Shown here piece after piece: positions 1 to 64,000 of a stretch of 64,000 bases of DNA. Location of the stretch: positions 394-64,393 of the forward strand of contig CAZYEL010000001.1 in assembly GCA_964646415.1 (NCBI GenBank), read 5' to 3'. Under the pieces are notes generated by a model. It did not search any database. It saw nothing but the letters and a program-made list of their open reading frames with translations, and had not been told where the DNA came from. The position numbers and the translations under genes are program-made. Within the stretch, counting starts at the first letter, position 1, and each line of letters opens with the position of its first letter. Origin of the DNA: an uncultured Candidatus Saccharibacteria bacterium (GTDB lineage Bacteria; Patescibacteriota; Minisyncoccia; UBA6257; 2-01-FULL-56-20).

Positions 1-870
1 CAACAGGAAGCGGAGGAGAGGCGGCTACAAGAAGAGCAGGCGCGCAGGGGAAACCGGCGACAGGAACGGCAACAGCCTCTGGAAGATGAGAAACTGTTAC
101 CTCGTCCACAGGGAATGCCTCTCTGGGCGAAAATCACAGCGGCTATCGTCGGAGTGCTCGTAATCATCGCGATTTTCTACGCGGTAGTGAGCAACAACCG
201 CGCGCAGAAGAAAGCGATCGAAGCGCTCCAGGCGCAGATTGCCTCCCTCGTAGCGAATCCCCAATCGCAAGTGCAAGCCCAACAGCAAACGCTACCATCG
301 GGAATGGTGCCACCTCCGGGAATCACTGCCACTAACCCTCCGCAACCACAACAACCGTTGCGAGTGCAGGGACCGCCTCCAGGAACTGCGGCGATGTACC
401 AATTCGCGGCAACTGGCACCACTGGCACCGCCCCGCTCGTAAACGTCGTCGTGGACAACCGTTGGAGATTCAATGCCTCCGGCGGCGGAACAATGACGAA
501 CGCGGCGGGTGGGCAAGACACCGCCTCGGGGGACACGAAGCTGTTGGCGCTCGCGGGACAGGGAAGTGATTACCTTACATTCCCTGCCGGAACGAGATGG
601 GCAAGCCTCATCATTCCGCAGAACGCGACGACCAATGCCCCGACGGTGTGGGTGGTAATGCCGGACGGCGCAGACAGGTATGCGCCGGAATCGAAAACAG
701 ATATCTGGGTGCAAACCAAGTTTGCCGATAGGAGCGAGGGAGAGTGGATGAGAATGAGCCCCGTGGCTCAACTTCCATTCACTGCATCTCCAATCCGGGC
801 AATGAGGTTCGCGGTCGCGAATCCCACCACTCCGGTGCCGTTCACCATACGGTTTCGGGGACTCCAGTAA
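1..870 (+). CDS. hypothetical membrane-anchored protein (5' partial; frame is open from window edge)
   Basis: ORF 115..870 has no in-frame stop upstream to position 1, so the true start is probably outside the window. It has a single hydrophobic helix (AAIVGVLVIIAIFYAVV) followed by a Gln/Pro-rich segment. No known catalytic motifs. Confidence 0.4.
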   Translation, partial: QQEAEERRLQEEQARRGNRRQERQQPLEDEKLLPRPQGMPLWAKITAAIVGVLVIIAIFYAVVSNNRAQKKAIEALQAQIASLVANPQSQVQAQQQTLPSGMVPPPGITATNPPQPQQPLRVQGPPPGTAAMYQFAATGTTGTAPLVNVVVDNRWRFNASGGGTMTNAAGGQDTASGDTKLLALAGQGSDYLTFPAGTRWASLIIPQNATTNAPTVWVVMPDGADRYAPESKTDIWVQTKFADRSEGEWMRMSPVAQLPFTASPIRAMRFAVANPTTPVPFTIRFRGLQ

Positions 871-953
871 GAGTGCAGCGCAAAGTCATATCGAACAAAC
901 CTCTATTCAGCGATGAATAGGGGTTTGTACGTTTTAGGCGGCAAAAAACCAAC

Positions 954-990
954 GGCCCCGATGGAATTTCCATCGGGGCCGTGTGCGTTT
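954..990 (+). terminator. rho-independent terminator-like hairpin downstream of ORF 1..870
   Basis: The inverted repeat 'ggccccgatgg aattt ccatcggggcc' forms a GC-rich stem, followed by 'gtgtgcgttt'. Confidence 0.45.
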
Positions 991-1010
991 CGGGGAGCAC
1001 ACAAGGCTCC

Positions 1011-1061
1011 TCAATGTTTAGGAAGTCCGACTTCCTAAGGGAAGTCGGACTTCGGGGAAAC
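1011..1061. repeat. direct repeat copy A flanking the vapBC module (contains palindrome GGAAGTCCGACTTCC twice)
   Basis: 'tcaatgtttaggaagtccgacttcctaagggaagtccgacttcggggaaac' is ~90% identical to copy B at 1712..1760, in the same orientation. Confidence 0.7.
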
Positions 1062-1080
1062 GATGCAATAACTTATCGTT

Positions 1081-1452
1081 TCAAATCCGCCGCACGGAGA
1101 GACCCTTCACTTTCATAAAATCGCGGACGTTCCTCGTGAGCAAGATACTCCCCGTAAAAAGCGCAGTGGCGGCAATCACGCTGTCGGACACGCCCACCCG
1201 GTGCACACGGCGGACGCTCGCTGCCAGTCGGGCGATTTGAGAGTCCACAGGGATAAGGGCGACTGCGGCAAGCAATTCTTCAATGCGTGATGCTTCGGCG
1301 TCGGTGAGCGAGGGAAAGCTTAAAAGCTCGAGCTGGGTGATAACCGACACGTACACAGGGGCGTCTCCATCAAACGCTTCTTGCACTACCGACGTATTCA
1401 CCAACTGCCCTTTAAGGTGGTAAATGACCGCGTTGGTATCAAGCGTGAACAC
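1081..1452 (-). CDS. vapC: PIN-domain toxin VapC (type II toxin-antitoxin system); GTG start
   Basis: 123 aa. The N-terminal 'FTLDTNAVIYHL' and conserved acidic residues fit a PIN fold (MFTLDTN..., D at position 5, later E and D). 'RNVRDF' near the C-terminus is typical of VapC. Confidence 0.8.
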   Translation of the reverse strand: MFTLDTNAVIYHLKGQLVNTSVVQEAFDGDAPVYVSVITQLELLSFPSLTDAEASRIEELLAAVALIPVDSQIARLAASVRRVHRVGVSDSVIAATALFTGSILLTRNVRDFMKVKGLSVRRI

Positions 1453-1461
1453 AGCGGCTTA

Positions 1462-1635
1462 TTTCGCGCGACGCTCCCACTCCTTCCGAATCTGTTTGAG
1501 TTCTCGCAACGGGTCGGGGACGCGATGTTTCCACATCCCCCTTGCCTTTTCCCACACGGCGAGACGCTCGCGCCCGCGCAGAGGAAGGATGCGGGGACCA
1601 ATGGGTAGTTTTGTGCTTGTGCCTGTCTGTGGCAT
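1462..1635 (-). CDS. putative antitoxin (VapB-like), 58 aa, below the ORF-track length cutoff
   Basis: Manual translation of the minus strand gives MPQTGTSTKLPIGPRILPLRGRERLAVWEKARGMWKHRVPDPLRELKQIRKEWERRAK. It ends 7 nt before the vapC start. A small basic protein in the antitoxin position. Confidence 0.45.
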
Positions 1636-1711
1636 ACACTCATAGTACCTTTTCGCACCACCGCGTCAATTTCTGCGACGGGAATAAAAATCGGGAAGCA
1701 CTCAAGGTTTT

Positions 1712-1760
1712 TCAATATGAGGAAGTCCGACTTCCTTAAGGAATCCGGACTTCGGGGAAC
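1712..1760. repeat. direct repeat copy B flanking the vapBC module (promoter/operator side of vapB)
   Basis: 'ttcaatatgaggaagtccgacttccttaaggaatccggacttcggggaac' matches copy A at 1011..1061. Confidence 0.7.
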
Positions 1761-1784
1761 TTATCGCTTAACGCTTACCGCTAT

Positions 1785-4319
1785 TTATATCACCACCACG
1801 CCCGCAATTCTGTCTCCTGAACTCAAGTTCATAATCCGCACGCCTTGCGCGGAGCGGCCGGTCTGGCGGACGCTCTTTAGCTCCGTCCGAATCACCTGCC
1901 CCTTCGCCGAGAGCGCGAGCATTTCCATCTCCTCGCTCACCACCGTTCCCGCAACCACCTTTCCCGTCTTCGCGGTCACGTTCGCGGTCTTGATGCCGGA
2001 ACCGCCGCGGTTCTGGGTTTTATATTCCTTAAGCGGCGTCTGCTTCCCGAATCCGTTCGCCATAACCACCAAAAGTTTCGCGGTGTCCCCCTTCTTCACG
2101 ATGTCGCACCCCGCGACCGCGTCGCCCGTGCGAAGCCGGATGGCACGCACACCCGCCGCGCCGCGCCCCATGGGACGCGCTTGCGACTCCGCAAAACGGA
2201 CGGATTGCCCTTGTTCCGTTACCAGTATCACCTGCTCGTCGCCTTTCGAAATCCGCACCCACTTCAGCAGGTCGCCTTTTTTTCCGCCCGAGGCGGATCC
2301 GCCTTTGGTGGACAACTTAATCCCGATGATGCCCGTGCGGCGGATGTTTTCGAAATCCTTAAGCGCGGTCTTTTTCACTATCCCATGCTTGGTTACCATC
2401 ACAAGATAGATTCCCTTGTCGCTTGTCGCTTGTCGCTTGTCGCTCGATGGCAGGTTCACAATCGCGCTCACGCTTTCTTCGGCAGGAAGTTCGAGGAAGT
2501 TATGAATCGCTTTCCCTTTCGAGGTGCGGCTCGCGGCGGGGATTTCGTACGCACGCGTTTCGAATACTCTCCCGCGGTCGGTGAAGAAAAGAATCCGGTC
2601 GTGCGTGTTCGCGTGGAAGAAATGCGAAAGGAAATCCTCGTCCGCCACGTCCGACCCGATGAGCCCCTTCCCGCCCCGCCGCTGCGCTTTGAAGGAATCC
2701 GGCGGTACGCGTTTGATGTACCCGCTCGAAGAGAACGTCACAATAGCCTCCTCTTCGGGAACAAGGTCCTCGTCCGTCATTTCTTTGAGGGCAGAGTTCA
2801 CCACATGCGTCCGCCGCGCATCGCCGTATTTGGTTTTGAGTTCCGCAAGCTCCTGCTTCACCACCTCGAGCATCCGCGCGGGGCTCTTCAAAATAAGCGT
2901 GAGTTCTTTTATGAGCGCCCGTTTCTCCTTGAGTTCCGCATCGATTTTCTCACGCTCAAGCGCCGCCAAAGTCTGGAGCTTCATTTCCAAAATTGCCACC
3001 GCCTGGAGCTCCGAGAGCTTGAACCCTTTCATGAGGTTCATCCGCGCATCCTCGCGGTCCTTTGATTTCTTGATGGTTGCAATCACCTTGTCGATTACGT
3101 CCAAGGCCTTCGCAAGCCCTTCCAAAATATGCGCCCGCTCTTCCGCTTTCCTTAAATCGAACTGCGCGCGGCGGCGCACGATTTCCTTGCGATGCGCGAT
3201 GTAGGCGAGGAGCATCTCCTTCAGGGAGAAAAGCTCCGGCTGGATGCCGTCCCGCAAGGCAATCATATTGAAATGAAAATCCTTCTGGAGGTCGGAGTGC
3301 TGGTAGAGCTGGTTCAATACTTTCTGCGGCGCGGCGTCGGACTTGAGCTCCACCACAATCCGCAGGCCTTCGCGGTCGGACTCGTCGCGGAGGTCGCGGA
3401 TGCCTTCTACGCGCTTATCCGTAACGAGCATCGCAATGTGCTTCACAAGCTCGGACTTGTTCACCTGGTAGGGAATTTCCGTGATGACAATGTCGAACCC
3501 CCCCTGCCTGCCGGCAGGCAGGCGCGCACCACTCTCTCCCTTCTTGCGCTCCACAATCTCCGCTTTCGCGCGGGCCGTTACCGCGCCGCGCCCCGTCGCA
3601 TACGCCGTCCGAATAGCGGCGCGGTCGTAAATAACGCCGCCCGTCGGGAAATCCGGCCCCTTCACGTGCTCCAACAAATCCTCCCCCGTCGCGCCGGGCT
3701 TCTCCATAAGAAGAAGCGTCGCGTCCACCACCTCCACAAGGTTGTGCGGCGGGATACTCGTCGCCATCCCCACCGCGATTCCCAAAGTGCCGTTAATCAA
3801 AAGGTTGGGGAGCTTCGCGGGGAATACTTTCGGCTCCTCGCGGGTCGCGTCATAGTTCGGCAGCCAGTCCACCGTTTCTTTCTCGATATCAAAAAGCATC
3901 TCCTCCGCGACTTTCGAGAGACGCGCTTCCGTGTACCGCATCGCTGCGGGAGAATCCCCGTCGACGCTGCCGAAGTTTCCCTGCCCCTGCACAAGCGGGT
4001 ACCGGAGCGAGAAGTCCTGCGCCATCCGCGCGAGCGTGTCGTAAATCGCCACGTCGCCGTGCGGGTGGTATTTCGCCATCGTCTCGCCCACCACATTCGC
4101 CGATTTCCTGAACCTGGCGAGATGCGTGAGGCCGATGGACCACATGGTCCAAAGCACGCGCCGATGCACCGGCTTCAGCCCGTCGCGCACGTCCGGCAGG
4201 GCGCGCGCGACAATGACCGACATGGCATAGTCGAGGTAGGATTCGCTAAGCTCGCTCGTGATTGGACGTTTTTCTACGTTGTCTGGCATAGCATCGGATT
4301 TCGTGCTTCGGACTTTCAC
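1785..4319 (-). CDS. gyrA: DNA gyrase subunit A (probable true start at 4289, MPDNVEKRPITSEL...)
   Basis: Matches GyrA throughout: N-terminal 'YLDYAMSVIVARALPDVRDGLKPVHRRVLW', the active-site Tyr region and a C-terminal beta-pinwheel. Contains an in-frame (CGACAAG)4 heptad repeat at 2414..2444. Confidence 0.95.
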   Translation of the reverse strand: MKVRSTKSDAMPDNVEKRPITSELSESYLDYAMSVIVARALPDVRDGLKPVHRRVLWTMWSIGLTHLARFRKSANVVGETMAKYHPHGDVAIYDTLARMAQDFSLRYPLVQGQGNFGSVDGDSPAAMRYTEARLSKVAEEMLFDIEKETVDWLPNYDATREEPKVFPAKLPNLLINGTLGIAVGMATSIPPHNLVEVVDATLLLMEKPGATGEDLLEHVKGPDFPTGGVIYDRAAIRTAYATGRGAVTARAKAEIVERKKGESGARLPAGRQGGFDIVITEIPYQVNKSELVKHIAMLVTDKRVEGIRDLRDESDREGLRIVVELKSDAAPQKVLNQLYQHSDLQKDFHFNMIALRDGIQPELFSLKEMLLAYIAHRKEIVRRRAQFDLRKAEERAHILEGLAKALDVIDKVIATIKKSKDREDARMNLMKGFKLSELQAVAILEMKLQTLAALEREKIDAELKEKRALIKELTLILKSPARMLEVVKQELAELKTKYGDARRTHVVNSALKEMTDEDLVPEEEAIVTFSSSGYIKRVPPDSFKAQRRGGKGLIGSDVADEDFLSHFFHANTHDRILFFTDRGRVFETRAYEIPAASRTSKGKAIHNFLELPAEESVSAIVNLPSSDKRQATSDKGIYLVMVTKHGIVKKTALKDFENIRRTGIIGIKLSTKGGSASGGKKGDLLKWVRISKGDEQVILVTEQGQSVRFAESQARPMGRGAAGVRAIRLRTGDAVAGCDIVKKGDTAKLLVVMANGFGKQTPLKEYKTQNRGGSGIKTANVTAKTGKVVAGTVVSEEMEMLALSAKGQVIRTELKSVRQTGRSAQGVRIMNLSSGDRIAGVVVI
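2414..2444. repeat. heptanucleotide microsatellite (CTTGTCG)4 inside gyrA, encoding SDKRQATSDK
   Basis: Four perfect tandem 7-mers. The sense-strand 31-mer 'agcgacaagcgacaagcgacaagcgacaagg' is identical to 28826..28856 inside uvrD. Confidence 0.9.
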
Positions 4320-4624
4320 TTAAGAGGTTTCACAATATATTCGCGGGAGCCTTTGAACATTTCCCCGAAACGACCAATGGCGCCGGTAACATTTTCATAG
4401 AGTATCGCACTGCCACGCTGCATGGTTTGCCAGAATGACGCTTGCTGCTGCTCCTGCCCACTCGCAAGCCCGGTATTCTCTCCCGCGTCCACAAGAAGAT
4501 TGTTGAAATACGCGAGCCAGATATACAACACCACCACCATTGCGACCGCCGAACTGATAATCAATACGCGCCGCTTCGTAGCCGCATCCGCCCCCTGAAT
4601 TCGATTCAAAAAACCTTCCCTCAT
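4316..4624 (-). CDS. hypothetical small membrane protein
   Basis: 102 aa with one TM helix (VLIISSAVAMVVVLYIWLAYF). 4-nt overlap with the gyrA ORF start and with the upstream MBL gene, so it is co-transcribed. Confidence 0.45.
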   Translation of the reverse strand: MREGFLNRIQGADAATKRRVLIISSAVAMVVVLYIWLAYFNNLLVDAGENTGLASGQEQQQASFWQTMQRGSAILYENVTGAIGRFGEMFKGSREYIVKPLK

Positions 4625-5187
4625 GCGGGCTTCAACGCAATAGTTTTCGTCCCTTGCATAGCCTCCAGGTCTTTTTTGCGGAACACGAACTTTTCTTCAA
4701 CGCCCCCGCTCTCGCCCATTTCTTTGAGGAACGGCGCGGGCGACTTTTCGTACGCGGGAATCACCACCTTCGGCTCGATTTGGCGCACCAGTTTTTCCGC
4801 CGCTTCATCGCTCAAATACTTCCCGCCCAGCCGGAGAAACACCACATCCGGCTCATTCAGCTTTTCCAAGAGGTCGGCTTCGAGAACTTTTTCGAGAGGC
4901 CCCAGGAACGCGAACGTCACATCCTCCCACCGCACGAGATGCGCCGTGTACGCCCGCCCAGGCTTTGCCTCAAGCGCAATACCGCGCACTTCTATCCCTT
5001 TGGACTCGTATTCGCCGGGGAACGCAAACTCCGTTTGCGGGCCCGGCTCCGCGCCAGAGGCGGGAGTTTCCGCATCGGTTTTGAGCACGATATCGCCCTT
5101 CAAACGATTCGAAACGGGGTCCACAAGGACCGAAATTTCGCCACTCTGAATGCGGAATGAACCCTCGCCTTGATAGGTAATAACCAC
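4621..5187 (-). CDS. MBL-fold metallo-hydrolase (UPF0173/YtkL-like)
   Basis: 188 aa. The N-terminus 'MVITYQGEGSFRIQSGEISVLVDP' is typical of the UPF0173 beta-lactamase-fold hydrolase family. Confidence 0.55.
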   Translation of the reverse strand: MVITYQGEGSFRIQSGEISVLVDPVSNRLKGDIVLKTDAETPASGAEPGPQTEFAFPGEYESKGIEVRGIALEAKPGRAYTAHLVRWEDVTFAFLGPLEKVLEADLLEKLNEPDVVFLRLGGKYLSDEAAEKLVRQIEPKVVIPAYEKSPAPFLKEMGESGGVEEKFVFRKKDLEAMQGTKTIALKPA

Positions 5188-5207
5188 GGAGACAGTTTAT
5201 CAAAAAT

Positions 5208-5235
5208 TTGACTGAAACTCCAGTACCCGTATAAT
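5208..5235 (+). promoter_or_regulatory. sigma70-type promoter for rpsA (-35 TTGACT, 16-nt spacer, -10 TATAAT)
   Basis: 'tttgactgaaactccagtacccgtataatcttgg' ends 11 nt upstream of the rpsA ATG at 5247. Confidence 0.6.
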
Positions 5236-5246
5236 CTTGGACACAC

Positions 5247-6347
5247 ATGGCAGAATCGGCAAACAACAAACCGGCGCAGAGCACGCTTCTCGATGCCCTC
5301 AAAAACACCATTCCCCCAAGCGAGTGGCCGAAGGAAGGAAGCGTTGCCGAGGTGAAATTGCTCCGGAAAACAGACCGTAAGGTCTTTTTCGATATGGGGA
5401 AATTCGGCACCGGCATCGTGTGGGGAGCGGAACTCCTGAACGCACGGGAAATGGTGAAAGATTTGAAAGCCGGCGATGCCTGCCTCGCGAAAATAAAAGC
5501 CATCGAATCCGACGAGGGGTTCATTGAACTCTCGCTCGCCGAAGCCGGAAGGGAGCGGCTCTGGCAGCAAGCAAGAGAATTCCTTGAATCGGGTGAGCTT
5601 GTGAAAGTTAAAGTGGTGGGCGCGAACGCGGGAGGGCTCACTGCAACCCTTTTCGACCTCAAGGCGTTCCTTCCCGTTTCGCAACTTTCGCAGGAGCACT
5701 ACCCGCGCGTCGAGGACGGCGACCGCCAGAAAATTTTCGACGAACTCAAGAAATTTATCGGGCAGGAACTCACGGTGAAGGTAATCGACGTGAACCCGCG
5801 GCACAACAAGTTCATTCTTTCCGAGCGCGAGGTGGTGAGCGGGAACGTGAAGGAGCTTCTGAAGAAATACAAAACGGGCGACGAAATTCAGGGACTGGTG
5901 ACTGGCATTGCGGACTTTGGCGCGTTCGTGCGCTTCGTGGACGAGCCGCAGCTCGAGGGACTTATCCATATCTCCGAGCTTGCACATGCGCTCGTGGACA
6001 ATCCGAAAGACGTGCTCAAAGTGGATGAAACAGTAAAGGCAAAAATTATCGACATCCGCGAAGACGGGCGGGTGTTCCTCTCACTCAAGGCGCTCCAGGC
6101 GGACCCGTGGACGACGCTCGGCGACCGCTACAAGAAAGGAGATGAGGTAGAGGGCAAGGGCTACAAGCTCAATCCCTTCGGCGCCATCGTTGACCTCGGC
6201 GGCGGCATCCAGGGCACCGTCCACATTGCGGAATTTGAGTCCGCGGACACAATGAAAAAAATACTCACGCCAGGCGGCACACACAGGTTTGTGGTTGAAA
6301 CGGTGAAACCGGAGGAGAAAAGGATTGTACTCAAACTGAAGAAATAA
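5247..6347 (+). CDS. rpsA: 30S ribosomal protein S1 (short 4x S1-domain form)
   Basis: 366 aa with repeated S1 OB-fold motifs: 'GxVxGxVxxIxDFGAFVxF', 'EGLIHISELA', 'GAIVDLGGGIQGTVHIAEF'. Confidence 0.8.
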   Translation: MAESANNKPAQSTLLDALKNTIPPSEWPKEGSVAEVKLLRKTDRKVFFDMGKFGTGIVWGAELLNAREMVKDLKAGDACLAKIKAIESDEGFIELSLAEAGRERLWQQAREFLESGELVKVKVVGANAGGLTATLFDLKAFLPVSQLSQEHYPRVEDGDRQKIFDELKKFIGQELTVKVIDVNPRHNKFILSEREVVSGNVKELLKKYKTGDEIQGLVTGIADFGAFVRFVDEPQLEGLIHISELAHALVDNPKDVLKVDETVKAKIIDIREDGRVFLSLKALQADPWTTLGDRYKKGDEVEGKGYKLNPFGAIVDLGGGIQGTVHIAEFESADTMKKILTPGGTHRFVVETVKPEEKRIVLKLKK

Positions 6348-6374
6348 GGCGGAGTGTTGCAAAACCGAACCCCA

Positions 6375-6406
6375 GGGCTACACTTAAGAGGTAGCCTGTT
6401 TTATTT
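6375..6406 (+). terminator. rho-independent terminator after rpsA
   Basis: Stem 'ggctac acttaagag gtagcc' followed by 'tgttttatttt'. Confidence 0.6.
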
Positions 6407-6407
6407 T

Positions 6408-7103
6408 ATGAGAAAAGATAAAGAAGTCGCGCTCAAGTTGCGTCTGGGAGGAAAAAGTTATACCGAAATAAGCCAGACTCTTGACGTACCAAAATCCACT
6501 CTTTCCGCATGGCTTTCTAAAGTCGTTCTATCTCCTCGTGCGAACGAGAGAATAGCTGCGCGCACACGAGAAAAATCTCTCATAAGCATCCTCCGCCATA
6601 ATAGGCAACAAACAACCGCTGCCCGGAAACGTGCTTCGGATACTCGGAAATTAGCGGCGAGTTTCATCGGGAGACTGTCGGACCGAGACTTACTCATCCT
6701 TGGCGCTGCGCTGTATTGGGCAGAAGGATACAAAAGATTGAAGTGGAGGAAAGGCAAGGAGCTGACGGCTCACCCTGTGTCGCTTACGAACTCAGACCCG
6801 TTTCTTGTACAAGCATTCCTCAAATTCCTCCGGGGGAACATGGGGGTGCACAATGAGAAAATAAAAGCTGGCGTGCGCATATTTCAACATCATAACGAAC
6901 AAGAGTTATTGGATTTTTGGCAACGCATTACTGATATCCCACGAAAGAACTTTACAAAAACGTACGTGGGAATCAGCCAGTCGAGCAAAGGGAAACGGCC
7001 ATTCAATCGGCTACCGTATGGGACACTTCAAATCAACGTTTCCAGCACTCCTCTCTTTCATCAAATCATGGGCTATATTGAAGGATTGAAAGAAAACAGG
7101 TAA
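6408..7103 (+). CDS. HTH + LAGLIDADG-like homing-endonuclease-family protein (paralog 1)
   Basis: N-terminal helix-turn-helix 'GGKSYTEISQTLDVPKSTLSAWL' and a single LAGLIDADG-type motif 'LLILGAALYWAEGYK'. Paralog of 18156..18824. Ends 20 nt upstream of the intron-containing tRNA-Phe. Confidence 0.6.
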   Translation: MRKDKEVALKLRLGGKSYTEISQTLDVPKSTLSAWLSKVVLSPRANERIAARTREKSLISILRHNRQQTTAARKRASDTRKLAASFIGRLSDRDLLILGAALYWAEGYKRLKWRKGKELTAHPVSLTNSDPFLVQAFLKFLRGNMGVHNEKIKAGVRIFQHHNEQELLDFWQRITDIPRKNFTKTYVGISQSSKGKRPFNRLPYGTLQINVSSTPLFHQIMGYIEGLKENR

Positions 7104-7123
7104 GCTGGGTACTGCTAACGCAT

Positions 7124-7426
7124 GCCGCGGTAGCTCAGTGGTAGAGCATTCGCCTGAACTCTTCGGGCACCGATTCAGTAATGAATCGGCGAAAACTGGG
7201 TGAACTCGGGGAAACTTCTTTTTTAAAGAACAATCCCGAGCCAAGCCCCGACGCAAAATCGGGGAAGGTGTAGAGACTATCCCTTCGGGGAGTACTCTCC
7301 AACATGGGTCGGAGCGGAAGCGCCCAGCTCCCGTAATCGCACGGCGATTTTATGGGATGATGATATAGTCCAAACTTCGTAAGGAAGAGCGATTGGTCGG
7401 GTGTTCGATTCACCCCCGCGGCACCA
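7124..7426 (+). tRNA. tRNA-Phe(GAA) interrupted by a group I intron in the anticodon loop (encoded CCA)
   Basis: 5' exon GCCGCGGTAGCTCAGTGGTAGAGCATTCGCCT (7124-7155). 3' exon GAAGAGCGATTGGTCGGGTGTTCGATTCACCCCCGCGGCACCA (7384-7426). The acceptor stem is a perfect 7 bp, the T-arm is GGGTG/TTCGATT/CACCC, and the anticodon loop is CT-GAA-GA. Confidence 0.85.
7156..7383 (+). mobile_element. group I self-splicing intron (228 nt, no internal ORF) between tRNA-Phe positions 33 and 34
   Basis: Exon U33 precedes the 5' splice site. The internal guide sequence GGGC pairs with exon GCCU. Conserved R-like 'gtagagactat' and S-like 'gatgatatagtcc' elements form P7 (AGACUA/UAGUC). The intron ends with G (cgtaaG). 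Confidence 0.8.
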
Positions 7427-7484
7427 AAAAACTTCAAACTTCTCTGGCATTATTTTGATTTGAGAAAAGTTTCCTTGTTAAAAT

Positions 7485-8045
7485 CTATTGCAACGCGCAA
7501 TTTTTAAGATACATAGTTAAAACAGTGCGCCAAGCGATAACTCCAGAAAACCTAACTTTCTGTCCTATCTTTAGAGACGCAGCAGTTTTCTCCCAGTCTC
7601 CCGAAAAATCACAACTCAAATATGAGAACATATCCTTCTCATTCTTTGTAATCGAAACCGATATTGCATCACTAGAAAACTTATCCACGTCCAATACATA
7701 CCCCTCATCTTTTACAACCAACCCAATATACTTCTCAAAAACTCCTTCTTTCTCAAGGGATGTGCTTGATGATTTCTCTATCTCATTACGCAAAGAGAAA
7801 ACAGAGTACGGCAAGACACCAAGTTTTGAATCCTCTCTGCCGTTCGTCTCTGTAGAAGTGGGGGGAGTAAAGATTTGCTGGTAACTACCTATTGCAACAT
7901 TCTGCGCTGTGATCCCCCCACTCTGTTTTTCAGAAGAAACACCGCTCGAGTTTTCTCTCCCTATACCAAAAATATAGTAAAGCACGAGCGAGGCGAGTAC
8001 TGCTCCAAAGACTGCTACTGTCCAGGGATTTTTCAAGAACCACAT
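7485..8045 (-). CDS. hypothetical membrane-anchored protein in a low-GC (~42%) segment
   Basis: 186 aa with an N-terminal TM helix and no known motifs. Its GC is far below the flanking sequence, and it sits inside a tRNA cluster. Confidence 0.4.
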   Translation of the reverse strand: MWFLKNPWTVAVFGAVLASLVLYYIFGIGRENSSGVSSEKQSGGITAQNVAIGSYQQIFTPPTSTETNGREDSKLGVLPYSVFSLRNEIEKSSSTSLEKEGVFEKYIGLVVKDEGYVLDVDKFSSDAISVSITKNEKDMFSYLSCDFSGDWEKTAASLKIGQKVRFSGVIAWRTVLTMYLKNCALQ

Positions 8046-8087
8046 TGTTTTTATTCAGTATGATTTATCGAACTCGGTATAAACCCG

Positions 8088-8158
8088 TCGGGGAGCCGAG
8101 AATCGAACTCGGACTACGTGCTCCCAAAGCACGCGTACTACCACTATACGACTCCCCG
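8088..8158 (-). tRNA. tRNA-Pro(TGG)
   Basis: The reverse complement folds as CGGGGAG/CTCCCCG acceptor, anticodon stem CGTGC/GCACG, loop TTTGGGA and T-arm CCGAG-TTCGATT-CTCGG. No encoded CCA. Confidence 0.85.
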
Positions 8159-8241
8159 CTTTCGCTAACGCTTCGGTGAGGCAAAGCACCGCCTGCACTT
8201 CAAATTACGCTAATTTTATGCGAGAATCAACCGCGTCAGAA

Positions 8242-8313
8242 GCCCTCGTAGCTTAACGGATAAAGCAGGACTCTTCTAAGGTCTTGATGGGGGTTCAATT
8301 CCCTCCGAGGGCA
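8242..8313 (+). tRNA. tRNA-Arg(TCT)
   Basis: GCCCTCG...CGAGGGC acceptor, D-arm GCTT/AAGC, anticodon loop CTTCTAA, T-loop TTCAATT. Confidence 0.85.
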
Positions 8314-8321
8314 CATAGCGT

Positions 8322-9155
8322 ATGAAACTCATCTCGCTCAACATCTTCGGTGGCAAGCATTTTGAGCCGCTCATGGAGTTTGTCCGCAAGGAAGCGCCGA
8401 CAACGGACATCTTCTGTTTTCAGGAAGTGTTTCGCTCAAAAAGCAGCCGCATAGAGAGCCGTGGCATCCGCACACACCTTTATGAGGAGTTCGGGAAGGT
8501 TCTCGCCGACTTCCAAGGGTTCTTCGCCGCCGAGCAGGACGGATACGACTTTGAAGGCCCGGTGGATTTTGACATCTCAACGGGGCAGGCAACGTTTATA
8601 CGGAAGTCGATTCGCGTCGCATCAACGGAGGAAGTGTTCGTATATCGCGCCCGCAACACCGCGGGAAACAACGAAACCATCCCCGCGAACATGCTCTGCA
8701 CGCGCATCACCCAAGGAGCCAAAGCCTTCTCGGTCATAAACCTGCACGGCCTTGCGCATCCCCCCAAGGAACTCGCGCAGCTGGAGAAAATTCCCCACTT
8801 CCTCGGCCACCGCGACACCCCCGACCGCCTCGCGCAATCCGAGAAAATTTTGGCGTTTCTCAAGAAAGAACGCGGCCTGCCTACCGGACAGGCAAGCGCG
8901 ATAATTCTCTGCGGGGACTTCAACCTCCGTCCGGAAACGCAAAGCTTTGCGATGCTTGAGGCGGGCATGCGGAACCTTATGCGCGAGTTCCACGTGGAAC
9001 GGACGCGCAGCCGCCACTCCCTTCATTTCGGCAAAGAGGACTTCGACCCGCTGGTGGATTACGTCCTCGTATCGCACGACGTGGAAGCGCATAGCTTAAC
9101 TGCGCCAGACATTGATATCTCCGACCACTTGCCGCTCGTACTGGAATTCAGTTAG
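8322..9155 (+). CDS. endonuclease/exonuclease/phosphatase (EEP) family protein
   Basis: 277 aa. 'LISLNIFGG' near the N-terminus, 'ILCGDFNLRPET' and 'DHLPLVLEF' near the C-terminus are hallmark EEP motifs. Confidence 0.7.
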   Translation: MKLISLNIFGGKHFEPLMEFVRKEAPTTDIFCFQEVFRSKSSRIESRGIRTHLYEEFGKVLADFQGFFAAEQDGYDFEGPVDFDISTGQATFIRKSIRVASTEEVFVYRARNTAGNNETIPANMLCTRITQGAKAFSVINLHGLAHPPKELAQLEKIPHFLGHRDTPDRLAQSEKILAFLKKERGLPTGQASAIILCGDFNLRPETQSFAMLEAGMRNLMREFHVERTRSRHSLHFGKEDFDPLVDYVLVSHDVEAHSLTAPDIDISDHLPLVLEFS

Positions 9156-9169
9156 AATCTGGGAACTAC

Positions 9170-9241
9170 GCGCGCTTAGCTCAGTGGCAGAGCGACCCGT
9201 TTACACCGGGTAGGTCGGGGGTTCGATCCCCTCAGCGCGCA
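9170..9241 (+). tRNA. tRNA-Val(TAC)
   Basis: GCGCGCT...AGCGCGC acceptor, D-arm GCTC-AGTGGCA-GAGC, anticodon stem ACCCG/CGGGT with loop TTTACAC, T-arm GGGGG-TTCGATC-CCCTC. Confidence 0.85.
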
Positions 9242-9417
9242 CATGTTACAATAATTCCATGCTTCTCACTCGCCGCATCGCAACTTGGTCAAGTTTTGTA
9301 AAGATGTCCCTCCCCCCAACATCGAGAGGGTAGTTGCCAGCTCAACGCGCCGTCCGTTGAGCACCCGCCCTCTCTTGGAGCGGGTTTTCGTTTATTCACC
9401 ACCAACATGAAGGAAGT

Positions 9418-10032
9418 ATGGAATACAGAGCAGTCCGCAACCGGTGCGCAGCGATTCTTGATTCACTGTCGCTCCCCATATCGCAGAGCGATGCAATGGC
9501 AGTCCTCAACCAAAACGGATTCCGCGTCGTTGAAGAAACAAATCTCGTCGCGCTTGCAAGGAGATGCATCGGCACGTCCCGCTATCGCCGAGGCGCAAAA
9601 CCTTCGGAAGCTCCCGCAGTGGTCGACTGCTCGAGCTTCACAAAATGGCTCTACGGCCAGCGCGGAATTTGGCTACCGCGGAGATCGATACAACAGCGAG
9701 AACTCGGCGAACCTATCCCGCTCGAAAACGTTGCCGCGGAAGACCTCATATTCGTCTCCGGCAAAGTCGACTACTACATCACTGACCCCGCCGACGGAGT
9801 AGGGCATGTAGGAATCGCGAGCGGAGAAAACACCGTCATCCATGCTGCAAACAAAAAAACGGGAGTAATAGAAACTCCACTGCACCAGTTCATTGAAAAA
9901 AATATGTTCCGTGGCGCGCGGCGCTACATTCCGAAAAACAAGGAGGTGCTCACGTTTGAAACGCCGCCAGAACGGGAAATAGAGATTGCGGGCGACCTCC
10001 AATGGGTGATTCTGCAATCGCTGCCGCAGTAA
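9418..10032 (+). CDS. NlpC/P60 (C40) family cell-wall peptidase
   Basis: Catalytic Cys context 'DCSSFTKWLY' and downstream His 'GHVGIASG' are typical of the C40 papain-like fold. Confidence 0.65.
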   Translation: MEYRAVRNRCAAILDSLSLPISQSDAMAVLNQNGFRVVEETNLVALARRCIGTSRYRRGAKPSEAPAVVDCSSFTKWLYGQRGIWLPRRSIQQRELGEPIPLENVAAEDLIFVSGKVDYYITDPADGVGHVGIASGENTVIHAANKKTGVIETPLHQFIEKNMFRGARRYIPKNKEVLTFETPPEREIEIAGDLQWVILQSLPQ

Positions 10033-10095
10033 CGAAATCACGAAGGCGACCCCCTGAAGGTCGCCTTTTCTTTCCTGCGCGAGCGCACCCCCGCG

Positions 10096-11100
10096 TTATC
10101 GCGCCATGCTCTTCAAAACTTCAAGGTAGAGTTCCTCCACAATTCTCTCCTGCGCCCGTCCCGTCGCCGCATAGTGGTCGAGTCCCGGCGCGGCGTTTAC
10201 TTCAAGCACCCAGTACTCGTGCAGCTTCTCCGTGATGCTCCCCTTCACCATGAGGTCAACTCCGCAGAGGCGGAGCCCCATGTCGCGCGTGAGGCGCACC
10301 GCAATCCGGTGGAACGCCGGGTGTACGTTTTTCGTCACGTCCACGGAATCCCCTCCCGTCGAGAGATTCGCGTTGTCGAGCAAATAGATGCGCGCGCCCT
10401 TTGGAGGCACGGAGCGGAACGTGAGCCCCTGCCGCGCAAGCTTCAACGCAATACGCGGGTCATGCATTTTAATGCGTGTGTCGCGGCTCGCGGCGACGAA
10501 CCGACGCTGCTTCACTTGCAAAAGCTGCCGGATGGTGTGCTTCCCATCCCCCACCACATGAAGCGGGATGCGCTCATACGCCGATATCACCCGGCCATCA
10601 AGCACCACCACGCGATAATCCGTGCCACGCACCGGTTTCTGCACAAGCGCCACTCTGTCGCGGACAAACACGGCGCGCACGGCGCGGAAAAACTCAACTC
10701 TGTTGTATGCATACGCGACATTCGTCCCTTGGCTCCCGCTGTTCGGCTTTACCACCACCGGAAACCCGATGGTCTTTGCATAGCGGTATGCCGCATCAAT
10801 ATCCCGCCGCGACCCGATTGCCTTGCACCAGTCATACGAGAAAAATGCCCGTCCGGGAATCACGGGGTAGCCCATCCGCCGCATGAAAAAATTGGCGTAG
10901 TCTTTGTCTTTCGCGATGTCGGATGCGCCAAGCGGATTCAAGTCAAGACTCGAATAGCGGAAATAGCGCTTCCTGCCGTTCTTAAAAATTATCTGCCCGA
11001 CGATGTTCCACTCGGGCTCAAGCACCACGCGCGCCCCGATTTTCGGAGCGATTTTCTGCAACACCTTCCCCAAAAGCGGGGTCTGATAATTTCTTCGCAT
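10096..11100 (-). CDS. ATP-grasp family ligase (RimK/cyanophycin-synthetase-like)
   Basis: 'VVVKPNSGSQGTNV', 'DYRVVVLDGRVISAYER' and 'LCGVDLMV...VLEVNAAPGL' match ATP-grasp motifs. Confidence 0.6.
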   Translation of the reverse strand: MRRNYQTPLLGKVLQKIAPKIGARVVLEPEWNIVGQIIFKNGRKRYFRYSSLDLNPLGASDIAKDKDYANFFMRRMGYPVIPGRAFFSYDWCKAIGSRRDIDAAYRYAKTIGFPVVVKPNSGSQGTNVAYAYNRVEFFRAVRAVFVRDRVALVQKPVRGTDYRVVVLDGRVISAYERIPLHVVGDGKHTIRQLLQVKQRRFVAASRDTRIKMHDPRIALKLARQGLTFRSVPPKGARIYLLDNANLSTGGDSVDVTKNVHPAFHRIAVRLTRDMGLRLCGVDLMVKGSITEKLHEYWVLEVNAAPGLDHYAATGRAQERIVEELYLEVLKSMAR

Positions 11101-11118
11101 TGGAGATAGTTCTCCCGA

Positions 11119-11943
11119 TTACTTCTCGTTCAACGCGTAGAAATTCTCAAAAAGTTTCGCCACAAGGATAGGACCCGTGCCTCCGGGGGTAGGAGTATAT
11201 ACAACAGCTTCGAGCTTTAAGCTTTTAGCTTTAAGGGAATCAGGGTCGAAATCGCCAAGGAGTTTTCCGTCTACGGAGTCGTAGCCGAAATCAATCACGA
11301 GCGCATTTCCTTTAAGCATTGCTGCATTGAAAAGTTTTGCTTTGCCGACACCGGAAATTACCACGTCGCAATTCTTTAGTATGGCGAAATCCGCTCCGCG
11401 CCCCAGAATATAAAGCTCGCTCACCTTACGCATAAGCCAGACCGCAATGGGCTTTCCTATGAGCATCCCCGCGCCGATGACCACTGCCCGATTACCCTTC
11501 AAATCAAAGTTCGCGCACCGCAATACCTCTTCCACGGTGGCGACCGCAGGGTGGAGCACCTTCGCGCGATTGTTATAGTGTGCGCCCAGCGTCCGCTCAC
11601 TCAAGCAATCAGGGTCTTTCTCCGGCGGAATCGCATTCACGATGTATGTGGCGTTCAAGGGCTCAGGGAGCGGCAGCTGCACAATCACGCCGCCGCACGT
11701 TTTCCCCGCGGCGATTTTTCCCACTTCTTCCCGCAGCTTGTCGTTCCCGAGCGCGGGGTCGAGTTTATAGATGCGGTAGTCAATTCCCAACCCTTTCGCG
11801 GTGTCCTGTTTCAGCTTCTGGAAACTCGCGGACGCGGGGTCGTCCCCGATCAAAACCCCGGCGAAGAATTTCTTCGGCTTCGGTTGTTCTTTCAGCCGTG
11901 CGAGGAGTTCGGCGGCGATTTTTTTTCCGTCAATCACAATCAT
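11119..11943 (-). CDS. folD: bifunctional methylenetetrahydrofolate dehydrogenase/cyclohydrolase
   Basis: 274 aa with the conserved 'YTPTPGGTGPILVAKLFEN' C-terminal motif and the Rossmann 'VVIGAGMLIGKP'. Confidence 0.9.
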   Translation of the reverse strand: MIVIDGKKIAAELLARLKEQPKPKKFFAGVLIGDDPASASFQKLKQDTAKGLGIDYRIYKLDPALGNDKLREEVGKIAAGKTCGGVIVQLPLPEPLNATYIVNAIPPEKDPDCLSERTLGAHYNNRAKVLHPAVATVEEVLRCANFDLKGNRAVVIGAGMLIGKPIAVWLMRKVSELYILGRGADFAILKNCDVVISGVGKAKLFNAAMLKGNALVIDFGYDSVDGKLLGDFDPDSLKAKSLKLEAVVYTPTPGGTGPILVAKLFENFYALNEK

Positions 11944-12046
11944 CGAGTAAGTAGTAGGTAGTATGTGGTAGGTAGTAAAAAATGCAACAGTAGCGCTTGT
12001 TTTTGCCCATATTGCCCTACTACCTACTACTTACCACCTACTAGCG
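11944..12046. repeat. MITE-like element with imperfect terminal inverted repeats of (T)AGTAGGTAG units in the glyA-folD spacer
   Basis: Left arm 'agtaggtagtatgtggtaggtagt', right arm 'ctactacctactacttaccacctact'. The internal 'gcaacagtagcgcttgtttttgc' region has a T-tract. An exact 23-nt copy of the left arm recurs inverted at 17453..17475. Confidence 0.6.
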
Positions 12047-13297
12047 CTACGCATCGATCCCGGGCACGGGGAACTTGCGTGCAAACTCGGCAACGCGTGA
12101 TTTAATCTCCACAAGCTTCTCGTCACTCCCCCTATTCTGCAACGCTTCATCGATAAGCCCAGCAACGGTTTCCATGTCGGCTTCCGCAAGCCCCCGCGTC
12201 GTGACCGCCGGGGTGCCAAGGCGAACACCCGAAGGATCAACCGGCTTCCGGGGATCGTAGGGAATCATGTTTTTGTTTATGGAAATGCTCACCCGCTCCA
12301 GCGCACGCTCCGCTTCTTTCCCCGTAATCTGTTTGCTCCCAAACACATCCACAAGAAAGCTGTGATTGTCCGTGCCCCCCGAGATAACGCGATACCCCCG
12401 CTTGGTGAGGGCGACGGCGAATGCCCGTGCGTTCGTAATCACCCGCTTCGCATAATCCGCAAACTCCGGCTGAAGCGCTTCGCCGAACGCGACCGCCTTC
12501 GCCGCGGTAATGTGGTCGTGCGGACCGCCCTGAACGCCCGGGAACACCGCGCGGTCAATGTCTTTCGCAAATTTTTCTTTACACATGATAATGCCGCCCC
12601 GGGGACCCCGCAGCGTCTTGTGAGTCGTCGTTGACACCACATCGAAATACGGCACGGGGTTCTCAAGCTGCTTTCCCGCAATAAGCCCCGCGATGTGCGC
12701 AACGTCGGCAAACGTATACGCGCCAACCTTGTCCGCGATTTCTTTAAAGCGCTTCCAATCCAGGCTCCTGCTGTACGCGGAAAAACCGGCAAGTATCATC
12801 TTCGGCTTCTCGCGGAGCGCGATTGCTTCAACTTCATCCATATCAATCACTTCCGTATCGCGCCGCACCGTGTAGGGAATGATAGTATATAGCTTCCCTG
12901 AAAAATTGAGTGGGTGCCCGTGAGAAAGGTGCCCCCCCTGGTCAAGCGAGAATCCCAATACTTTATCACCCACCTTCAAGAGCGCCATGTACACTGCGAG
13001 GTTTGCCGGACTTCCCGAAAGCGGTTGGACATTCACGTGATCCGCGCCGAAAAGCTCTCTCGCGCGCGTTATGGCGAGCGTCTCCACTTCGTCAATAATT
13101 TCGTTCCCGCCGTAATAGCGTTTACCGGGGTACCCCTCGGAATACTTGTTAGTAAGCACGCTCCCCATCGCAGTCAATACTGCGCTCGAAACATAGTTCT
13201 CTGACGCGATGAGTTCGAGCCCCTCCTTCTGCCGTTTTTTTTCACGCTCGATGATTGCGGCTACCTCCGGGTCCTGTTGTGCAAGTGATGAATTCAT
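12047..13297 (-). CDS. glyA: serine hydroxymethyltransferase
   Basis: 416 aa with a PLP-binding region 'TTHKTLRGPRGG' and full-length SHMT homology. Confidence 0.95.
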   Translation of the reverse strand: MNSSLAQQDPEVAAIIEREKKRQKEGLELIASENYVSSAVLTAMGSVLTNKYSEGYPGKRYYGGNEIIDEVETLAITRARELFGADHVNVQPLSGSPANLAVYMALLKVGDKVLGFSLDQGGHLSHGHPLNFSGKLYTIIPYTVRRDTEVIDMDEVEAIALREKPKMILAGFSAYSRSLDWKRFKEIADKVGAYTFADVAHIAGLIAGKQLENPVPYFDVVSTTTHKTLRGPRGGIIMCKEKFAKDIDRAVFPGVQGGPHDHITAAKAVAFGEALQPEFADYAKRVITNARAFAVALTKRGYRVISGGTDNHSFLVDVFGSKQITGKEAERALERVSISINKNMIPYDPRKPVDPSGVRLGTPAVTTRGLAEADMETVAGLIDEALQNRGSDEKLVEIKSRVAEFARKFPVPGIDA

Positions 13298-13334
13298 ATC
13301 TTCATTATCATACTCATTCTTCTCCTCCCACCCA

Positions 13335-14066
13335 CTACTTCCCTTCTTTAATCTCCCAATCCATGTGCATCCGCGGGAGCATTGTCTCCGGCTTCCAGGT
13401 GAGTTTCAGTTCGTTTAAGTCTGAGCTTGCTTGATACTTCCCGCTGTCGGTCGCATAGTCCTTCGTGTTCGAAGTGAGTGGCGCCACTTCATAAAACACC
13501 ATCTGCCCGATGCGCCGCCCCACCACGAGCGGAATCGAAAAATTCTGGGAGTTGTTCGTCACTTCCATTGTCCACCGGTTGATGTACCCGATATCGCCCC
13601 ACCCCGCGTCTTTGCACACCTCGATGAAATTTCTGCCGAGCGACGAACGCGCGTACATTTTTGCGACGCAAATATCGCGCCCGCCGATGAACTCCTGCGT
13701 GTGCCCCAAAACCGTTTCCCCCGGCGCAAGGAGAACGATGCGCGCGCCGCGCGGGATGTTTTTGAACTTTTGGTTCAGCCGTCGCTCCACGACTTCCACC
13801 GCTTCCGCCTCGAAAGGGCCGTTCCAGACCGCCGCGGTAGACTCGGCATCGTACACATTGTGGATAGTCGCCCGCCCGCCCGGGTGCCGCTCGCGCCAAA
13901 ACCATGCACCAAGCGTCACATCGTAACTCGTCGTCTTCAGGTTCCGGTCCTCAAAGGGCTCGATAACAATCGTTCCCTGCTTCATATGCTTCAAAATCTG
14001 GTCGCGAGAAAGCAGCATGGAATAAGTTGGTTGCCGGTCGGCTAATTGGTTACAAGCGTACGGCAA
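13335..14066 (-). CDS. dcd: dCTP deaminase family protein (probable start MLLSRDQIL at 14021)
   Basis: 'SRDQILKHMKQGTIVIEP...SYDVTLG' and 'VLLAPGETVLGHTQEFIG' fit the dUTPase-like beta-barrel fold of Dcd. Confidence 0.6.
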   Translation of the reverse strand: MPYACNQLADRQPTYSMLLSRDQILKHMKQGTIVIEPFEDRNLKTTSYDVTLGAWFWRERHPGGRATIHNVYDAESTAAVWNGPFEAEAVEVVERRLNQKFKNIPRGARIVLLAPGETVLGHTQEFIGGRDICVAKMYARSSLGRNFIEVCKDAGWGDIGYINRWTMEVTNNSQNFSIPLVVGRRIGQMVFYEVAPLTSNTKDYATDSGKYQASSDLNELKLTWKPETMLPRMHMDWEIKEGK

Positions 14067-14090
14067 AAAAAGCCCCGCCGCAAGCCTGGG

Positions 14091-14729
14091 TCATCGGTTC
14101 TTGCTCGTCCAGAGGTTGTCCCACCATGCGGAAGGCTCCGTTTCGTAAATCGTTTTCCCGAGTTCTTTTGCCGACTTGAGTTTGAGTTTCTTGAGCTGCG
14201 CATTCGCGCGCAATTTACCCTTTCCTTCATAAAGCCACTTTACCGCTTCGCGGTTTCCCTGCCACTCGTACTCGCGGAGAAGGAGGATCTCGTCCAAAAG
14301 ATCCGCGTCTTTCGCAATAACCGCTTCTTTTGTCTTCCTCGCTTCGTATTCCTGCGCGAACACATGTACGTCGCCGAATGGCAGTCCGCTGAGCTGTTCC
14401 TCGATTATTTCGTCGTTGAAAATCTTTACATACCGCTTATGCACCCAGTTATGGTCGTTGCTCCGCGCCTCGCCCAAGTCGTGCGTGAGCGCCATCATCA
14501 CCACTTTGTAGGGATCGACTTTCTCCTTTTTCGCAAGCGCCCATGCAATCAAGGCTACGCGAAAAGAGTGGGAGGCGATGTTGTCCGACATGTCGTCGCT
14601 CAAAAGCGTCTGCCGGTGCACGCGCGAAAGCTTTCGGAGCGTGCCCGCCTCGAAAAGGAAATTCGCGATTTTTTGGTCGTTCGTGAGCCGAAGGTTTCGC
14701 CGCTTGGTCATGGAAGTAGGGTAACGCAT
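14091..14729 (-). CDS. HD-domain 5'-deoxynucleotidase (YfbR-like)
   Basis: HD motif 'HSFRVALIAWAL...THDLGEARSNDHNW'. Confidence 0.65.
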   Translation of the reverse strand: MRYPTSMTKRRNLRLTNDQKIANFLFEAGTLRKLSRVHRQTLLSDDMSDNIASHSFRVALIAWALAKKEKVDPYKVVMMALTHDLGEARSNDHNWVHKRYVKIFNDEIIEEQLSGLPFGDVHVFAQEYEARKTKEAVIAKDADLLDEILLLREYEWQGNREAVKWLYEGKGKLRANAQLKKLKLKSAKELGKTIYETEPSAWWDNLWTSKNR

Positions 14730-14757
14730 TCCGTCAGCTTGTTACACCGCTCTGCTT

Positions 14758-15171
14758 TCATAAAAGTGCCGAGAGGTTTCCGTTCAAAATCATCGGCTGC
14801 ACCGCTTCAAGCTCCGCGCGGTACGAAATATCAGGCAACGGGTTTACGCAACATAGTTTCTTCTTCAGCACATGCGCAAACGCCATCTCGATAAGAGTGT
14901 TGCCGCCGATGTATCCGGGGATACTTTTTTTCTCGGGATTCACCACCAATACCGCATCATACGTTTTCATCGCCTCATAATACCCGCGGATAAGGTCGTC
15001 CTCGATTTTCCGCCGGGCTTTTTCCGAAGAAGACGCGTCCAGCCCCTCCCACTCGCCTAAGTGCTTCACGCCTTCGGGGATCTCTACTTCATGCCCTTGC
15101 TCAACCAACTGATTCTTGGCTTTCAAGATATCGCTGGCCGCACTGATTGACCCACATATGATGACTTTCAC
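14758..15171 (-). CDS. nucleoside 2-deoxyribosyltransferase-like (PF05014-like) protein
   Basis: 137 aa. 'MKVIICGSISAA...' is a Rossmann-like N-terminus typical of the NDT/Rcl family. It starts 1 nt downstream of tRNA-His. Confidence 0.4.
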   Translation of the reverse strand: MKVIICGSISAASDILKAKNQLVEQGHEVEIPEGVKHLGEWEGLDASSSEKARRKIEDDLIRGYYEAMKTYDAVLVVNPEKKSIPGYIGGNTLIEMAFAHVLKKKLCCVNPLPDISYRAELEAVQPMILNGNLSALL

Positions 15172-15172
15172 T

Positions 15173-15247
15173 TGGGGTGCCCAACGGGAATCGAACCCGT
15201 GACGCCGCTGCCACAGAGCGGAGTTTTACCGCTAAACTATGGGCACC
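15173..15247 (-). tRNA. tRNA-His(GTG) with encoded G-1 and CCA
   Basis: Reverse complement is G-GTGCCCA...TGGGCAC-C-CCA. Anticodon loop CTGTGGC. The G-1:C73 pair is diagnostic of tRNA-His. Confidence 0.85.
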
Positions 15248-15365
15248 ATGCGCAAAACAGTGTAGATAATTTTGGCATTATCCGCAACCTCCCTTGTTTT
15301 GAGCCTCGTTTTTTCGTATGCTTAACCCGTCCTAAGTTCTAATGGCTAATTTCTAATCACTCCCC

Positions 15366-17198
15366 ATGTCCAACGTCGCCAAAAATGTTCTCTGGGCTAT
15401 CGTCACCCTGTTTTTTGTGTCCCTCGTGTTTTCTTCCTTTGCAGGGAACGCCCCCTCGCCTGAAAAATTAAGCTTGAGCCAACTCGCGCAGCGCGTGGCC
15501 GCAGGCGAGGTAAAAGAAATCGCCGTGAACGGCGATGACCTTGTCATCAAACTCCAAAATGACAAGACTGCCAATTCGAAAAAAGAAACGGAAGCGGGAC
15601 TCACGGAAACTTTCAAAAACCTGGGCGTGTCCGCCGACGCGATTCAAAAAGTAAGCGTGACCGTGCAGGGCCCTTCGGGGTTCCAATTTTGGGCGGGTAT
15701 TCTTATCCCCACGCTTCTTCCTATTTTCGCCATCGGCTTCTTCTTCTGGCTTATGTTCCGGCAGGCGCGCACGGGAGCAAGCCAGGCGTTCAGCTTCGGC
15801 CGGTCAAACGTCCGCCTTACCGCACCCGACAAGGAGAAAGTGCTTTTCAAGGACGTCGCAGGGCTCAAGGAAGCGAAAGAAGAACTTTTTGAAGTCGTCG
15901 ACTTTCTCAAAAACCCGAAGAAGTTTCTCGACCTCGGCGCGCGCATTCCCCGCGGCGTGCTTTTGATGGGCCCTCCCGGCACGGGGAAGACGCTCGTCGC
16001 GCGGGCAGTCGCAGGCGAGTCAAGCGTTCCTTTCTTCCACCTTTCCGCCTCAGAATTCGTGGAGATGTTCGTAGGCGTGGGCGCCTCGCGCACGCGCGAT
16101 GCGTTCGCCGTGGCGAAAAAAGCCGCACCCGCGATTCTCTTTATCGACGAGATTGACGCCGTCGGCCGCCAGCGCGGCGCGGGTTTGGGCGGCGGGAACG
16201 ACGAGCGAGAGCAAACCTTGAACCAAATCCTTGTCGAGCTCGACGGCTTCGACCGCGACACGCGCGTCATCGTGCTTGCGGCGACAAACCGTCCCGACAT
16301 CCTTGACCCCGCGCTTCTCCGGCCCGGACGATTCGACCGGCGCGTAGTACTCGACCTCCCCGACCTCAATGACCGCGAGGCAATACTTAAAATTCACGCG
16401 CGGGGAAAAGCAATCGCCTCCTCGGTAGATCTCCGAAAAGTTGCCGTACGCACTCCGGGGTTTTCCGGCGCAGACCTTGCCAATCTAATGAACGAAGGGG
16501 CGATTCTTGCCGCGCGGGAAAATAAGAAAGAAATTGGCCAAAACGAATTCTTCAGCGCCGTCGAGAAGGTACTCCTCGGCCCCGAGCGGAAAAGCCGCGC
16601 CATCAGCCCCCGCGAGAAAGAAATCACCGCGTACCACGAAGCAGGGCACGCCCTTGCTGCCGCATCCCTTAAAGACGCCGACCCCGTGCATAAGGTTTCC
16701 ATCATCAGCCGCGGTATGGCGGGCGGCTACACCATGAAACTCCCCATCGAGGAACAGCACCTCCGCACGCGGCGGCAATTCCTCACCGACCTCGCTATGA
16801 TGATGGGCGGCTACGTGTCGGAAAAACTTACATTTGGCGACGTTTCAACCGGCGCCTCAAACGACTTGCGGCAAGCGACGGAACTCGCACGGCGGCTTGT
16901 CACCAAATACGGCATGAGCGAAATGGGACCCCAAACCTTCGGCAAAGCTGAAGAGCTCGTGTTCCTCGGGCGCGAGATTGCCATGGAAAAAGACTACTCG
17001 GAAAAAGTGGCGGCACAGATTGACGAAGAAGTGCGCTCCTTTATCACGGGCGCCTACGCCACCGCCGAGAAGCTTTTGAAGACCCACAAGGCGGCGCTCA
17101 AGGCAATCGCCACAACGCTTGTCGAGAAAGAAACGCTCGAGCAGGAAGAATTCCTCGCAGTTTTGAAACCCTTCAAAATCAAACCGGTGGCGGCATAG
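15366..17198 (+). CDS. ftsH: ATP-dependent zinc metalloprotease FtsH
   Basis: 610 aa. AAA+ Walker A 'GPPGTGKT', second region of homology, Zn-binding 'HEAGHAL' and two N-terminal TM helices. Confidence 0.95.
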
Positions 17199-17256
17199 TG
17201 TGATGCACTAAAGGGAGTGCAGAGTACTTCCTTCCGAAAACTCTCAATGTCTAACT

Positions 17257-17330
17257 TGGTCGGCCTGGAAGGAATCGAACCTTCGTCAGACGTGTATAAG
17301 ACGTCGGCTTTACCATTAAGCTACAGGCCG
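17257..17330 (-). tRNA. tRNA-Ile(TAT) (anticodon UAU, AUA-reading); encoded CCA
   Basis: Reverse complement is CGGCCTG-TA-GCTT-AATGGTA-AAGC-C-GACGT-CTTATAC-ACGTC-TGAC-GAAGG-TTCGATT-CCTTC-CAGGCCG-ACCA. All four stems are Watson-Crick. Confidence 0.75.
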
Positions 17331-17452
17331 GCACTCCTATTTCTACCCGCCCTCGCTGCCAATTTCAAGACAATCGCTCTGCCGTCGAGCTGCGGACCGT
17401 TTGTCTTCTAGTGGTACCCTCGCCAGCGCGAATTTTAAGGCAGCTCTGTGTC

Positions 17453-17475
17453 GCTACCTACCACATACTACCTAC
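17453..17475. repeat. solo inverted copy of the 23-nt TAGTAGGTAG-type repeat arm
   Basis: 'ctacctaccacatactacctact' is the exact reverse complement of 11951..11973. Confidence 0.8.
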
Positions 17476-17478
17476 TCT

Positions 17479-18174
17479 CTATTGCTTTACTATCGCGTCA
17501 AACCGGTCCATTGCCTGACCAGCTTGGCCATTGAAGGTGTTGATTGCCTGCACTTCCGCGTTAATCTGGTTCACCAGCACTGCCACCTGCTTCGCCGAAC
17601 CCGGCACTCCATTGAATCGGTTCTTCAAGGCCTGAAGAAGATCGCTCAAGTAGTTGCTGTAATTAATGAGCTTGTTCAGAAGCGCAAGACGGCTCGCGAT
17701 AGACTCAAGCGCCGCTTGCCGCGCTTCGAACGACTGGATCCCCGAGAGCGCTTTCGTCATCACGCCAATTTCATCCGCGAGCGCCACCGCTTGATTGCGG
17801 ATATCCTCGCTCTTTTTTGCGGCATCAAACGTGATGGCGAGCGCGTCGGAGAATTTCCCCTCCTTATCGAGCGCGCTGATTTTCTCAATATTTTTCCTGG
17901 AATCATTCGAAAGGTTCACAATATTTTGCGCAATCAGCGCACCCCGAAGACGGGCATCCTGAAACTCCGAAGGAATCCCTTGGGAAAAAGAAAAGAGGCG
18001 GCTCGCGCCATATCCCCCCAGCACGATTACAGCAAATACTGCAAATATTGTGGTTCGACGCGACATACGTTTGCTCTCTTTGTACCGCATCCCGGGGAAA
18101 AACGCAACAAGAAGCGGAAGCCGAACTGGCTCATACGGTATGGTATAATGGTGATATGGTAAGAAATCCAACAC
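17479..18174 (-). CDS. hypothetical membrane-anchored protein (probable start MSRRTTIFAV at 18066)
   Basis: An N-terminal TM helix followed by a helical, Ala/Leu/Gln-rich domain. No catalytic motifs. Confidence 0.4.
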   Translation of the reverse strand: MLDFLPYHHYTIPYEPVRLPLLVAFFPGMRYKESKRMSRRTTIFAVFAVIVLGGYGASRLFSFSQGIPSEFQDARLRGALIAQNIVNLSNDSRKNIEKISALDKEGKFSDALAITFDAAKKSEDIRNQAVALADEIGVMTKALSGIQSFEARQAALESIASRLALLNKLINYSNYLSDLLQALKNRFNGVPGSAKQVAVLVNQINAEVQAINTFNGQAGQAMDRFDAIVKQ

Positions 18175-18824
18175 TACGAGAACAAGCGGGAAAGTTGAGG
18201 CAAGACGGATACTCGTACAACATGATCAACGAAAAAATCGGGGTTTCTAAAAGCACGCTGAGCGATTGGTTCAGAGATAAACCCTTTACCCCCAACCAAG
18301 AGGTTCTCCAGCGAATCCAATATGGCCCGATAAAGTCTGGGGCGTTGAAACATAATAAGAAAGTTGAAGAAGTCCGGAAGCTCCGCGAGGAAGGGGTACG
18401 AGAAATCGGAGCACTCACGAGGAGAGATTTGTGGTTACTGGGAATAGGACTCTATATCGGTGAAGGGTCAAAAACTCACGACATAATACGAGTTATCAAC
18501 TCCGACCCAAAGGTCATTAAATTAATGATGCGCTGGTTTCAAGAGGCGTGTAATGTAGAAAAAGGAAATATCACAGTGAGACTCTTCCTCTATCCGGACA
18601 ACGATCTGCGCGAGTGCACAGAATATTGGCGAAAAATTACCGGCCTCCCTTTCGCAAGTTTTAGGAAACCTCAAATCGACCAGCGGGCGAATAAATCCGA
18701 CTTAAATAAGAGAAAGTTGCCTTACGGCACTGCGCACGTTACCATTGTGTGCGGGAATGACCCTTCTAAAGGAGTGAGGCTCCATAGAAAAATAATGGGC
18801 TGGATCGCAGGCGCACTTTCCTAG
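18156..18824 (+). CDS. HTH + LAGLIDADG-like homing-endonuclease-family protein (paralog 2)
   Basis: HTH 'GYSYNMINEKIGVSKSTLSDWF' and LAGLIDADG-type motif 'LWLLGIGLYIGEGSK'. Extended -10 'TGgTATAAT' at 18141-18149. Ends 15 nt upstream of tRNA-Gly. Confidence 0.6.
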   Translation: MVRNPTLREQAGKLRQDGYSYNMINEKIGVSKSTLSDWFRDKPFTPNQEVLQRIQYGPIKSGALKHNKKVEEVRKLREEGVREIGALTRRDLWLLGIGLYIGEGSKTHDIIRVINSDPKVIKLMMRWFQEACNVEKGNITVRLFLYPDNDLRECTEYWRKITGLPFASFRKPQIDQRANKSDLNKRKLPYGTAHVTIVCGNDPSKGVRLHRKIMGWIAGALS

Positions 18825-18839
18825 CTAGAGAAAACAAAC

Positions 18840-18910
18840 GCGGGCGTAGTATAGTGGTAGTACGGAACCCTTCCAAGGTTCAGGTACGGGTTCAATTCCC
18901 GTCGCCCGCT
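18840..18910 (+). tRNA. tRNA-Gly(TCC)
   Basis: GCGGGCG...CGCCCGC acceptor, anticodon stem GAACC/GGTTC with loop CTTCCAA, T-arm ACGGG-TTCAATT-CCCGT. No encoded CCA. Confidence 0.85.
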
Positions 18911-18913
18911 CCC

Positions 18914-20176
18914 TTACAAAACTTTCACGCGAAAGAAGTGCCGTTTACCAATTTTTATAACATCGCCATCTTTCAAAAAAGCGCTCGCAGCCCACGGATT
19001 TCTCACTCTTACAATCTTGGATCCTTGCGTCACTTGGATAGCCCCTTGCTGAATTAGCCTTTGGACACTACTTTTGGTCGCCACTACTCCGGTTTTCAAA
19101 ATAACATCACGGAACTTTTTTTCCTTTGTGAGATTAACCTGTAGCAAAGGCAAGTCCGACAACATAATTGCTTCCTTCCGCGAAAAGAGCGCGTTGAATT
19201 TTTCCGCTGCCGCCACCGCCTCCTTCTCCCCGTGATAACGCCCAACCACCGCATGGGCAAGTTTCTCCTTAATGTCTTTCGGATTCGCGCGCCGGTCCGC
19301 GAGCGCGCGCTCAAACTCTTTTATTTCAGGCTCCGGAACTTCGGTTGCGAGCGTAAAGTAACGCACGATGAGCGAATCTGGAATGGACATCACCTTCCCA
19401 AACATTTCTGCGGGCTTTTCGTCTAAGCTTATGTAGTTGCCGAGACTCTTGCTCATTTTCTTTACTCCATCCAACCCTTCAAGCAAAGAAGTGGTCATAA
19501 CATCCTGTTCCCCCATCCCGAAGTGCCGCTGTACGCGACGCCCCATGAGCAAGTTAAAAAGCTGGTCTGTCCCCCCAAGTTCCACGTCTGCTTCCACTTT
19601 CACCGAATCATATCCCTGGAGCAAAGGGTACATGACCTCTAGAAGAGTGACATCCTGATCCGCGCGAAGACGCTTCCTAAAATCAGCACGCCGTAAAACC
19701 TGCTGTATGCTGCCGGCGCTCGCGAGCTGTATCAGTTTCCCCACTCCTTCAGTCGCGAACCACTCGCTGTTGTGCCGAATTTCCACCTTCTTGATGTCCA
19801 ATATCGTGCCCGCGTGAGCCACATATTTCTTTTGATTTGTGGCAATTTCTTTTTCGCTCAATACCTTCCGCGTCTCGGATCTTCCAGACGGATCTCCCAC
19901 CTGCGCCGTAAAGTCCCCGATGATAAGAACTATGGTGTGGTCAAGCTCCTGAAACTCGCGGAGCTTCCAGAGCACCACCGCGTGCCCAAGATGCAAATCC
20001 GGCGACGTGGGGTCAATTCCCAATTTCACTCGCAACTTCCTTCCGCTTCGGAGCGCCTCGGCAAGATGTCCGCGGTCAATAACTTTCTCCACGTTTCGCG
20101 CGAGGAGATGCTCAATTCTTTTTTCATCCACTTTCGCCATAACCTCTATTCTATACGAAAACCCCCGCCAGTCCAT
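18914..20176 (-). CDS. tyrS: tyrosine--tRNA ligase (probable start MAKVDEK at 20140)
   Basis: HIGH motif 'PTSPDLHLGHAV', KMSKS motif 'KMSKSLGN' and a C-terminal S4 domain. Confidence 0.9.
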   Translation of the reverse strand: MDWRGFSYRIEVMAKVDEKRIEHLLARNVEKVIDRGHLAEALRSGRKLRVKLGIDPTSPDLHLGHAVVLWKLREFQELDHTIVLIIGDFTAQVGDPSGRSETRKVLSEKEIATNQKKYVAHAGTILDIKKVEIRHNSEWFATEGVGKLIQLASAGSIQQVLRRADFRKRLRADQDVTLLEVMYPLLQGYDSVKVEADVELGGTDQLFNLLMGRRVQRHFGMGEQDVMTTSLLEGLDGVKKMSKSLGNYISLDEKPAEMFGKVMSIPDSLIVRYFTLATEVPEPEIKEFERALADRRANPKDIKEKLAHAVVGRYHGEKEAVAAAEKFNALFSRKEAIMLSDLPLLQVNLTKEKKFRDVILKTGVVATKSSVQRLIQQGAIQVTQGSKIVRVRNPWAASAFLKDGDVIKIGKRHFFRVKVL

Positions 20177-20222
20177 GGACTGGCGGGGCGAATCCTCACA
20201 GCTGACAGGCGCGCACGCGCAA

Positions 20223-20846
20223 TTACGACTTCTTCACAATTTGGTCAATCAAGCCGTACTCTTTCGCTTCCGCGGCGGTCATGTAGAAATCGCGGTCGGT
20301 GTCTTTCTCTATTTTCCCGATAGCCTGTCCCGTGTGCTTCGCGAGAATCTGGTTGATGTTGTCTTTAATCTTAATAATGTGCCGCGCGGTGATTTCCACT
20401 TCGGTTGCCTGGCCCTCGGCGCCACCCATGACCTGGTGCAGAAGAATTTCCGAGTTTGGCAACGTGAAGCGCTTCCCCTTCTTTCCCGCAGCGAGCAGCA
20501 CCGCGCCCATTGACGCCGCCATGCCTACGCACATCGTAACCACATCCGGCTTCACATACTGCATCGTGTCGTAAATCGCCATTCCCGCCGTTACCGACCC
20601 GCCGGGAGTATTCAGGTACAACTTAATATCTTTTTTCGAATCCTCATGCTCAAGGAACAGTAACTGGGCAATCACATTATTTGCCACCGCATCATTCACG
20701 GGTCCTCCCAAAAAAATGATGCGCTCTTTGAGAAGGCGGGAATAAATGTCGTACGCCCGTTCGCCATACTGGCTTTTTTCGATAACGGTGGGGATAAGAT
20801 TCATCTTGGCATAAATCCGAAACTCTAATTTCGAAATCCTAAACAA
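20223..20846 (-). CDS. clpP: ATP-dependent Clp protease proteolytic subunit (probable start MNLIPTV at 20804)
   Basis: Catalytic Ser region '[14 protein letters not shown]' and 'RIIFLGGPV'. Confidence 0.9.
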
Positions 20847-20940
20847 ATGACAAATTCTAAACTCGAATGCTCCAAACTTTGGAATTTAGATATTCGTGTT
20901 TGGAATTTGTTTAGAGTTTCGTGTTTCGATATTCGGATTT
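20824..20940. repeat. AT-rich palindromic intergenic element (cargo-less member of the TTGGAATTT/GAAATCCGAATATCGAAA repeat family)
   Basis: Left arm 'tcgaaatcctaaacaaat' and right arm 'atttgtttagagtttcgtgtttcgatattcggattt' are inverted. The right arm reverse complement shares an exact 18-mer 'gaaatccgaatatcgaaa' with 39972..39989. Confidence 0.7.
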
Positions 20941-22958
20941 TACAGGAAGGGTACTAGAAGTAAAGCAATGATGTTTATGATTTTGATCACCGGGTTGATT
21001 GCGGGACCAGCCGTGTCTTTATAAGGGTCGCCCACCGTATCGCCGGTCACCGCCGCTTTATGCGCCTGCGAACCCTTCCCGCCAAAATTCCCTTCTTCGA
21101 TATATTTCTTCGCATTGTCCCATGCAGCACCGCCGGACGTCATCGAGAGCGCGACGAAAAGCCCCGTCACAATCGAACCGAGGAGCAGCCCTCCCAACGC
21201 CTTGGGTCCCATAGTGAATGCGACCACAATCGGGATTGCCACCGGCAAGAGCGCAGGAATCACCATCTCCTTAATCGCCGCGCGCGTCACGATGTCCACG
21301 CATTTCGCATAATCCGGTTTCGCGGTCCCCGCCATGATCCCCGGAATTTCTTTAAACTGCCTCCGTACTTCCTGCACCACGCTCCCCGCAGCTTTCCCCA
21401 CGGCACGCATGGAGATTGAAGCGAATAAATAAGGGATCAGCCCCCCAATCAAAAGCCCGGCAATTACCTTGGGGTCGGTAAGGTCGAAAGACTGTCCCGC
21501 GTGCCGCGCGCCGAGATCGTGTACGTAGGAGGCGAAGAGCACTACCGCCGCAAGCCCTGCCGAACCGATCGCATACCCTTTCGTCACCGCCTTTGTCGTA
21601 TTCCCCACCGAGTCAAGCGCGTCCGTAACTTCCCGCACCGATTCCGGAAGCCCCGCCATTTCCGCAATACCGCCCGCATTGTCCGTAATCGGGCCGAACG
21701 CATCAATCGCAACAACAATGCCCGTCATCGAGAGCATGCTCATTACCGCAAGCGCCACGCCGTAGAGTCCTGCCGCAGCGTACGAACCGAGTATGCCTCC
21801 CACAATCACTAAAATCGGAAGCGCGGTCGCCTCCATCCCCACGGAGAGTCCCGCGATGATATTCGTGCCATGGCCGGTTTCGGATGCCTGCGCAATCGAG
21901 CGCACGGGACGGAACTTCTTTGAAGTGTAGTACTCGGTAATCAGCACAATGAGCGCGGTAACCGCAACTCCTATCGCCATCGGGACGAAAAGCTCCCACC
22001 GCCCCAATTCAAACGCCCCCGAAAAGCGCGCACTCACAAACCAAAATCCGGCGAGTGAGAGCACGCTTGAACTGATAAGCCCTTTGTAGAGCGCCCCCAT
22101 AATATTTGCGCTTTTTGCAGGGCTGCCCGCAACGCCTTGTTTATCGGCGGGCAAGCGCACAAAAAATATCCCCAGCACCGAGGCAATGGCCGCGATACCT
22201 CCCATAACGAGAGGCAATGTGACTGCCACCGCGTTCCCAGGGAACGTAAGCGCCCCCAGGATCATTGCCGCAATAGCGGTGACTGCATATGTTTCAAAAA
22301 GGTCCGCCGCCATCCCCGCACAGTCGCCCACATTGTCGCCCACATTATCCGCAATCACCGCAGGATTCCGCGGGTCGTCCTCCGGAATCCCCGCCTCCAC
22401 TTTCCCCACAAGGTCTGCTCCCACATCCGCTCCTTTTGTGAAAATTCCGCCGCCCAAACGGGCAAACACGGAAATCAAACTGCCGCCGAATCCAAGGCCG
22501 ATGAGCGCATTCACATCTCTCGTCGCCGCATAAAACCCGGTGACCGCGAGAAGTGCCAATCCCACCACAAGGAGCCCGGTGACCGCTCCCCCCTCGAATG
22601 CCACCGCGAGCGCCTCGCGCAACCCGCGCTTCGCGGCCTCGGCGGTTTTCACATTCGCGCGCACCGATACGTTCATTCCCACATACCCGGCCACGCCCGA
22701 AGCAATCGCGCCAATGACAAAACCAATCATCGTTGCTTTATTCACCAGCACACCTATAACCACCGCCACAATCACCGCAACCACCGCAATGGTTGTGTAC
22801 TGACGGTTCAGATATGCTTTTGCGCCGGTCCGTATCGCACTTGCAATTTCCTCCATCCGCTCATCCCCCCGCGCCCGCTTCGCAACACGCCTCCCCAACC
22901 ATGCCGCCGCGACTATAGATACCACACTCGCCCACACCGCAAACGTGACTGCTGACAT
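20940..22958 (-). CDS. hppA: membrane-bound proton-translocating pyrophosphatase (V-PPase)
   Basis: 672-aa polytopic protein with '[19 protein letters not shown]', '[19 protein letters not shown]' and '[12 protein letters not shown]' signature motifs. Confidence 0.9.
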
Positions 22959-22971
22959 AACAATCTTTTAG

Positions 22972-24273
22972 TTATTCCTTCGCTTCCTTGACCGAGGAAG
23001 CCTCATCGTTTTCTTTTTCATCTTTAACTTCGGGAATACCGGCTACTCCCCCCTCCTGCGTTTCTTCGGGACGGGTCTGGGAACGTACATCAAGCTTCCA
23101 TCCGGTAAGCTTCGCCGCGAGGCGGACATTCTGCCCGCCTCTCCCGATTGCAAGACTCAATTGGTCTTCGGGCACGTACACGCGCGCCTCCCGGCGAGGG
23201 AGTACTTCGACGCGCTCGGCTTTCGCGGGCGACAACGCATTGCCCACAAATTTCCCCGGGTCTTCTGACCATTCTATAATGTCCACCTTCTCCGGACCAA
23301 GCTCATTCGTAACCGCCATAACCCGCGTGCCGCGCTGCCCCACAAGCGCACCCACCGGATCCACCCCCTCCGCTTTCGATGCCGCGGCAATCTTCGTGCG
23401 GTTCCCCGCTTCCCGGGCAATCGCTTTTACTTCCACAACTCCTTCCGCAAGCTCGGGAACTTCAAGTTCAAAAAGTTTCGCGACGAACTTAGGATGCGAA
23501 CGTGAAAGCACGATGCCCGGCAGACGCGTGTCTTCTTGCACCGCAAGCACGAGAAAGCGCAGACGCTCTCCCGAGCGGTAATGCTCTCCCGGAATGGACT
23601 CGTTTGCAAACATCACCCCCACCGTGCGTCCAAGGTCGATGTACACATGTCCCCGCTCGAACCGCTGTACGATGCCGCTCACAATTTGCCCTTCTTTATC
23701 GCGCCATTCGGAGAGAATCGAGTCACGTTCCGATTCCCGCAATTTCTGGAGGATGATTTGCTTCGCAGTCTGGGCCGCGATGCGGCTGAAGTCCTCATGC
23801 GTCTCAAGCGGGAACAGCATCTCATCGCCAAGCTTCACGTTTGGTTTTACTTTCTTCGCTTCATCGAGCAATACATGCCGCTCGGCGTTGTAGCGGGGCA
23901 ACGCCGCTTCTCCTTGCTGCTCCGGAGATACTGCTTCGGGCACTGCTGCCTCCTCCGTTCCCTCCTCCACTATCCGCACCGTCGATTCGTCGACAATCGT
24001 CTTCACCTGCCAGAAACGCAACTCGCCCGATTTCGAGTCGAGCTTCGCTCTCACAATATCTCCACGCGTTCCGTATTCTTTTTTATACGCAGCCGCGATA
24101 GATGATTCGATCGCTTCAAGCACCCGTTCAGGCTCAAGCCCCTTTTCTTCGGCGACTTGTTTGAGCGCCCGGGATATATCTTTTATGTTCAGCATCGTAT
24201 TAATTAAAAATCCCGCATACGCGGAATTCATTCCTTGCCTATCCAGGCTACTCCAATGCGACGCAGGGGTCAA
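22972..24273 (-). CDS. nusA: transcription termination/antitermination factor NusA (probable start MLNIKDIS at 24195)
   Basis: NusA N-terminal domain, S1 domain and two KH domains ('AIGRGGQNVRLAAKLTGWKLDV'). Confidence 0.9.
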   Translation of the reverse strand: MTPASHWSSLDRQGMNSAYAGFLINTMLNIKDISRALKQVAEEKGLEPERVLEAIESSIAAAYKKEYGTRGDIVRAKLDSKSGELRFWQVKTIVDESTVRIVEEGTEEAAVPEAVSPEQQGEAALPRYNAERHVLLDEAKKVKPNVKLGDEMLFPLETHEDFSRIAAQTAKQIILQKLRESERDSILSEWRDKEGQIVSGIVQRFERGHVYIDLGRTVGVMFANESIPGEHYRSGERLRFLVLAVQEDTRLPGIVLSRSHPKFVAKLFELEVPELAEGVVEVKAIAREAGNRTKIAAASKAEGVDPVGALVGQRGTRVMAVTNELGPEKVDIIEWSEDPGKFVGNALSPAKAERVEVLPRREARVYVPEDQLSLAIGRGGQNVRLAAKLTGWKLDVRSQTRPEETQEGGVAGIPEVKDEKENDEASSVKEAKE

Positions 24274-24278
24274 CCCCT

Positions 24279-24698
24279 CTATCCGACATTTTCATAGTGC
24301 CGGATGGCAGACTTCTCTTCTTCTTCCATAGTGATTGCGACAAGGTCGATCTGCCACCCGCGCCTCTCACGGAGCAATTCATCATGCTCATTCGCGAAAA
24401 GCATGGAGGTGCGCCGCAGTTTTCGTATTTTAGCACCCGACATTTGATCTTCCGGCTGGAGACTCCCTCTGCGCATTGTCTTCACTTCCACGAAGACCAG
24501 CGTACCGTTTGGATGTTTTGCAATGATATCAATCTCCCCCCACGGCTTGCGGTAATTCCGCTCGATGATACGGTAGCCCTTTCTTGAAAGGAATCCGGAG
24601 GCAATGTCCTCGCCAAGTTTTCCAGTCTCCCCTTTCTTCATGCTATATAATAGTACTGTATGCGCGCCAACAGTTAAACTATGTTTCGTGATAAACAA
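24279..24698 (-). CDS. YraN-family (UPF0102) endonuclease (probable start MKKGETG at 24641)
   Basis: '[22 protein letters not shown]...GEIDIIA' is the YraN PD-(D/E)xK signature. Confidence 0.7.
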
Positions 24699-25477
24699 AT
24701 GCTCACTTACGACTACATAAGGGGATTAATAACGGGTGAGGGATGCTTCACATTTTGCAGCGTTAGACATAAGGAGAAAGGAATTGTAAGTAATATTCCC
24801 ACATTTGCATTGGGGATGAACGAAAGGGATAAGATTCTTGTAGAAATCGTAAAAGAGTCGCTAGGTCTGAGAAATAGGATTTACGCATACGCTCCGAGAA
24901 AAAGGAAGGATGGTTATAAAAGGGCAGGAAGCGTACACCTCATGGTAAGGGATTTCGGACAACTGAAAAATGTGATAGTGCCGCTCTGCTATAAGAAGTT
25001 AAAAGGGCATAAGTCAATACAATTCGAGGAATGGATATTTGCGATAGAAAGCGATCCAACGGTACCAAAAATATACAAACTCATACCAAAAATCTATAAG
25101 TCGGGATTTTATGAGAATATCAAAAAGTTTGATTAAAATTTTCCCATTTGTTTGTTGAATCACAAACCAAAATTTCCTAAATCATAGAAAACATCAAATA
25201 ATCTATATTTACCAATGGTTTGTCAGTGTTTATCAATAAATGCACATTTTCTGACAAACAAAAAAGTTTATCAGAAATATTAGCCTTCAATCTAAATCCT
25301 TTGTATATTCTATTTCCGGCAATAACTCAGCAGTATGTATTGCCGAATACTATTGCCGATTTAATCCATGGAAATGGGTTCCTTTGGGCTCCGAGGGCTT
25401 AAAGCATTCTGCTCTTTCGCCTTCGCCAAAATCAAAGATGTAAAGCGCTGTGAGTAAGCGATGAGGGACTATATGGT
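24642..25477. mobile_element. AT-rich (~32% GC) island: LAGLIDADG HEG plus 340-nt ORF-less structured tail
   Basis: Sharp GC drop relative to flanking yraN and dksA. The tail contains hairpins 'gtttgtcag...ctgacaaac' and 'cggcaata...tattgccg'. Confidence 0.5.
24681..25136 (+). CDS. LAGLIDADG homing endonuclease (single-motif, free-standing)
   Basis: The motif '[12 protein letters not shown]' at residues 13-24, 151 aa and low-GC codon usage mark this as a classic I-CreI-like single-motif enzyme. Confidence 0.75.
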
Positions 25478-25822
25478 ATGCTAGATTCCATGGACCAAAA
25501 AAATCTTTCGGAGTATCAGAGAAAATTAGAGGAGAGGAAGAAAGCGCTTCTTGCCGAGGTGAAGTCACATAACACTCCGGGAAGCTTCGGAAATGATGTC
25601 GACGCTTCAAGCGAAGAAACAGACCAGGCCGAAGAAGAGGGGAATCGGCAGGCAATCGCGGAATCGCTCCGAGACGACATTAACGAAGTGGACTCGGCGC
25701 TCGAGAAAATCCAGCGGGGAACGTACGGCGTATGCGAACAATGCGGCGCATCGATTGAAACCGACGTACTTGCAACCGCGCCTGAATCTGCGTTGTGCCG
25801 CTCATGCAAAAAAAAGAAGTAG
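25478..25822 (+). CDS. DksA/TraR-family C4-type zinc-finger protein
   Basis: An acidic coiled-coil followed by 'CEQCGASIETDVLATAPESALCRSC'. Confidence 0.7.
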   Translation: MLDSMDQKNLSEYQRKLEERKKALLAEVKSHNTPGSFGNDVDASSEETDQAEEEGNRQAIAESLRDDINEVDSALEKIQRGTYGVCEQCGASIETDVLATAPESALCRSCKKKK

Positions 25823-25864
25823 TGTCGTCCCATATGGTGCCCGCGGTGCAACTTTCCTAGTTTC

Positions 25865-27391
25865 ATGCGCGACCACCTTGCCCGCGTACACTCTGCAGAA
25901 CTTGAAGGGATTCACGCGCGCCCCATTGAGGTGGAAGTGGATTTGAATGTCGGGCTCCATTCGTTCACCATTGTCGGCCTTGCCGACAAAGCACTGAACG
26001 AAGCCCGCGAACGGGTGAACTCTTCACTTAAGAATTCGGGAGTAAAACCGCCCAACCGGGAGAACCGGAAAATCACGGTGAATCTCGCTCCTGCGGACGT
26101 AAAAAAAACCGGCTCGCAGTACGACCTTGCAATTGCAATCGGATATCTTCTTGCAACTCACCAGATACAAAAGTTCGAAACGCACGACAAGCTCTTTGTA
26201 GGGGAGCTTGCTTTGGACGGGCGGCTGCGACCGGTACGCGGCGCCTTGAGCATCAGTCATATGGCCGCTCAATCCGGATTCCGCTATGTATTTCTCCCCG
26301 CCTGCAACGCAAACGAAGCCTCGGTGGTTGCCGAAACACATGTGGTCCCGATTGAAACCCTGAACGATGCAATCGAGTTCCTTGAAAGCCGCCGGCCACT
26401 TGCGCGCCATGTATACCGCCCCGCGGAAGCTATCGCTTCGAATGTTCCGGACTTTGCCGACGTGAAAGGACAAGAAAATGCGAAGCGCGCACTCATCATC
26501 GCCGCGGCAGGAGGACACAACCTTCTAATGAGTGGGCCTCCAGGAGTAGGGAAGAGTCTTCTTGCCCAGGCAATGGTGAGCATCTTGCCGCCGATGGACC
26601 CCGAGGAATCCATCGAGGCCACCAAAATATGGAGTGCGGCGGGGCTTACCGTACAAGGACTTCTCACCGCGCGGCCTTTCCGCGCACCTCATCAAACCGC
26701 AACTCTTCCCGCAATCGTGGGAGGCGGCAGCGACCCAAAGCCGGGAGAAATCAGTCTTGCGCATCGCGGCGTACTCTTCCTCGACGAGTTTCCGGAGTTC
26801 CAACGGCATATTCTCGAAGCGCTCCGGGCACCCATGGAAACGGGCACAGTACATGTCGCCCGCGCAAAGGGCGCACTCACATTCCCCGCGCGTTTTACGC
26901 TTGTCGCCGCCATGAACCCCTGCCCATGCGGATACCATGGCGACCCAGAGAAAGACTGCAAATGCTCCCCGTACGAAGTAATTAAATATCAAAAGAAAAT
27001 CTCCGGACCGCTCACGGACCGGATTGACCTGCATGTGACCGTGCCCCGAGTACCGATCGCGCATCTCCGGGAATCACACACTTCCACGCTCACCAGTGCA
27101 GATGCCCGTGCGGCAATCACGGCCGCACGCGCCCGCCAGCGCACACGGCTTAGCCCGCGCCACATCACTACGAATGCCGATATGAACTCCAAACACGTCG
27201 AGTCTCTGCTCAACATGGATCGCACCGGCGAAGAATTCGTCGCCACACTCACGCACAGCGAACTCTCGCCTCGCGCATATTATCGCCTCCTCAAGACCGC
27301 CCGCACCGTTGCCGACCTCGAAGAATCCGAATTTGTTACCGCCTCACACCTTGCGGAAGCGTGGGGATATCGTGTCCGCGAGCAAGCGTAG
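25865..27391 (+). CDS. comM: YifB/ComM-family Mg-chelatase-like AAA+ ATPase
   Basis: An N-terminal Lon-like domain, Walker A 'GPPGVGKS', 'GVLFLDEFPEF' and a C-terminal Mg-chelatase ChlI domain. Confidence 0.85.
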   Translation: MRDHLARVHSAELEGIHARPIEVEVDLNVGLHSFTIVGLADKALNEARERVNSSLKNSGVKPPNRENRKITVNLAPADVKKTGSQYDLAIAIGYLLATHQIQKFETHDKLFVGELALDGRLRPVRGALSISHMAAQSGFRYVFLPACNANEASVVAETHVVPIETLNDAIEFLESRRPLARHVYRPAEAIASNVPDFADVKGQENAKRALIIAAAGGHNLLMSGPPGVGKSLLAQAMVSILPPMDPEESIEATKIWSAAGLTVQGLLTARPFRAPHQTATLPAIVGGGSDPKPGEISLAHRGVLFLDEFPEFQRHILEALRAPMETGTVHVARAKGALTFPARFTLVAAMNPCPCGYHGDPEKDCKCSPYEVIKYQKKISGPLTDRIDLHVTVPRVPIAHLRESHTSTLTSADARAAITAARARQRTRLSPRHITTNADMNSKHVESLLNMDRTGEEFVATLTHSELSPRAYYRLLKTARTVADLEESEFVTASHLAEAWGYRVREQA

Positions 27392-27503
27392 GAGTATCGA
27401 TGCTAATATACAAATTCTACTAATGCTACAAATGGGGTGCGGATGATCTCTACCTGTAATCCATTCGTATAATTAGTACCCATTAGTATATTGGCGTCGT
27501 GTA

Positions 27504-28607
27504 CTATTTAACAAACGGATTTGCCGCCCCCAATACTTCAAAATGCACATGGCACCCGGAAGCGTCTCCCGTATCGCCCATTGTACCGATTTGCTGCCCT
27601 TGTTTTACGTATTCTCCCACTTCCGTCGTTGCCTCTTTCAGGTGGGCATAGCGCGTCCGTATATTCGCTCCCGCCGGGTGCTCGATAAGCACAAATTTTC
27701 CGTAGCCTCCATTCCAGCCATCATTGCCCTCGCCGTATCGCTCATCCGGAATCACCAACCCCTCCGCAGCAGCGAGCACGGGGGTGCCGCACACGCCCGC
27801 GATATCCACCGCGCTCACCGGGTGTAGGCGCCCCCAATTAAACCCCGCCGCAGGAAAAATGAAATACCCTTTGAGGACGGGAAGCGGTTTTCCCTGCTCC
27901 GTTGCGCGCACCCCCGTCGCACCCGGGACGATCAGACGCGTACCCGGACCAATCATCGCGAGATTTACCGACCGGTTCACGCTTGCAATGTCTCCCGAAG
28001 CAACGCTGAAAATATCGGCAATGGATTCGAGAGTGTCGCCGTCTTTCGCGATATACACGACGCCGGACATCGGAGGAATCTGTAACGTTTCTCCTACGGT
28101 GAGCCGACTGGCCTTTACGCTCGGATTCGCCCTAAGCACGGTTTCCAAAGAAACCCCGAATTTCGCGGCAATTTTAGAGAAAGTATCGCCTCGTACCACT
28201 TTATATGAAACGAACTCTGCCCGTGGAGAAAATCCCGGTGCGGTTCCAAAATCATTCAACATTGTCGGTTGCGTCGTCTGCGCCTGCGCGGTGAGCAACT
28301 CTTCTCTGAAATCCGCGGCGTGCGCAGGAAACATCCCGAGCCGAGGCTGGCTTGCGACGAATGCGCCTGCGGCAAAAAAATTTCCCCATCGCGCCTGCGG
28401 CGCCGACCCGCCCACCGACCGCTCAAGGACGGAGCTGTGACGGGCTGGCCCGCCCCACACCCCTTTTTCAGCTCCTTGTACAGGCCCTATAAACACGCTT
28501 AAAAAGCTTGCGGCAACAAGCCCCGCAAGCAAAAAAACGGCCATAGCGAATGGCTTCTCCGCGCGCCAAAGTTCCCGTACAATAGCCTTACTGATAGGAT
28601 ACAGCAT
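27504..28607 (-). CDS. M23 family metallopeptidase with two LysM domains
   Basis: LysM repeats ('YKVVRGDTFSKIAAKFGVSLETVLRANP', 'YIAKDGDTLESIADIF') and the M23 motif 'GNDGWNGGYGKFVLIEH...GDASGCHVHFEV'. Confidence 0.75.
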   Translation of the reverse strand: MLYPISKAIVRELWRAEKPFAMAVFLLAGLVAASFLSVFIGPVQGAEKGVWGGPARHSSVLERSVGGSAPQARWGNFFAAGAFVASQPRLGMFPAHAADFREELLTAQAQTTQPTMLNDFGTAPGFSPRAEFVSYKVVRGDTFSKIAAKFGVSLETVLRANPSVKASRLTVGETLQIPPMSGVVYIAKDGDTLESIADIFSVASGDIASVNRSVNLAMIGPGTRLIVPGATGVRATEQGKPLPVLKGYFIFPAAGFNWGRLHPVSAVDIAGVCGTPVLAAAEGLVIPDERYGEGNDGWNGGYGKFVLIEHPAGANIRTRYAHLKEATTEVGEYVKQGQQIGTMGDTGDASGCHVHFEVLGAANPFVK

Positions 28608-28617
28608 ACCACGCTCT

Positions 28618-30456
28618 ATGGATTTATCTAACCTTGATCCTCAGCAACAACGCGCCGTACAATCTCCCCATGTTCCGCTCCTGATCGTCGCAGGAGCAGG
28701 AACGGGGAAAACACGCACGCTCACAAGCCGACTTCTTCTTTTTATCGAACAAGGGGTGGCGCCTTCCCGCATTTGCGCGCTCACCTTCACCAATAAAGCG
28801 GCGCGGGAGATGGCAGAGCGGGTCCAGCGACAAGCGACAAGCGACAAGCGACAAGGAGAACCGTTCATCGGCACATTCCACTCGCTTGGCGCACGAATCT
28901 TGCGCGCCGACGCGCGCGAGCTTGGCCGCACTCCGCACTTCACGATTTTCGACGACCATGATGCGCTCTCCGCAATAAAAAAAGTGCTGAAGGAATTGGA
29001 TATGAGAAGCACCAAGCCCGCACGCCTTCTTCAACTCATCTCTTTCACAAAAAGCGGCGCGGCGCGCGGAGAAAAATTCCACGCTAAGAACGAACAAGCG
29101 GCGCTGGAGCGTTACGAGACTTTCCTTGCGCGCAACAATGCTTTTGACTTCGACGACCTCATTGCAAAAACCGTATGGCTTTTCGAAAAGAAGCCCGCAA
29201 TTCTCGCAAAATACCGAGAGCGCTACACGCACATCCTCGTTGACGAATACCAAGACGTGAGCCCCGGGCAATACGCCCTCGTACGCCTCCTTGCGGGGCA
29301 ACGCAACCAAGTAAGCGTCGTGGGAGACGACGCGCAGATGATTTACGGATGGCGCTATGCGAACCTCGAAACCTTTCTCGGTTTCGAGCGGGATTGGCCA
29401 AATGCCCGCGTCGTTTTCCTCGAAGAAAACTACCGATCCACCGCAACAATCGTGCACGCAGCTTCCGCGGTCATCGCTCACAACAAAATAGCCCGCGAAA
29501 AGAATCTCTGGACGCAGAACCCCGACGGGGAACCGCTTGCCATTATTGAAACAGCCGATGAGAACGACGAAGCGGAGTGGGTGGCGCAGCGCATAGCTGC
29601 GCAGTATGAGAGTAAAAATAAACATGCCGAACCTCATTCTCATACCCATGCTTATTCTTCCCCTTCGACGGCCGTGCTCTACCGCACGAACGCCCAATCG
29701 CGCGCAATCGAGCAAGCGCTCCTGCGGCGCGGCATTCCATACCGTATCTATGGCGGTCTTAAATTCTACGAGCGCCGGGAAATAAAAGATATTATCGCCG
29801 CGCTTCGCCTCACCCTGAACCCCCAAGATGAGATAAGCCGTGAACGGCTCGAGAAAGCGTTCCGGGTGCGCACATTCCGCGAGCTCCTTCCCATACTCCT
29901 CGCAAACGGCAAAAAAAGTCCCGCCGCGGCAATCCAATCATTCCTCGCCGCAGCAGATTATTTCGATTACCTGGAACGGGAAATGACAAACTCCGAAGAG
30001 CGCCGCGAGAACATAAGCGAACTCATCCGCTTTGCGGAAGGGTTTGCCGAACTTGCACCCTTTCTTGAGCATGTCGCATTAGTGCAATCAACTGACGATA
30101 TGAATGCGAGCAAGCAATCGCTCTCCTCCGCAAACAAACCTGCCGCGCATCTTTCCACCATTCATCTCGCAAAAGGTCTTGAATTTGACCGGGTATTTCT
30201 CGTAGGGTGCGCGGAAGGGCTTCTTCCCCACGCACGCTCAATGGAAAGCGGAGAGGGAATAGAAGAGGAGCGCCGGCTTATGTACGTTGCCATGACGCGC
30301 GCGCGGCAGGAACTTGCAATCTCATTCTTTGGAATTCCTTCCCGGTTTATCGGTGAAATCCCCGCCGGTTTGCCACATTTCATACGAACCGAACACTCTT
30401 CCGATTTTGAAGCGGGAACCGGCGAAACCGAAATCCAGCTTCTGGACGAAGAATAG
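28618..30456 (+). CDS. uvrD: UvrD/PcrA-family ATP-dependent DNA helicase
   Basis: Motif I 'AGAGTGKTRTL', Ia 'TFTNKAAREM', II 'ILVDEYQDV' and motif VI region 'YVAMTRARQEL'. Contains the in-frame (GCGACAA)4 repeat at 28826..28856. Confidence 0.9.
   Translation: MDLSNLDPQQQRAVQSPHVPLLIVAGAGTGKTRTLTSRLLLFIEQGVAPSRICALTFTNKAAREMAERVQRQATSDKRQGEPFIGTFHSLGARILRADARELGRTPHFTIFDDHDALSAIKKVLKELDMRSTKPARLLQLISFTKSGAARGEKFHAKNEQAALERYETFLARNNAFDFDDLIAKTVWLFEKKPAILAKYRERYTHILVDEYQDVSPGQYALVRLLAGQRNQVSVVGDDAQMIYGWRYANLETFLGFERDWPNARVVFLEENYRSTATIVHAASAVIAHNKIAREKNLWTQNPDGEPLAIIETADENDEAEWVAQRIAAQYESKNKHAEPHSHTHAYSSPSTAVLYRTNAQSRAIEQALLRRGIPYRIYGGLKFYERREIKDIIAALRLTLNPQDEISRERLEKAFRVRTFRELLPILLANGKKSPAAAIQSFLAAADYFDYLEREMTNSEERRENISELIRFAEGFAELAPFLEHVALVQSTDDMNASKQSLSSANKPAAHLSTIHLAKGLEFDRVFLVGCAEGLLPHARSMESGEGIEEERRLMYVAMTRARQELAISFFGIPSRFIGEIPAGLPHFIRTEHSSDFEAGTGETEIQLLDEE
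28826..28856. repeat. heptanucleotide microsatellite (GCGACAA)4 inside uvrD, encoding RQATSDKRQ
   Basis: 'agcgacaagcgacaagcgacaagcgacaagg' is a 31-nt exact sense-strand match to the gyrA copy. Confidence 0.9.
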
Positions 30457-30461
30457 GCCTC

Positions 30462-31682
30462 CTAACTTGTCCCCGCCATATACAACTTCCCGTCATAATT
30501 ATCAACCGCACAACACTCACCTTCGCACACCGGCTGTTCGCACTGCCCCGACTCCCGGTTGTAAAGCCCGACAATATTTTGTCCCGCGTTCGGGTTTTTA
30601 TTGATATAGAAAAGTGGAGAGGCGAAAGTTGACCACGAAACAAAAAGAGCAAGGGAGCTGTCATTCACCGCGTTGTTGAGATGGATAACAAAACCGGTAT
30701 TGCATACCGAGCAGTCCATCCTGAAACTGATTTTGCCCCCAAATGGAGGTTTTCCTCCTACCTGCGCGTGCGCCCTTCTGACAAAGAAAGAAGAAAGTTG
30801 CGTGAGTACGTTGAAAATATCCGGAGCGTGGAACGATGTCTGCCACGCGCGTTTTCCAAACTCATTATTGTAATACGTCCCGGCGGCATCATACGCACTT
30901 ATTTTTTGCCGAAGTTGCACAGAGGGATTCCCGTCGCTCGCGAGAAGTTCATTAAGAAGTCCCTCGGTAAGCATATCGAATGCCACCATGGCGCGGGCAA
31001 GCTCCACTGCTCCGCCCGAAACTTTTACCGTTTTCACATACGCAATGCGCGCAGCGACAAAGTCGCGCACCGTAAGAAGCGAGGGCTTCGCCGCCGCCCA
31101 CCCTCCGGGCAAAAGAGCCATATCCATAAGATCGGCGACGGCGTAAGGAACCCCGTCACTTTCCCTTAAAATCGACACAAAGCGGGCACGCTCAAATTGC
31201 AACTTCGCCCCGGAATCCACGATGATGCCCGCAAACTCATCAAAACTTTGTACCCCGCCCAATGCAACCGACAATTCGCTGTCTCGAACCGGAGGAAGAG
31301 GGAGAGGGGACTCTGCGGGCAGTGCACTCTTTTTCACTTTCTTCAAAGTCGCCACACTCTCTTGCGGCGTACTAGTAAGCGAGGGGCTTGAGGGCATCGG
31401 TATTGCTAACTGCGGCAAGGAAGGAATCTCAAAAGACGGGATGCCGGAAATCGGCGCAAGTCTGTTTCGTCCCGAGGGCACAAATGCGTTTGGTGGGCTT
31501 GGCTTCGCCGGTTGCGGTGCCGGAGGTTGTTGCGCCAACGGAAGTTCTCCGTCCCCGCCGCGATGAGGGATAAACAAGGGGATAATCGCCACGGCAACGA
31601 CAAATGCGCCTGCGAGCATGAATGCCGCCCACCAAAGTTTCGAGCCATGCAACATCTCTCTATTATATATCCAACACTTCAC
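30462..31682 (-). CDS. hypothetical secreted/membrane-anchored protein with proline-rich linker (probable start MLHGSKLWW at 31655)
   Basis: An N-terminal TM helix, a Pro-rich spacer and a C-terminal Cys-containing domain. No known motif. Confidence 0.4.
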   Translation of the reverse strand: MKCWIYNREMLHGSKLWWAAFMLAGAFVVAVAIIPLFIPHRGGDGELPLAQQPPAPQPAKPSPPNAFVPSGRNRLAPISGIPSFEIPSLPQLAIPMPSSPSLTSTPQESVATLKKVKKSALPAESPLPLPPVRDSELSVALGGVQSFDEFAGIIVDSGAKLQFERARFVSILRESDGVPYAVADLMDMALLPGGWAAAKPSLLTVRDFVAARIAYVKTVKVSGGAVELARAMVAFDMLTEGLLNELLASDGNPSVQLRQKISAYDAAGTYYNNEFGKRAWQTSFHAPDIFNVLTQLSSFFVRRAHAQVGGKPPFGGKISFRMDCSVCNTGFVIHLNNAVNDSSLALFVSWSTFASPLFYINKNPNAGQNIVGLYNRESGQCEQPVCEGECCAVDNYDGKLYMAGTS

Positions 31683-31712
31683 ACTTCACACTCCACCGTT
31701 CATAATGCTCGC

Positions 31713-32627
31713 ATGTCCGGAGCACGTTTGGGTCAACACTTCCTCCACGACCGCGCAGTCTTACGCGTGGTTGCTGACGCGCTTCAGATTGCGCCGGGCG
31801 ACATAATCATCGAAATCGGCGCGGGGCATGGGGAACTTACAAGCGAGCTTCTAGCTTTAAGCGATAAGCTTCCCACAAAGCCTCCAAAGATTATCGCTCT
31901 CGAAAAAGATTCGAAACTCGCCGAACAACTACGAACAACGTTTTCAGCGAGAGGAGTGGAAATTATAGAAAGTGACGTGCGAGAAATTCTTCCTTCTCTC
32001 GCCTTAGAGCTTAAAGCGCAAAGCTATAAGTTGGTGGGGAACATTCCCTACTATCTCACCGGGTTTCTGCTCCGCATTGTGGGCGACCTCGCGCCGCTTC
32101 CGGCACGCGCGGTCTTCACGATGCAAAAGGAAGTAGCGGAGCGAATTGCTGCGCGCCCCTCCCACATGACCCGTTCGGCGCGCTCAGGGTCATCCCGAGC
32201 CTGCCGAGGAATGAACCAGCTTGCCGCGAGCGTGCAGTTCTGGGCGAAACCAAAAATTCTCGGCATTATTCCCCGCTCCGCATTCGTCCCGCCGCCCGAA
32301 GTCGACTCCGCCATCATTGTGCTCACGCCGCAGACCGACGCAGACATAACGCAGAAACACGCGGAAGGAGAGCGGGCAAATCCGGAGCGGTACTACGCCG
32401 CGGTGCACGCGCTTTTCCGCCAGCCGCGCAAGACGCTGCTCAACAACATCGTTGATGCGACCAACCTTCCGAAAAATAAAGTGGCCGCTGCGCTGGAGAG
32501 AATGGGAATTGGGTCCACGGCACGCCCTCATAATCTTTCTCTCTCGCAAATCTCCGCACTTGCCGCCGATTTTGCTTTCCCAGCCGCAAAAAGTCCCCGC
32601 GAAGAACGAAGAAGCGCCCGTAAGTAA
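31713..32627 (+). CDS. rsmA: 16S rRNA (adenine1518/1519-N6)-dimethyltransferase RsmA/KsgA
   Basis: 'GQHFLHD', SAM-binding 'IIEIGAGHGELT' and 'GNIPYYLT'. The ORF-track start at 31512 is an upstream extension. Confidence 0.85.
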   Translation: MSGARLGQHFLHDRAVLRVVADALQIAPGDIIIEIGAGHGELTSELLALSDKLPTKPPKIIALEKDSKLAEQLRTTFSARGVEIIESDVREILPSLALELKAQSYKLVGNIPYYLTGFLLRIVGDLAPLPARAVFTMQKEVAERIAARPSHMTRSARSGSSRACRGMNQLAASVQFWAKPKILGIIPRSAFVPPPEVDSAIIVLTPQTDADITQKHAEGERANPERYYAAVHALFRQPRKTLLNNIVDATNLPKNKVAAALERMGIGSTARPHNLSLSQISALAADFAFPAAKSPREERRSARK

Positions 32628-32646
32628 GGGGGACTCCCGCCTAAAA

Positions 32647-32663
32647 ACCCCGCCACACGCGGG
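32647..32663 (+). terminator. hairpin after rsmA (weak terminator candidate, no T-tract)
   Basis: 'ccccgc cacac gcgggg'. Confidence 0.25.
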
Positions 32664-32756
32664 GTGTGCATAATCTTGCGTGGTTTGTGCGGCGCACTCC
32701 CTCTATAATAGAGGTGGCGGAGTCTATCCACCGCCGTTCCACACCTTTTCCACATC

Positions 32757-35468
32757 ATGGTTCCCAATATAAAGAAGCTCACTGCGGGGTTTCTCGTCTT
32801 TGCCGCGCTCGCGACGATGCTTTCTTTGGGATTCTCGACGCTTCTTTCATCATCCTCTTCGCAACCCACTCCCTCCGCGACCGCTTCCATAGAATCCCGC
32901 GCAGGGGAGAATGCGTTCATTCCGAAAGACCAGGCCGGAGCAACTTCCCTCGCGGATGGAACGATGCCCGTGCTGGGCGGCGCCCCCGCCGCATCCACAA
33001 ATCTTACGCTGCGCCTGGGAAGTCTTCTTGCGCAGGAGGTCATCCACACCAACGACACACTGGGGACCCTCAACGCTCCGCCCGCAGGACTTGTGGCCCC
33101 GAAAAAGAAAGAGCTCGAAACCGCGATTCAAACGAGTCTCGCAAACCTTTCCGAGGCGAGCACATTCCTCCCGCAATTCGACGAGCCCATAACAAACAAC
33201 GCCCTCACTATTCTCGCCGCGCCGCGCGCGGAGGATTTTTCGCGCTATACCGACGCCACCTCGCGTGCGCTTGAAGAAACCGTCGGGAGCGCAACTTTTG
33301 AAAAATTGCTCGCCGGGAAAGCAAGCCTTGAAACGGCGTACGCCGCAACCGCGATGTACGGCAACCTCACACAAACTCTTGCCCTGATCCCCGTTCCCCA
33401 GCCGCTCATAGGATTCCACAAGAGCGTCATTGCTGCGGTACGAAACCGTAAAACGCTCGTCGATGTGGCCTTGGGGGATTTCTCCGACCCGCTGAAATCA
33501 CTCGCCACAATCCAAAGCCTTGAAAGCCGCGTCGAAGAAATTCTCGACCGCGACGCCGAAAACATAGAACGGGAAGCGGCGCGCGTCCGCAGCATTTCAT
33601 TCGCTGCTCCCGCGGACACGCGGGACATCCTTGCAACCATTTTCGGCATTGAGCGCGCATTCGCACAGGGAGCGGAGGTCCCCGTGAAAGATAAGATGCT
33701 CACCACGACTGCGAAAAGCCTGACCGGGGAGCAAAAGAAGTCCAACGCGCAGAATTGGTTGCGGCGCCTCTGGGATTTCACCCAAAAAGTGCTTCTCCAG
33801 GAACTCAAGAACCAGATCATCGCCATGCTTGAACAGCAAATCGTGAATTGGATAAACGGCGGCGGCAAGCCCCAGTTCGTCACCGACTGGAAAGGGTTTA
33901 TCGGGGACGCCTTCAACAACGCCGCAGGCGCGGCGATTGACAAAATACTCCCCGAACTCTGCATGCCGCTGAACGCCCGGACCTATATCAACTTTACGCT
34001 CCGGCCCCCTCTCATTCCAGTCTACACCGGCTGTACGCTGAATCAGGTAATCAATAACGTGAAGAACTTTGCAAATGATTTCAGGAACGGCGGCTGGCTT
34101 CAATACAGCGTAACCATACAGCCCACCGGCAATTACTTCGGCGGCCTCATCGAAGCGCATGATGCGGGGCTCTTCGCGGGACTTGCGGGGTCCGACGCCG
34201 CAAAGAACAAGGCGCTTGCGGGAGCCGGCTTCCTGGGAAGCGAGATATGTCCCTCAACCGGCAAGCCGCCCGACGAAGAAGGTTCGCTCTACGGCTACCC
34301 CTGCCCGGGAAACGAACAACCAATCACCCGGACTCCGGGGAAAGTGCTGGGAGACACGCTCACCAAAGGACTCTCCTTGCCCTCCGAACTTATTGTGAAC
34401 GCGAACGACATCGCCGGGCTCGTCGCGGTGGTGACCGATGCCGCGCTCACGCGGCTCATGGCGGTGGGCCTTAGCGCCGCGGGGAAAGCAACCGGCAAAG
34501 GTTTGAGCGACGTCCCGCCGAGAACGGCAACAACCGCCACAAACGTAACCGCCGCGGCTGCAGCCCAAAAAGCCGCCGCAGACAACCCAATTGCCCCGCC
34601 CACGGAGAGCGACGTGCAGAACGAAGTTGCAAAGAGCGTGGAAGTTGGCGATGCTGGAAACGAAACGTTCCCTCCCGCAGAAGCATTGGCATCAAGAATT
34701 GACTTGTCGAATATTTGTCTTCTTTGCGCCACGCAAAGCTACACAGAACCCCGTAGTGACGGGAGTGGTCCCGCCAGAGCGGCGATTGACGGCTCCCTAA
34801 GCACATTCTCAAGCACCTTTGGCAGTTCTCCCGCGTCGTGGGAAGTAGCCCTCCCCATCCCTCAATACCTTGATGAAATCCAGGTCCAAACTAACGCGGG
34901 GTATCCCATGTCCAAGTCCGCAGGGAACAACGGGCCTCTGCTTGTGCTCTACGAAGCGGGAACAAGCCCCCTTCGCCGCTACACCATCACACTGCCCAAC
35001 GCGACGTACAGTCGACGGATAAACCTCACCACGGAACGGATGCGGGATGCGAACGGCAATGAAGTTGCGACCCCTCCGAACAAAATTGAGGTGGCAAAAG
35101 TACGATTTGAAGCAAGCCAACTCCTTCTTGCCGAAGTGGAACTTTTCCGCCATATGAGCCCTGAAGTGGATATCTCGAAGGTCCCGTCCACGCTTACCAA
35201 AGCGGCTGCGGCAAACCTTGACCCCTTGCAGTGGGTGAGCGCCATCGCCTACCCGGCGCACAATAGCGCTCCGCAGCCCGCGCCCTTGGCCGTCATCACG
35301 GTTACCATCACCGAGAACAAGGAGCGCGACGCGAGCAGGATGGAACCTCTTAGCCAAAGCCCGCTCCGCTATGGCCTCGCCCCGGGCTCCTATCGCTTCA
35401 TCTACACCGCCACAGTCGGGGGAGAAACAACCGCGCCGCGTACGCGCACCGTCACGGTAACCGAATGA
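32757..35468 (+). CDS. large secreted protein of unknown function; first gene of T4SS-like operon
   Basis: 903 aa with an N-terminal signal/TM helix and Thr/Ala/Pro-rich regions. Its stop overlaps the next gene start (ATGA). Confidence 0.5.
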   Translation: MVPNIKKLTAGFLVFAALATMLSLGFSTLLSSSSSQPTPSATASIESRAGENAFIPKDQAGATSLADGTMPVLGGAPAASTNLTLRLGSLLAQEVIHTNDTLGTLNAPPAGLVAPKKKELETAIQTSLANLSEASTFLPQFDEPITNNALTILAAPRAEDFSRYTDATSRALEETVGSATFEKLLAGKASLETAYAATAMYGNLTQTLALIPVPQPLIGFHKSVIAAVRNRKTLVDVALGDFSDPLKSLATIQSLESRVEEILDRDAENIEREAARVRSISFAAPADTRDILATIFGIERAFAQGAEVPVKDKMLTTTAKSLTGEQKKSNAQNWLRRLWDFTQKVLLQELKNQIIAMLEQQIVNWINGGGKPQFVTDWKGFIGDAFNNAAGAAIDKILPELCMPLNARTYINFTLRPPLIPVYTGCTLNQVINNVKNFANDFRNGGWLQYSVTIQPTGNYFGGLIEAHDAGLFAGLAGSDAAKNKALAGAGFLGSEICPSTGKPPDEEGSLYGYPCPGNEQPITRTPGKVLGDTLTKGLSLPSELIVNANDIAGLVAVVTDAALTRLMAVGLSAAGKATGKGLSDVPPRTATTATNVTAAAAAQKAAADNPIAPPTESDVQNEVAKSVEVGDAGNETFPPAEALASRIDLSNICLLCATQSYTEPRSDGSGPARAAIDGSLSTFSSTFGSSPASWEVALPIPQYLDEIQVQTNAGYPMSKSAGNNGPLLVLYEAGTSPLRRYTITLPNATYSRRINLTTERMRDANGNEVATPPNKIEVAKVRFEASQLLLAEVELFRHMSPEVDISKVPSTLTKAAAANLDPLQWVSAIAYPAHNSAPQPAPLAVITVTITENKERDASRMEPLSQSPLRYGLAPGSYRFIYTATVGGETTAPRTRTVTVTE

Positions 35469-37996
35469 TGAAAGGGATTCTCCATATGTTTCTCGAAAAG
35501 GCGCGCCGCATGCGCCGGTTTCTCTCCGCGCACCGCGTTGCCGCGGTAGCCGTTCTCTCTTTATCCGGTATTGCTCTTGCGCTTCCCCAAACCACGGAAG
35601 CGACGATATTCGGATGGATGGCGGGCGCAGTGGGAAGCGTAGTGGGAGATGTCGCCGGGTCGGCAATCGGCTGGGCCGCATTCACCCTTGGCTACATCAT
35701 TGCCATGCTTGTGGGAGCGCTCATAGGCGTTGCCGCCTATGGCATCAATGTCGTTCTCCAACTCAACACACACGTAGTGGATGCCATTGCGGTCCAGCAG
35801 GGGTTCAGGGTGACGCTCTCCCTCGCAAACCTCGGCTTCGTACTCGCGATTATCGTCATCGCCATTGCAACCATCGTCCGCTACGAATCCTACGGGATGA
35901 AGAAGGTGCTTTGGAAGCTTATTGTCGCCGCACTCCTCGTAAACTTCAGTCTCGTGATTGCCGGAAGCATCATCAATTTTTCGGACCAGCTCTCTGGTTC
36001 ATTTATCACGGCGTTCCCGGGGCAACAAACAGGCGGCACGATGCTTGATGATGCGGGCGCGAAAGTTGCCGGAATTCATAACTTCGCATCCGGCCTTGCA
36101 GGCGCCTTCAACCCTCAACGCAGCTGGACATTTGCCGCCCTGGGGAAAGCCGACTCCGGGGCGCAGGCGGCATCTGCGGGCGGGCAAGGACTCGGCAAGC
36201 TTTTTGTCCCCTTCATCCAACTCATATTTACGGCAGTCACATCGATTTTCATCCTTTTCGCGCTCCTCTCCCTCATCGTGCTCCTGATGATCCGCTACAT
36301 CTACCTCGGCATCCTCCTTATCCTCATGCCGCTCGCCTGGCTCCTCTGGATTTTCCCCCTGACCGAGAAAAACTGGAGTAAATGGTGGGGAAAATTCATA
36401 AAATGGACGTTCTTTGCCCCCATTACCCTCTTCTTCCTCTGGCTCGTCATGCTTACCTCCTCCGCGATGAGCAAGAGTGGGGGCGATGACCCTATTGGAG
36501 GCTTGAGCGGATTGGGATATGTGCCCGCAGGAGGGGAGGGCATCCTTGCGGAGATCGGGGCGCTCTTCGGCGGAGCCATCAATCAGATACTTGGCAGCTT
36601 CCTCCAGGCCACGATTCTCGTGGCGCTCACCATTGCCGGATTCTTTGCCGCGAATGCGCTGGCGCTCGAAACTTCGAAAGCCGCGCAAAAAGTGATGCAC
36701 GCAGCGAATAGCTATGTCGGGCGGCGCATGGGCCATTACGGCGGTCGCGCGATGAACCGACTCGGAGCGCAAAGACTTGCGACAGCCGCACAACGACAGG
36801 GCCTGAGCGGACTCCGTAATTTCAGCAGTAATATTGGCGGAAACAGCCACCCAATACTCCAAAAAATCCTTAAGCCCGTCAATTGGGGGGTTAATACGTT
36901 AGTAAGGGGAACAGGATACGCCGCTTCCATCGTCCCAGGGGGGAACTACCTTACACGAGCGATGGGCCGCGGGGCGCAGGCCGGGCTCACCGCAACAGGC
37001 GCTGGGATAGTGGACGAAGAGGCAAAGCACGTCAAAAAAGAAACCAAAGGGTACACCGGCGCACAGAAAGGCTCGATACTCGCGGGCATGAATCCCGATG
37101 CCCAAAAAGCCCTGCTCGAGGATATGCTGAAAAAGAAAGAGTTAAAGCACGCGCTTTGGCAGGAAAAATTATGGGCGCCCGATACTAAAGAAGAATGGGA
37201 GCGTGTCGGCAAAGGAGAGGTGTACGACAAGCTCAACGAAGCATTCCCGGGAGGGCATGAGCGGACAACGGTGGAAAGGGCGGCAAAGGTGTACGAAGAA
37301 GCCCAGAAAACCGCGAGAGCGAACGCCGAAAAGACTGTTGCGGCGACTTTCACGAAAGAGGAACTTGACAAGACGCCTGCAAAAGATAAGGAAGCGCTCA
37401 TCGCCCAAGAAACTGACGAGGAGATGAGGAAAATGCAGAACAATCCGGAGTCCCCACTCAATAAAGGCGTCGAAATGCTTGCCAAAGCCGCGGGGGACGC
37501 AACAGAGGTGCCACCCATGGAAAAACTCCTGCATATCGCGGAGGAACAGCTTCGCGTGACGAAGAAAAATGCAAAGACCGTCATCGGCTCCTTCTTCGGC
37601 GAGAAGCCCGTGCCTGGATACACTATGGCGGAAACAAAGGTGATGAGCCGCGTCTATGTAACCACGGTCGCCAACGCGAACCCCACAATGGTCCCGAACC
37701 TGATAGCAAACATGAACTTCGCGGAAACAACGCAATTCGGCGCCGAGTACGGGGGTTATCTGACGAGTGAGATAGACCGCCTCAAGAAATCGAACGCCAA
37801 CCCAGAGCGTCTTAAGAAATTCCAAAAGAGCCTCAAGGACCTTGAAAGAATCATCGCCCGGCAAGGTTTCTCCGAAGGACCGCAAGAAAAAGAGGAGGGG
37901 GAAGAAAAAGAGGAGGGGGGCGACGACCACGGCGAAGAGAGCATCCACGTCAGCCCAGCCATAGATACGAGCGGCGGCGAACGTCCTCACTCATAA
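35465..37996 (+). CDS. VirB6/TrbL-like polytopic inner-membrane protein with large hydrophilic C-terminal domain
   Basis: 843 aa. The first ~430 aa hold at least 7 hydrophobic helices with a TrbL/VirB6-like architecture. It is co-operonic with the VirB4 ATPase. Confidence 0.5.
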   Translation: MMKGILHMFLEKARRMRRFLSAHRVAAVAVLSLSGIALALPQTTEATIFGWMAGAVGSVVGDVAGSAIGWAAFTLGYIIAMLVGALIGVAAYGINVVLQLNTHVVDAIAVQQGFRVTLSLANLGFVLAIIVIAIATIVRYESYGMKKVLWKLIVAALLVNFSLVIAGSIINFSDQLSGSFITAFPGQQTGGTMLDDAGAKVAGIHNFASGLAGAFNPQRSWTFAALGKADSGAQAASAGGQGLGKLFVPFIQLIFTAVTSIFILFALLSLIVLLMIRYIYLGILLILMPLAWLLWIFPLTEKNWSKWWGKFIKWTFFAPITLFFLWLVMLTSSAMSKSGGDDPIGGLSGLGYVPAGGEGILAEIGALFGGAINQILGSFLQATILVALTIAGFFAANALALETSKAAQKVMHAANSYVGRRMGHYGGRAMNRLGAQRLATAAQRQGLSGLRNFSSNIGGNSHPILQKILKPVNWGVNTLVRGTGYAASIVPGGNYLTRAMGRGAQAGLTATGAGIVDEEAKHVKKETKGYTGAQKGSILAGMNPDAQKALLEDMLKKKELKHALWQEKLWAPDTKEEWERVGKGEVYDKLNEAFPGGHERTTVERAAKVYEEAQKTARANAEKTVAATFTKEELDKTPAKDKEALIAQETDEEMRKMQNNPESPLNKGVEMLAKAAGDATEVPPMEKLLHIAEEQLRVTKKNAKTVIGSFFGEKPVPGYTMAETKVMSRVYVTTVANANPTMVPNLIANMNFAETTQFGAEYGGYLTSEIDRLKKSNANPERLKKFQKSLKDLERIIARQGFSEGPQEKEEGEEKEEGGDDHGEESIHVSPAIDTSGGERPHS

Positions 37997-38002
37997 TCAT
38001 TC

Positions 38003-39397
38003 ATGAATCTCAAGCCCACCACAATTCAAAGAAAGCAGCTCGCGCAGCGCTGGGACATGCTCCCCATAAACCTCCGTGAGGCAATGACCGACGAGCGCAA
38101 TTCCGAAATCCTCTGGAAAGTATGCACCGACGAGCACCTCTCCGAGGAGAAAACGCGCGAAGTCGCCCGCATCGCCGCATGGGTAATGATGGGCTTCCTC
38201 CACCCTGCGGATGTCGCAAATGAAGTAAAGCTCTCCATCGGCATCCACCCCGAGCTTGCGGCGACGATTGCGAACACGCTGAACGCAAAACTCTTCGCGC
38301 CGATGCGGGAAGAGCTTGAGGGAACCTATGCTCCTCCGGGAACCGAGCCGCATTACCAGGAGCCCGCCGCAGCCGCCACGTTTGAAGACATCAGGCCCCC
38401 AGAAGCATTGGAACAAACGCTCGCGAACATCAGCAAGGGCGCTCCTGCCGAACCGTTCTTTAAAGAAACGCCCGTGTCTCTCGACTCTCTGAACGCCGGA
38501 CCTTCGGGCTCCCAAGACCAGGCCTTGTACACGCCGCCCGCGTCTCCATTTGACCTCTCCTCGTTCTCCCCCGAACCCCCTCCGGCGCCCCCCGCTCCCT
38601 CGCAAAGCTCAAACTTCTCCACTAAAGGTGGATCCGCCTCTGGCGGAGAAGCGCAAAGTTCTCCTTTCATCCTCCACGAGGAGCCCGCCGCGCCTTCGCT
38701 CCCGAACGCCGGGGATTTCTCTCTCGACATCACACCCGAAGAGTTCGGCCCCTCGCAACCGGAATTCGAGAATATCCCTCAAGCGAACATCGAAATCGGC
38801 GGTGGGGCTACCGCCCCCGCCGAAACGCGCGGACGGGACGCGGAACAACGCGGAACCGGAACACAGGAGCCTCGCACCGTCCACTACGGGGATTTGCGCA
38901 CACCGCTTTCCGCATCCACCAAGGTTGAACCTTTAGGGGATTCTCAAGGTTCAACCTTAGAAACTCTGTCCTCACCGCCAAAGGCGAGTTCTCCGGGCGA
39001 CGTATTGCGCTTCTCCGATTTTGGCAAAGAACCAGAGGTCCCGCCCGCGCCTCCCGCAAACGCACCCGAAGCGGATTTGCCTCCGCCGCCACGCAAAACT
39101 CCCTATCTCGCCAAGGAACAGAAAAAGCCGGGGTTCTTCGCGCGCTTTTTTGGGAAAAAGGAGACGAGCGCATCGCCCGCGCCCGAAGAGATATCTCTGC
39201 CGTTGCCTCCACCCCCTCCACCTTCGGCCCGCTTCACCAAAGCTTCAGCGGGGCGAGTCGCCAAAGGGACCTTCCCTACCGCCAAGCCTTTGCCTGTGAT
39301 ACCTCCATTTCCTGACATACCCCCCTCTCCGCCGCCTCAACCCTCCGCAACAAAGCCAAAGGACAATGATGTGATTGATTTAAGCTCTTTGAAGTAA
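38003..39397 (+). CDS. proline-rich acidic protein of unknown function (T4SS-like operon)
   Basis: 464 aa with a structured N-terminal ~120 aa followed by PPAPPAP/PPPPPP low-complexity sequence. Confidence 0.45.
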   Translation: MNLKPTTIQRKQLAQRWDMLPINLREAMTDERNSEILWKVCTDEHLSEEKTREVARIAAWVMMGFLHPADVANEVKLSIGIHPELAATIANTLNAKLFAPMREELEGTYAPPGTEPHYQEPAAAATFEDIRPPEALEQTLANISKGAPAEPFFKETPVSLDSLNAGPSGSQDQALYTPPASPFDLSSFSPEPPPAPPAPSQSSNFSTKGGSASGGEAQSSPFILHEEPAAPSLPNAGDFSLDITPEEFGPSQPEFENIPQANIEIGGGATAPAETRGRDAEQRGTGTQEPRTVHYGDLRTPLSASTKVEPLGDSQGSTLETLSSPPKASSPGDVLRFSDFGKEPEVPPAPPANAPEADLPPPPRKTPYLAKEQKKPGFFARFFGKKETSASPAPEEISLPLPPPPPPSARFTKASAGRVAKGTFPTAKPLPVIPPFPDIPPSPPPQPSATKPKDNDVIDLSSLK

Positions 39398-39446
39398 TTT
39401 CCAACTTCCTACTTACCGCTTAAAGCTAAAAGCTTAACGCTATCCT

Positions 39447-39959
39447 ATGCAATTCCAAATTCCCCAATTCGTGGAAACGGAAGATAAGATTGTGGGCCCC
39501 CTCACGCTCAAGCAATTCATCTACGTTGCCATCGCGGGCGGCATCTCGCTCCTTCTCTATTTCATAGTCCAGATATGGCTGTGGCTTATACTCTCCATTC
39601 CCATCATCGGAATCGGCGTCGGCTTTGCATTTATAAAAGTCGGGGGGAGGGCGCTCCCCGCGATCGCCCGAGCGGCATTCTCCTACGTGTGGAGGCCCCA
39701 AACCTACGTGTGGCAACCAGAGAAGGCTCCTGCGACAAGCGGCAAGGGGCAAGAGGCAAGAGGCGAAGAAAAATCTGCGAGGCTTTCACTCGAAGAAGTC
39801 CTTTCGGGCTTCGCGCTCCGCCGGACATGGCAAAGACTCCAAACCGGCGCCAGCAAGGTTTCCCCGGGAATTTTCCTAGGCAAGTCCCAAGACCGCTACG
39901 CCATCTACCGCAAGCGCAGCGGGGAATTGGGAGCGGCGAGAAGAGTGGATTATAGGTAA
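39447..39959 (+). CDS. small 2-TM membrane protein, VirB3/PrgI-like candidate
   Basis: 170 aa. 'MQFQIPQFVETEDKIVGPLTLKQFIYVAIAGG' is followed by two hydrophobic helices, and the gene sits directly upstream of VirB4. It contains a degenerate heptad repeat at 39732..39768. Confidence 0.35.
   Translation: MQFQIPQFVETEDKIVGPLTLKQFIYVAIAGGISLLLYFIVQIWLWLILSIPIIGIGVGFAFIKVGGRALPAIARAAFSYVWRPQTYVWQPEKAPATSGKGQEARGEEKSARLSLEEVLSGFALRRTWQRLQTGASKVSPGIFLGKSQDRYAIYRKRSGELGAARRVDYR
39732..39768. repeat. degenerate heptanucleotide repeat (GNGRCRA)5 related to the gyrA/uvrD GCGACAA repeat
   Basis: 'gcgacaa gcggcaa ggggcaa gaggcaa gaggcga ag'. Confidence 0.6.
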
Positions 39960-39967
39960 TAGGAGAA

Positions 39968-40030
39968 GCACGAAATCCGAATATCGAAATCCTAAACAAA
40001 TCCGAATGAGCCAAATTCCAAATTCCAAAG
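39968..40030. repeat. upstream inverted-repeat arm of four-helix-bundle gene cassette (TTGGAATTT family)
   Basis: 'gcacgaaatccgaatatcgaaatcctaaacaaatccgaatgagccaaattccaaattccaaagg'. Shares the 'aatatcgaa ...(23-24 nt)... aaattccaa' layout with the reverse complement of 40381..40452 and an 18-mer with 20824..20940. Confidence 0.65.
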
Positions 40031-40380
40031 GGAAAACGTACGACCTCGAAGAGCGGGCGCTTCTGTTCACCAAACGAACAGCCCGATATGTAAATAAACT
40101 TCCGAAGACCATACCGAACGTAGAAAGCGGCAAGCAGCCTATGAGAGCTAGCGGTTCCGTCGGGGCAAACTACATTGAAGCGAATGAGTGTTTGGGCAAG
40201 AAAGACTTTGCAATGAAGATCAAAACATCAAAAAAGGAGGCGAAGGAAGCTAGATACTGGCTCGCAATCACCGAACCTGCGCCCGAGGAAGAAAAAGAGA
40301 AAGAGGCGCTTTCTCAAGAAGCTACAGAACTCATGAAGATCTTCGGGTCAATTCTCGAAAAGACGAAATGGGCGGTATAA
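40006..40380 (+). CDS. four-helix-bundle protein (23S rRNA intervening-sequence protein / TIGR02436 / Avd-like family)
   Basis: 124 aa. 'YDLEERALLFTKRTARYVNKLP...ASGSVGANYIEANE...SKKEAKEARYWL' matches the family signature. Confidence 0.6.
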   Translation: MSQIPNSKGKTYDLEERALLFTKRTARYVNKLPKTIPNVESGKQPMRASGSVGANYIEANECLGKKDFAMKIKTSKKEAKEARYWLAITEPAPEEEKEKEALSQEATELMKIFGSILEKTKWAV

Positions 40381-40452
40381 TGGGCTTGAAACTTCGTGCT
40401 TGGAATTTAGTAATTGTTTCGTGTTTTGATATTCGATATTAGAAATTTTCAC
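40381..40452. repeat. downstream inverted-repeat arm of the four-helix-bundle gene cassette
   Basis: 'tgggcttgaaacttcgtgcttggaatttagtaattgtttcgtgttttgatattcgatattagaaattttcacg'. Confidence 0.6.
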
Positions 40453-40455
40453 GCT

Positions 40456-41127
40456 ATGCCCAAAGAATTCGCCAACGCACAAGACCTCGTCGCGGTAAAA
40501 GAAATCCGGGAGGGGACGCTGCTCCTCAAAGACGGCAGTTTCCGGCAGGTACTTATGGTAAACGGCGTCAATTTCGCGCTGCGCTCGGAAGTGGAACAGA
40601 ACACCATCACCGCTTCCTACCAGAATTTTTTGAACACGCTCGATTTCCCGCTCCAGATTATCATCCATTCCCGCAAAATAAACATTGATAAATACCTTGA
40701 AAAACTCGCCGCGTGCGAGCAAGCGGAATCCACGCCAATCCTCCGCAGCCAGAATGCGGAATACCGGGAGTTTATCAGGGGGTTCGTGGAAAAAAACGCC
40801 ATTATGGAAAAAATATTTTTTGCGGTTGTCCCTTGGGTAACCGTATCTCTTCCCACCACGAAAAGCCTTATGCGGTTCATTCCGTTCCTGGGGCGGAGCA
40901 AAACCGCCGATGATGCCGAGGCAAAAGAGAAAGAAGAGTCATTTGAGGAATCCCTGGAGCAGCTCAAGCAGCGCGTTTCCCAAGTCGTTGAAGGGCTCGC
41001 CTCCGTCGGCCTTGAAGCAGTTCCCCTCGGCAACCGGGAGCTCGCCGAGATGCTCTATAACTTTTACAATCCCGAGTCCGTCGAGCGGGAAAATATCAAT
41101 TTGCCCGCCGAAGGCGCAAAGAACTAG
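40456..41127 (+). CDS. VirB4/TrbE-family N-terminal domain (separate ORF ending at in-frame TAG)
   Basis: 'LLKDGSFRQVLMVNGVNFALRSEVEQNTITASYQNFLNTLDFPLQIIIHSRK' aligns with the VirB4 N-terminus 'LLEDGSIMSIARIDGVAFELEE...RAFNTLFRNI...'. It is in the same frame as the 41140 ORF. Confidence 0.55.
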   Translation: MPKEFANAQDLVAVKEIREGTLLLKDGSFRQVLMVNGVNFALRSEVEQNTITASYQNFLNTLDFPLQIIIHSRKINIDKYLEKLAACEQAESTPILRSQNAEYREFIRGFVEKNAIMEKIFFAVVPWVTVSLPTTKSLMRFIPFLGRSKTADDAEAKEKEESFEESLEQLKQRVSQVVEGLASVGLEAVPLGNRELAEMLYNFYNPESVERENINLPAEGAKN

Positions 41128-41139
41128 AAATATATTTCT

Positions 41140-42873
41140 ATGTCAGACCCCGGAATTCCCGACATCTCAAAAATCATAGCCCCCGCAGGCGCGGAAGTGA
41201 CTCCAAACTATCTGAAGTTGGGCAACAAGCTCGCGAAAACATTCTTTGTGCTTTCCTACCCGCGCTATCTCACAACCGGATGGTTTGAGCCAATCGTAAA
41301 CTTGCCCAGCCTTCTCGATGTTTCCATTTTCATCAACCCCATGGACACGGGGGATGCCCTGAAAAATCTCCGGAAAAAGGCGGCGCAGCTTGAATCGCAA
41401 ATCTCGGACACGGAGGAAAAGGGGCTCGTCCGCGACCCGCTCCTTGAAACCGCCCTGCGCGATGTGGAATCCCTACGCGACACGCTCCAACAATCGGAAG
41501 AGAAACTCTTCAACGTCGCGCTCTATATCGCAATTTACGCCGATACCCCCGATGAACTCGCCCGGCTCGAGGGGCAAATCATTTCGCTCATGGAAGCAAA
41601 GCTGGTTTATATCAAGCCTGCGCTCTTTGAACAACTTGAAGCGTTGCTCTCCGTGTTCCCCTTCGGGAACGACCGCATCCGCATCGGCACCTCGATGAAC
41701 TCGAGTCCCATTTCCTCATTCTTCCCGTTTGTGTCCGAAGACCTCACCTCAAACGAAGGAATTATGTACGGCATCAACCGCCACAACAACAGTCTTGTCG
41801 TCTTCGACAGGTTTTCGCTTGAGAACGCAAATCAGGTAGTATTCGCCAAATCGGGTTCCGGAAAATCATACTCCACGAAACTCGAAATCATCAGGTCGCT
41901 CATGGTGGGCACCGAAATCATCGTGATTGACCCGGAGAATGAATACCAGCGGCTCGCCGAAGCTTTGGGCGGAAGCTTCTTCAATATTTCGCTTTCATCC
42001 GAGGAGCACATCAACCCCTTCGACATCCCCATCATCCCGGATGGAGAATCGCCTTCGGACATTCTCCGGTCGCACATCGTGAACCTCGCAAGTCTGGTGA
42101 AACTCATGCTCGGGAAAATCACGCCCGAGGAAGATTCGCTCCTCGACCGCGCGATTACCGAAACCTACGCCTCGCGCGAGATTGTGGCGGGAGAAGATTT
42201 CTCCGGCAAAGAAGCCCCGCTTCTTGAGGACCTTGAAACCGTGCTCCGGAACCTTGAGGGCGGCCGCGCGATGGCGGAGCGCCTTTATAAATACACGAAG
42301 GGTTCCTTCGCGGGATTCGTGGACCAACACACCAACATCGACATCAACAACCGCTTCATTGTCTTTTCCATCCGCGACCTCGAAGAAGAGCTTCGCCCCA
42401 TCGCGATGTTCGTCATTCTAAACTTCATCTGGAATCTTATCCGCGCACGCCTCAAGCGCCGCGTTCTCATCATTGATGAGGCGTGGATTATGATGAAAAA
42501 CGAGGATTCCGCCACCTTCCTCTTCGGACTTGTGAAACGCGCCAGAAAATATTATCTCGGCGTCTCCACCATCACGCAGGACGTCGAGGACTTCCTCCGC
42601 TCCCCGTACGGCAGGCCCATTATTACCAACTCTTCGCTTCAGTTGCTCCTTAAACAAGCACCCGCTACGATTGACGTCGTTGCAAAAGCGTTTGACCTCA
42701 CTGAAGCGGAGAAAGGGCTCCTCCTCGGCGCCGAAGTGGGCATGGGGCTTTTCTTCGCCGGGAAAAAGCATGTGGCAATCCAGATTGTCGCATCCTATTT
42801 CGAAGACCAGATCGTTACCACCAATCCTCAAGCGCTTCTCAACGAGAAAAGCGAGAAAGAAGGAGCGAAATAA
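41140..42873 (+). CDS. virB4: VirB4/TrbE/CagE-family T4SS ATPase (C-terminal ATPase portion)
   Basis: Walker A 'VFAKSGSGKSYSTKLEI', Walker B 'RRVLIIDEAWIMM' and the motif 'GVSTITQD'. Confidence 0.85.
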   Translation: MSDPGIPDISKIIAPAGAEVTPNYLKLGNKLAKTFFVLSYPRYLTTGWFEPIVNLPSLLDVSIFINPMDTGDALKNLRKKAAQLESQISDTEEKGLVRDPLLETALRDVESLRDTLQQSEEKLFNVALYIAIYADTPDELARLEGQIISLMEAKLVYIKPALFEQLEALLSVFPFGNDRIRIGTSMNSSPISSFFPFVSEDLTSNEGIMYGINRHNNSLVVFDRFSLENANQVVFAKSGSGKSYSTKLEIIRSLMVGTEIIVIDPENEYQRLAEALGGSFFNISLSSEEHINPFDIPIIPDGESPSDILRSHIVNLASLVKLMLGKITPEEDSLLDRAITETYASREIVAGEDFSGKEAPLLEDLETVLRNLEGGRAMAERLYKYTKGSFAGFVDQHTNIDINNRFIVFSIRDLEEELRPIAMFVILNFIWNLIRARLKRRVLIIDEAWIMMKNEDSATFLFGLVKRARKYYLGVSTITQDVEDFLRSPYGRPIITNSSLQLLLKQAPATIDVVAKAFDLTEAEKGLLLGAEVGMGLFFAGKKHVAIQIVASYFEDQIVTTNPQALLNEKSEKEGAK

Positions 42874-43650
42874 ATGGATGAAGAAGAGGGAAAACACAGC
42901 AAGATAGATTATTTCGGTCCGGGGATTGTTATGGCGTTTATCGCTGCGTTCGCGGGAGACCTTTTCTGGCTTCTGGTAATCGGGGCGTTCATCCCCCCGC
43001 CGCCTATAGGGCTCACGTTTCTTGCAGCAGGACTCCTCGCCCACTACCTCGCAGGGATGATGGTGGGCGGGTTCATTTTCTTTGAGTTGAAGCATTTCGT
43101 GCCTAAGGCTATTTTAGGAGCCGCGATACTTTTACCATTGCCGTTGCTTATGGTGGGTATGGGCATTGCGCTTATTGCCCAAAACCGGATTATAGAGATC
43201 CTGCTCATCCAAGCAGGGACGAAGCTGCTTGAGGCGGGTCTTGCCGCAACGGGTGTGGGGGCACTCGCGGCGGGAGCGGTTGAAGTGGCGGCGGACGCGA
43301 AAACCGTGCAGACTGTCGCCAGAGGCGCCAAAGCAGCCACCACAGTAGGGAAGGGTGGTCGTGCTGCAGAAACAACGGCGCAACGGGCAAAGCGCATCGC
43401 AAACCGCCTACAGCGGTACGCACCACAAGGTGGAGGAGGGGAGGAGGGATATGAAGACGAAGAGGAGGATGAGGGAGATGTGCCGGAAGAAGCATTTGGG
43501 GTGCAGAGAGGGCCCGTCGAAGAGCTCCAACAATCAACCATGGAAGAACTCCCACAAGTCGAAGAGGAACCAAAAGAAAGCGACGAGTCGGGAGAGGAAG
43601 AAAAAAAGCCCCCGCGGCTTGAGGACATACGCAAACCGGATAGTTTATAA
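42874..43650 (+). CDS. polytopic membrane protein with acidic C-terminal tail (T4SS-like operon)
   Basis: 258 aa with 4 predicted TM helices followed by an E/D-rich tail. Its start overlaps the virB4 stop (TAAATG). Confidence 0.45.
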   Translation: MDEEEGKHSKIDYFGPGIVMAFIAAFAGDLFWLLVIGAFIPPPPIGLTFLAAGLLAHYLAGMMVGGFIFFELKHFVPKAILGAAILLPLPLLMVGMGIALIAQNRIIEILLIQAGTKLLEAGLAATGVGALAAGAVEVAADAKTVQTVARGAKAATTVGKGGRAAETTAQRAKRIANRLQRYAPQGGGGEEGYEDEEEDEGDVPEEAFGVQRGPVEELQQSTMEELPQVEEEPKESDESGEEEKKPPRLEDIRKPDSL

Positions 43651-43657
43651 TTACTTT

Positions 43658-44377
43658 ATGGCGCGAATTTCTAAAAAAGCAGTGCGTGGGGCACTCGCCG
43701 TCGTAATACTCGGGGTGGGATACGGGTGGGCACTGTTGCTCGCACATGCCGCCACGCCGCCGCAGATAGTCATAAGCTGGCGCGCAGATACCTACACTCC
43801 TCCGGGCTATGCGGGTAAGGCGCTCCCCACCTCAAACTCCGTAATCGCGGCGTCTTTGGATATCCTTGCAAACAACAAGGGCACCGACCTTTCGGGGCAG
43901 CTTATCTATTGGTACGTAAACAACCGCCTTGCGGGAAGCGGGAAGGGGAGAACTTCAATAACATTCCGCGCACCTTCTGCCGCGCCGGACACTCTTGCGC
44001 TCCGCGTAGAAGTGCCTGGATACCCTGGTGGCGCCATAATCAAATCAATCAATATCCCCGTGGTGGTCCCCGAATCGGTGATTGTCGCTCCGCTCCCGCT
44101 CTTGCGCTTCACCCCGCCCTCCACAACGCTCACGGGGGCTCCTTACTTTTTTAATGTGCGCGACCCCCTCCTCCTCAAATTCGAGTGGGGAGCGAACTAC
44201 ACAGCCCTGCCTGCCGGACAAACCGATAACGCGCCGAAAGGCGACCCGCGCGTGCTCACACTCAACCTCAATCCCGACGCGCCCAAAGGCGCGCCGGTGC
44301 GCGTAACGCTCGGCATTACCAACCCATTAAGAGAGGCCGAGGGGGCACAATCATTTATTACGCTCACAACCCAATGA
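43658..44377 (+). CDS. secreted protein of unknown function (T4SS-like operon)
   Basis: 239 aa with a signal peptide 'AVRGALAVVILGVGYGWALLLAHAA'. Its stop overlaps the next start (ATGA). Confidence 0.45.
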   Translation: MARISKKAVRGALAVVILGVGYGWALLLAHAATPPQIVISWRADTYTPPGYAGKALPTSNSVIAASLDILANNKGTDLSGQLIYWYVNNRLAGSGKGRTSITFRAPSAAPDTLALRVEVPGYPGGAIIKSINIPVVVPESVIVAPLPLLRFTPPSTTLTGAPYFFNVRDPLLLKFEWGANYTALPAGQTDNAPKGDPRVLTLNLNPDAPKGAPVRVTLGITNPLREAEGAQSFITLTTQ

Positions 44378-45441
44378 TGCGGCGCATGCTCAATGCCATC
44401 TCGGCCATTCTGGGCTTCTGCCTCACGAGCGGAGTTGTCTTCGCAGTCACCATAAACACCAATCTCCCCGGCACCAATCCCACCGTAAACAACCCGGGCG
44501 GCTGGGTTGCCAACTTCTACCAATTCGCCCTTCTCCTCGGAGGACTCCTCGCCTTCGGCGCGATTGTCTACGGAGGAATGACGTATACGCTCTCGGCGGG
44601 GAATCCCGAAAAGCAGAGTGATGCGAAAAGCAGGATTACGCAGGCGCTCCTCGGGCTCACGCTCCTCCTCGGCGCCTACATCGTATTGAATTTCTTGAAT
44701 CCCAAACTCACCAATCTCCAGATTGACACGTACGGGCTCACGGCGGCCTGCCAGGGGACTTCGTGTGAAAACCCAGTTCCCCTCGACAAAGACGCTATGC
44801 AAAAAGCGCTGGATGCGGGCCTTGATACATACCTTGCGGAACGCGCCGAACAAGTCCGGGGAAAGGCCGCGGATCTCGACGCAGATGCAGATGAGTTAGA
44901 GGCAGAGGCGGACTTCGCCGCGACCTCGGTAGAAAGCGATGTCCTCATTGAAATGGCGAACGAACGGCGAGCACGGGCGGAACTCATGCGCCGGGAAGAA
45001 AGCGTCAGCGAATATTTTTACAAGACCACGGCAGCGGAGCAGACCAACAATGTAGAGGAAATAAAAAGACTCACAGGAGTGATGAACGCCTCTCTCGACT
45101 CAGGCATACAAGAGTTGAAAAGACTAGGGGACAATGCGGGAGCAGAGACGCTCGCGATCAAAAAATTCACCCACAACGTTTACTTTGACGCCCAGAAAGC
45201 TGCTGCCACAGTGCAGGCAGCCTTCCCAAATAAAGCCGGCCCTTTTGATACTATTGATACTGCAAAAGCTCGGGAGGCAGCGACTAATGCCGTAAAAGAC
45301 ATCGGGAAAAGAGTGCGAGAAGAGGCCAAAAGACTTGGGAATAACGTCCAAGACCCGAGTGTCAGCGAAGTATTTCGGTGGGGCGCGGCGGCAACTGAAA
45401 AGATACGGGACGCATGCGCCGCTAAAAATATTAAGTGCTGA
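44374..45441 (+). CDS. pilin-like (VirB2/TrbC-like N-terminus) protein with long coiled-coil C-terminal domain
   Basis: A signal peptide followed by two hydrophobic helices ('FYQFALLLGGLLAFGAIVYGG', 'ALLGLTLLLGAYIVLNFL'), as in T4SS pilins. The C-terminal 240 aa are a charged coiled-coil. Confidence 0.35.
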   Translation: MMRRMLNAISAILGFCLTSGVVFAVTINTNLPGTNPTVNNPGGWVANFYQFALLLGGLLAFGAIVYGGMTYTLSAGNPEKQSDAKSRITQALLGLTLLLGAYIVLNFLNPKLTNLQIDTYGLTAACQGTSCENPVPLDKDAMQKALDAGLDTYLAERAEQVRGKAADLDADADELEAEADFAATSVESDVLIEMANERRARAELMRREESVSEYFYKTTAAEQTNNVEEIKRLTGVMNASLDSGIQELKRLGDNAGAETLAIKKFTHNVYFDAQKAAATVQAAFPNKAGPFDTIDTAKAREAATNAVKDIGKRVREEAKRLGNNVQDPSVSEVFRWGAAATEKIRDACAAKNIKC

Positions 45442-45454
45442 AGCTGCTACTACG

Positions 45455-46684
45455 ATGAAACGTTTTCTCTACCTCTTCATTATCCTCGCGGCCATCGGCC
45501 TCGTGGTCGCCGCCGGGTTTTTTCTGCAGTACCGCAGCGAGCCCGCCCCGCAGCAACCGGAGGCGCAGCCCGCGGGGGATACTCTCCCCATAGCGCCCTC
45601 CCCATCATTTGAAGCTCCGCCCGCCGCACAAGACGAGCCCGCCGCCACAAACCTTCCCGAACCCGTCTTTCTTGGCAATGGCCTGCGCGTCCTCTCGCCG
45701 CGCCCAACATACGCCTTCGCAGTCCGCACGGACGGCAGCTTGCTCCTCGCGAGCCCCGACGGCACCATTTCCGAGTTGCGGGGCGCCACGCTCAATACGC
45801 TGAGCCCCACCGTCATCGCGGATATCCAAACAATCTCCTTCTCATTCGATGCATCCAAAATCCTCGCCGTCTTCGGCGACCGGAGCGAGCCCCAAGTCGC
45901 TCTCTTTGATGTGAAGTCAAAAACATGGCAACCGTTTCCCGCCGCCGCAACAAGCGCCGCGTGGTCCCCGAACGACCTCCGCGTGGCATATCTTTCGCAA
46001 AAAAGCGGGGCGGTGTCGCTCAACACTTTGAACATCGCCGACGCCAAAGCGAAGCCCCAGGAGCTCACTCGCGTTCGCTTCGCCGACGTGACCCTCGCGT
46101 GGAACAACCCTGACCAGATTCTCCTTCAGGAACGCGCAAGCGGCTTGGTGCCGACCTCGGCGTGGAACTGGGATACTAAGAAGAAAGCTCTCGTTTTGTT
46201 TGCCGAGGACCAGCGCGGTTTCGAAACCCGATGGGCTCCGGGCGCGGCGAATGGCCTTGCGTTCGTCGCGGGGGAGAGAGGCTATGGAGGCTCCTTCCTC
46301 CTCGTTTCACCCCAAGGGGACGTGCGCGAAACTTTCTCTTTCCTCACTTTCCCAGAAAAATGCGCGTTTGGCAGTATGCCGATACCCGCAGAATTGCGCT
46401 CCTCAAGCACCCCTTCGGGCGCAACGATTATAAATTCATTACGCTGCGCAGTCCCCCGAGACAGCACCGCGCTTGCGTCGGTAATTCTTCCTGATACCTA
46501 CCGCAAACGCGCCATATTTACCGTCGACGACTTCTATGAAATCGACCTTGCGACCGGCGCCACCCGCACCATACTTGCGGACCCCGGGCAAACCCTCGAC
46601 GCAATGAAGGTTGCCGCATCCGGCGACATGCTCTACTTCGTAAACCGCTACGACCAAAAGCTTTACTCGCTCCAAATAAAATAA
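45455..46684 (+). CDS. secreted beta-rich protein of unknown function (last gene of T4SS-like operon)
   Basis: 410 aa with a signal peptide/TM 'FLYLFIILAAIGLVVAAGFF', a Pro-rich linker and a repetitive beta-strand-like C-terminus. Confidence 0.4.
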   Translation: MKRFLYLFIILAAIGLVVAAGFFLQYRSEPAPQQPEAQPAGDTLPIAPSPSFEAPPAAQDEPAATNLPEPVFLGNGLRVLSPRPTYAFAVRTDGSLLLASPDGTISELRGATLNTLSPTVIADIQTISFSFDASKILAVFGDRSEPQVALFDVKSKTWQPFPAAATSAAWSPNDLRVAYLSQKSGAVSLNTLNIADAKAKPQELTRVRFADVTLAWNNPDQILLQERASGLVPTSAWNWDTKKKALVLFAEDQRGFETRWAPGAANGLAFVAGERGYGGSFLLVSPQGDVRETFSFLTFPEKCAFGSMPIPAELRSSSTPSGATIINSLRCAVPRDSTALASVILPDTYRKRAIFTVDDFYEIDLATGATRTILADPGQTLDAMKVAASGDMLYFVNRYDQKLYSLQIK

Positions 46685-46748
46685 GGAGCGGCGCGAATAT
46701 GGGTTTATAGCGCGAACCCACTCGCATTATTTGCGGCTATTCGCGATA

Positions 46749-47186
46749 TTAGCGATTACTCCCCATGGGTTTTACTATCACATACCGATCTTTCCCTTCT
46801 CCCACGCTCTCGGTGGTTACCTCCGGATGCACGGCAAGCGCCATGTGCACAATCCGCCGCTCGTATGAATTCATCGCGGGAAGAGACACTTCGGCTTTCG
46901 TGGTGTGTACTTTCTTCGCGGCCGCTTTGGCGAGCTCCGCAATCAAGTTCTCCCGCTCCTGCCGGTAGTTGTTAATATCAAAGACCACCGCCGGCGCATC
47001 GTGCTTTTTCCCCACAAGCTGCACGACGTGATTCACGCTCGCCACAAGTATTGGAAGGATTTCCTTGATAAGCGCCTCATCCTCATAAATAAAAACGGTG
47101 CCTCGGTTTTCTTCCTTCACTTCAACATGGAAGTCGCGGAAGCCCATCCGCTCAAAAAGTTGTTGTACAAAAGTTTGGAAATTCAT
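46749..47186 (-). CDS. jag: Jag/KhpB-family RNA-binding protein (KH + R3H)
   Basis: R3H motif 'MNSYERRIVHMALA'. Conserved position downstream of yidC. Confidence 0.8.
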   Translation of the reverse strand: MNFQTFVQQLFERMGFRDFHVEVKEENRGTVFIYEDEALIKEILPILVASVNHVVQLVGKKHDAPAVVFDINNYRQERENLIAELAKAAAKKVHTTKAEVSLPAMNSYERRIVHMALAVHPEVTTESVGEGKDRYVIVKPMGSNR

Positions 47187-47304
47187 CCCGTTAGAAGCAG
47201 GCCGCGGTTTTCCCGCTTTGCTGATAATTGTGACTAATAATCATAATTTGGTAACTTTTTGAACTAATCGCATCTCGTCAAGCGACTGCGGCTTCTAACG
47301 GGGT

Positions 47305-48015
47305 TCATGTCTGTTGGTGTGCGAGCTGCCGATTCACAATGAGCTGCTGCACGATTGAGAATATCGAGCTCACCGCCCAGTACAAGCTCACTGCGGCGGG
47401 GAACTGCCAGAAAACAAAGAGCGTGATAAGCGGTGCGATAAACATCATGTTCCGCCCCATCCGCTCGGCGTCACTCAACGCCTCTCCTTCCCTGCGCTTG
47501 GGGAGCGCCAGGCGCCCTTGTATATATTGGGCGAATGCCGCCAAACCCACCATGAAGATACTCTGCTCGCTTAGATTAATCAAGCCGAGGAAGCTCGGGT
47601 TGAGTGCTTCCGGCGCATGCACAAAAGCGTATATCGCCTTGGCAACTTCCTGGGGATTTAAGATGCCGGAGAACACCTGGTAGAGCGCGATCAAGACCGG
47701 CAGCTGTACGAGGAGTAAAAGGAATCCGGAAAAAGGATTGATGCGGTGCGAGCGGTAGAGTTCCATCATCGCTTTCGCCTGCCGTTCGCGATCTTTCGGA
47801 TGCTGCTCCTGGATTTTTTTCATCTCCGGCTGCAACCGCTGCATCACCGCCTGGTGCCGTACGCTTTTATGAAACAACGGGAAAAGAATGACCCGGATGA
47901 CAATGGTGAGAAATATGATCGCAAGCCCTAGGTCTTGGAAGGCGAGGGTGTTGTACAACGCCACAAGCGCATTCAGGAGCGGCTGATAGAAAAAAGTGTC
48001 GTAAAGATATCCCAT
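47305..48015 (-). CDS. yidC: membrane protein insertase YidC (short form)
   Basis: 236 aa with 5 TM helices and 'IIFLTIVIRVILFPL'. Position rnpA-yidC-jag. Confidence 0.85.
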   Translation of the reverse strand: MGYLYDTFFYQPLLNALVALYNTLAFQDLGLAIIFLTIVIRVILFPLFHKSVRHQAVMQRLQPEMKKIQEQHPKDRERQAKAMMELYRSHRINPFSGFLLLLVQLPVLIALYQVFSGILNPQEVAKAIYAFVHAPEALNPSFLGLINLSEQSIFMVGLAAFAQYIQGRLALPKRREGEALSDAERMGRNMMFIAPLITLFVFWQFPAAVSLYWAVSSIFSIVQQLIVNRQLAHQQT

Positions 48016-48035
48016 GTATAGCTAGCTTTTCAGCT

Positions 48036-48371
48036 TTAAGGTTTGGGGGTTAGTGCGAAAACTTTCTCCCGGACATGATCGAGTTCCGCGCGGAATTCCT
48101 GGCGCGAAAGCCGGGCGGCGGGGCGGGAAAGAATAAACACGAAGTCCGAAGGCAAACCTTTCCATTGCCGCACGTGCGCGAGCAGCACTCTCTTCAATAC
48201 GTGTCGGCGGACGGCGCGGGAGTCCACGCTCGTGCTTATCACCGCCCCAAACCGATTATGCGAGAGAAAATTACTCCTTGCTTTCACCGCCATAATGGAA
48301 GAGGCGTAGACGATCGGCATGCGCGAGCGCATAAGCGATGGGAGGGGAGCTCGTAGCCGCCTCGGGAGCAT
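48036..48371 (-). CDS. rnpA: ribonuclease P protein component
   Basis: 'FGAVISTSVDSRAVRRHVLKRVL' is the RnpA RNR-like motif. It lies between rpmH and yidC. Confidence 0.75.
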   Translation of the reverse strand: MLPRRLRAPLPSLMRSRMPIVYASSIMAVKARSNFLSHNRFGAVISTSVDSRAVRRHVLKRVLLAHVRQWKGLPSDFVFILSRPAARLSRQEFRAELDHVREKVFALTPKP

Positions 48372-48389
48372 CAGCGGAGCGCCTGCCTT

Positions 48390-48524
48390 CTACACGGCGA
48401 GGCGCCGCCGCTTCTTAAGGCGCCGACGACGCAACACTGCCCTTCCTCCCGGCCTCCGCTGTCGCGCAAGGAAACCGTGCGTACGGGCCCGCTTCTTCTT
48501 TTTCGGCTGGTAGGTCCGAGACAT
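48390..48524 (-). CDS. rpmH: 50S ribosomal protein L34 (44 aa; below ORF-track cutoff)
   Basis: Manual translation gives [44 protein letters not shown], the L34 consensus (TxQP...RxHGFxxR...GRxVLxxRRxKGRKxL). Confidence 0.8.
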
Positions 48525-48789
48525 TGCCCTATACTATCATGAGCCGCGCTTTCTGCCAACCCCTCGCCGGTCAGAAAACGCGATATGCACAGAAAGTCCC
48601 CAAACCTCCCCCCGGTCCCTTTTGACGACTCTCTGTTTCTCCATACAATTAACCACATCAGCCGCTTCTCCTCCCTCCTACGCTCATGCGGCTCTTCCAA
48701 AATATTCCGCGCATTGTCTGCCGCATCCATTTTGCCTTTCTTTCACCAATGAAAAAACAAAAAGTCGCGATTGCGCATCTTCTCGTACG

Positions 48790-50151
48790 ATGAGCCTCGA
48801 AGAACTGTGGCAATCAACTCTTGCCGAGATGGAAGTGCAGCTTTCGCGGGCGAATTTTTCGACCTGGCTCAAAAGCAGTAAGCTTGTGGATAAGCAGGAT
48901 GGGACTTTCTATATCGCCCTTCCCAACAATTTCGCTAAAGAATGGGTGGAAAACAAATACCATAAAAATTTATTGGGGATTATCCGCAACTTTGATACCA
49001 CTGCCCGCAAATTGGAGTTCGTGGTTGCCCCCCACCACCTTGAAGCCGGTCCGAAAGCAGAATCCATGGCGCACCATCCGCAACGAATAGAGGCGAACGT
49101 AGGAGGGCTTGACCTCAAAATCGACCCGGAGTCGAATCTTAATCCCCGGTACACGCTCTCTTCATTTGTCGTAGGCCCTTCGAACGAGCTTGCGTTCGCG
49201 GCTGCTTCCGCGATTGTGAACGACGTCGGAAGAAAATATAATCCGTTTTTCGTGTATGGAGGCGTGGGGCTTGGAAAAACCCACCTTATCCAGGCGATAG
49301 GGAACGAGATAAAACTAAAGTACCAAAACGCGGTGCGCCCAAAATATGTTTCTTCCGAGCGTTTCACGAGCGATGTGGTGTGGGCAATCCGCAATAAACG
49401 GATGGAGGATATTAAGAAAAGATATCGCGATGTAGATATCCTCATTATCGACGACATCCAATTCATCGGAGGGAAGGAAAAAACCGAGGAGGAGTTCTTC
49501 CATACGTTTAACGCGCTTTACGAAAGCAATAAGCAGATTATTATTTCTTCAGACCGGCCGCCACAGTCCATCCCCACGCTTGAAGAGCGGCTCCGTTCCC
49601 GGTTTGAAGGCGGGCTTATCGCGGACATCAGCTACCCGGAATATGAGATGCGAGTGGCCATCATCAAAGGCAAGCTCCAGGAAATGAACCAAACATTGCC
49701 CGATGGGGTGGTGGAAATCGTCGCGAAACGGGTGAAGAAAAACATCCGTGAACTTGAAGGAATTCTCAACAAAATCCTCTTTTATCAGGAGAAAAAACAA
49801 GTACAAATCTCCGAGGCGGCTGCGGAAGAAATTATAGAAAAATCAGCGCAAAGCCTCGCCCGGCGCGTGACGGACACCCAGATTCTCAAGGCGGTTGCGG
49901 AGTTTTTCAACATCAACATAACCGACCTCCTTAGCCACAACCGGAGAAAGGAGGTTGTCGAGCCGCGGCAGATTGCGATGTATCTTCTTCGGGATATGTT
50001 GGAGTTATCCTACCCATCCATTGGGGAAAGGCTGGGGAGAGACCACACCACTGCAATACACGCGTACGAAAAAATCAACAGAGATGTGAACAAGTTTGCA
50101 CTCCTTAACCAGAAGATCCTCATGATAAAAGATGTGGTTCGTAAGGGTTAA
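48790..50151 (+). CDS. dnaA: chromosomal replication initiator DnaA (start MSLEELWQ)
   Basis: The N-terminus 'LWQSTLAEMEVQLSRANFSTWL', AAA+ 'GGVGLGKTHL', 'IIDDIQF' and the C-terminal DnaA-box-binding domain. Confidence 0.95.
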   Translation: MSLEELWQSTLAEMEVQLSRANFSTWLKSSKLVDKQDGTFYIALPNNFAKEWVENKYHKNLLGIIRNFDTTARKLEFVVAPHHLEAGPKAESMAHHPQRIEANVGGLDLKIDPESNLNPRYTLSSFVVGPSNELAFAAASAIVNDVGRKYNPFFVYGGVGLGKTHLIQAIGNEIKLKYQNAVRPKYVSSERFTSDVVWAIRNKRMEDIKKRYRDVDILIIDDIQFIGGKEKTEEEFFHTFNALYESNKQIIISSDRPPQSIPTLEERLRSRFEGGLIADISYPEYEMRVAIIKGKLQEMNQTLPDGVVEIVAKRVKKNIRELEGILNKILFYQEKKQVQISEAAAEEIIEKSAQSLARRVTDTQILKAVAEFFNINITDLLSHNRRKEVVEPRQIAMYLLRDMLELSYPSIGERLGRDHTTAIHAYEKINRDVNKFALLNQKILMIKDVVRKG

Positions 50152-50295
50152 TACACACCTCATCCACACAAACCTTTTCTTTCATCCTTTATCTTCTATA
50201 CATTATCAGCACTTATCCCCATATCCACAGGACTAACAGTATCAACAGTAACAATAATCTTATTCAATTAATCTAATACTACTCTACTTACTACT
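50152..50295. other. oriC candidate (DnaA-box cluster plus AT-rich unwinding element) in dnaA-dnaN spacer
   Basis: TCATCCACA (50160-50168), TTATCCCCA (50213-50221) and ATATCCACA (50221-50229) are each 8/9 matches to TTATCCACA. TTATCAGCA and GTATCAACA are 7/9. An AT-rich 'aataatcttattcaattaatctaatact' follows. Confidence 0.55.
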
Positions 50296-51405
50296 ATGAA
50301 GACTGTTGTGTTGCGTGCGGGGATTATGGAAGCGATTTCGACGGTGGGGCGCGCTGCGGGAGGCGACAGCCTTCCCGCGCTCAAACACATACTCATCGAA
50401 GCCCAAAATAATAAGTTAGTATTTAAAGGGACTAATCTTGAGATAGCCATTCAACACAGCGTTTCCGCGAAGGTGCTCGAGGGGGGGAAGGTGACTGTGC
50501 CTGCGCGCGCTTTCGCCGAGGTACTCGCCGCATTGCGGAGTGAGCGGATTAATCTTGAGCAAAAAGGCGATAACCTTTCGCTTACTTCCGATAATTACCG
50601 CGCGACTTTCCAGGGCCTTCCCGCCGAGGACTTCCCCCTCATTCCCAAAATAAAAAACAACAGCACATGCATCGAGTGCAAGGCGGGTTCCTTGCGCGAT
50701 GCGCTTGGCGCTGTGCTTATTGCAACGGAGTTTTCCGATCTCCGGCCCGAATTAAACAGTGTCCTATTTCACTTTTCCCAAGAGCGCATAGTGCTCGCGG
50801 CAACCGACAGTTTCCGTCTTGCGGAGCAACAAATCCCGCCGTCACAGTTCTCTGCGAGCGGAGTCGGGGAATTTCGCGCATTAATTCCTCTCAAAACCAG
50901 CCAAGAACTCCTTCGTTTGCTGGGAGAGCAGGAAACGGTGAAAGTGTGCGCGGACGAAAACCAGATTCTCGTAGCCGCAGGCGCGGCGGAGTGCATTTCT
51001 CGCCTTATTGACGGAATATTCCCCGAGTATTCCGCCATTGTCCCCACATCGTTTAAGAGCGAGCTTGTGGTGGGGCGCGAAGACCTTGTTGAAGCAATAA
51101 AATTAGCGGGCGTATTCAACGACCGGAACAGCGAAGTCAGATTCGCATATATGCGGGAAAGAAAGGCGCTTGAGGTAAGCGCCGCCGCTCAGGGAGTGGG
51201 GGAGAATGTGTATGTTCTTCCTGCGGCCATCAAAGGAGAAGACGGGGATATTTTATTCAACGGGCGGTATGTGAGCGATATGTTGCGGGTAGGACGCGGC
51301 AGCGAAATCTTTTTGGGGTTAAACGATGAAGCCGCGCCCGCTCTTCTCCGGTCCCAAGGGGACGCGTCGTATTACTACATAGTAAAGCCGATACTCAAAA
51401 CCTAG
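50296..51405 (+). CDS. dnaN: DNA polymerase III beta sliding clamp
   Basis: 369 aa with a three-domain clamp architecture, immediately downstream of dnaA. Confidence 0.9.
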   Translation: MKTVVLRAGIMEAISTVGRAAGGDSLPALKHILIEAQNNKLVFKGTNLEIAIQHSVSAKVLEGGKVTVPARAFAEVLAALRSERINLEQKGDNLSLTSDNYRATFQGLPAEDFPLIPKIKNNSTCIECKAGSLRDALGAVLIATEFSDLRPELNSVLFHFSQERIVLAATDSFRLAEQQIPPSQFSASGVGEFRALIPLKTSQELLRLLGEQETVKVCADENQILVAAGAAECISRLIDGIFPEYSAIVPTSFKSELVVGREDLVEAIKLAGVFNDRNSEVRFAYMRERKALEVSAAAQGVGENVYVLPAAIKGEDGDILFNGRYVSDMLRVGRGSEIFLGLNDEAAPALLRSQGDASYYYIVKPILKT

Positions 51406-51407
51406 TC

Positions 51408-53888
51408 TTAGCGGTAGAAGATAACCTGCGTTCTTGCAATCATCCCATTTTCATCAGTCGCTTCCATTTCCAGAAGATTTTGCTGTTTTGCATTTGCGAG
51501 GGGGACAGTGAAGATAATTGGATTCTCCGCGGAGAACGGGCCGCGAAGATTTTCAAGAAGTTGTCCGTTTAAGCGGATGCCTATTCCCTGTGCGCTCCGT
51601 GAACCCGAAAGGCGCGCGCGGAGCGGGGAAGAAGCGCCTTGCAGCACGTCGCCGTTCCGGGGGGTTTCGATGGTGAGTTGCGCGAACCCCAGCGAAGAAG
51701 AAGCGGCGAGTAAGGTTCCTGTCGTGTTGCCCTGCCGGTTATATTCCGCGAAATCGGGCATGTTGCTTGCTGCCCAGCGCAGCACGCCCGTTTCCCAATT
51801 CTCAAACTGGGGGTCTTCCGCGGGGGCCTGTGGCGGCGGGCCGGTTGGGTCGCTCCGGTCTACGTAATAGAGAATGGAATGGATTTCGCGGTTTGCGCGG
51901 TAATCTCCTGCGAGAATCGGTTTTACCGGAGCAACGGGCTCCGGACGGGGAAAAGTTTCCACTGGGAAGTTCCGCGACGCATGCGCCGCCTGGAAGAATG
52001 CGCTCCATATGGGGACTGCCGCAAAAATACTCGTGCCGCTCTTGTGCATGGGCGCGTTGTCGTTGCTTCCCGCCCACACTCCCACCGCAAGCGAGGGCGT
52101 GTATCCGATCGACCACGCGTCGCGGTAGTCGTTTGAAGTTCCTGTTTTCATGGCAACGTCCCGATCGGAGAGTATGGTGTATGACGTGCTGTTGCCGAAA
52201 AGTTTCCGCCGCGCCTCAACGTCGCTTAAAATATCGTTCACGAGGCGGACATACTGCGGGTCAACGACTTGCTCGGAGGCATCTTGGTACGATTCAATAG
52301 TCACTCCTTTACTGTCTTTTACTTCAAGTACGTATGTTTGCGCATGCTTTATCCCGTCGTTCGCAAGTGTCGCGTAGGCACCGACAAGGTCGCTTAAGTG
52401 CACCGCCCCGCCGCCCAGCACGAGGGAAAGGCCGTATTCGCCAGGGTCGGTAAGCGTGGTGATGCCGAAGCGGCGGGTGTTTTCGAGGACGTCGCGTATG
52501 CCCGCAAGGTAGAGGAGCTTCACCGCAGGGAGATTCCGCGACATCGCCAAAGCTTCGCGGAGCGGCATCGGCCCGCGAAAAGAGCCGTCAAAGTTATGGG
52601 GATGAAAACAGGTTGTCACGGTGCTCGAAGCAGCCTCGTTTTCTTCGGCGGGGACTGCTGGACAATCGGGGTCGCGCGCCGCAAATTCGGTCGACACATC
52701 GAAAAGCACCGTGTCGGGCGTGTATCCTTTTTCGAACGCGGTGAGATACACAAACGGCTTCAGAGCCGATCCCGGTTGGCGCAACCCTTGGGTGGCGGCG
52801 TTGAAGTTCCCGTTGTGTTCGGTGTCGAAATAATCACGGGAACCGGCGAGCGCAAGGACGTGACCAGTTTTCGGGTCTTGCGCGACAAGCGCCGCGTTGT
52901 CGCCCCCGTACAATTCTTGGTTCCGTTGCGCTCCTTCGCGCACCGCGGCTTGTGCAAGTTGTTGTAAGTCCCAATCCAGCGTGGTGAGGACCTGAAGTCC
53001 TCCCCTTTGGACAAGGTCCTCGCCATACTTTTGCGTGAGGTAGTCTTGCGCAAGCATAACAAAATGAGGCGCCTTAATAGTCTGCCCTTGCGGCGCGAAC
53101 ACCACCCGCTCCTTTTGGGCAGTTAGGTATTCCTCTTCGCTAATTTTCCAAAGACTCCGCATCTTTTTCAGGATGAACTGGCCGCGCGCAAAGAGTTCTT
53201 CGCGGTGGGTCCCCCACGGCGAGTAGTAGGTGGGGGCTTTAGGGAGGGCGGCGAGCACCGCCGCTTCCCCGAGCGTGAGGTCCTTTGCAGTTTTCCCGAA
53301 GAAGGTTTGACTCGCCGCTTCTACGCCGTATGCGGTGGGCCCGTAGGGGATCTCATTCAGATACAGCTCCAAAATTTGGTCTTTTGTATACTGGCGGGCG
53401 AGATTGGTTGCAAGGATAAGCTCTTTAAGTTTCCTCGTGATGGTTTTTTCCGGAGTGAGGAACGCATTCTTGGCGAGCTGTTGAGTGATGGTGGACCCTC
53501 CCTGGACAATCTCGCCGCTTTTCAAATTCGCAAGGAGCGAGCGGACTATCGCTTTCCAGTCGAATGCGGGCTCGTTGTAAAAGTTGTCGTCTTCCACCGC
53601 CACGGCTGCATCTTTGAGATATTGAGGGACGTCCGCAATTGGGATTATGGTCCTTCGCTCGCCGGCGCTGATTTCATAGAGAAGCACTTTGCCGCTGCGG
53701 TCGTAAATTTTTGTGGATTGAGCCACCTGCCGGTGGAGCATTTCTTCGACTGAGGGAAGGTTCCTTTGAAGTGCGGAGTATGCGAAGAACCCGGCGATTA
53801 TTGCGAGCGCAACTCCGCTGAGGGTGGCGATAAGAGCGCGGAGCGCCCACGTGCGAGCTGAAGATGCGCGGCGATGGCGGGGAGACAT
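51408..53888 (-). CDS. class A penicillin-binding protein (PBP1A-type transglycosylase/transpeptidase)
   Basis: GT51 motifs 'EDDNFYNEP...GGSTITQQLAKN'. Transpeptidase 'SALKPF' (SxxK), 'SRN' and 'KTGT'. Extra C-terminal domain. Confidence 0.9.
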   Translation of the reverse strand: MSPRHRRASSARTWALRALIATLSGVALAIIAGFFAYSALQRNLPSVEEMLHRQVAQSTKIYDRSGKVLLYEISAGERRTIIPIADVPQYLKDAAVAVEDDNFYNEPAFDWKAIVRSLLANLKSGEIVQGGSTITQQLAKNAFLTPEKTITRKLKELILATNLARQYTKDQILELYLNEIPYGPTAYGVEAASQTFFGKTAKDLTLGEAAVLAALPKAPTYYSPWGTHREELFARGQFILKKMRSLWKISEEEYLTAQKERVVFAPQGQTIKAPHFVMLAQDYLTQKYGEDLVQRGGLQVLTTLDWDLQQLAQAAVREGAQRNQELYGGDNAALVAQDPKTGHVLALAGSRDYFDTEHNGNFNAATQGLRQPGSALKPFVYLTAFEKGYTPDTVLFDVSTEFAARDPDCPAVPAEENEAASSTVTTCFHPHNFDGSFRGPMPLREALAMSRNLPAVKLLYLAGIRDVLENTRRFGITTLTDPGEYGLSLVLGGGAVHLSDLVGAYATLANDGIKHAQTYVLEVKDSKGVTIESYQDASEQVVDPQYVRLVNDILSDVEARRKLFGNSTSYTILSDRDVAMKTGTSNDYRDAWSIGYTPSLAVGVWAGSNDNAPMHKSGTSIFAAVPIWSAFFQAAHASRNFPVETFPRPEPVAPVKPILAGDYRANREIHSILYYVDRSDPTGPPPQAPAEDPQFENWETGVLRWAASNMPDFAEYNRQGNTTGTLLAASSSLGFAQLTIETPRNGDVLQGASSPLRARLSGSRSAQGIGIRLNGQLLENLRGPFSAENPIIFTVPLANAKQQNLLEMEATDENGMIARTQVIFYR

Positions 53889-53933
53889 TGTTATCGTATT
53901 GTAGCGTGACAGGGTCGGGCTTTCAAAACGAAA

Positions 53934-53960
53934 CCCCGTCCCGCAGTATGCGGGACGGGG
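53934..53960. terminator. strong GC hairpin (11-bp stem) between small acidic ORF and PBP1A start
   Basis: 'ccccgtcccgc agtat gcgggacgggg'. Confidence 0.4.
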
Positions 53961-53981
53961 TAAGAACCGCCGAGGGAACCC

Positions 53982-54164
53982 TTACTCGTTCAGTCCGAAG
54001 CGGTCCTCTTGTCGCTGCCCTCCTCCTTCTTCCTCGCGTTCCAAGCCTTCTTCCGAGGGGAGCGTTGTTTCTTCCAATTCGTCGTCGAATGACGCGAGGC
54101 CGTCGTTCTCGTCTTCTTCGTCGCTCAAGCCCCGCGACAACTTAAATTGATGAACCCGTTCCAT
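53982..54164 (-). CDS. small acidic hypothetical protein (60 aa)
   Basis: The only long frame in the ruvC-PBP spacer. It is followed on the same strand by the hairpin at 53934-53960. Highly acidic low-complexity sequence, so it could be non-coding. Confidence 0.25.
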   Translation of the reverse strand: MERVHQFKLSRGLSDEEDENDGLASFDDELEETTLPSEEGLEREEEGGGQRQEDRFGLNE

Positions 54165-54261
54165 GAGTAGTACGTTTTTTCCGACCTTTCAGCGTACCAG
54201 ACCCAGTCTTATCACTTTGTTATAGAGGAGTCTATTCTGTTGTCAATCCCCAGACATCCCA

Positions 54262-54804
54262 TTATGCCACGAATGCTTTTGTAAGGTGTGCAACAAGCGC
54301 GATGGCGAGCGCATCGCTCGCGTCATCAATCACGGCGAGCGCGGGGCAATTAAGCACAAGGCGCACCATCTTTGCGACGGCTACCTTGTCCGCAAGGCCA
54401 TACCCGGTGAGGTGCGATTTTATTTCTCCCGGGCCGAACTCGGCGATGGGAAGGTTGTGTTCTGCGGCGGCAAGGAGAATAACGCCCCTCGCTTGCGCCA
54501 CCGCAACCCCCGTTTTCTGGTTCTTCGTGATGTAGAGCTTCTCAACAGCAACCCCCGAGGGATGGAACTTCCTAATCATCGCATCCATCCCTTTCTTGAT
54601 ATCCAGGAGACGCAGGTACGCGTTCTCGCGGCGCACCGGGAGAAGCCCCGCGGAAAGGAAGCGGCATTCGTTGCGAGTGCTCTCTATGACGCCGTAGCCT
54701 GCGCGGTGCGTGCCGGGGTCGATGCCGAGGATAACCATAAGAGAATTTCTAATTATTCTAATTGACCTAATTTCTAAAGAAATCCCAATGAATGAAAATC
54801 TCAC
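54262..54804 (-). CDS. ruvC: crossover junction endodeoxyribonuclease RuvC (probable start MVILGIDPGT at 54738)
   Basis: 'ILGIDPGTHRAGYGV' and the catalytic Asp/Glu pattern. Conserved yebC-ruvC adjacency. Confidence 0.85.
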   Translation of the reverse strand: MRFSFIGISLEIRSIRIIRNSLMVILGIDPGTHRAGYGVIESTRNECRFLSAGLLPVRRENAYLRLLDIKKGMDAMIRKFHPSGVAVEKLYITKNQKTGVAVAQARGVILLAAAEHNLPIAEFGPGEIKSHLTGYGLADKVAVAKMVRLVLNCPALAVIDDASDALAIALVAHLTKAFVA

Positions 54805-54840
54805 GTTGAGACATTCGTGCTTGGGATTTACTTAGGTTAA

Positions 54841-55371
54841 TTAGGATTTTGCATTGGTGTACACTTCCTGCACGTCCAGATGCTCTTCAAGCGTGGCGAT
54901 GAGCACGGCGAGTTTCGCTGCATCTTCCGGCGCGAGGGAGAGGGGGAACGTTGCGTGCCGCCCCCCCTCTTTTTCTTCAAATGCCCATGTGACGCTTCCT
55001 GGTTCCGCCCATTTTCCCTCATGCGCGGTAAGTACATGCTTCACTTCGGAAACGGTTCTGTTGCGGTTGTCCGTCGTCGCTTCGATGAGGAGGGCGGTGC
55101 CGCCGGGACCGTATGCCTCAAAGAGGAGTTCTTCGATTGCGTCGCCGGCTTCGCGAGCTCGCCCAATGGCCCGTGCGATGTTCTCCGCAGGCACATTTTC
55201 CGCGCGCGCTTTTTCAACCGCAGTCCGCAGGCGCGGGTTGAAGTCCGGGTTTGGGTCCTTTTTCGCCGCCGCGGTTATGAGCGCGAGAAGCTTTGAGAAT
55301 ACGACCCCTCGCTTTTTGTCCGTAATCTCTTTTTTGTGCTTGATACCCGCCCAGTGGGAATGGCCTGACAT
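54841..55371 (-). CDS. yebC: YebC/PmpR-family transcriptional regulator (short form)
   Basis: 'MSGHSHWAGIKHKK' is the YebC N-terminal signature. Confidence 0.8.
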   Translation of the reverse strand: MSGHSHWAGIKHKKEITDKKRGVVFSKLLALITAAAKKDPNPDFNPRLRTAVEKARAENVPAENIARAIGRAREAGDAIEELLFEAYGPGGTALLIEATTDNRNRTVSEVKHVLTAHEGKWAEPGSVTWAFEEKEGGRHATFPLSLAPEDAAKLAVLIATLEEHLDVQEVYTNAKS

Positions 55372-55528
55372 ACTGCCAGCATAGCCGGAAAGTTCTAAAT
55401 TTCAAATCCCAAATTCCAAAAATCTCAAAACCAAAACCTCCAATTACTTCAAACTGTGCGCCGATCATTCGGTTGGAATTTGGAGCTTGGGGATTGGAAT
55501 TTGTAAGGTGTGGGGTATAGTGGGAAGA

Positions 55529-57208
55529 ATGAATCAAGCTGTCCCCACGCCCCTAAACGAAGAACTTGAAAAACTGCGCCGCGAAGGCGAAGAGCGTGCG
55601 GCAAAACGCCTCGCAGAAGAGTTGGGGTATCCGTATGTGGACATCAGCAAAACCCCCGCGTCTTTCGAGGCGATTACCGCCGTTCCGGAGTTTCAAGCCC
55701 GGGGGGCTTTTTTGGCGGGACTTGAGCGTGGCGATCGGACGCTTGCAGTGGCGGTAGCCGATCCGCGTCTTCCCCCGACCATGAGACTTCTTGTCGAACT
55801 CAAGAAGGAATTTTCCGGGCTTAAAATAGTGATGGCATCGCGCTCGGGGATCTCCCAGCTATGGCACATGTACGCCTTTGCCGCAAAGGAGGCAAAGGGC
55901 ATCACGGGAAGGGTCGAGTTTGAGGAGCGGCTTGCGGAGCTTACGCAGAAGCTCATAAGTTTCCATGCGGCGAAGGAAACGTTTGACGGTCTCGATTTCA
56001 CAAAGACGAGCACGACGGAGCTCCTTGAAATGCTTCTTGCGGGGGCTTTTGCAAACGACGCCTCCGACGTGCATTGCGAAGCAGAAGAGAAATATGCGAA
56101 GTTCCGTCTACGCATCGACGGTCGTCTCCACGACGTGGCGACTACGGTCCCCATAAAAAATTACGAGTCCCTCCTCGCGCGCTTCAAGCTTCTTGCGGGG
56201 ATGAAGATGAACGTTCGCGACGAAGCGCAAGATGGGAGGTTCGCCGTGCGCACGGCGAAGGATAGGGAAATAGAAATTCGCGTTTCGATTGTCCCCTCCG
56301 AATTCGGCGAGACGGTGGTGATGCGGCTTCTTGATCCCAAAGCCATCAATCTGAAGTTCGCGGACCTTGGGCTTCGAGACGATGACCTCGCTATTGTAAG
56401 CGCCGAACTTGCGAGGCCGAACGGCCTTATTCTGAATACCGGCCCCACCGGTTCCGGGAAAACCACCACGCTGTACACGTTTCTGCGGAAGCTGAACGAC
56501 CCCGAGGTGAAGGTTATTACCGTCGAGGACCCGATCGAGTATCAGGTGGAGGGCATTGAACAGACGCAGGTGGATGTCGAGGCGGGGTACACCTTCGCGA
56601 GTGGACTGCGCGCGATTGTGCGGCAGGACCCCGATGTGATTCTTGTGGGAGAAATCCGCGACATGGAAACTGCGGACATCGCGCTTCAGGCTGCGCTTAC
56701 CGGCCACCTCGTACTCTCGACTTTGCACACGAACGACGCGGTGGGCGCGGTGCCGAGGCTCACCAATCTCGGCATAAAACCCGCAACGATAGGGGCGGCA
56801 ATGTCGCTCGTAATTGCGCAGCGCCTTGTACGGAAGCTTTGCGCGGCGTGCAGGAAGGAAGTCCCTATTGCGCCGGAGATGGAGCGGCAGATTCAGTCAT
56901 TTCTCAAAAAAATTCCCGCGCGGGTGGATCGTAAGGGATACGAGTACCCCACGATTTTTGAGCCCGTCGGGTGCGACGCGTGCAATCACTTCGGTTACAA
57001 AGGGCGCGTCGGGATTTTCGAGTTTTTCCGCGGAGGACCGGAACTTGAAGAAGCGATTCTTCGGGAAGTTGCGGAAACGGTGCTCACGCAGCTTGCGGCG
57101 AAGCAGGGAATGGTGACTATGCAGGAGGATGGCGTCTTGAAGGCTTTCTGTGGTATCACTAGTTTGAAGGAGGTGGAGGAAGTGACGGGCCCTTTGAAAT
57201 GGGGATAG
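55529..57208 (+). CDS. pilB: GspE/PilB-family type IV pilus/type II secretion assembly ATPase
   Basis: Walker A 'GPTGSGKTTTLY', Asp box, Walker B 'ILVGEIRD', His box 'GHLVLSTLHTN' and a tetracysteine 'CAAC...CDAC'. Confidence 0.85.
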   Translation: MNQAVPTPLNEELEKLRREGEERAAKRLAEELGYPYVDISKTPASFEAITAVPEFQARGAFLAGLERGDRTLAVAVADPRLPPTMRLLVELKKEFSGLKIVMASRSGISQLWHMYAFAAKEAKGITGRVEFEERLAELTQKLISFHAAKETFDGLDFTKTSTTELLEMLLAGAFANDASDVHCEAEEKYAKFRLRIDGRLHDVATTVPIKNYESLLARFKLLAGMKMNVRDEAQDGRFAVRTAKDREIEIRVSIVPSEFGETVVMRLLDPKAINLKFADLGLRDDDLAIVSAELARPNGLILNTGPTGSGKTTTLYTFLRKLNDPEVKVITVEDPIEYQVEGIEQTQVDVEAGYTFASGLRAIVRQDPDVILVGEIRDMETADIALQAALTGHLVLSTLHTNDAVGAVPRLTNLGIKPATIGAAMSLVIAQRLVRKLCAACRKEVPIAPEMERQIQSFLKKIPARVDRKGYEYPTIFEPVGCDACNHFGYKGRVGIFEFFRGGPELEEAILREVAETVLTQLAAKQGMVTMQEDGVLKAFCGITSLKEVEEVTGPLKWG

Positions 57209-57242
57209 CCCCGGATGCGGGGTTACTTGAGGGAACAGTCGA

Positions 57243-57390
57243 CTGAGATCTGAGGGCATAATCCGACTTGCGTCGGACGATGGGTCTGTCCGGTTTACAC
57301 CGGGCAGGATAGAATTACTTCGAGGAGAAGCTTCGCCGAAGCCAAGCTGTCCTGAAAAATTTAGAAATAATTCCAGCCCTCAGATCTCAG
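57243..57390 (+). ncRNA. candidate structured RNA closed by 15-bp long-range stem (function unknown)
   Basis: 'gactgagatctgagggc' (57241-57257) pairs with 'gccctcagatctcag' (57376-57390). Internal hairpins 'ccgacttgcgtcgg' and 'gtccggtttacaccgggc'. No ORF. Lies in the pilB-ruvB spacer. Confidence 0.3.
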
Positions 57391-57435
57391 GCGAGTGTCA
57401 TTACGGTGCGGAGATGGTAGCATAAAAAATATTTA

Positions 57436-58449
57436 TTGTCAAGTATGTCAAGCATACCTCCCCGGAAGCTCAAAAACGACGATGGAGCGGCTGACCAGGC
57501 GCTCCGCCCCACCACGTGGGATACGTACGTAGGGCAGAAACGGGTGAAAGACAATTTAAAGATTCTTATTGAGGCCGCAAAGCGACGGGGAGAGGCGGCG
57601 GACCACCTTCTTTTCTCCGGACCCGCTGGTTTGGGGAAAACGACGCTTGCCCACCTTGTTGCGCGTGAGCTTGGGAGCCCCGTCAAAATAACTTCGGGCC
57701 CCGCGATTGAGAAAATGGGCGACCTTGCAGCGATTTTGACCAATCTCGAGTCCGGCGAGGTACTCTTCATCGACGAAGCGCATCGCATCAACCGGATGAT
57801 CGAAGAAGTGCTCTATCCCGCGATGGAGATGCGCAAGCTTCATGTAGTGGTGGGGAAAGGTCCCTCTGCGCGCACGCTCACGCTTGATCTTCCCGCCTTC
57901 ACTCTCATAGCTGCGACTACGCGCGAGAACTTGCTTTCGCAGCCCTTGCGGTCGCGCTTTGGCGCCACGTTCCGGTTGGAGTATTACCGGGCTTCCGATA
58001 TCGCCCGGATTCTCGAGCGTTCTGCGGGAATACTTAATATGGCGATTGATGCGGAAGGAATCAATGTGCTTGCGCGTGCATCGCGCGGCACGCCGCGGGT
58101 CGCGAACCGGCTTCTCCGCCGCGCCAGGGATTATGCGGAGGTGCACGGAAAAACGGTGATTGATAAGGAGGTGAGTCAGGGCACTCTCGGGCTTCTCGAA
58201 GTGGATGAACTGGGACTCGAGCCGCAGGACAGGAAGCTGCTTCAGATTATCATCACGAAGTTCGGCGGCGGACCGGTGGGAGTAGGGACGCTTGCGGCGG
58301 CGTTAAACGAAGAGCGTGGCGTGATTGAGGACATTTATGAGCCGTATCTTATGGCATTGGGATTCTTGCAGCGCTCGGCGGCGGGGCGCATTGTGTTGCC
58401 CCCCGCGTATGACCACCTCGGAGTCGCGCGGCGCGGCGATTTGTTGTAA
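57436..58449 (+). CDS. ruvB: Holliday junction branch migration helicase RuvB
   Basis: Walker A 'GPAGLGKTTLA', 'LFIDEAHR', sensor 2 'RGTPRVANRLL' and a winged-helix C-terminus. Confidence 0.95.
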   Translation: MSSMSSIPPRKLKNDDGAADQALRPTTWDTYVGQKRVKDNLKILIEAAKRRGEAADHLLFSGPAGLGKTTLAHLVARELGSPVKITSGPAIEKMGDLAAILTNLESGEVLFIDEAHRINRMIEEVLYPAMEMRKLHVVVGKGPSARTLTLDLPAFTLIAATTRENLLSQPLRSRFGATFRLEYYRASDIARILERSAGILNMAIDAEGINVLARASRGTPRVANRLLRRARDYAEVHGKTVIDKEVSQGTLGLLEVDELGLEPQDRKLLQIIITKFGGGPVGVGTLAAALNEERGVIEDIYEPYLMALGFLQRSAAGRIVLPPAYDHLGVARRGDLL

Positions 58450-58452
58450 CGT

Positions 58453-58896
58453 ATGCGCTCCATCAGCACTTCCCCTCGGGAGACGGAGCGCCTCGGGTTT
58501 GAACTTGCGCGGCGCCTGAAGAGAAGGCGGCGCGGCGCGGCGATTATTGCTCTTGAGGGCTCTTTGGGTGCGGGGAAAACGACTTTTGTGCGCGGCGCGC
58601 TTCGTGCGCTCGGCGTGCGGCGCCGCGTGACAAGCCCCACTTTTATACTCGTGAAGCGTGTCGCGATTTCTTCTCCGCGTCGCAGGGAGTTTTCTTTTGC
58701 GTATCATGCCGACCTCTACCGAATTCGCAGTATGCATGCCGCGCGGGCGCTGGAACTTCGGGATATTCTGGACAATCCCCAAAACGCGGTATTTATTGAA
58801 TGGGCGGGGAACGCGCCCCGGCTTCTCCCGCGGCATACGGTGCGTGTGTTGTTCGAGCATGGGGCGAGCGAGAAGGAGCGATGGATCACTATCTAG
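58453..58896 (+). CDS. tsaE: tRNA threonylcarbamoyladenosine biosynthesis protein TsaE (YjeE)
   Basis: P-loop 'LEGSLGAGKTTFVRG' and 'SPTFILV'. Confidence 0.75.
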   Translation: MRSISTSPRETERLGFELARRLKRRRRGAAIIALEGSLGAGKTTFVRGALRALGVRRRVTSPTFILVKRVAISSPRRREFSFAYHADLYRIRSMHAARALELRDILDNPQNAVFIEWAGNAPRLLPRHTVRVLFEHGASEKERWITI

Positions 58897-58897
58897 C

Positions 58898-61411
58898 ATG
58901 AACAACGCAAAAAAAGACGACATATTTCTGATTGACGCGAATTCGCTCATCCACCGGGCGTTTCATGCGTTGCCGCCTTTAACCTCACCCGACGGCGCGC
59001 CGGTGCAAGCGCTCTACGGCGTGGCAAGCATTCTTTTAAAGTTATGGAAGGAAGAGAAGCTGCGGTACGCGGCGGCGCTCTTCGATCGTCCGGAGCCCAC
59101 GTTCCGGAAGGAATGGTACGAGGCGTATAAAGCGCAGCGCGCGAAAGCGCCCGATGAACTGGTTTCGCAGCTCATCGAAGCCCACCGGCTCTTTGAAGTG
59201 TTTGGCATACCGGTTTTCGAAGCTCCCGGGTGGGAAGCGGACGACCTGATTGCCACGCTCGCACGCCGATTCGGAAACGCTTCGGATGCGCGAGTGGTGA
59301 TTCTGACAGGCGACCTCGATACGCTCCAGCTTGTCGAGGACGACCACGTCGTGGTGAGGGCTTTGAAAACCGGGATCAGCGACACCGTGCTCTATGACGA
59401 AGCGGCGGTCAAGGCCCGGTATGGGTTGGCGCCGCGCCAGTTGATTGATTACAAGGCGCTTGTGGGCGACGCGTCGGACAACGTAAAAGGAGTGCCAGGG
59501 GTGGGGCCGAAGACCGCCGCCCAGCTTCTCCAAAAGTTCGGGACGCTTGAGAAGTTTTATGCTGCCGCATCAAGCGATGAAAGACTCGCGAAGAAGGTTT
59601 TGCCGCACCGCGACGCGGCAGCGCTTGCGAAGATTCTCGTTACTCTCCGGGACGATGCGCCTCTTATTCCCACGCCGCGGGAAGCGCTTGCGGTGCCGCC
59701 CACGGCGGATGGCGCCCGCGCGTATTTCGAAAAATTCGGTTTCCGCGCGCTCATAAAAAGGATGGGAGGGGAAATCTCCGCGGCTCTTCCTGCGGTGGAA
59801 ACAATTGCGACTAATAAAAAGGACGTGCCCGCCGTAGCCTTGCCCGCCCATCGTAGCTTTGGCGAAGCGAAGGCGCTTCCCGCGCACGCAGTGGTACGGG
59901 ACGATGCGGCGCGCCCGTTCCCTTCGGGAGATGTGGTTAAAGTGGGATTTGGCATAAAAAATATTCTGAAGCGCGCGTGGCGAGCGGAGAAAGATTTGCC
60001 GCCTCCCTATTGGGATCTGGGTGTGGCGGCGTGGCTCCTTGACCCCGATTCTCACGCGCAAGAACCCGCACAGATATTCCAAAGGCTTGCACATGCTGCA
60101 TGGGGCGGCTCCGACGCACACCATGAAGCGCTCTTTGCGCATGAGCATCGGGCACTTGCCGAGGCGGGGCTCCTCGACGTCTTCCGCGAGCTCGAGATGC
60201 CGCTCCTTCGGGTGCTCGGAGAAATGGAGCAAACGGGAATTATTCTCTCCCGTGAGCAGCTTGCCACGCTTCTCGCGAAGACCGACGATCACTTGGCGCT
60301 CCTTGAGCGGGGGATATTCCGGCTCGCCGGGGAGGAATTCAATCTGAACTCGCCTCGGGAGGTAGGGAAGATTCTTTTTGAAAAGCTCGGTATCCACGGC
60401 GCGCAAATGAAAACCCCCGGCGGGAAACGCTCCACGCGGGAAGAAGCGCTTCTCTCTCTTGCGGACGGGCACCCGATTGTGAAATCGATTCTCGAGCATC
60501 GCGAGTTTTTCAAAATCCGCTCAACCTACCTCGCGCCACTTCTCGCGCGCATCGAGAAAGACGGCCGCGTGCGGACGGAATTTCTCCAGACTGGAGCCGC
60601 GACGGGGCGGTTGAGTTCGCAGGCGCCAAACCTTCAAAACATTCCGCAGAACTTCATCTGGGCAAAAGAATTGCGCGCGGCATTCGTGGCGCCCGCGGAC
60701 TGGTCGTTCCTCACCCTCGATTACACGCAGCTCGAGCTTCGCATCCTAGCCGCGGTTTCGGGGGACCCCGAGCTCATCGGTGCCTGCGCGCGTGGTGAAG
60801 ACCTCCACCGCCTTACCGCCTCGCGCGCGCTCGGCATTCCCCTGGAGAATGTGGGGGATAAAGAGCGCCGGCTTGCGAAGACGCTGAACTTCGGATTGGC
60901 GTACGGGATGGGCGCGCGCGCATTCGCGCAGGCTGCGGGAATCAGCGGGGAAGAAGCGAAGCGTTTCATCGCCCGGTATTTTAAGACGTTCACGCATGTG
61001 AAGGAGTGGCAGGAATCCGTGAAGGCGGAGGCGCGGGCCACGGGGTTTGTGCAGACGTTTTCTGGCAGGCGCCGCTACCTTCCCGCGATTCTTTCTCCTG
61101 CGCCGCAGTTCCGCGCGGAGGCGGAACGGGCGGCAATCAATCACCCCATTCAGGGGCTTGGCGCCGACATTATGAAACGGGCGATGATTGGTATGCGGGA
61201 GGAATTCCGCGCGCGCGGGTGGGATGAAACGGCGCACCTCCTGCTCTCCATTCATGATGAATTGTTGCTCGAAGTGCGCGATGATATGATGGAGGCAATC
61301 GCGCCCCGCGCGCGGGCAATTATGGAGCAGGCATATCCGCTTAAAGTGCCGCTCACCGTGAAGGTGGCGGCGGGGAAGGACTGGGGGCATTTAACGCCAG
61401 TCAATGGTTGA
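58898..61411 (+). CDS. polA: DNA polymerase I (5'-3' exonuclease + polymerase domains; start MNNAKKDD)
   Basis: 5' nuclease 'LIDANSLIHRAFHAL'. Pol A motifs 'DYTQLELRILA', 'RRLAKTLNFGLAYGM' and 'IHDELLLEV'. Confidence 0.9.
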   Translation: MNNAKKDDIFLIDANSLIHRAFHALPPLTSPDGAPVQALYGVASILLKLWKEEKLRYAAALFDRPEPTFRKEWYEAYKAQRAKAPDELVSQLIEAHRLFEVFGIPVFEAPGWEADDLIATLARRFGNASDARVVILTGDLDTLQLVEDDHVVVRALKTGISDTVLYDEAAVKARYGLAPRQLIDYKALVGDASDNVKGVPGVGPKTAAQLLQKFGTLEKFYAAASSDERLAKKVLPHRDAAALAKILVTLRDDAPLIPTPREALAVPPTADGARAYFEKFGFRALIKRMGGEISAALPAVETIATNKKDVPAVALPAHRSFGEAKALPAHAVVRDDAARPFPSGDVVKVGFGIKNILKRAWRAEKDLPPPYWDLGVAAWLLDPDSHAQEPAQIFQRLAHAAWGGSDAHHEALFAHEHRALAEAGLLDVFRELEMPLLRVLGEMEQTGIILSREQLATLLAKTDDHLALLERGIFRLAGEEFNLNSPREVGKILFEKLGIHGAQMKTPGGKRSTREEALLSLADGHPIVKSILEHREFFKIRSTYLAPLLARIEKDGRVRTEFLQTGAATGRLSSQAPNLQNIPQNFIWAKELRAAFVAPADWSFLTLDYTQLELRILAAVSGDPELIGACARGEDLHRLTASRALGIPLENVGDKERRLAKTLNFGLAYGMGARAFAQAAGISGEEAKRFIARYFKTFTHVKEWQESVKAEARATGFVQTFSGRRRYLPAILSPAPQFRAEAERAAINHPIQGLGADIMKRAMIGMREEFRARGWDETAHLLLSIHDELLLEVRDDMMEAIAPRARAIMEQAYPLKVPLTVKVAAGKDWGHLTPVNG

Positions 61412-61514
61412 AGGTCATAGAGGCGGGTATAGTCATCGGTAAAATGTCTTTGGCACGCAGGCTCTACGACCACCAACTCATTTCCAAACCCGCTTCCAAG
61501 ACGTATAACCAATT

Positions 61515-62855
61515 ATGGATATTCAACAACGAAAAACTGAACAGGCAGCTCCTCCGGCAGAGAGCCGTCTCAAACTTGTGTGGCTCGGGTGTGTGCCGCT
61601 TGCTGTGGCGATTGTGATTGGTGGTTTTTTTCTCCCCATATTCCTTCTCCTTGCGCAGGCGGTCTTGCTTGTGGGAGCCGCGCTTATCATGGCGCGGGGA
61701 GTGGGCGAGGGAGGGGCATCAGCAGCGCCCGCGGCGCAGGAATTCTCGCCAAACGCATTCCGCATGGTGCTTGAGCGGCTAGGCGACGCGCTCTTCGTCT
61801 ACGACAAGGATTTCAAGGTGACCTTCTGGAATCCGGCGGCGGAGCGCGTGTTCAGCCTTCCCTCCGCGGAAGTGCTGGGGCGGGCGCTTACGCCGCAGGA
61901 CGCGGAAAATCCGCGGCGGCGGCTCTTGGCGCAGGTGGCGTTTCCTTCGCTTGCCCCGGGAATGGTTGCGCGCTCGGAGGCGGGCGCGTACCCCCAAGTG
62001 ACCGACCTCTCTTTCACCGACCCCTTCCTTGAACTCCGCGTCACCTCACTTTCTTTGGGAGCCGATGTGGCGGGCATGCCCCTAGGATTTGCGAAAGTCA
62101 TCCGCGACCGCACGCGCGAGATGAGTTTGATGAAATCCAAAAACGAGTTTGTGACCATCGCTTCGCACCAGCTGCGGACGCCCGTGACCGGACTCCATTG
62201 GGCGCTCGAATCGCTCCGCAAGACGGAAGGGCTCGACGCAACCACAAAGATGCTTGTGGACGGCTCATTCACGCAGTCCGAAATTCTTTTGAGAATCATC
62301 GACGACCTTCTGGGCATTGCGAAAATCGAGGAGGGGCGGTTTGGATATGCCTTCGCGAGTACGGACCTCGTGGAATTTCTGAATAAAATTCTGGGGCAGA
62401 TTTTTCCCATCGCGCAGCATGCGAGTGTTTCGCTCTATTTCGACAAGCCTGCCGAGAAGCTCCCGCCCGTCATCGCCGACCCGCAGAAGCTCGCGATGGT
62501 GGTCTCGAACCTCGTCGAGAATGCTATTCGCTACAACGTGAAGAACGGGAGTGTGACGGTGGGACTGAAGCACGCCGCCGAGGGACCGTTTGTGGAAGTG
62601 ACGGTGAAAGACACCGGCATCGGGATTTCTCCGGAGGATGTGAAACGGCTTTTCACGAAGTTCTTCCGTGCGGAAAACGCGGTGAAGCTCCAGACGGAGG
62701 GGAGCGGCCTCGGTCTCTACATCGTGCGGAACATTATTCAGGCGCACGGGGGAACGATTTGGGCGGAGTCCGAGCGCGAACGGGGGACGACATTCCACTT
62801 TACGCTTGCGACCGACCCGAACAGGGTGCCGCGGCACGAGGTGCCGTTGGGGTAG
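61515..62855 (+). CDS. PAS-domain sensor histidine kinase
   Basis: Two N-terminal TM helices, a PAS domain, H-box 'FVTIASHQLRTPVTG' and HATPase 'GSGLGLYIVRNIIQAHGG'. Confidence 0.8.
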   Translation: MDIQQRKTEQAAPPAESRLKLVWLGCVPLAVAIVIGGFFLPIFLLLAQAVLLVGAALIMARGVGEGGASAAPAAQEFSPNAFRMVLERLGDALFVYDKDFKVTFWNPAAERVFSLPSAEVLGRALTPQDAENPRRRLLAQVAFPSLAPGMVARSEAGAYPQVTDLSFTDPFLELRVTSLSLGADVAGMPLGFAKVIRDRTREMSLMKSKNEFVTIASHQLRTPVTGLHWALESLRKTEGLDATTKMLVDGSFTQSEILLRIIDDLLGIAKIEEGRFGYAFASTDLVEFLNKILGQIFPIAQHASVSLYFDKPAEKLPPVIADPQKLAMVVSNLVENAIRYNVKNGSVTVGLKHAAEGPFVEVTVKDTGIGISPEDVKRLFTKFFRAENAVKLQTEGSGLGLYIVRNIIQAHGGTIWAESERERGTTFHFTLATDPNRVPRHEVPLG

Positions 62856-63098
62856 AAAATAGAACCTAGTAAAGTGGTAGGAGATACACTCGTGCCATTC
62901 ATTTAGGCATGAGTGTGAAGTAGCTCCAATCGTAATTAAAATTAAGCGTCAAGGCTTCCTTTAGAAATGGCTTCTCAAGTGCGCAATCGTATAAAGATTC
63001 GTAGACCACTCTGTTTTTCATAAGCCCGTTTAAAACTAATACTGGCTGCCCTTCACCTAATAAATTGCACCTCCCTTTTTCTTGTGGAGAAATGGTAG

Positions 63099-63611
63099 TT
63101 ATTTTGGAGAGTCAGTGCCTATAGCGATGCCGATCCTTACAGCAACTTTTGTGTGGTAGCCATCGTCCAACTTCTGATTCACTGGCGTAAAAGCTACAAA
63201 CTCAAGCTTGGGATCCGGAGTTCTGTCATCTACTAATTCTGACCGCAAATACTCTACCTCAAGGCTTGAGCTTGGGTTAGTATTTTTTTGGGGCGAAGTT
63301 GTGTCTGCTCCATTCACCGTCACATTCACAGCGAGTTGGGAATTTTCAAGCGAAACTTTTCCTACCACCATACCCACTACGCCCTCATTTAGCGTGCTCT
63401 CGCTTGTGCCTGCGCTCTTAGCTTCTTGCGTTTGTGGTGCCTTCCCTAATTCTGGGGCCAGACCACTTCCTAAGTTGTAGAAAAAACCCGCAAAAAAGAT
63501 TCCTGAAGCAATAAATAACCCGATAAAGATTGTTTTACGAGGGCTCCGGCGTATCGCCGCGATTGCTTTATCATAGGACCTCTCAGTGGAACTGAATTTG
63601 TCCTCACTCAT
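63099..63611 (-). CDS. hypothetical membrane-anchored protein in low-GC segment
   Basis: 170 aa with one TM helix and a Ser/Thr/Asn-rich ectodomain. GC is markedly lower than the neighbouring sequence. Confidence 0.35.
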   Translation of the reverse strand: MSEDKFSSTERSYDKAIAAIRRSPRKTIFIGLFIASGIFFAGFFYNLGSGLAPELGKAPQTQEAKSAGTSESTLNEGVVGMVVGKVSLENSQLAVNVTVNGADTTSPQKNTNPSSSLEVEYLRSELVDDRTPDPKLEFVAFTPVNQKLDDGYHTKVAVRIGIAIGTDSPK

Positions 63612-63706
63612 ATATTTTATTGTATCACCTCCTTACTTAGCTCTATAGCATACAGGGAAAAATAAAAACTTGCGTTCTTTTTCTAAATGACGACAATATA
63701 TGCATT

Positions 63707-64000
63707 ATGGCAGCGGGGAAGAAACAAAATAAGAAATACATTTTTGTAGTCGGGGGCGTTATGTCCTCTGTGGGAAAAGGAGTCGCCGCAGCTTCCATCG
63801 GAAAAATCTTGCAGTCTCGAGGATATCGCGTGGCGAATTTGAAGGCCGACATGTATGTGAATGTGGATGCGGGCACCATCCGCCCCGCCGAGCACGGGGA
63901 AGTGTTTGTGGGCGAAGATGGTGTGGAAGCTGACCAGGACTTGGGTAACTACGAGCGGTTTACTGACCAGGTTTCCACCCGGGAGGATTACATCACGACC
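63707..64000 (+). CDS. pyrG: CTP synthase, N-terminal fragment (3' partial at window edge)
   Basis: Manual translation gives [85 protein letters not shown], the PyrG N-terminal consensus. Confidence 0.8.

Follow-up and report, generated by a model that had tools for sequence, protein, structure and literature searches.

Two adjacent genes, a TrsD-like gene and a short virB4, best explain a VirB4 interrupted by an in-frame TAG in a Patescibacteria T4SS locus

The stretch of DNA analysed here (64,000 nt, referred to as the window) carries a T4SS locus in which the regions of VirB4 are distributed over two consecutive open reading frames (ORFs), the N ORF and the C ORF. The features of the locus are as follows.

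39447–39959, plus strand: PrgI/VirB3-like small membrane protein of the T4SS locus (Pfam PF12666, E 2.8e-8, 34.6 bits against a cutoff of 27)
40006–40380, plus strand: four-helix-bundle protein of the 23S rRNA IVS protein family, bAvd-like (Pfam PF05635, TIGR02436)
40456–41127, plus strand: TrsD-like stand-alone VirB4 N-terminal-domain protein (Pfam TraC-like), 223 aa, ending in TAG (profiles, AF2/Foldseek, homologue lengths, dN/dS)
41125–41131, plus strand: TAGAAAT heptamer, 8 nt before the ATPase ATG; a second copy at 40440–40446 lies 9 nt before the TrsD-like start
41125–41140, no strand: perfect 16-nt A/T-rich palindrome TAGAAATATATTTCTA, running from the stop codon through the 12-nt spacer to the A of the ATG
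41140–42873, plus strand: VirB4-family T4SS ATPase without the N-terminal domain, 577 aa (NF045971, Pfam, PDB 4ag5, homologue lengths, dN/dS)
44374–45441, plus strand: T4SS pilin-domain protein, VirB2-like (Pfam PF18895 T4SS_pilin, E 2.1e-8, 34.5 bits against a cutoff of 26.6)
46749–51405: jag/yidC/dnaA/dnaN (dnaA 48622–50151, dnaN 50296–51405), an origin-proximal setting

The locus has the composition by which Patescibacteria T4SS loci are recognised (PMC12102498), i.e., virB4 together with TrsD-like, PrgI and pilin genes near the origin. VirB6-like and VirB8-like genes were not identified, the large neighbouring ORFs being without Pfam matches. The PrgI gene is kept at the same position in relatives. 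The four-helix-bundle gene is missing in one relative (L084) and in another (L096) sits between the TrsD-like gene and virB4; its flanks are repeated at 20818–20935 of the window. This gene is a movable passenger in the operon and is separate from the VirB4 split. A diversity-generating retroelement aimed at the T4SS genes, to which a bAvd-like neighbour might point, was considered and dropped: a direct-repeat search for a template/variable pair found none and returned short intergenic repeats alone.

The mechanically called N ORF begins at a TTG (40414). Starting at the ATG at 40456 instead yields MPKEFANAQDLV, an N-terminus that is conserved in relatives. Matches of the N ORF to the NCBIfam VirB4 models are confined to the N-terminal positions of those models: it aligns with positions 2–105 of the CD1110-family VirB4 model and with positions 19–179 of TIGR00929. 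The TrsD/TraD model NF041427 was matched over positions 17–93 of 201 with 29.1 bits (E 7.6e-7), against a cutoff of 200 bits, and “TrsD” is therefore used here as a label of remote homology and not of strict family membership. The gene order typical of TrsD/TraD is present, with the 223-aa gene lying 12 nt upstream of the ATPase gene, and the same order is seen in 77 related loci. Precomputed Pfam matches for the exact protein comprise PF26593 TraC-like (E ≤ 1e-5) and, weakly, PF27097 VirB4_TrbE_N, while our local Pfam copy returned only TraC_F_IV at 21 bits, below its cutoff.

No PDB entry was matched by the N ORF at the sequence level, and we therefore used an AF2 model (pLDDT 86.3, pTM 0.75) and Foldseek. 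The top 14 PDB matches to this model are all R388 TrwK/VirB4 chains, with probabilities of 0.99–1.00. The match to the TrwK N-domain is a moderate one (query TM 0.35–0.53 over ~210–220 aligned columns, Foldseek E ~3e-3). Judged by this superposition of a predicted model on a solved N-domain, the N ORF product would take the VirB4 N-terminal domain fold. Its best 120 homologues are all 215–254 aa long (52–92% identity).

The C ORF matches NF045971, the CD1110-family VirB4 model, with 385.5 bits (E 4.8e-115), passing the cutoff of 325. It spans positions 189–734 of the 752 in that model and so does not cover a full-length VirB4 in one polypeptide; positions 2–105 are found in the upstream ORF. 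The Walker A (AKSGSGKS(Y)) and Walker B (LIIDEAW, within RRVLIIDEAW) motifs are intact in the translation, the Pfam matches are P-loop_TraG, AAA_10 and DUF87, and the VirB4 C-terminal domain structure 4ag5 is matched with E 3e-44. Among the best 120 homologues, 117 are 567–591 aa long, and the closest relative (L081) has the same first 15 residues, MSDPGIPDISKIIAP. Compared with that relative at dS 0.75–1.05, the N and C genes have dN/dS values of 0.044 and 0.038, respectively. Values of ~0.04 indicate that both halves are under strong purifying selection.

At the junction the sequence reads ...AAG AAC TAG AAA TAT ATT TCT ATG TCA..., with the TAG at 41125–41127 and the ATG at 41140 separated by a 12-nt spacer of almost pure A/T. 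Since the distance from TAG to ATG is 15 nt, the two VirB4 ORFs lie in one frame, which for adjacent ORFs is a 1-in-3 chance event. An earlier note on this DNA had described the in-frame TAG, followed by four codons and the ATG, and the perfect 16-nt palindrome at this place; both descriptions are correct, the palindrome being its own reverse complement. The same note held that TAG is a real stop elsewhere (ftsH, uvrD, glyA) and its reassignment unlikely. This was borne out as well: TAG terminates 16 of the 47 long ORFs in the window, including the conserved housekeeping homologues FtsH, SHMT/GlyA and UvrD, and codon reassignment is ruled out on this ground. TAG 41125 is the plain stop codon of the first gene. 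The identical 23-nt junction AACTAGAAATATATTTCTATGTC was found in six independent assemblies: the NCBI MAG GCA_016190325.1 and five SRA runs, each assembled on its own. NCBI annotates two separate proteins here, both labelled Ca. Liptonbacteria by the source.

We then compared the junction among relatives. Of 81 related loci with both VirB4 halves, 77 have two genes and four are fused. An exhaustive search with the N ORF covered 1.84 billion cluster representatives; of its 150 best matches, 149 are stand-alone proteins and not full-length VirB4, and the stand-alone state persists to ~32% identity. Fused forms appear as small clades nested among split ones. The gaps between the halves in the 77 split loci range from −29 to +505 nt, with 46 of them at or below 15 nt, including ATGA-type overlaps; the relative frames 0, 1 and 2 are represented by 16, 28 and 33 loci, and the first gene ends in TAA (49), TGA (20) or TAG (8). 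The closest relative has a TAA followed by a 152-nt spacer, with the halves out of frame. Another close relative (L095) has a TAA and a 54-nt spacer, two more (L084 and L085) have a 2-nt gap, and in L096 a 399-nt gene is inserted between the VirB4 halves. L093 and L094 encode a fused VirB4 with a 22-aa linker.

A search for TAGAAATATATTTCTA in 86 loci of other genomes gave zero matches, and it is present only in the six assemblies of the same strain. The window holds four perfect palindromes of at least 16 nt where a first-order Markov model predicts ~1.7. Hence TAGAAATATATTTCTA is uncommon and not remarkable, particularly in a spacer of almost pure A/T, and it is probably a strain-specific, incidental feature. 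A perfect 16-nt palindrome placed exactly on the junction is somewhat unusual and formally leaves room for a role in this strain. The earlier note had put its weight on the in-frame TAG and the palindrome. This weight was misplaced: neither feature is seen in a related genome, the closest ones included, and frame and spacer are not conserved. Uniformly fused orthologues without the palindrome had been named there as counter-evidence; the orthologues do lack the palindrome, but they are almost uniformly split.

In our reading, 40456–41127 and 41140–42873 are very probably two genuine adjacent genes of a chromosomal, origin-proximal Patescibacteria T4SS locus, which is the “natural two-polypeptide VirB4” among the options of the earlier note and is strongly supported. 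The other options fared worse. It is conceivable that some ribosomes pass TAG 41125, by programmed or leaky readthrough, and produce an 805-aa fused VirB4 beside the separate proteins; the shared frame with just four intervening sense codons would suit this, and natural fusion in relatives shows that VirB4 can accommodate a covalent linker precisely here. We consider readthrough highly improbable, however, because in-frame pairs make up fewer of the split loci (16/77) than the third that chance would give, the 152-nt spacer of the closest relative shifts the frame, and the type of stop varies. There is also no stable stimulatory structure: the sole local hairpin, formed by TAGAAATATATTTCTA in RNA, has −1.6 kcal/mol, includes the stop and is equalled by 13 of 200 shuffles, and the 46-nt junction context folds with z = +0.51. 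No suppressor tRNA is present among the 6 tRNAs in the window, and the frequent use of TAG as a terminator there argues in the same direction. A recent nonsense mutation, with an ancestrally fused VirB4 undergoing pseudogenisation, would explain why a single in-frame stop resembles a point mutation, and some relatives are indeed fused. This explanation is effectively refuted, with a probability close to nil, by the predominance and depth of the split state, by the nesting of fused forms within it, and by dN/dS values that give no sign of relaxed selection in either half. Moreover, a stop at the homologous linker position is common across the clade, and the downstream ORF opens with the same conserved ATG (MSDPGIPDISK) as in a split relative. 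The chance that a sequencing or assembly error made a false stop is likewise vanishingly small. A/T-rich stretches of low complexity can be prone to error, and the genome was assembled from a metagenome, but six contigs, assembled independently from different sequencing runs, share the junction, and relatives terminate the first gene at the homologous place.

A further proposal concerns regulation and would add to the two-gene arrangement instead of replacing it. The palindrome or the TAGAAAT heptamer could be a strain-specific site: an internal promoter of the −10 type, from which a virB4 transcript almost without leader would start, or an operator bound by a dimeric DNA-binding protein. TAGAAAT is found in 14 copies, at least 7 of them intergenic. 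Besides the copies before virB4 and the TrsD-like gene, one precedes tRNA-Ile by 8 nt (17330, minus strand; a TTGAAA is found upstream at 17-nt spacing) and one the RuvC start by 6 nt; in related spacers, TTAGAAAT/TTAGAAT runs directly precede the virB4 ATG. By its position, then, the heptamer may be a −10-like, start-proximal element, and the excess of long palindromes over expectation points the same way. The idea of an internal promoter starts solely from this recurring heptamer. Against a regulatory site, a consensus promoter/terminator scan of 39300–43800 detected neither a promoter nor a terminator at the junction, a convincing −35 element is lacking, related genomes do not have the palindrome, and A/T-rich spacers easily yield short palindromes by chance. 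In many relatives, junctions overlap or measure 1–5 nt, which leaves no room for a promoter. On balance, we regard such a site as unlikely. That the in-frame TAG and the 12-nt A/T palindrome act as a working switch in this strain, through low-level readthrough or an internal promoter/operator, is very improbable. If they did, the switch would tune the ratio of N-domain to ATPase or yield both split and fused forms, and the junction would be a living intermediate in repeated VirB4 fission and fusion across Patescibacteria.

Returning to two genuine genes, the first encodes a stand-alone VirB4 N-terminal domain (TrsD-like) and the second the RecA-like ATPase domain together with the middle region of VirB4. 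The break lies in a short variable linker flanked by the conserved motifs ...FYNPE... and ...IAPAG..YLK... We infer that the two genes are co-transcribed, because the spacer measures 12 nt and contains no terminator. The ATPase may be translated by termination–reinitiation (translational coupling); alternatively, ribosomes may initiate de novo at a start that is A/T-rich, unstructured and devoid of a Shine–Dalgarno (SD) motif. SD-like motifs precede only 9 of the 47 long ORFs in the window, and the absence of such a motif before ATG 41140 is therefore normal for this genome. The two polypeptides would pair non-covalently and rebuild the VirB4 unit. If R388 TrwK is a guide, the N-domain would touch VirB3/PrgI at the membrane and the C-domain would build the ATPase ring. 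A two-gene VirB4 would be the ancestral state for the clade, and the shared frame and the palindrome would be accidents of one strain's spacer. The junction itself is a fast-evolving site, with repeat-rich spacers, an inserted four-helix-bundle gene or closure to a fused gene in close relatives.

The two-gene TrsD-like/VirB4 arrangement is already known, having been published in 2025 (PMC12102498; Quinonero-Coronel et al., Microb Genom 2025). According to that work, no T4SS component is more abundant in Patescibacteria than TrsD, a remote homologue of the VirB4 N-terminus: it counts 2,272 homologues, of which 1,664 are associated with virB4, and TrsD is reported as essential in Ca. Southlakia epibionticum. 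In the pair described there, the same small protein is found by virB4, with PrgI/VirB3 and VirB2-like pilin genes and near the origin, and nothing essential differs in the window; the in-frame stop and the palindrome are peculiar to the window's strain. In the text searched, the word “split” is absent and “fused” is used only for VirB3–VirB4 fusions. So far as this wording goes, the TrsD–VirB4 pair is not presented there as a split VirB4, and sporadic re-fused variants are unmentioned.

Two other systems invite comparison. The staphylococcal plasmids pGO1 and pSK41 encode TrsD/TraD and TrsE/TraE (MPF_FATA, pGO1 subclass; NF041427), and like the window they have a VirB4-N-related protein of ~200 aa upstream of the ATPase. 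Their host setting is a Firmicutes plasmid, whereas the window derives from the chromosome of an ultra-small epibiont lineage, and its N ORF, at 29 bits, is far under the cutoff of that family. The window locus includes a pilin gene; in the part of it that was examined, no relaxase came to notice. In full-length VirB4 proteins (R388 TrwK, PDB 7o41/8rtd; the CD1110 family of Gram-positive ICEs) one polypeptide contains what the two ORFs of the window jointly cover: the modelled N ORF superposes on the TrwK N-domain, and the C ORF matches VirB4 C-domains (4ag5, TrwK) and the CD1110 model. The difference is that the window has two polypeptides, with the break in the inter-domain linker.

For annotation, these results mean that a TrsD-like gene standing alone beside a short virB4 in Patescibacteria is not to be read as a pseudogene, a frameshift or a recoding site. 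VirB4 breaks naturally at its inter-domain linker, and covalent attachment of the N-domain seems unnecessary, since the split state prevails and re-fusion is seen in at least four small lineages. Experiments that dissect the domains of VirB4, or the essential T4SS of epibiotic Patescibacteria, could build on this. As a modest point, split and fused states seem to interconvert repeatedly. The re-fused VirB4 proteins of close relatives (P0397, 812 aa; P0133/P0156, 792–793 aa; L022, L042, L043 and L046) belong to loci organised as in the window and form one continuous ORF with a linker of 12–30 aa, where the window has the TAG and 12 nt. In one such lineage, protein identity to the two proteins of the window genome is 80% for the N half and 91% for the C half.

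The two ORFs lie in one frame, separated by the stop and four sense codons, and the junction reads ...GCAAAGAAC TAG AAA TAT ATT TCT ATG TCA GAC..., in which 41125-41127 is TAG and 41140 is the first base of the ATG. Both features described in the earlier note, the in-frame TAG and a perfect 16-nt palindrome (TAGAAATATATTTCTA, 41125-41140), are present in the window. ATG 40456 was chosen as the start of the upstream ORF because MPKEFANAQDLV, found at this ATG, is the N-terminus conserved among relatives. The relevant genes are:

39447-39959, PrgI/VirB3-like gene, neighbour of the VirB4 pair
40006-40380, four-helix-bundle gene (23S rRNA IVS protein / bAvd-like family)
40456-41127, + strand, upstream ORF, preferred start ATG 40456, 223 aa
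41140-42873, + strand, downstream ORF, 577 aa
44374-45441, T4SS pilin gene, neighbour of the VirB4 pair
46749-51405, jag (R3H), yidC, dnaA and dnaN, directly downstream of the T4SS locus

Profile, motif and structure matches demonstrate that the two ORFs are jointly one VirB4, broken between the N-terminal domain and the remainder. The 223-aa ORF matches only N-terminal parts of the CD1110-family VirB4 model (positions 2-105), TIGR00929 (19-179) and the mycoplasma VirB4 model (102-193). A precomputed hit places it in Pfam PF26593 (TraC-like); its match to the TrsD/TraD family is remote (E 7.6e-7), and with 29 versus 200 bits it lies outside strict NCBIfam TrsD/TraD membership, being only remotely homologous. 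The best 14 PDB matches of its AlphaFold2 model (pLDDT 86, pTM 0.75) are R388 TrwK/VirB4 chains (probability ~1.0, TM ~0.5). The 577-aa ORF scores 385.5 bits against the CD1110-family model, above the curated cutoff of 325, covering only positions 189-734 of 752. It contains Walker A (AKSGSGKS) and Walker B (LIIDEAW) motifs and matches 4ag5, the crystallised VirB4 C-terminal domain (E 3e-44). Exact matches deposited from a Candidatus Liptonbacteria MAG (MBI2888769.1 and MBI2888768.1) are annotated as two separate proteins.

The best 120 homologues of the small protein are all stand-alone (215-254 aa, 52-92% identity). An exhaustive HMMER search with it covered 1.84 billion cluster representatives; of the best 150 matches, which reach as low as 32% identity, 149 are something other than full-length VirB4. 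Of the best 120 ATPase homologues, 117 are 567-591 aa long; the other three are a 651-aa protein and two fused ones with 792-793 aa. Both halves were located in 80 loci from different GTDB species and three nearer relatives; 77 of the 81 related loci with both halves are split and four are fused. Relative to L081, the nearest relative, protein identity is 92.8% (small) and 95.7% (ATPase) at a dS of 0.75-1.05, and dN/dS is 0.044 and 0.038, respectively; each is under strong purifying selection as a separate gene. These results strongly support a natural two-polypeptide VirB4, one of the options raised previously, and contradict pseudogenisation. A sequencing or assembly error is very unlikely, because the 23-nt junction sequence is unchanged across the NCBI MAG and five independently assembled SRA runs.

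The remaining option was stop-codon readthrough. As had been claimed, TAG is a genuine stop in the window, where 16 of the 47 long ORFs end in it, those of the FtsH, serine hydroxymethyltransferase and UvrD homologues among them. Across the 77 split relatives, relative frames 0, 1 and 2 occur 16, 28 and 33 times, in-frame being the rarest, and the first gene ends in TAA (49), TGA (20) or TAG (8). The RNA fold of the palindrome is only -1.6 kcal/mol, equalled by 13 of 200 shuffles, and its 46-nt context showed no more structure than shuffled sequence. The varying frames and stops, together with this weak hairpin, contradict readthrough. The gap between the halves ranges from -29 to +505 nt in the split relatives, with 18 overlapping pairs (ATGA-type, -8 overlaps) and 28 gaps of 0-15 nt, the pattern that would be expected of translationally coupled gene pairs. 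Ortholog comparison showed the split to be conserved and the palindrome not, as zero copies were found in 86 loci of other genomes. Every junction in the nearest relatives differs from that of the window:

L081, TAA and a 152-nt spacer rich in repeats, out of frame
L095, TAA and 54 nt
L084 and L085, 2-nt gaps
L096, a 399-nt four-helix-bundle gene separating the two halves
L093/L094, a fused single ORF of 812 aa with a 22-aa Pro/Asn/Gln-rich linker, identity 80% / 91%

The shared frame and the palindrome are incidental, strain-specific traits of a hypervariable spacer. Four perfect palindromes of at least 16 nt were observed in the window versus ~1.7 expected under a first-order Markov model, so that this one is uncommon but not striking, particularly within a spacer that is all A/T except for a single G and a single C. 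Perfect palindromes of 20-26 nt that are rich in G+C occur at 3503-3522, 20163-20188 and 56240-56259; of these three, at least the second extends across a start codon, that of the minus-strand ORF 18914-20176 (position 20176).

The heptamer TAGAAAT, with which the palindrome begins, may be a -10-type element, a minor rival explanation that is compatible with two genes. It is enriched in intergenic DNA, and its copies include:

40440, 41125, 57362 and 62962, + strand
15349, 17339, 54745 and 54770, - strand

TAGAAAT stands 8 nt before the ATPase ATG, 9 nt before that of the small gene, 6 nt before the RuvC start and 8 nt before tRNA-Ile, where TTGAAA stands 17 nt upstream; close relatives have TTAGAAAT/TTAGAAT runs ahead of the virB4 ATG. 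This placement and the scarcity of SD motifs suggest that the heptamer is a -10-type box and that many transcripts of this genome are leaderless or nearly so, in which case one palindrome half would be that motif and the other half chance. However, a consensus scan gave no support for a promoter at the junction.

For the two-gene VirB4, no terminator-like site was found between the ORFs, and the genes would be co-transcribed. SD-like motifs precede only 9 of the 47 long ORFs, so the missing SD before ATG 41140 is normal. For translation of the ATPase, ribosomes that terminate 12 nt upstream could reinitiate, or initiation could take place at the unstructured A/T-rich start itself. The products would join non-covalently as a VirB4 unit, and if R388 TrwK is a guide, the N-domain would dock on membrane-located VirB3.

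TrsD/TrsE of the staphylococcal plasmid pGO1 are the prototype pair, and the window contains a plain, already known instance of the TrsD-virB4 arrangement. TrsD is the T4SS component most abundantly recovered in Patescibacteria (2,272 homologues, 1,664 associated with virB4) and Ca. Southlakia epibionticum cannot do without it (Quinonero-Coronel et al. 2025, PMC12102498). Mildly new is only that split and fused VirB4 have changed into one another repeatedly among close relatives. In a neighbour-joining tree of the ATPase domain, fused forms are small clades nested among split ones (loci L042/L043/L046; L022; proteins P0130/P0133/P0156), and P0397 (L093:3001-5439, L094:2101-4539; identical to the window proteins at 80% (N) and 91% (C) of positions) is an additional fusion within the window's own 90% cluster. 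This makes the split look like the ancestral state, from which fusion arose secondarily at least four times. The linker of the fused proteins falls exactly at the window's stop plus spacer; one point mutation would turn this arrangement into a fusion, and there is no sign of such use.

The four-helix-bundle gene behaves like a movable cassette inside the T4SS operon. In the window, L081, L085, L093 and L095 it follows prgI and precedes the TrsD-like gene; L084 lacks it, and in L096 (929-1327) it separates the TrsD-like gene from virB4. Its A/T-rich flanks in the window (39971-40001 and 40393-40435; CGAAATCCTAAACAAAT... and ...TTGGAATTTAG...TTAGAAATTAGATATTAGAAT) are repeated at 20818-20935, where the gene is absent, and again as the trsD-virB4 spacer in L081 (6676-6830) and L095 (1888-1945).

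Large ORFs beside the pair (903, 843, 464, 258, 340 and 449 aa; 32757-39397, 42874-44377 and 45335-46684) gave no Pfam/NCBIfam match and are, from their position, candidates for T4SS components such as VirB6-like and VirB8-like proteins and others specific to the lineage. Because jag, yidC, dnaA and dnaN are directly downstream, the secretion locus is chromosomal and origin-proximal, in agreement with reports that the Patescibacteria T4SS locus is often near the replication origin (PMC12102498). The tRNA-Ile (17257-17330, - strand) has a TAT anticodon encoded in the genome. In many other bacteria, AUA is decoded by a lysidine-modified CAT tRNA.
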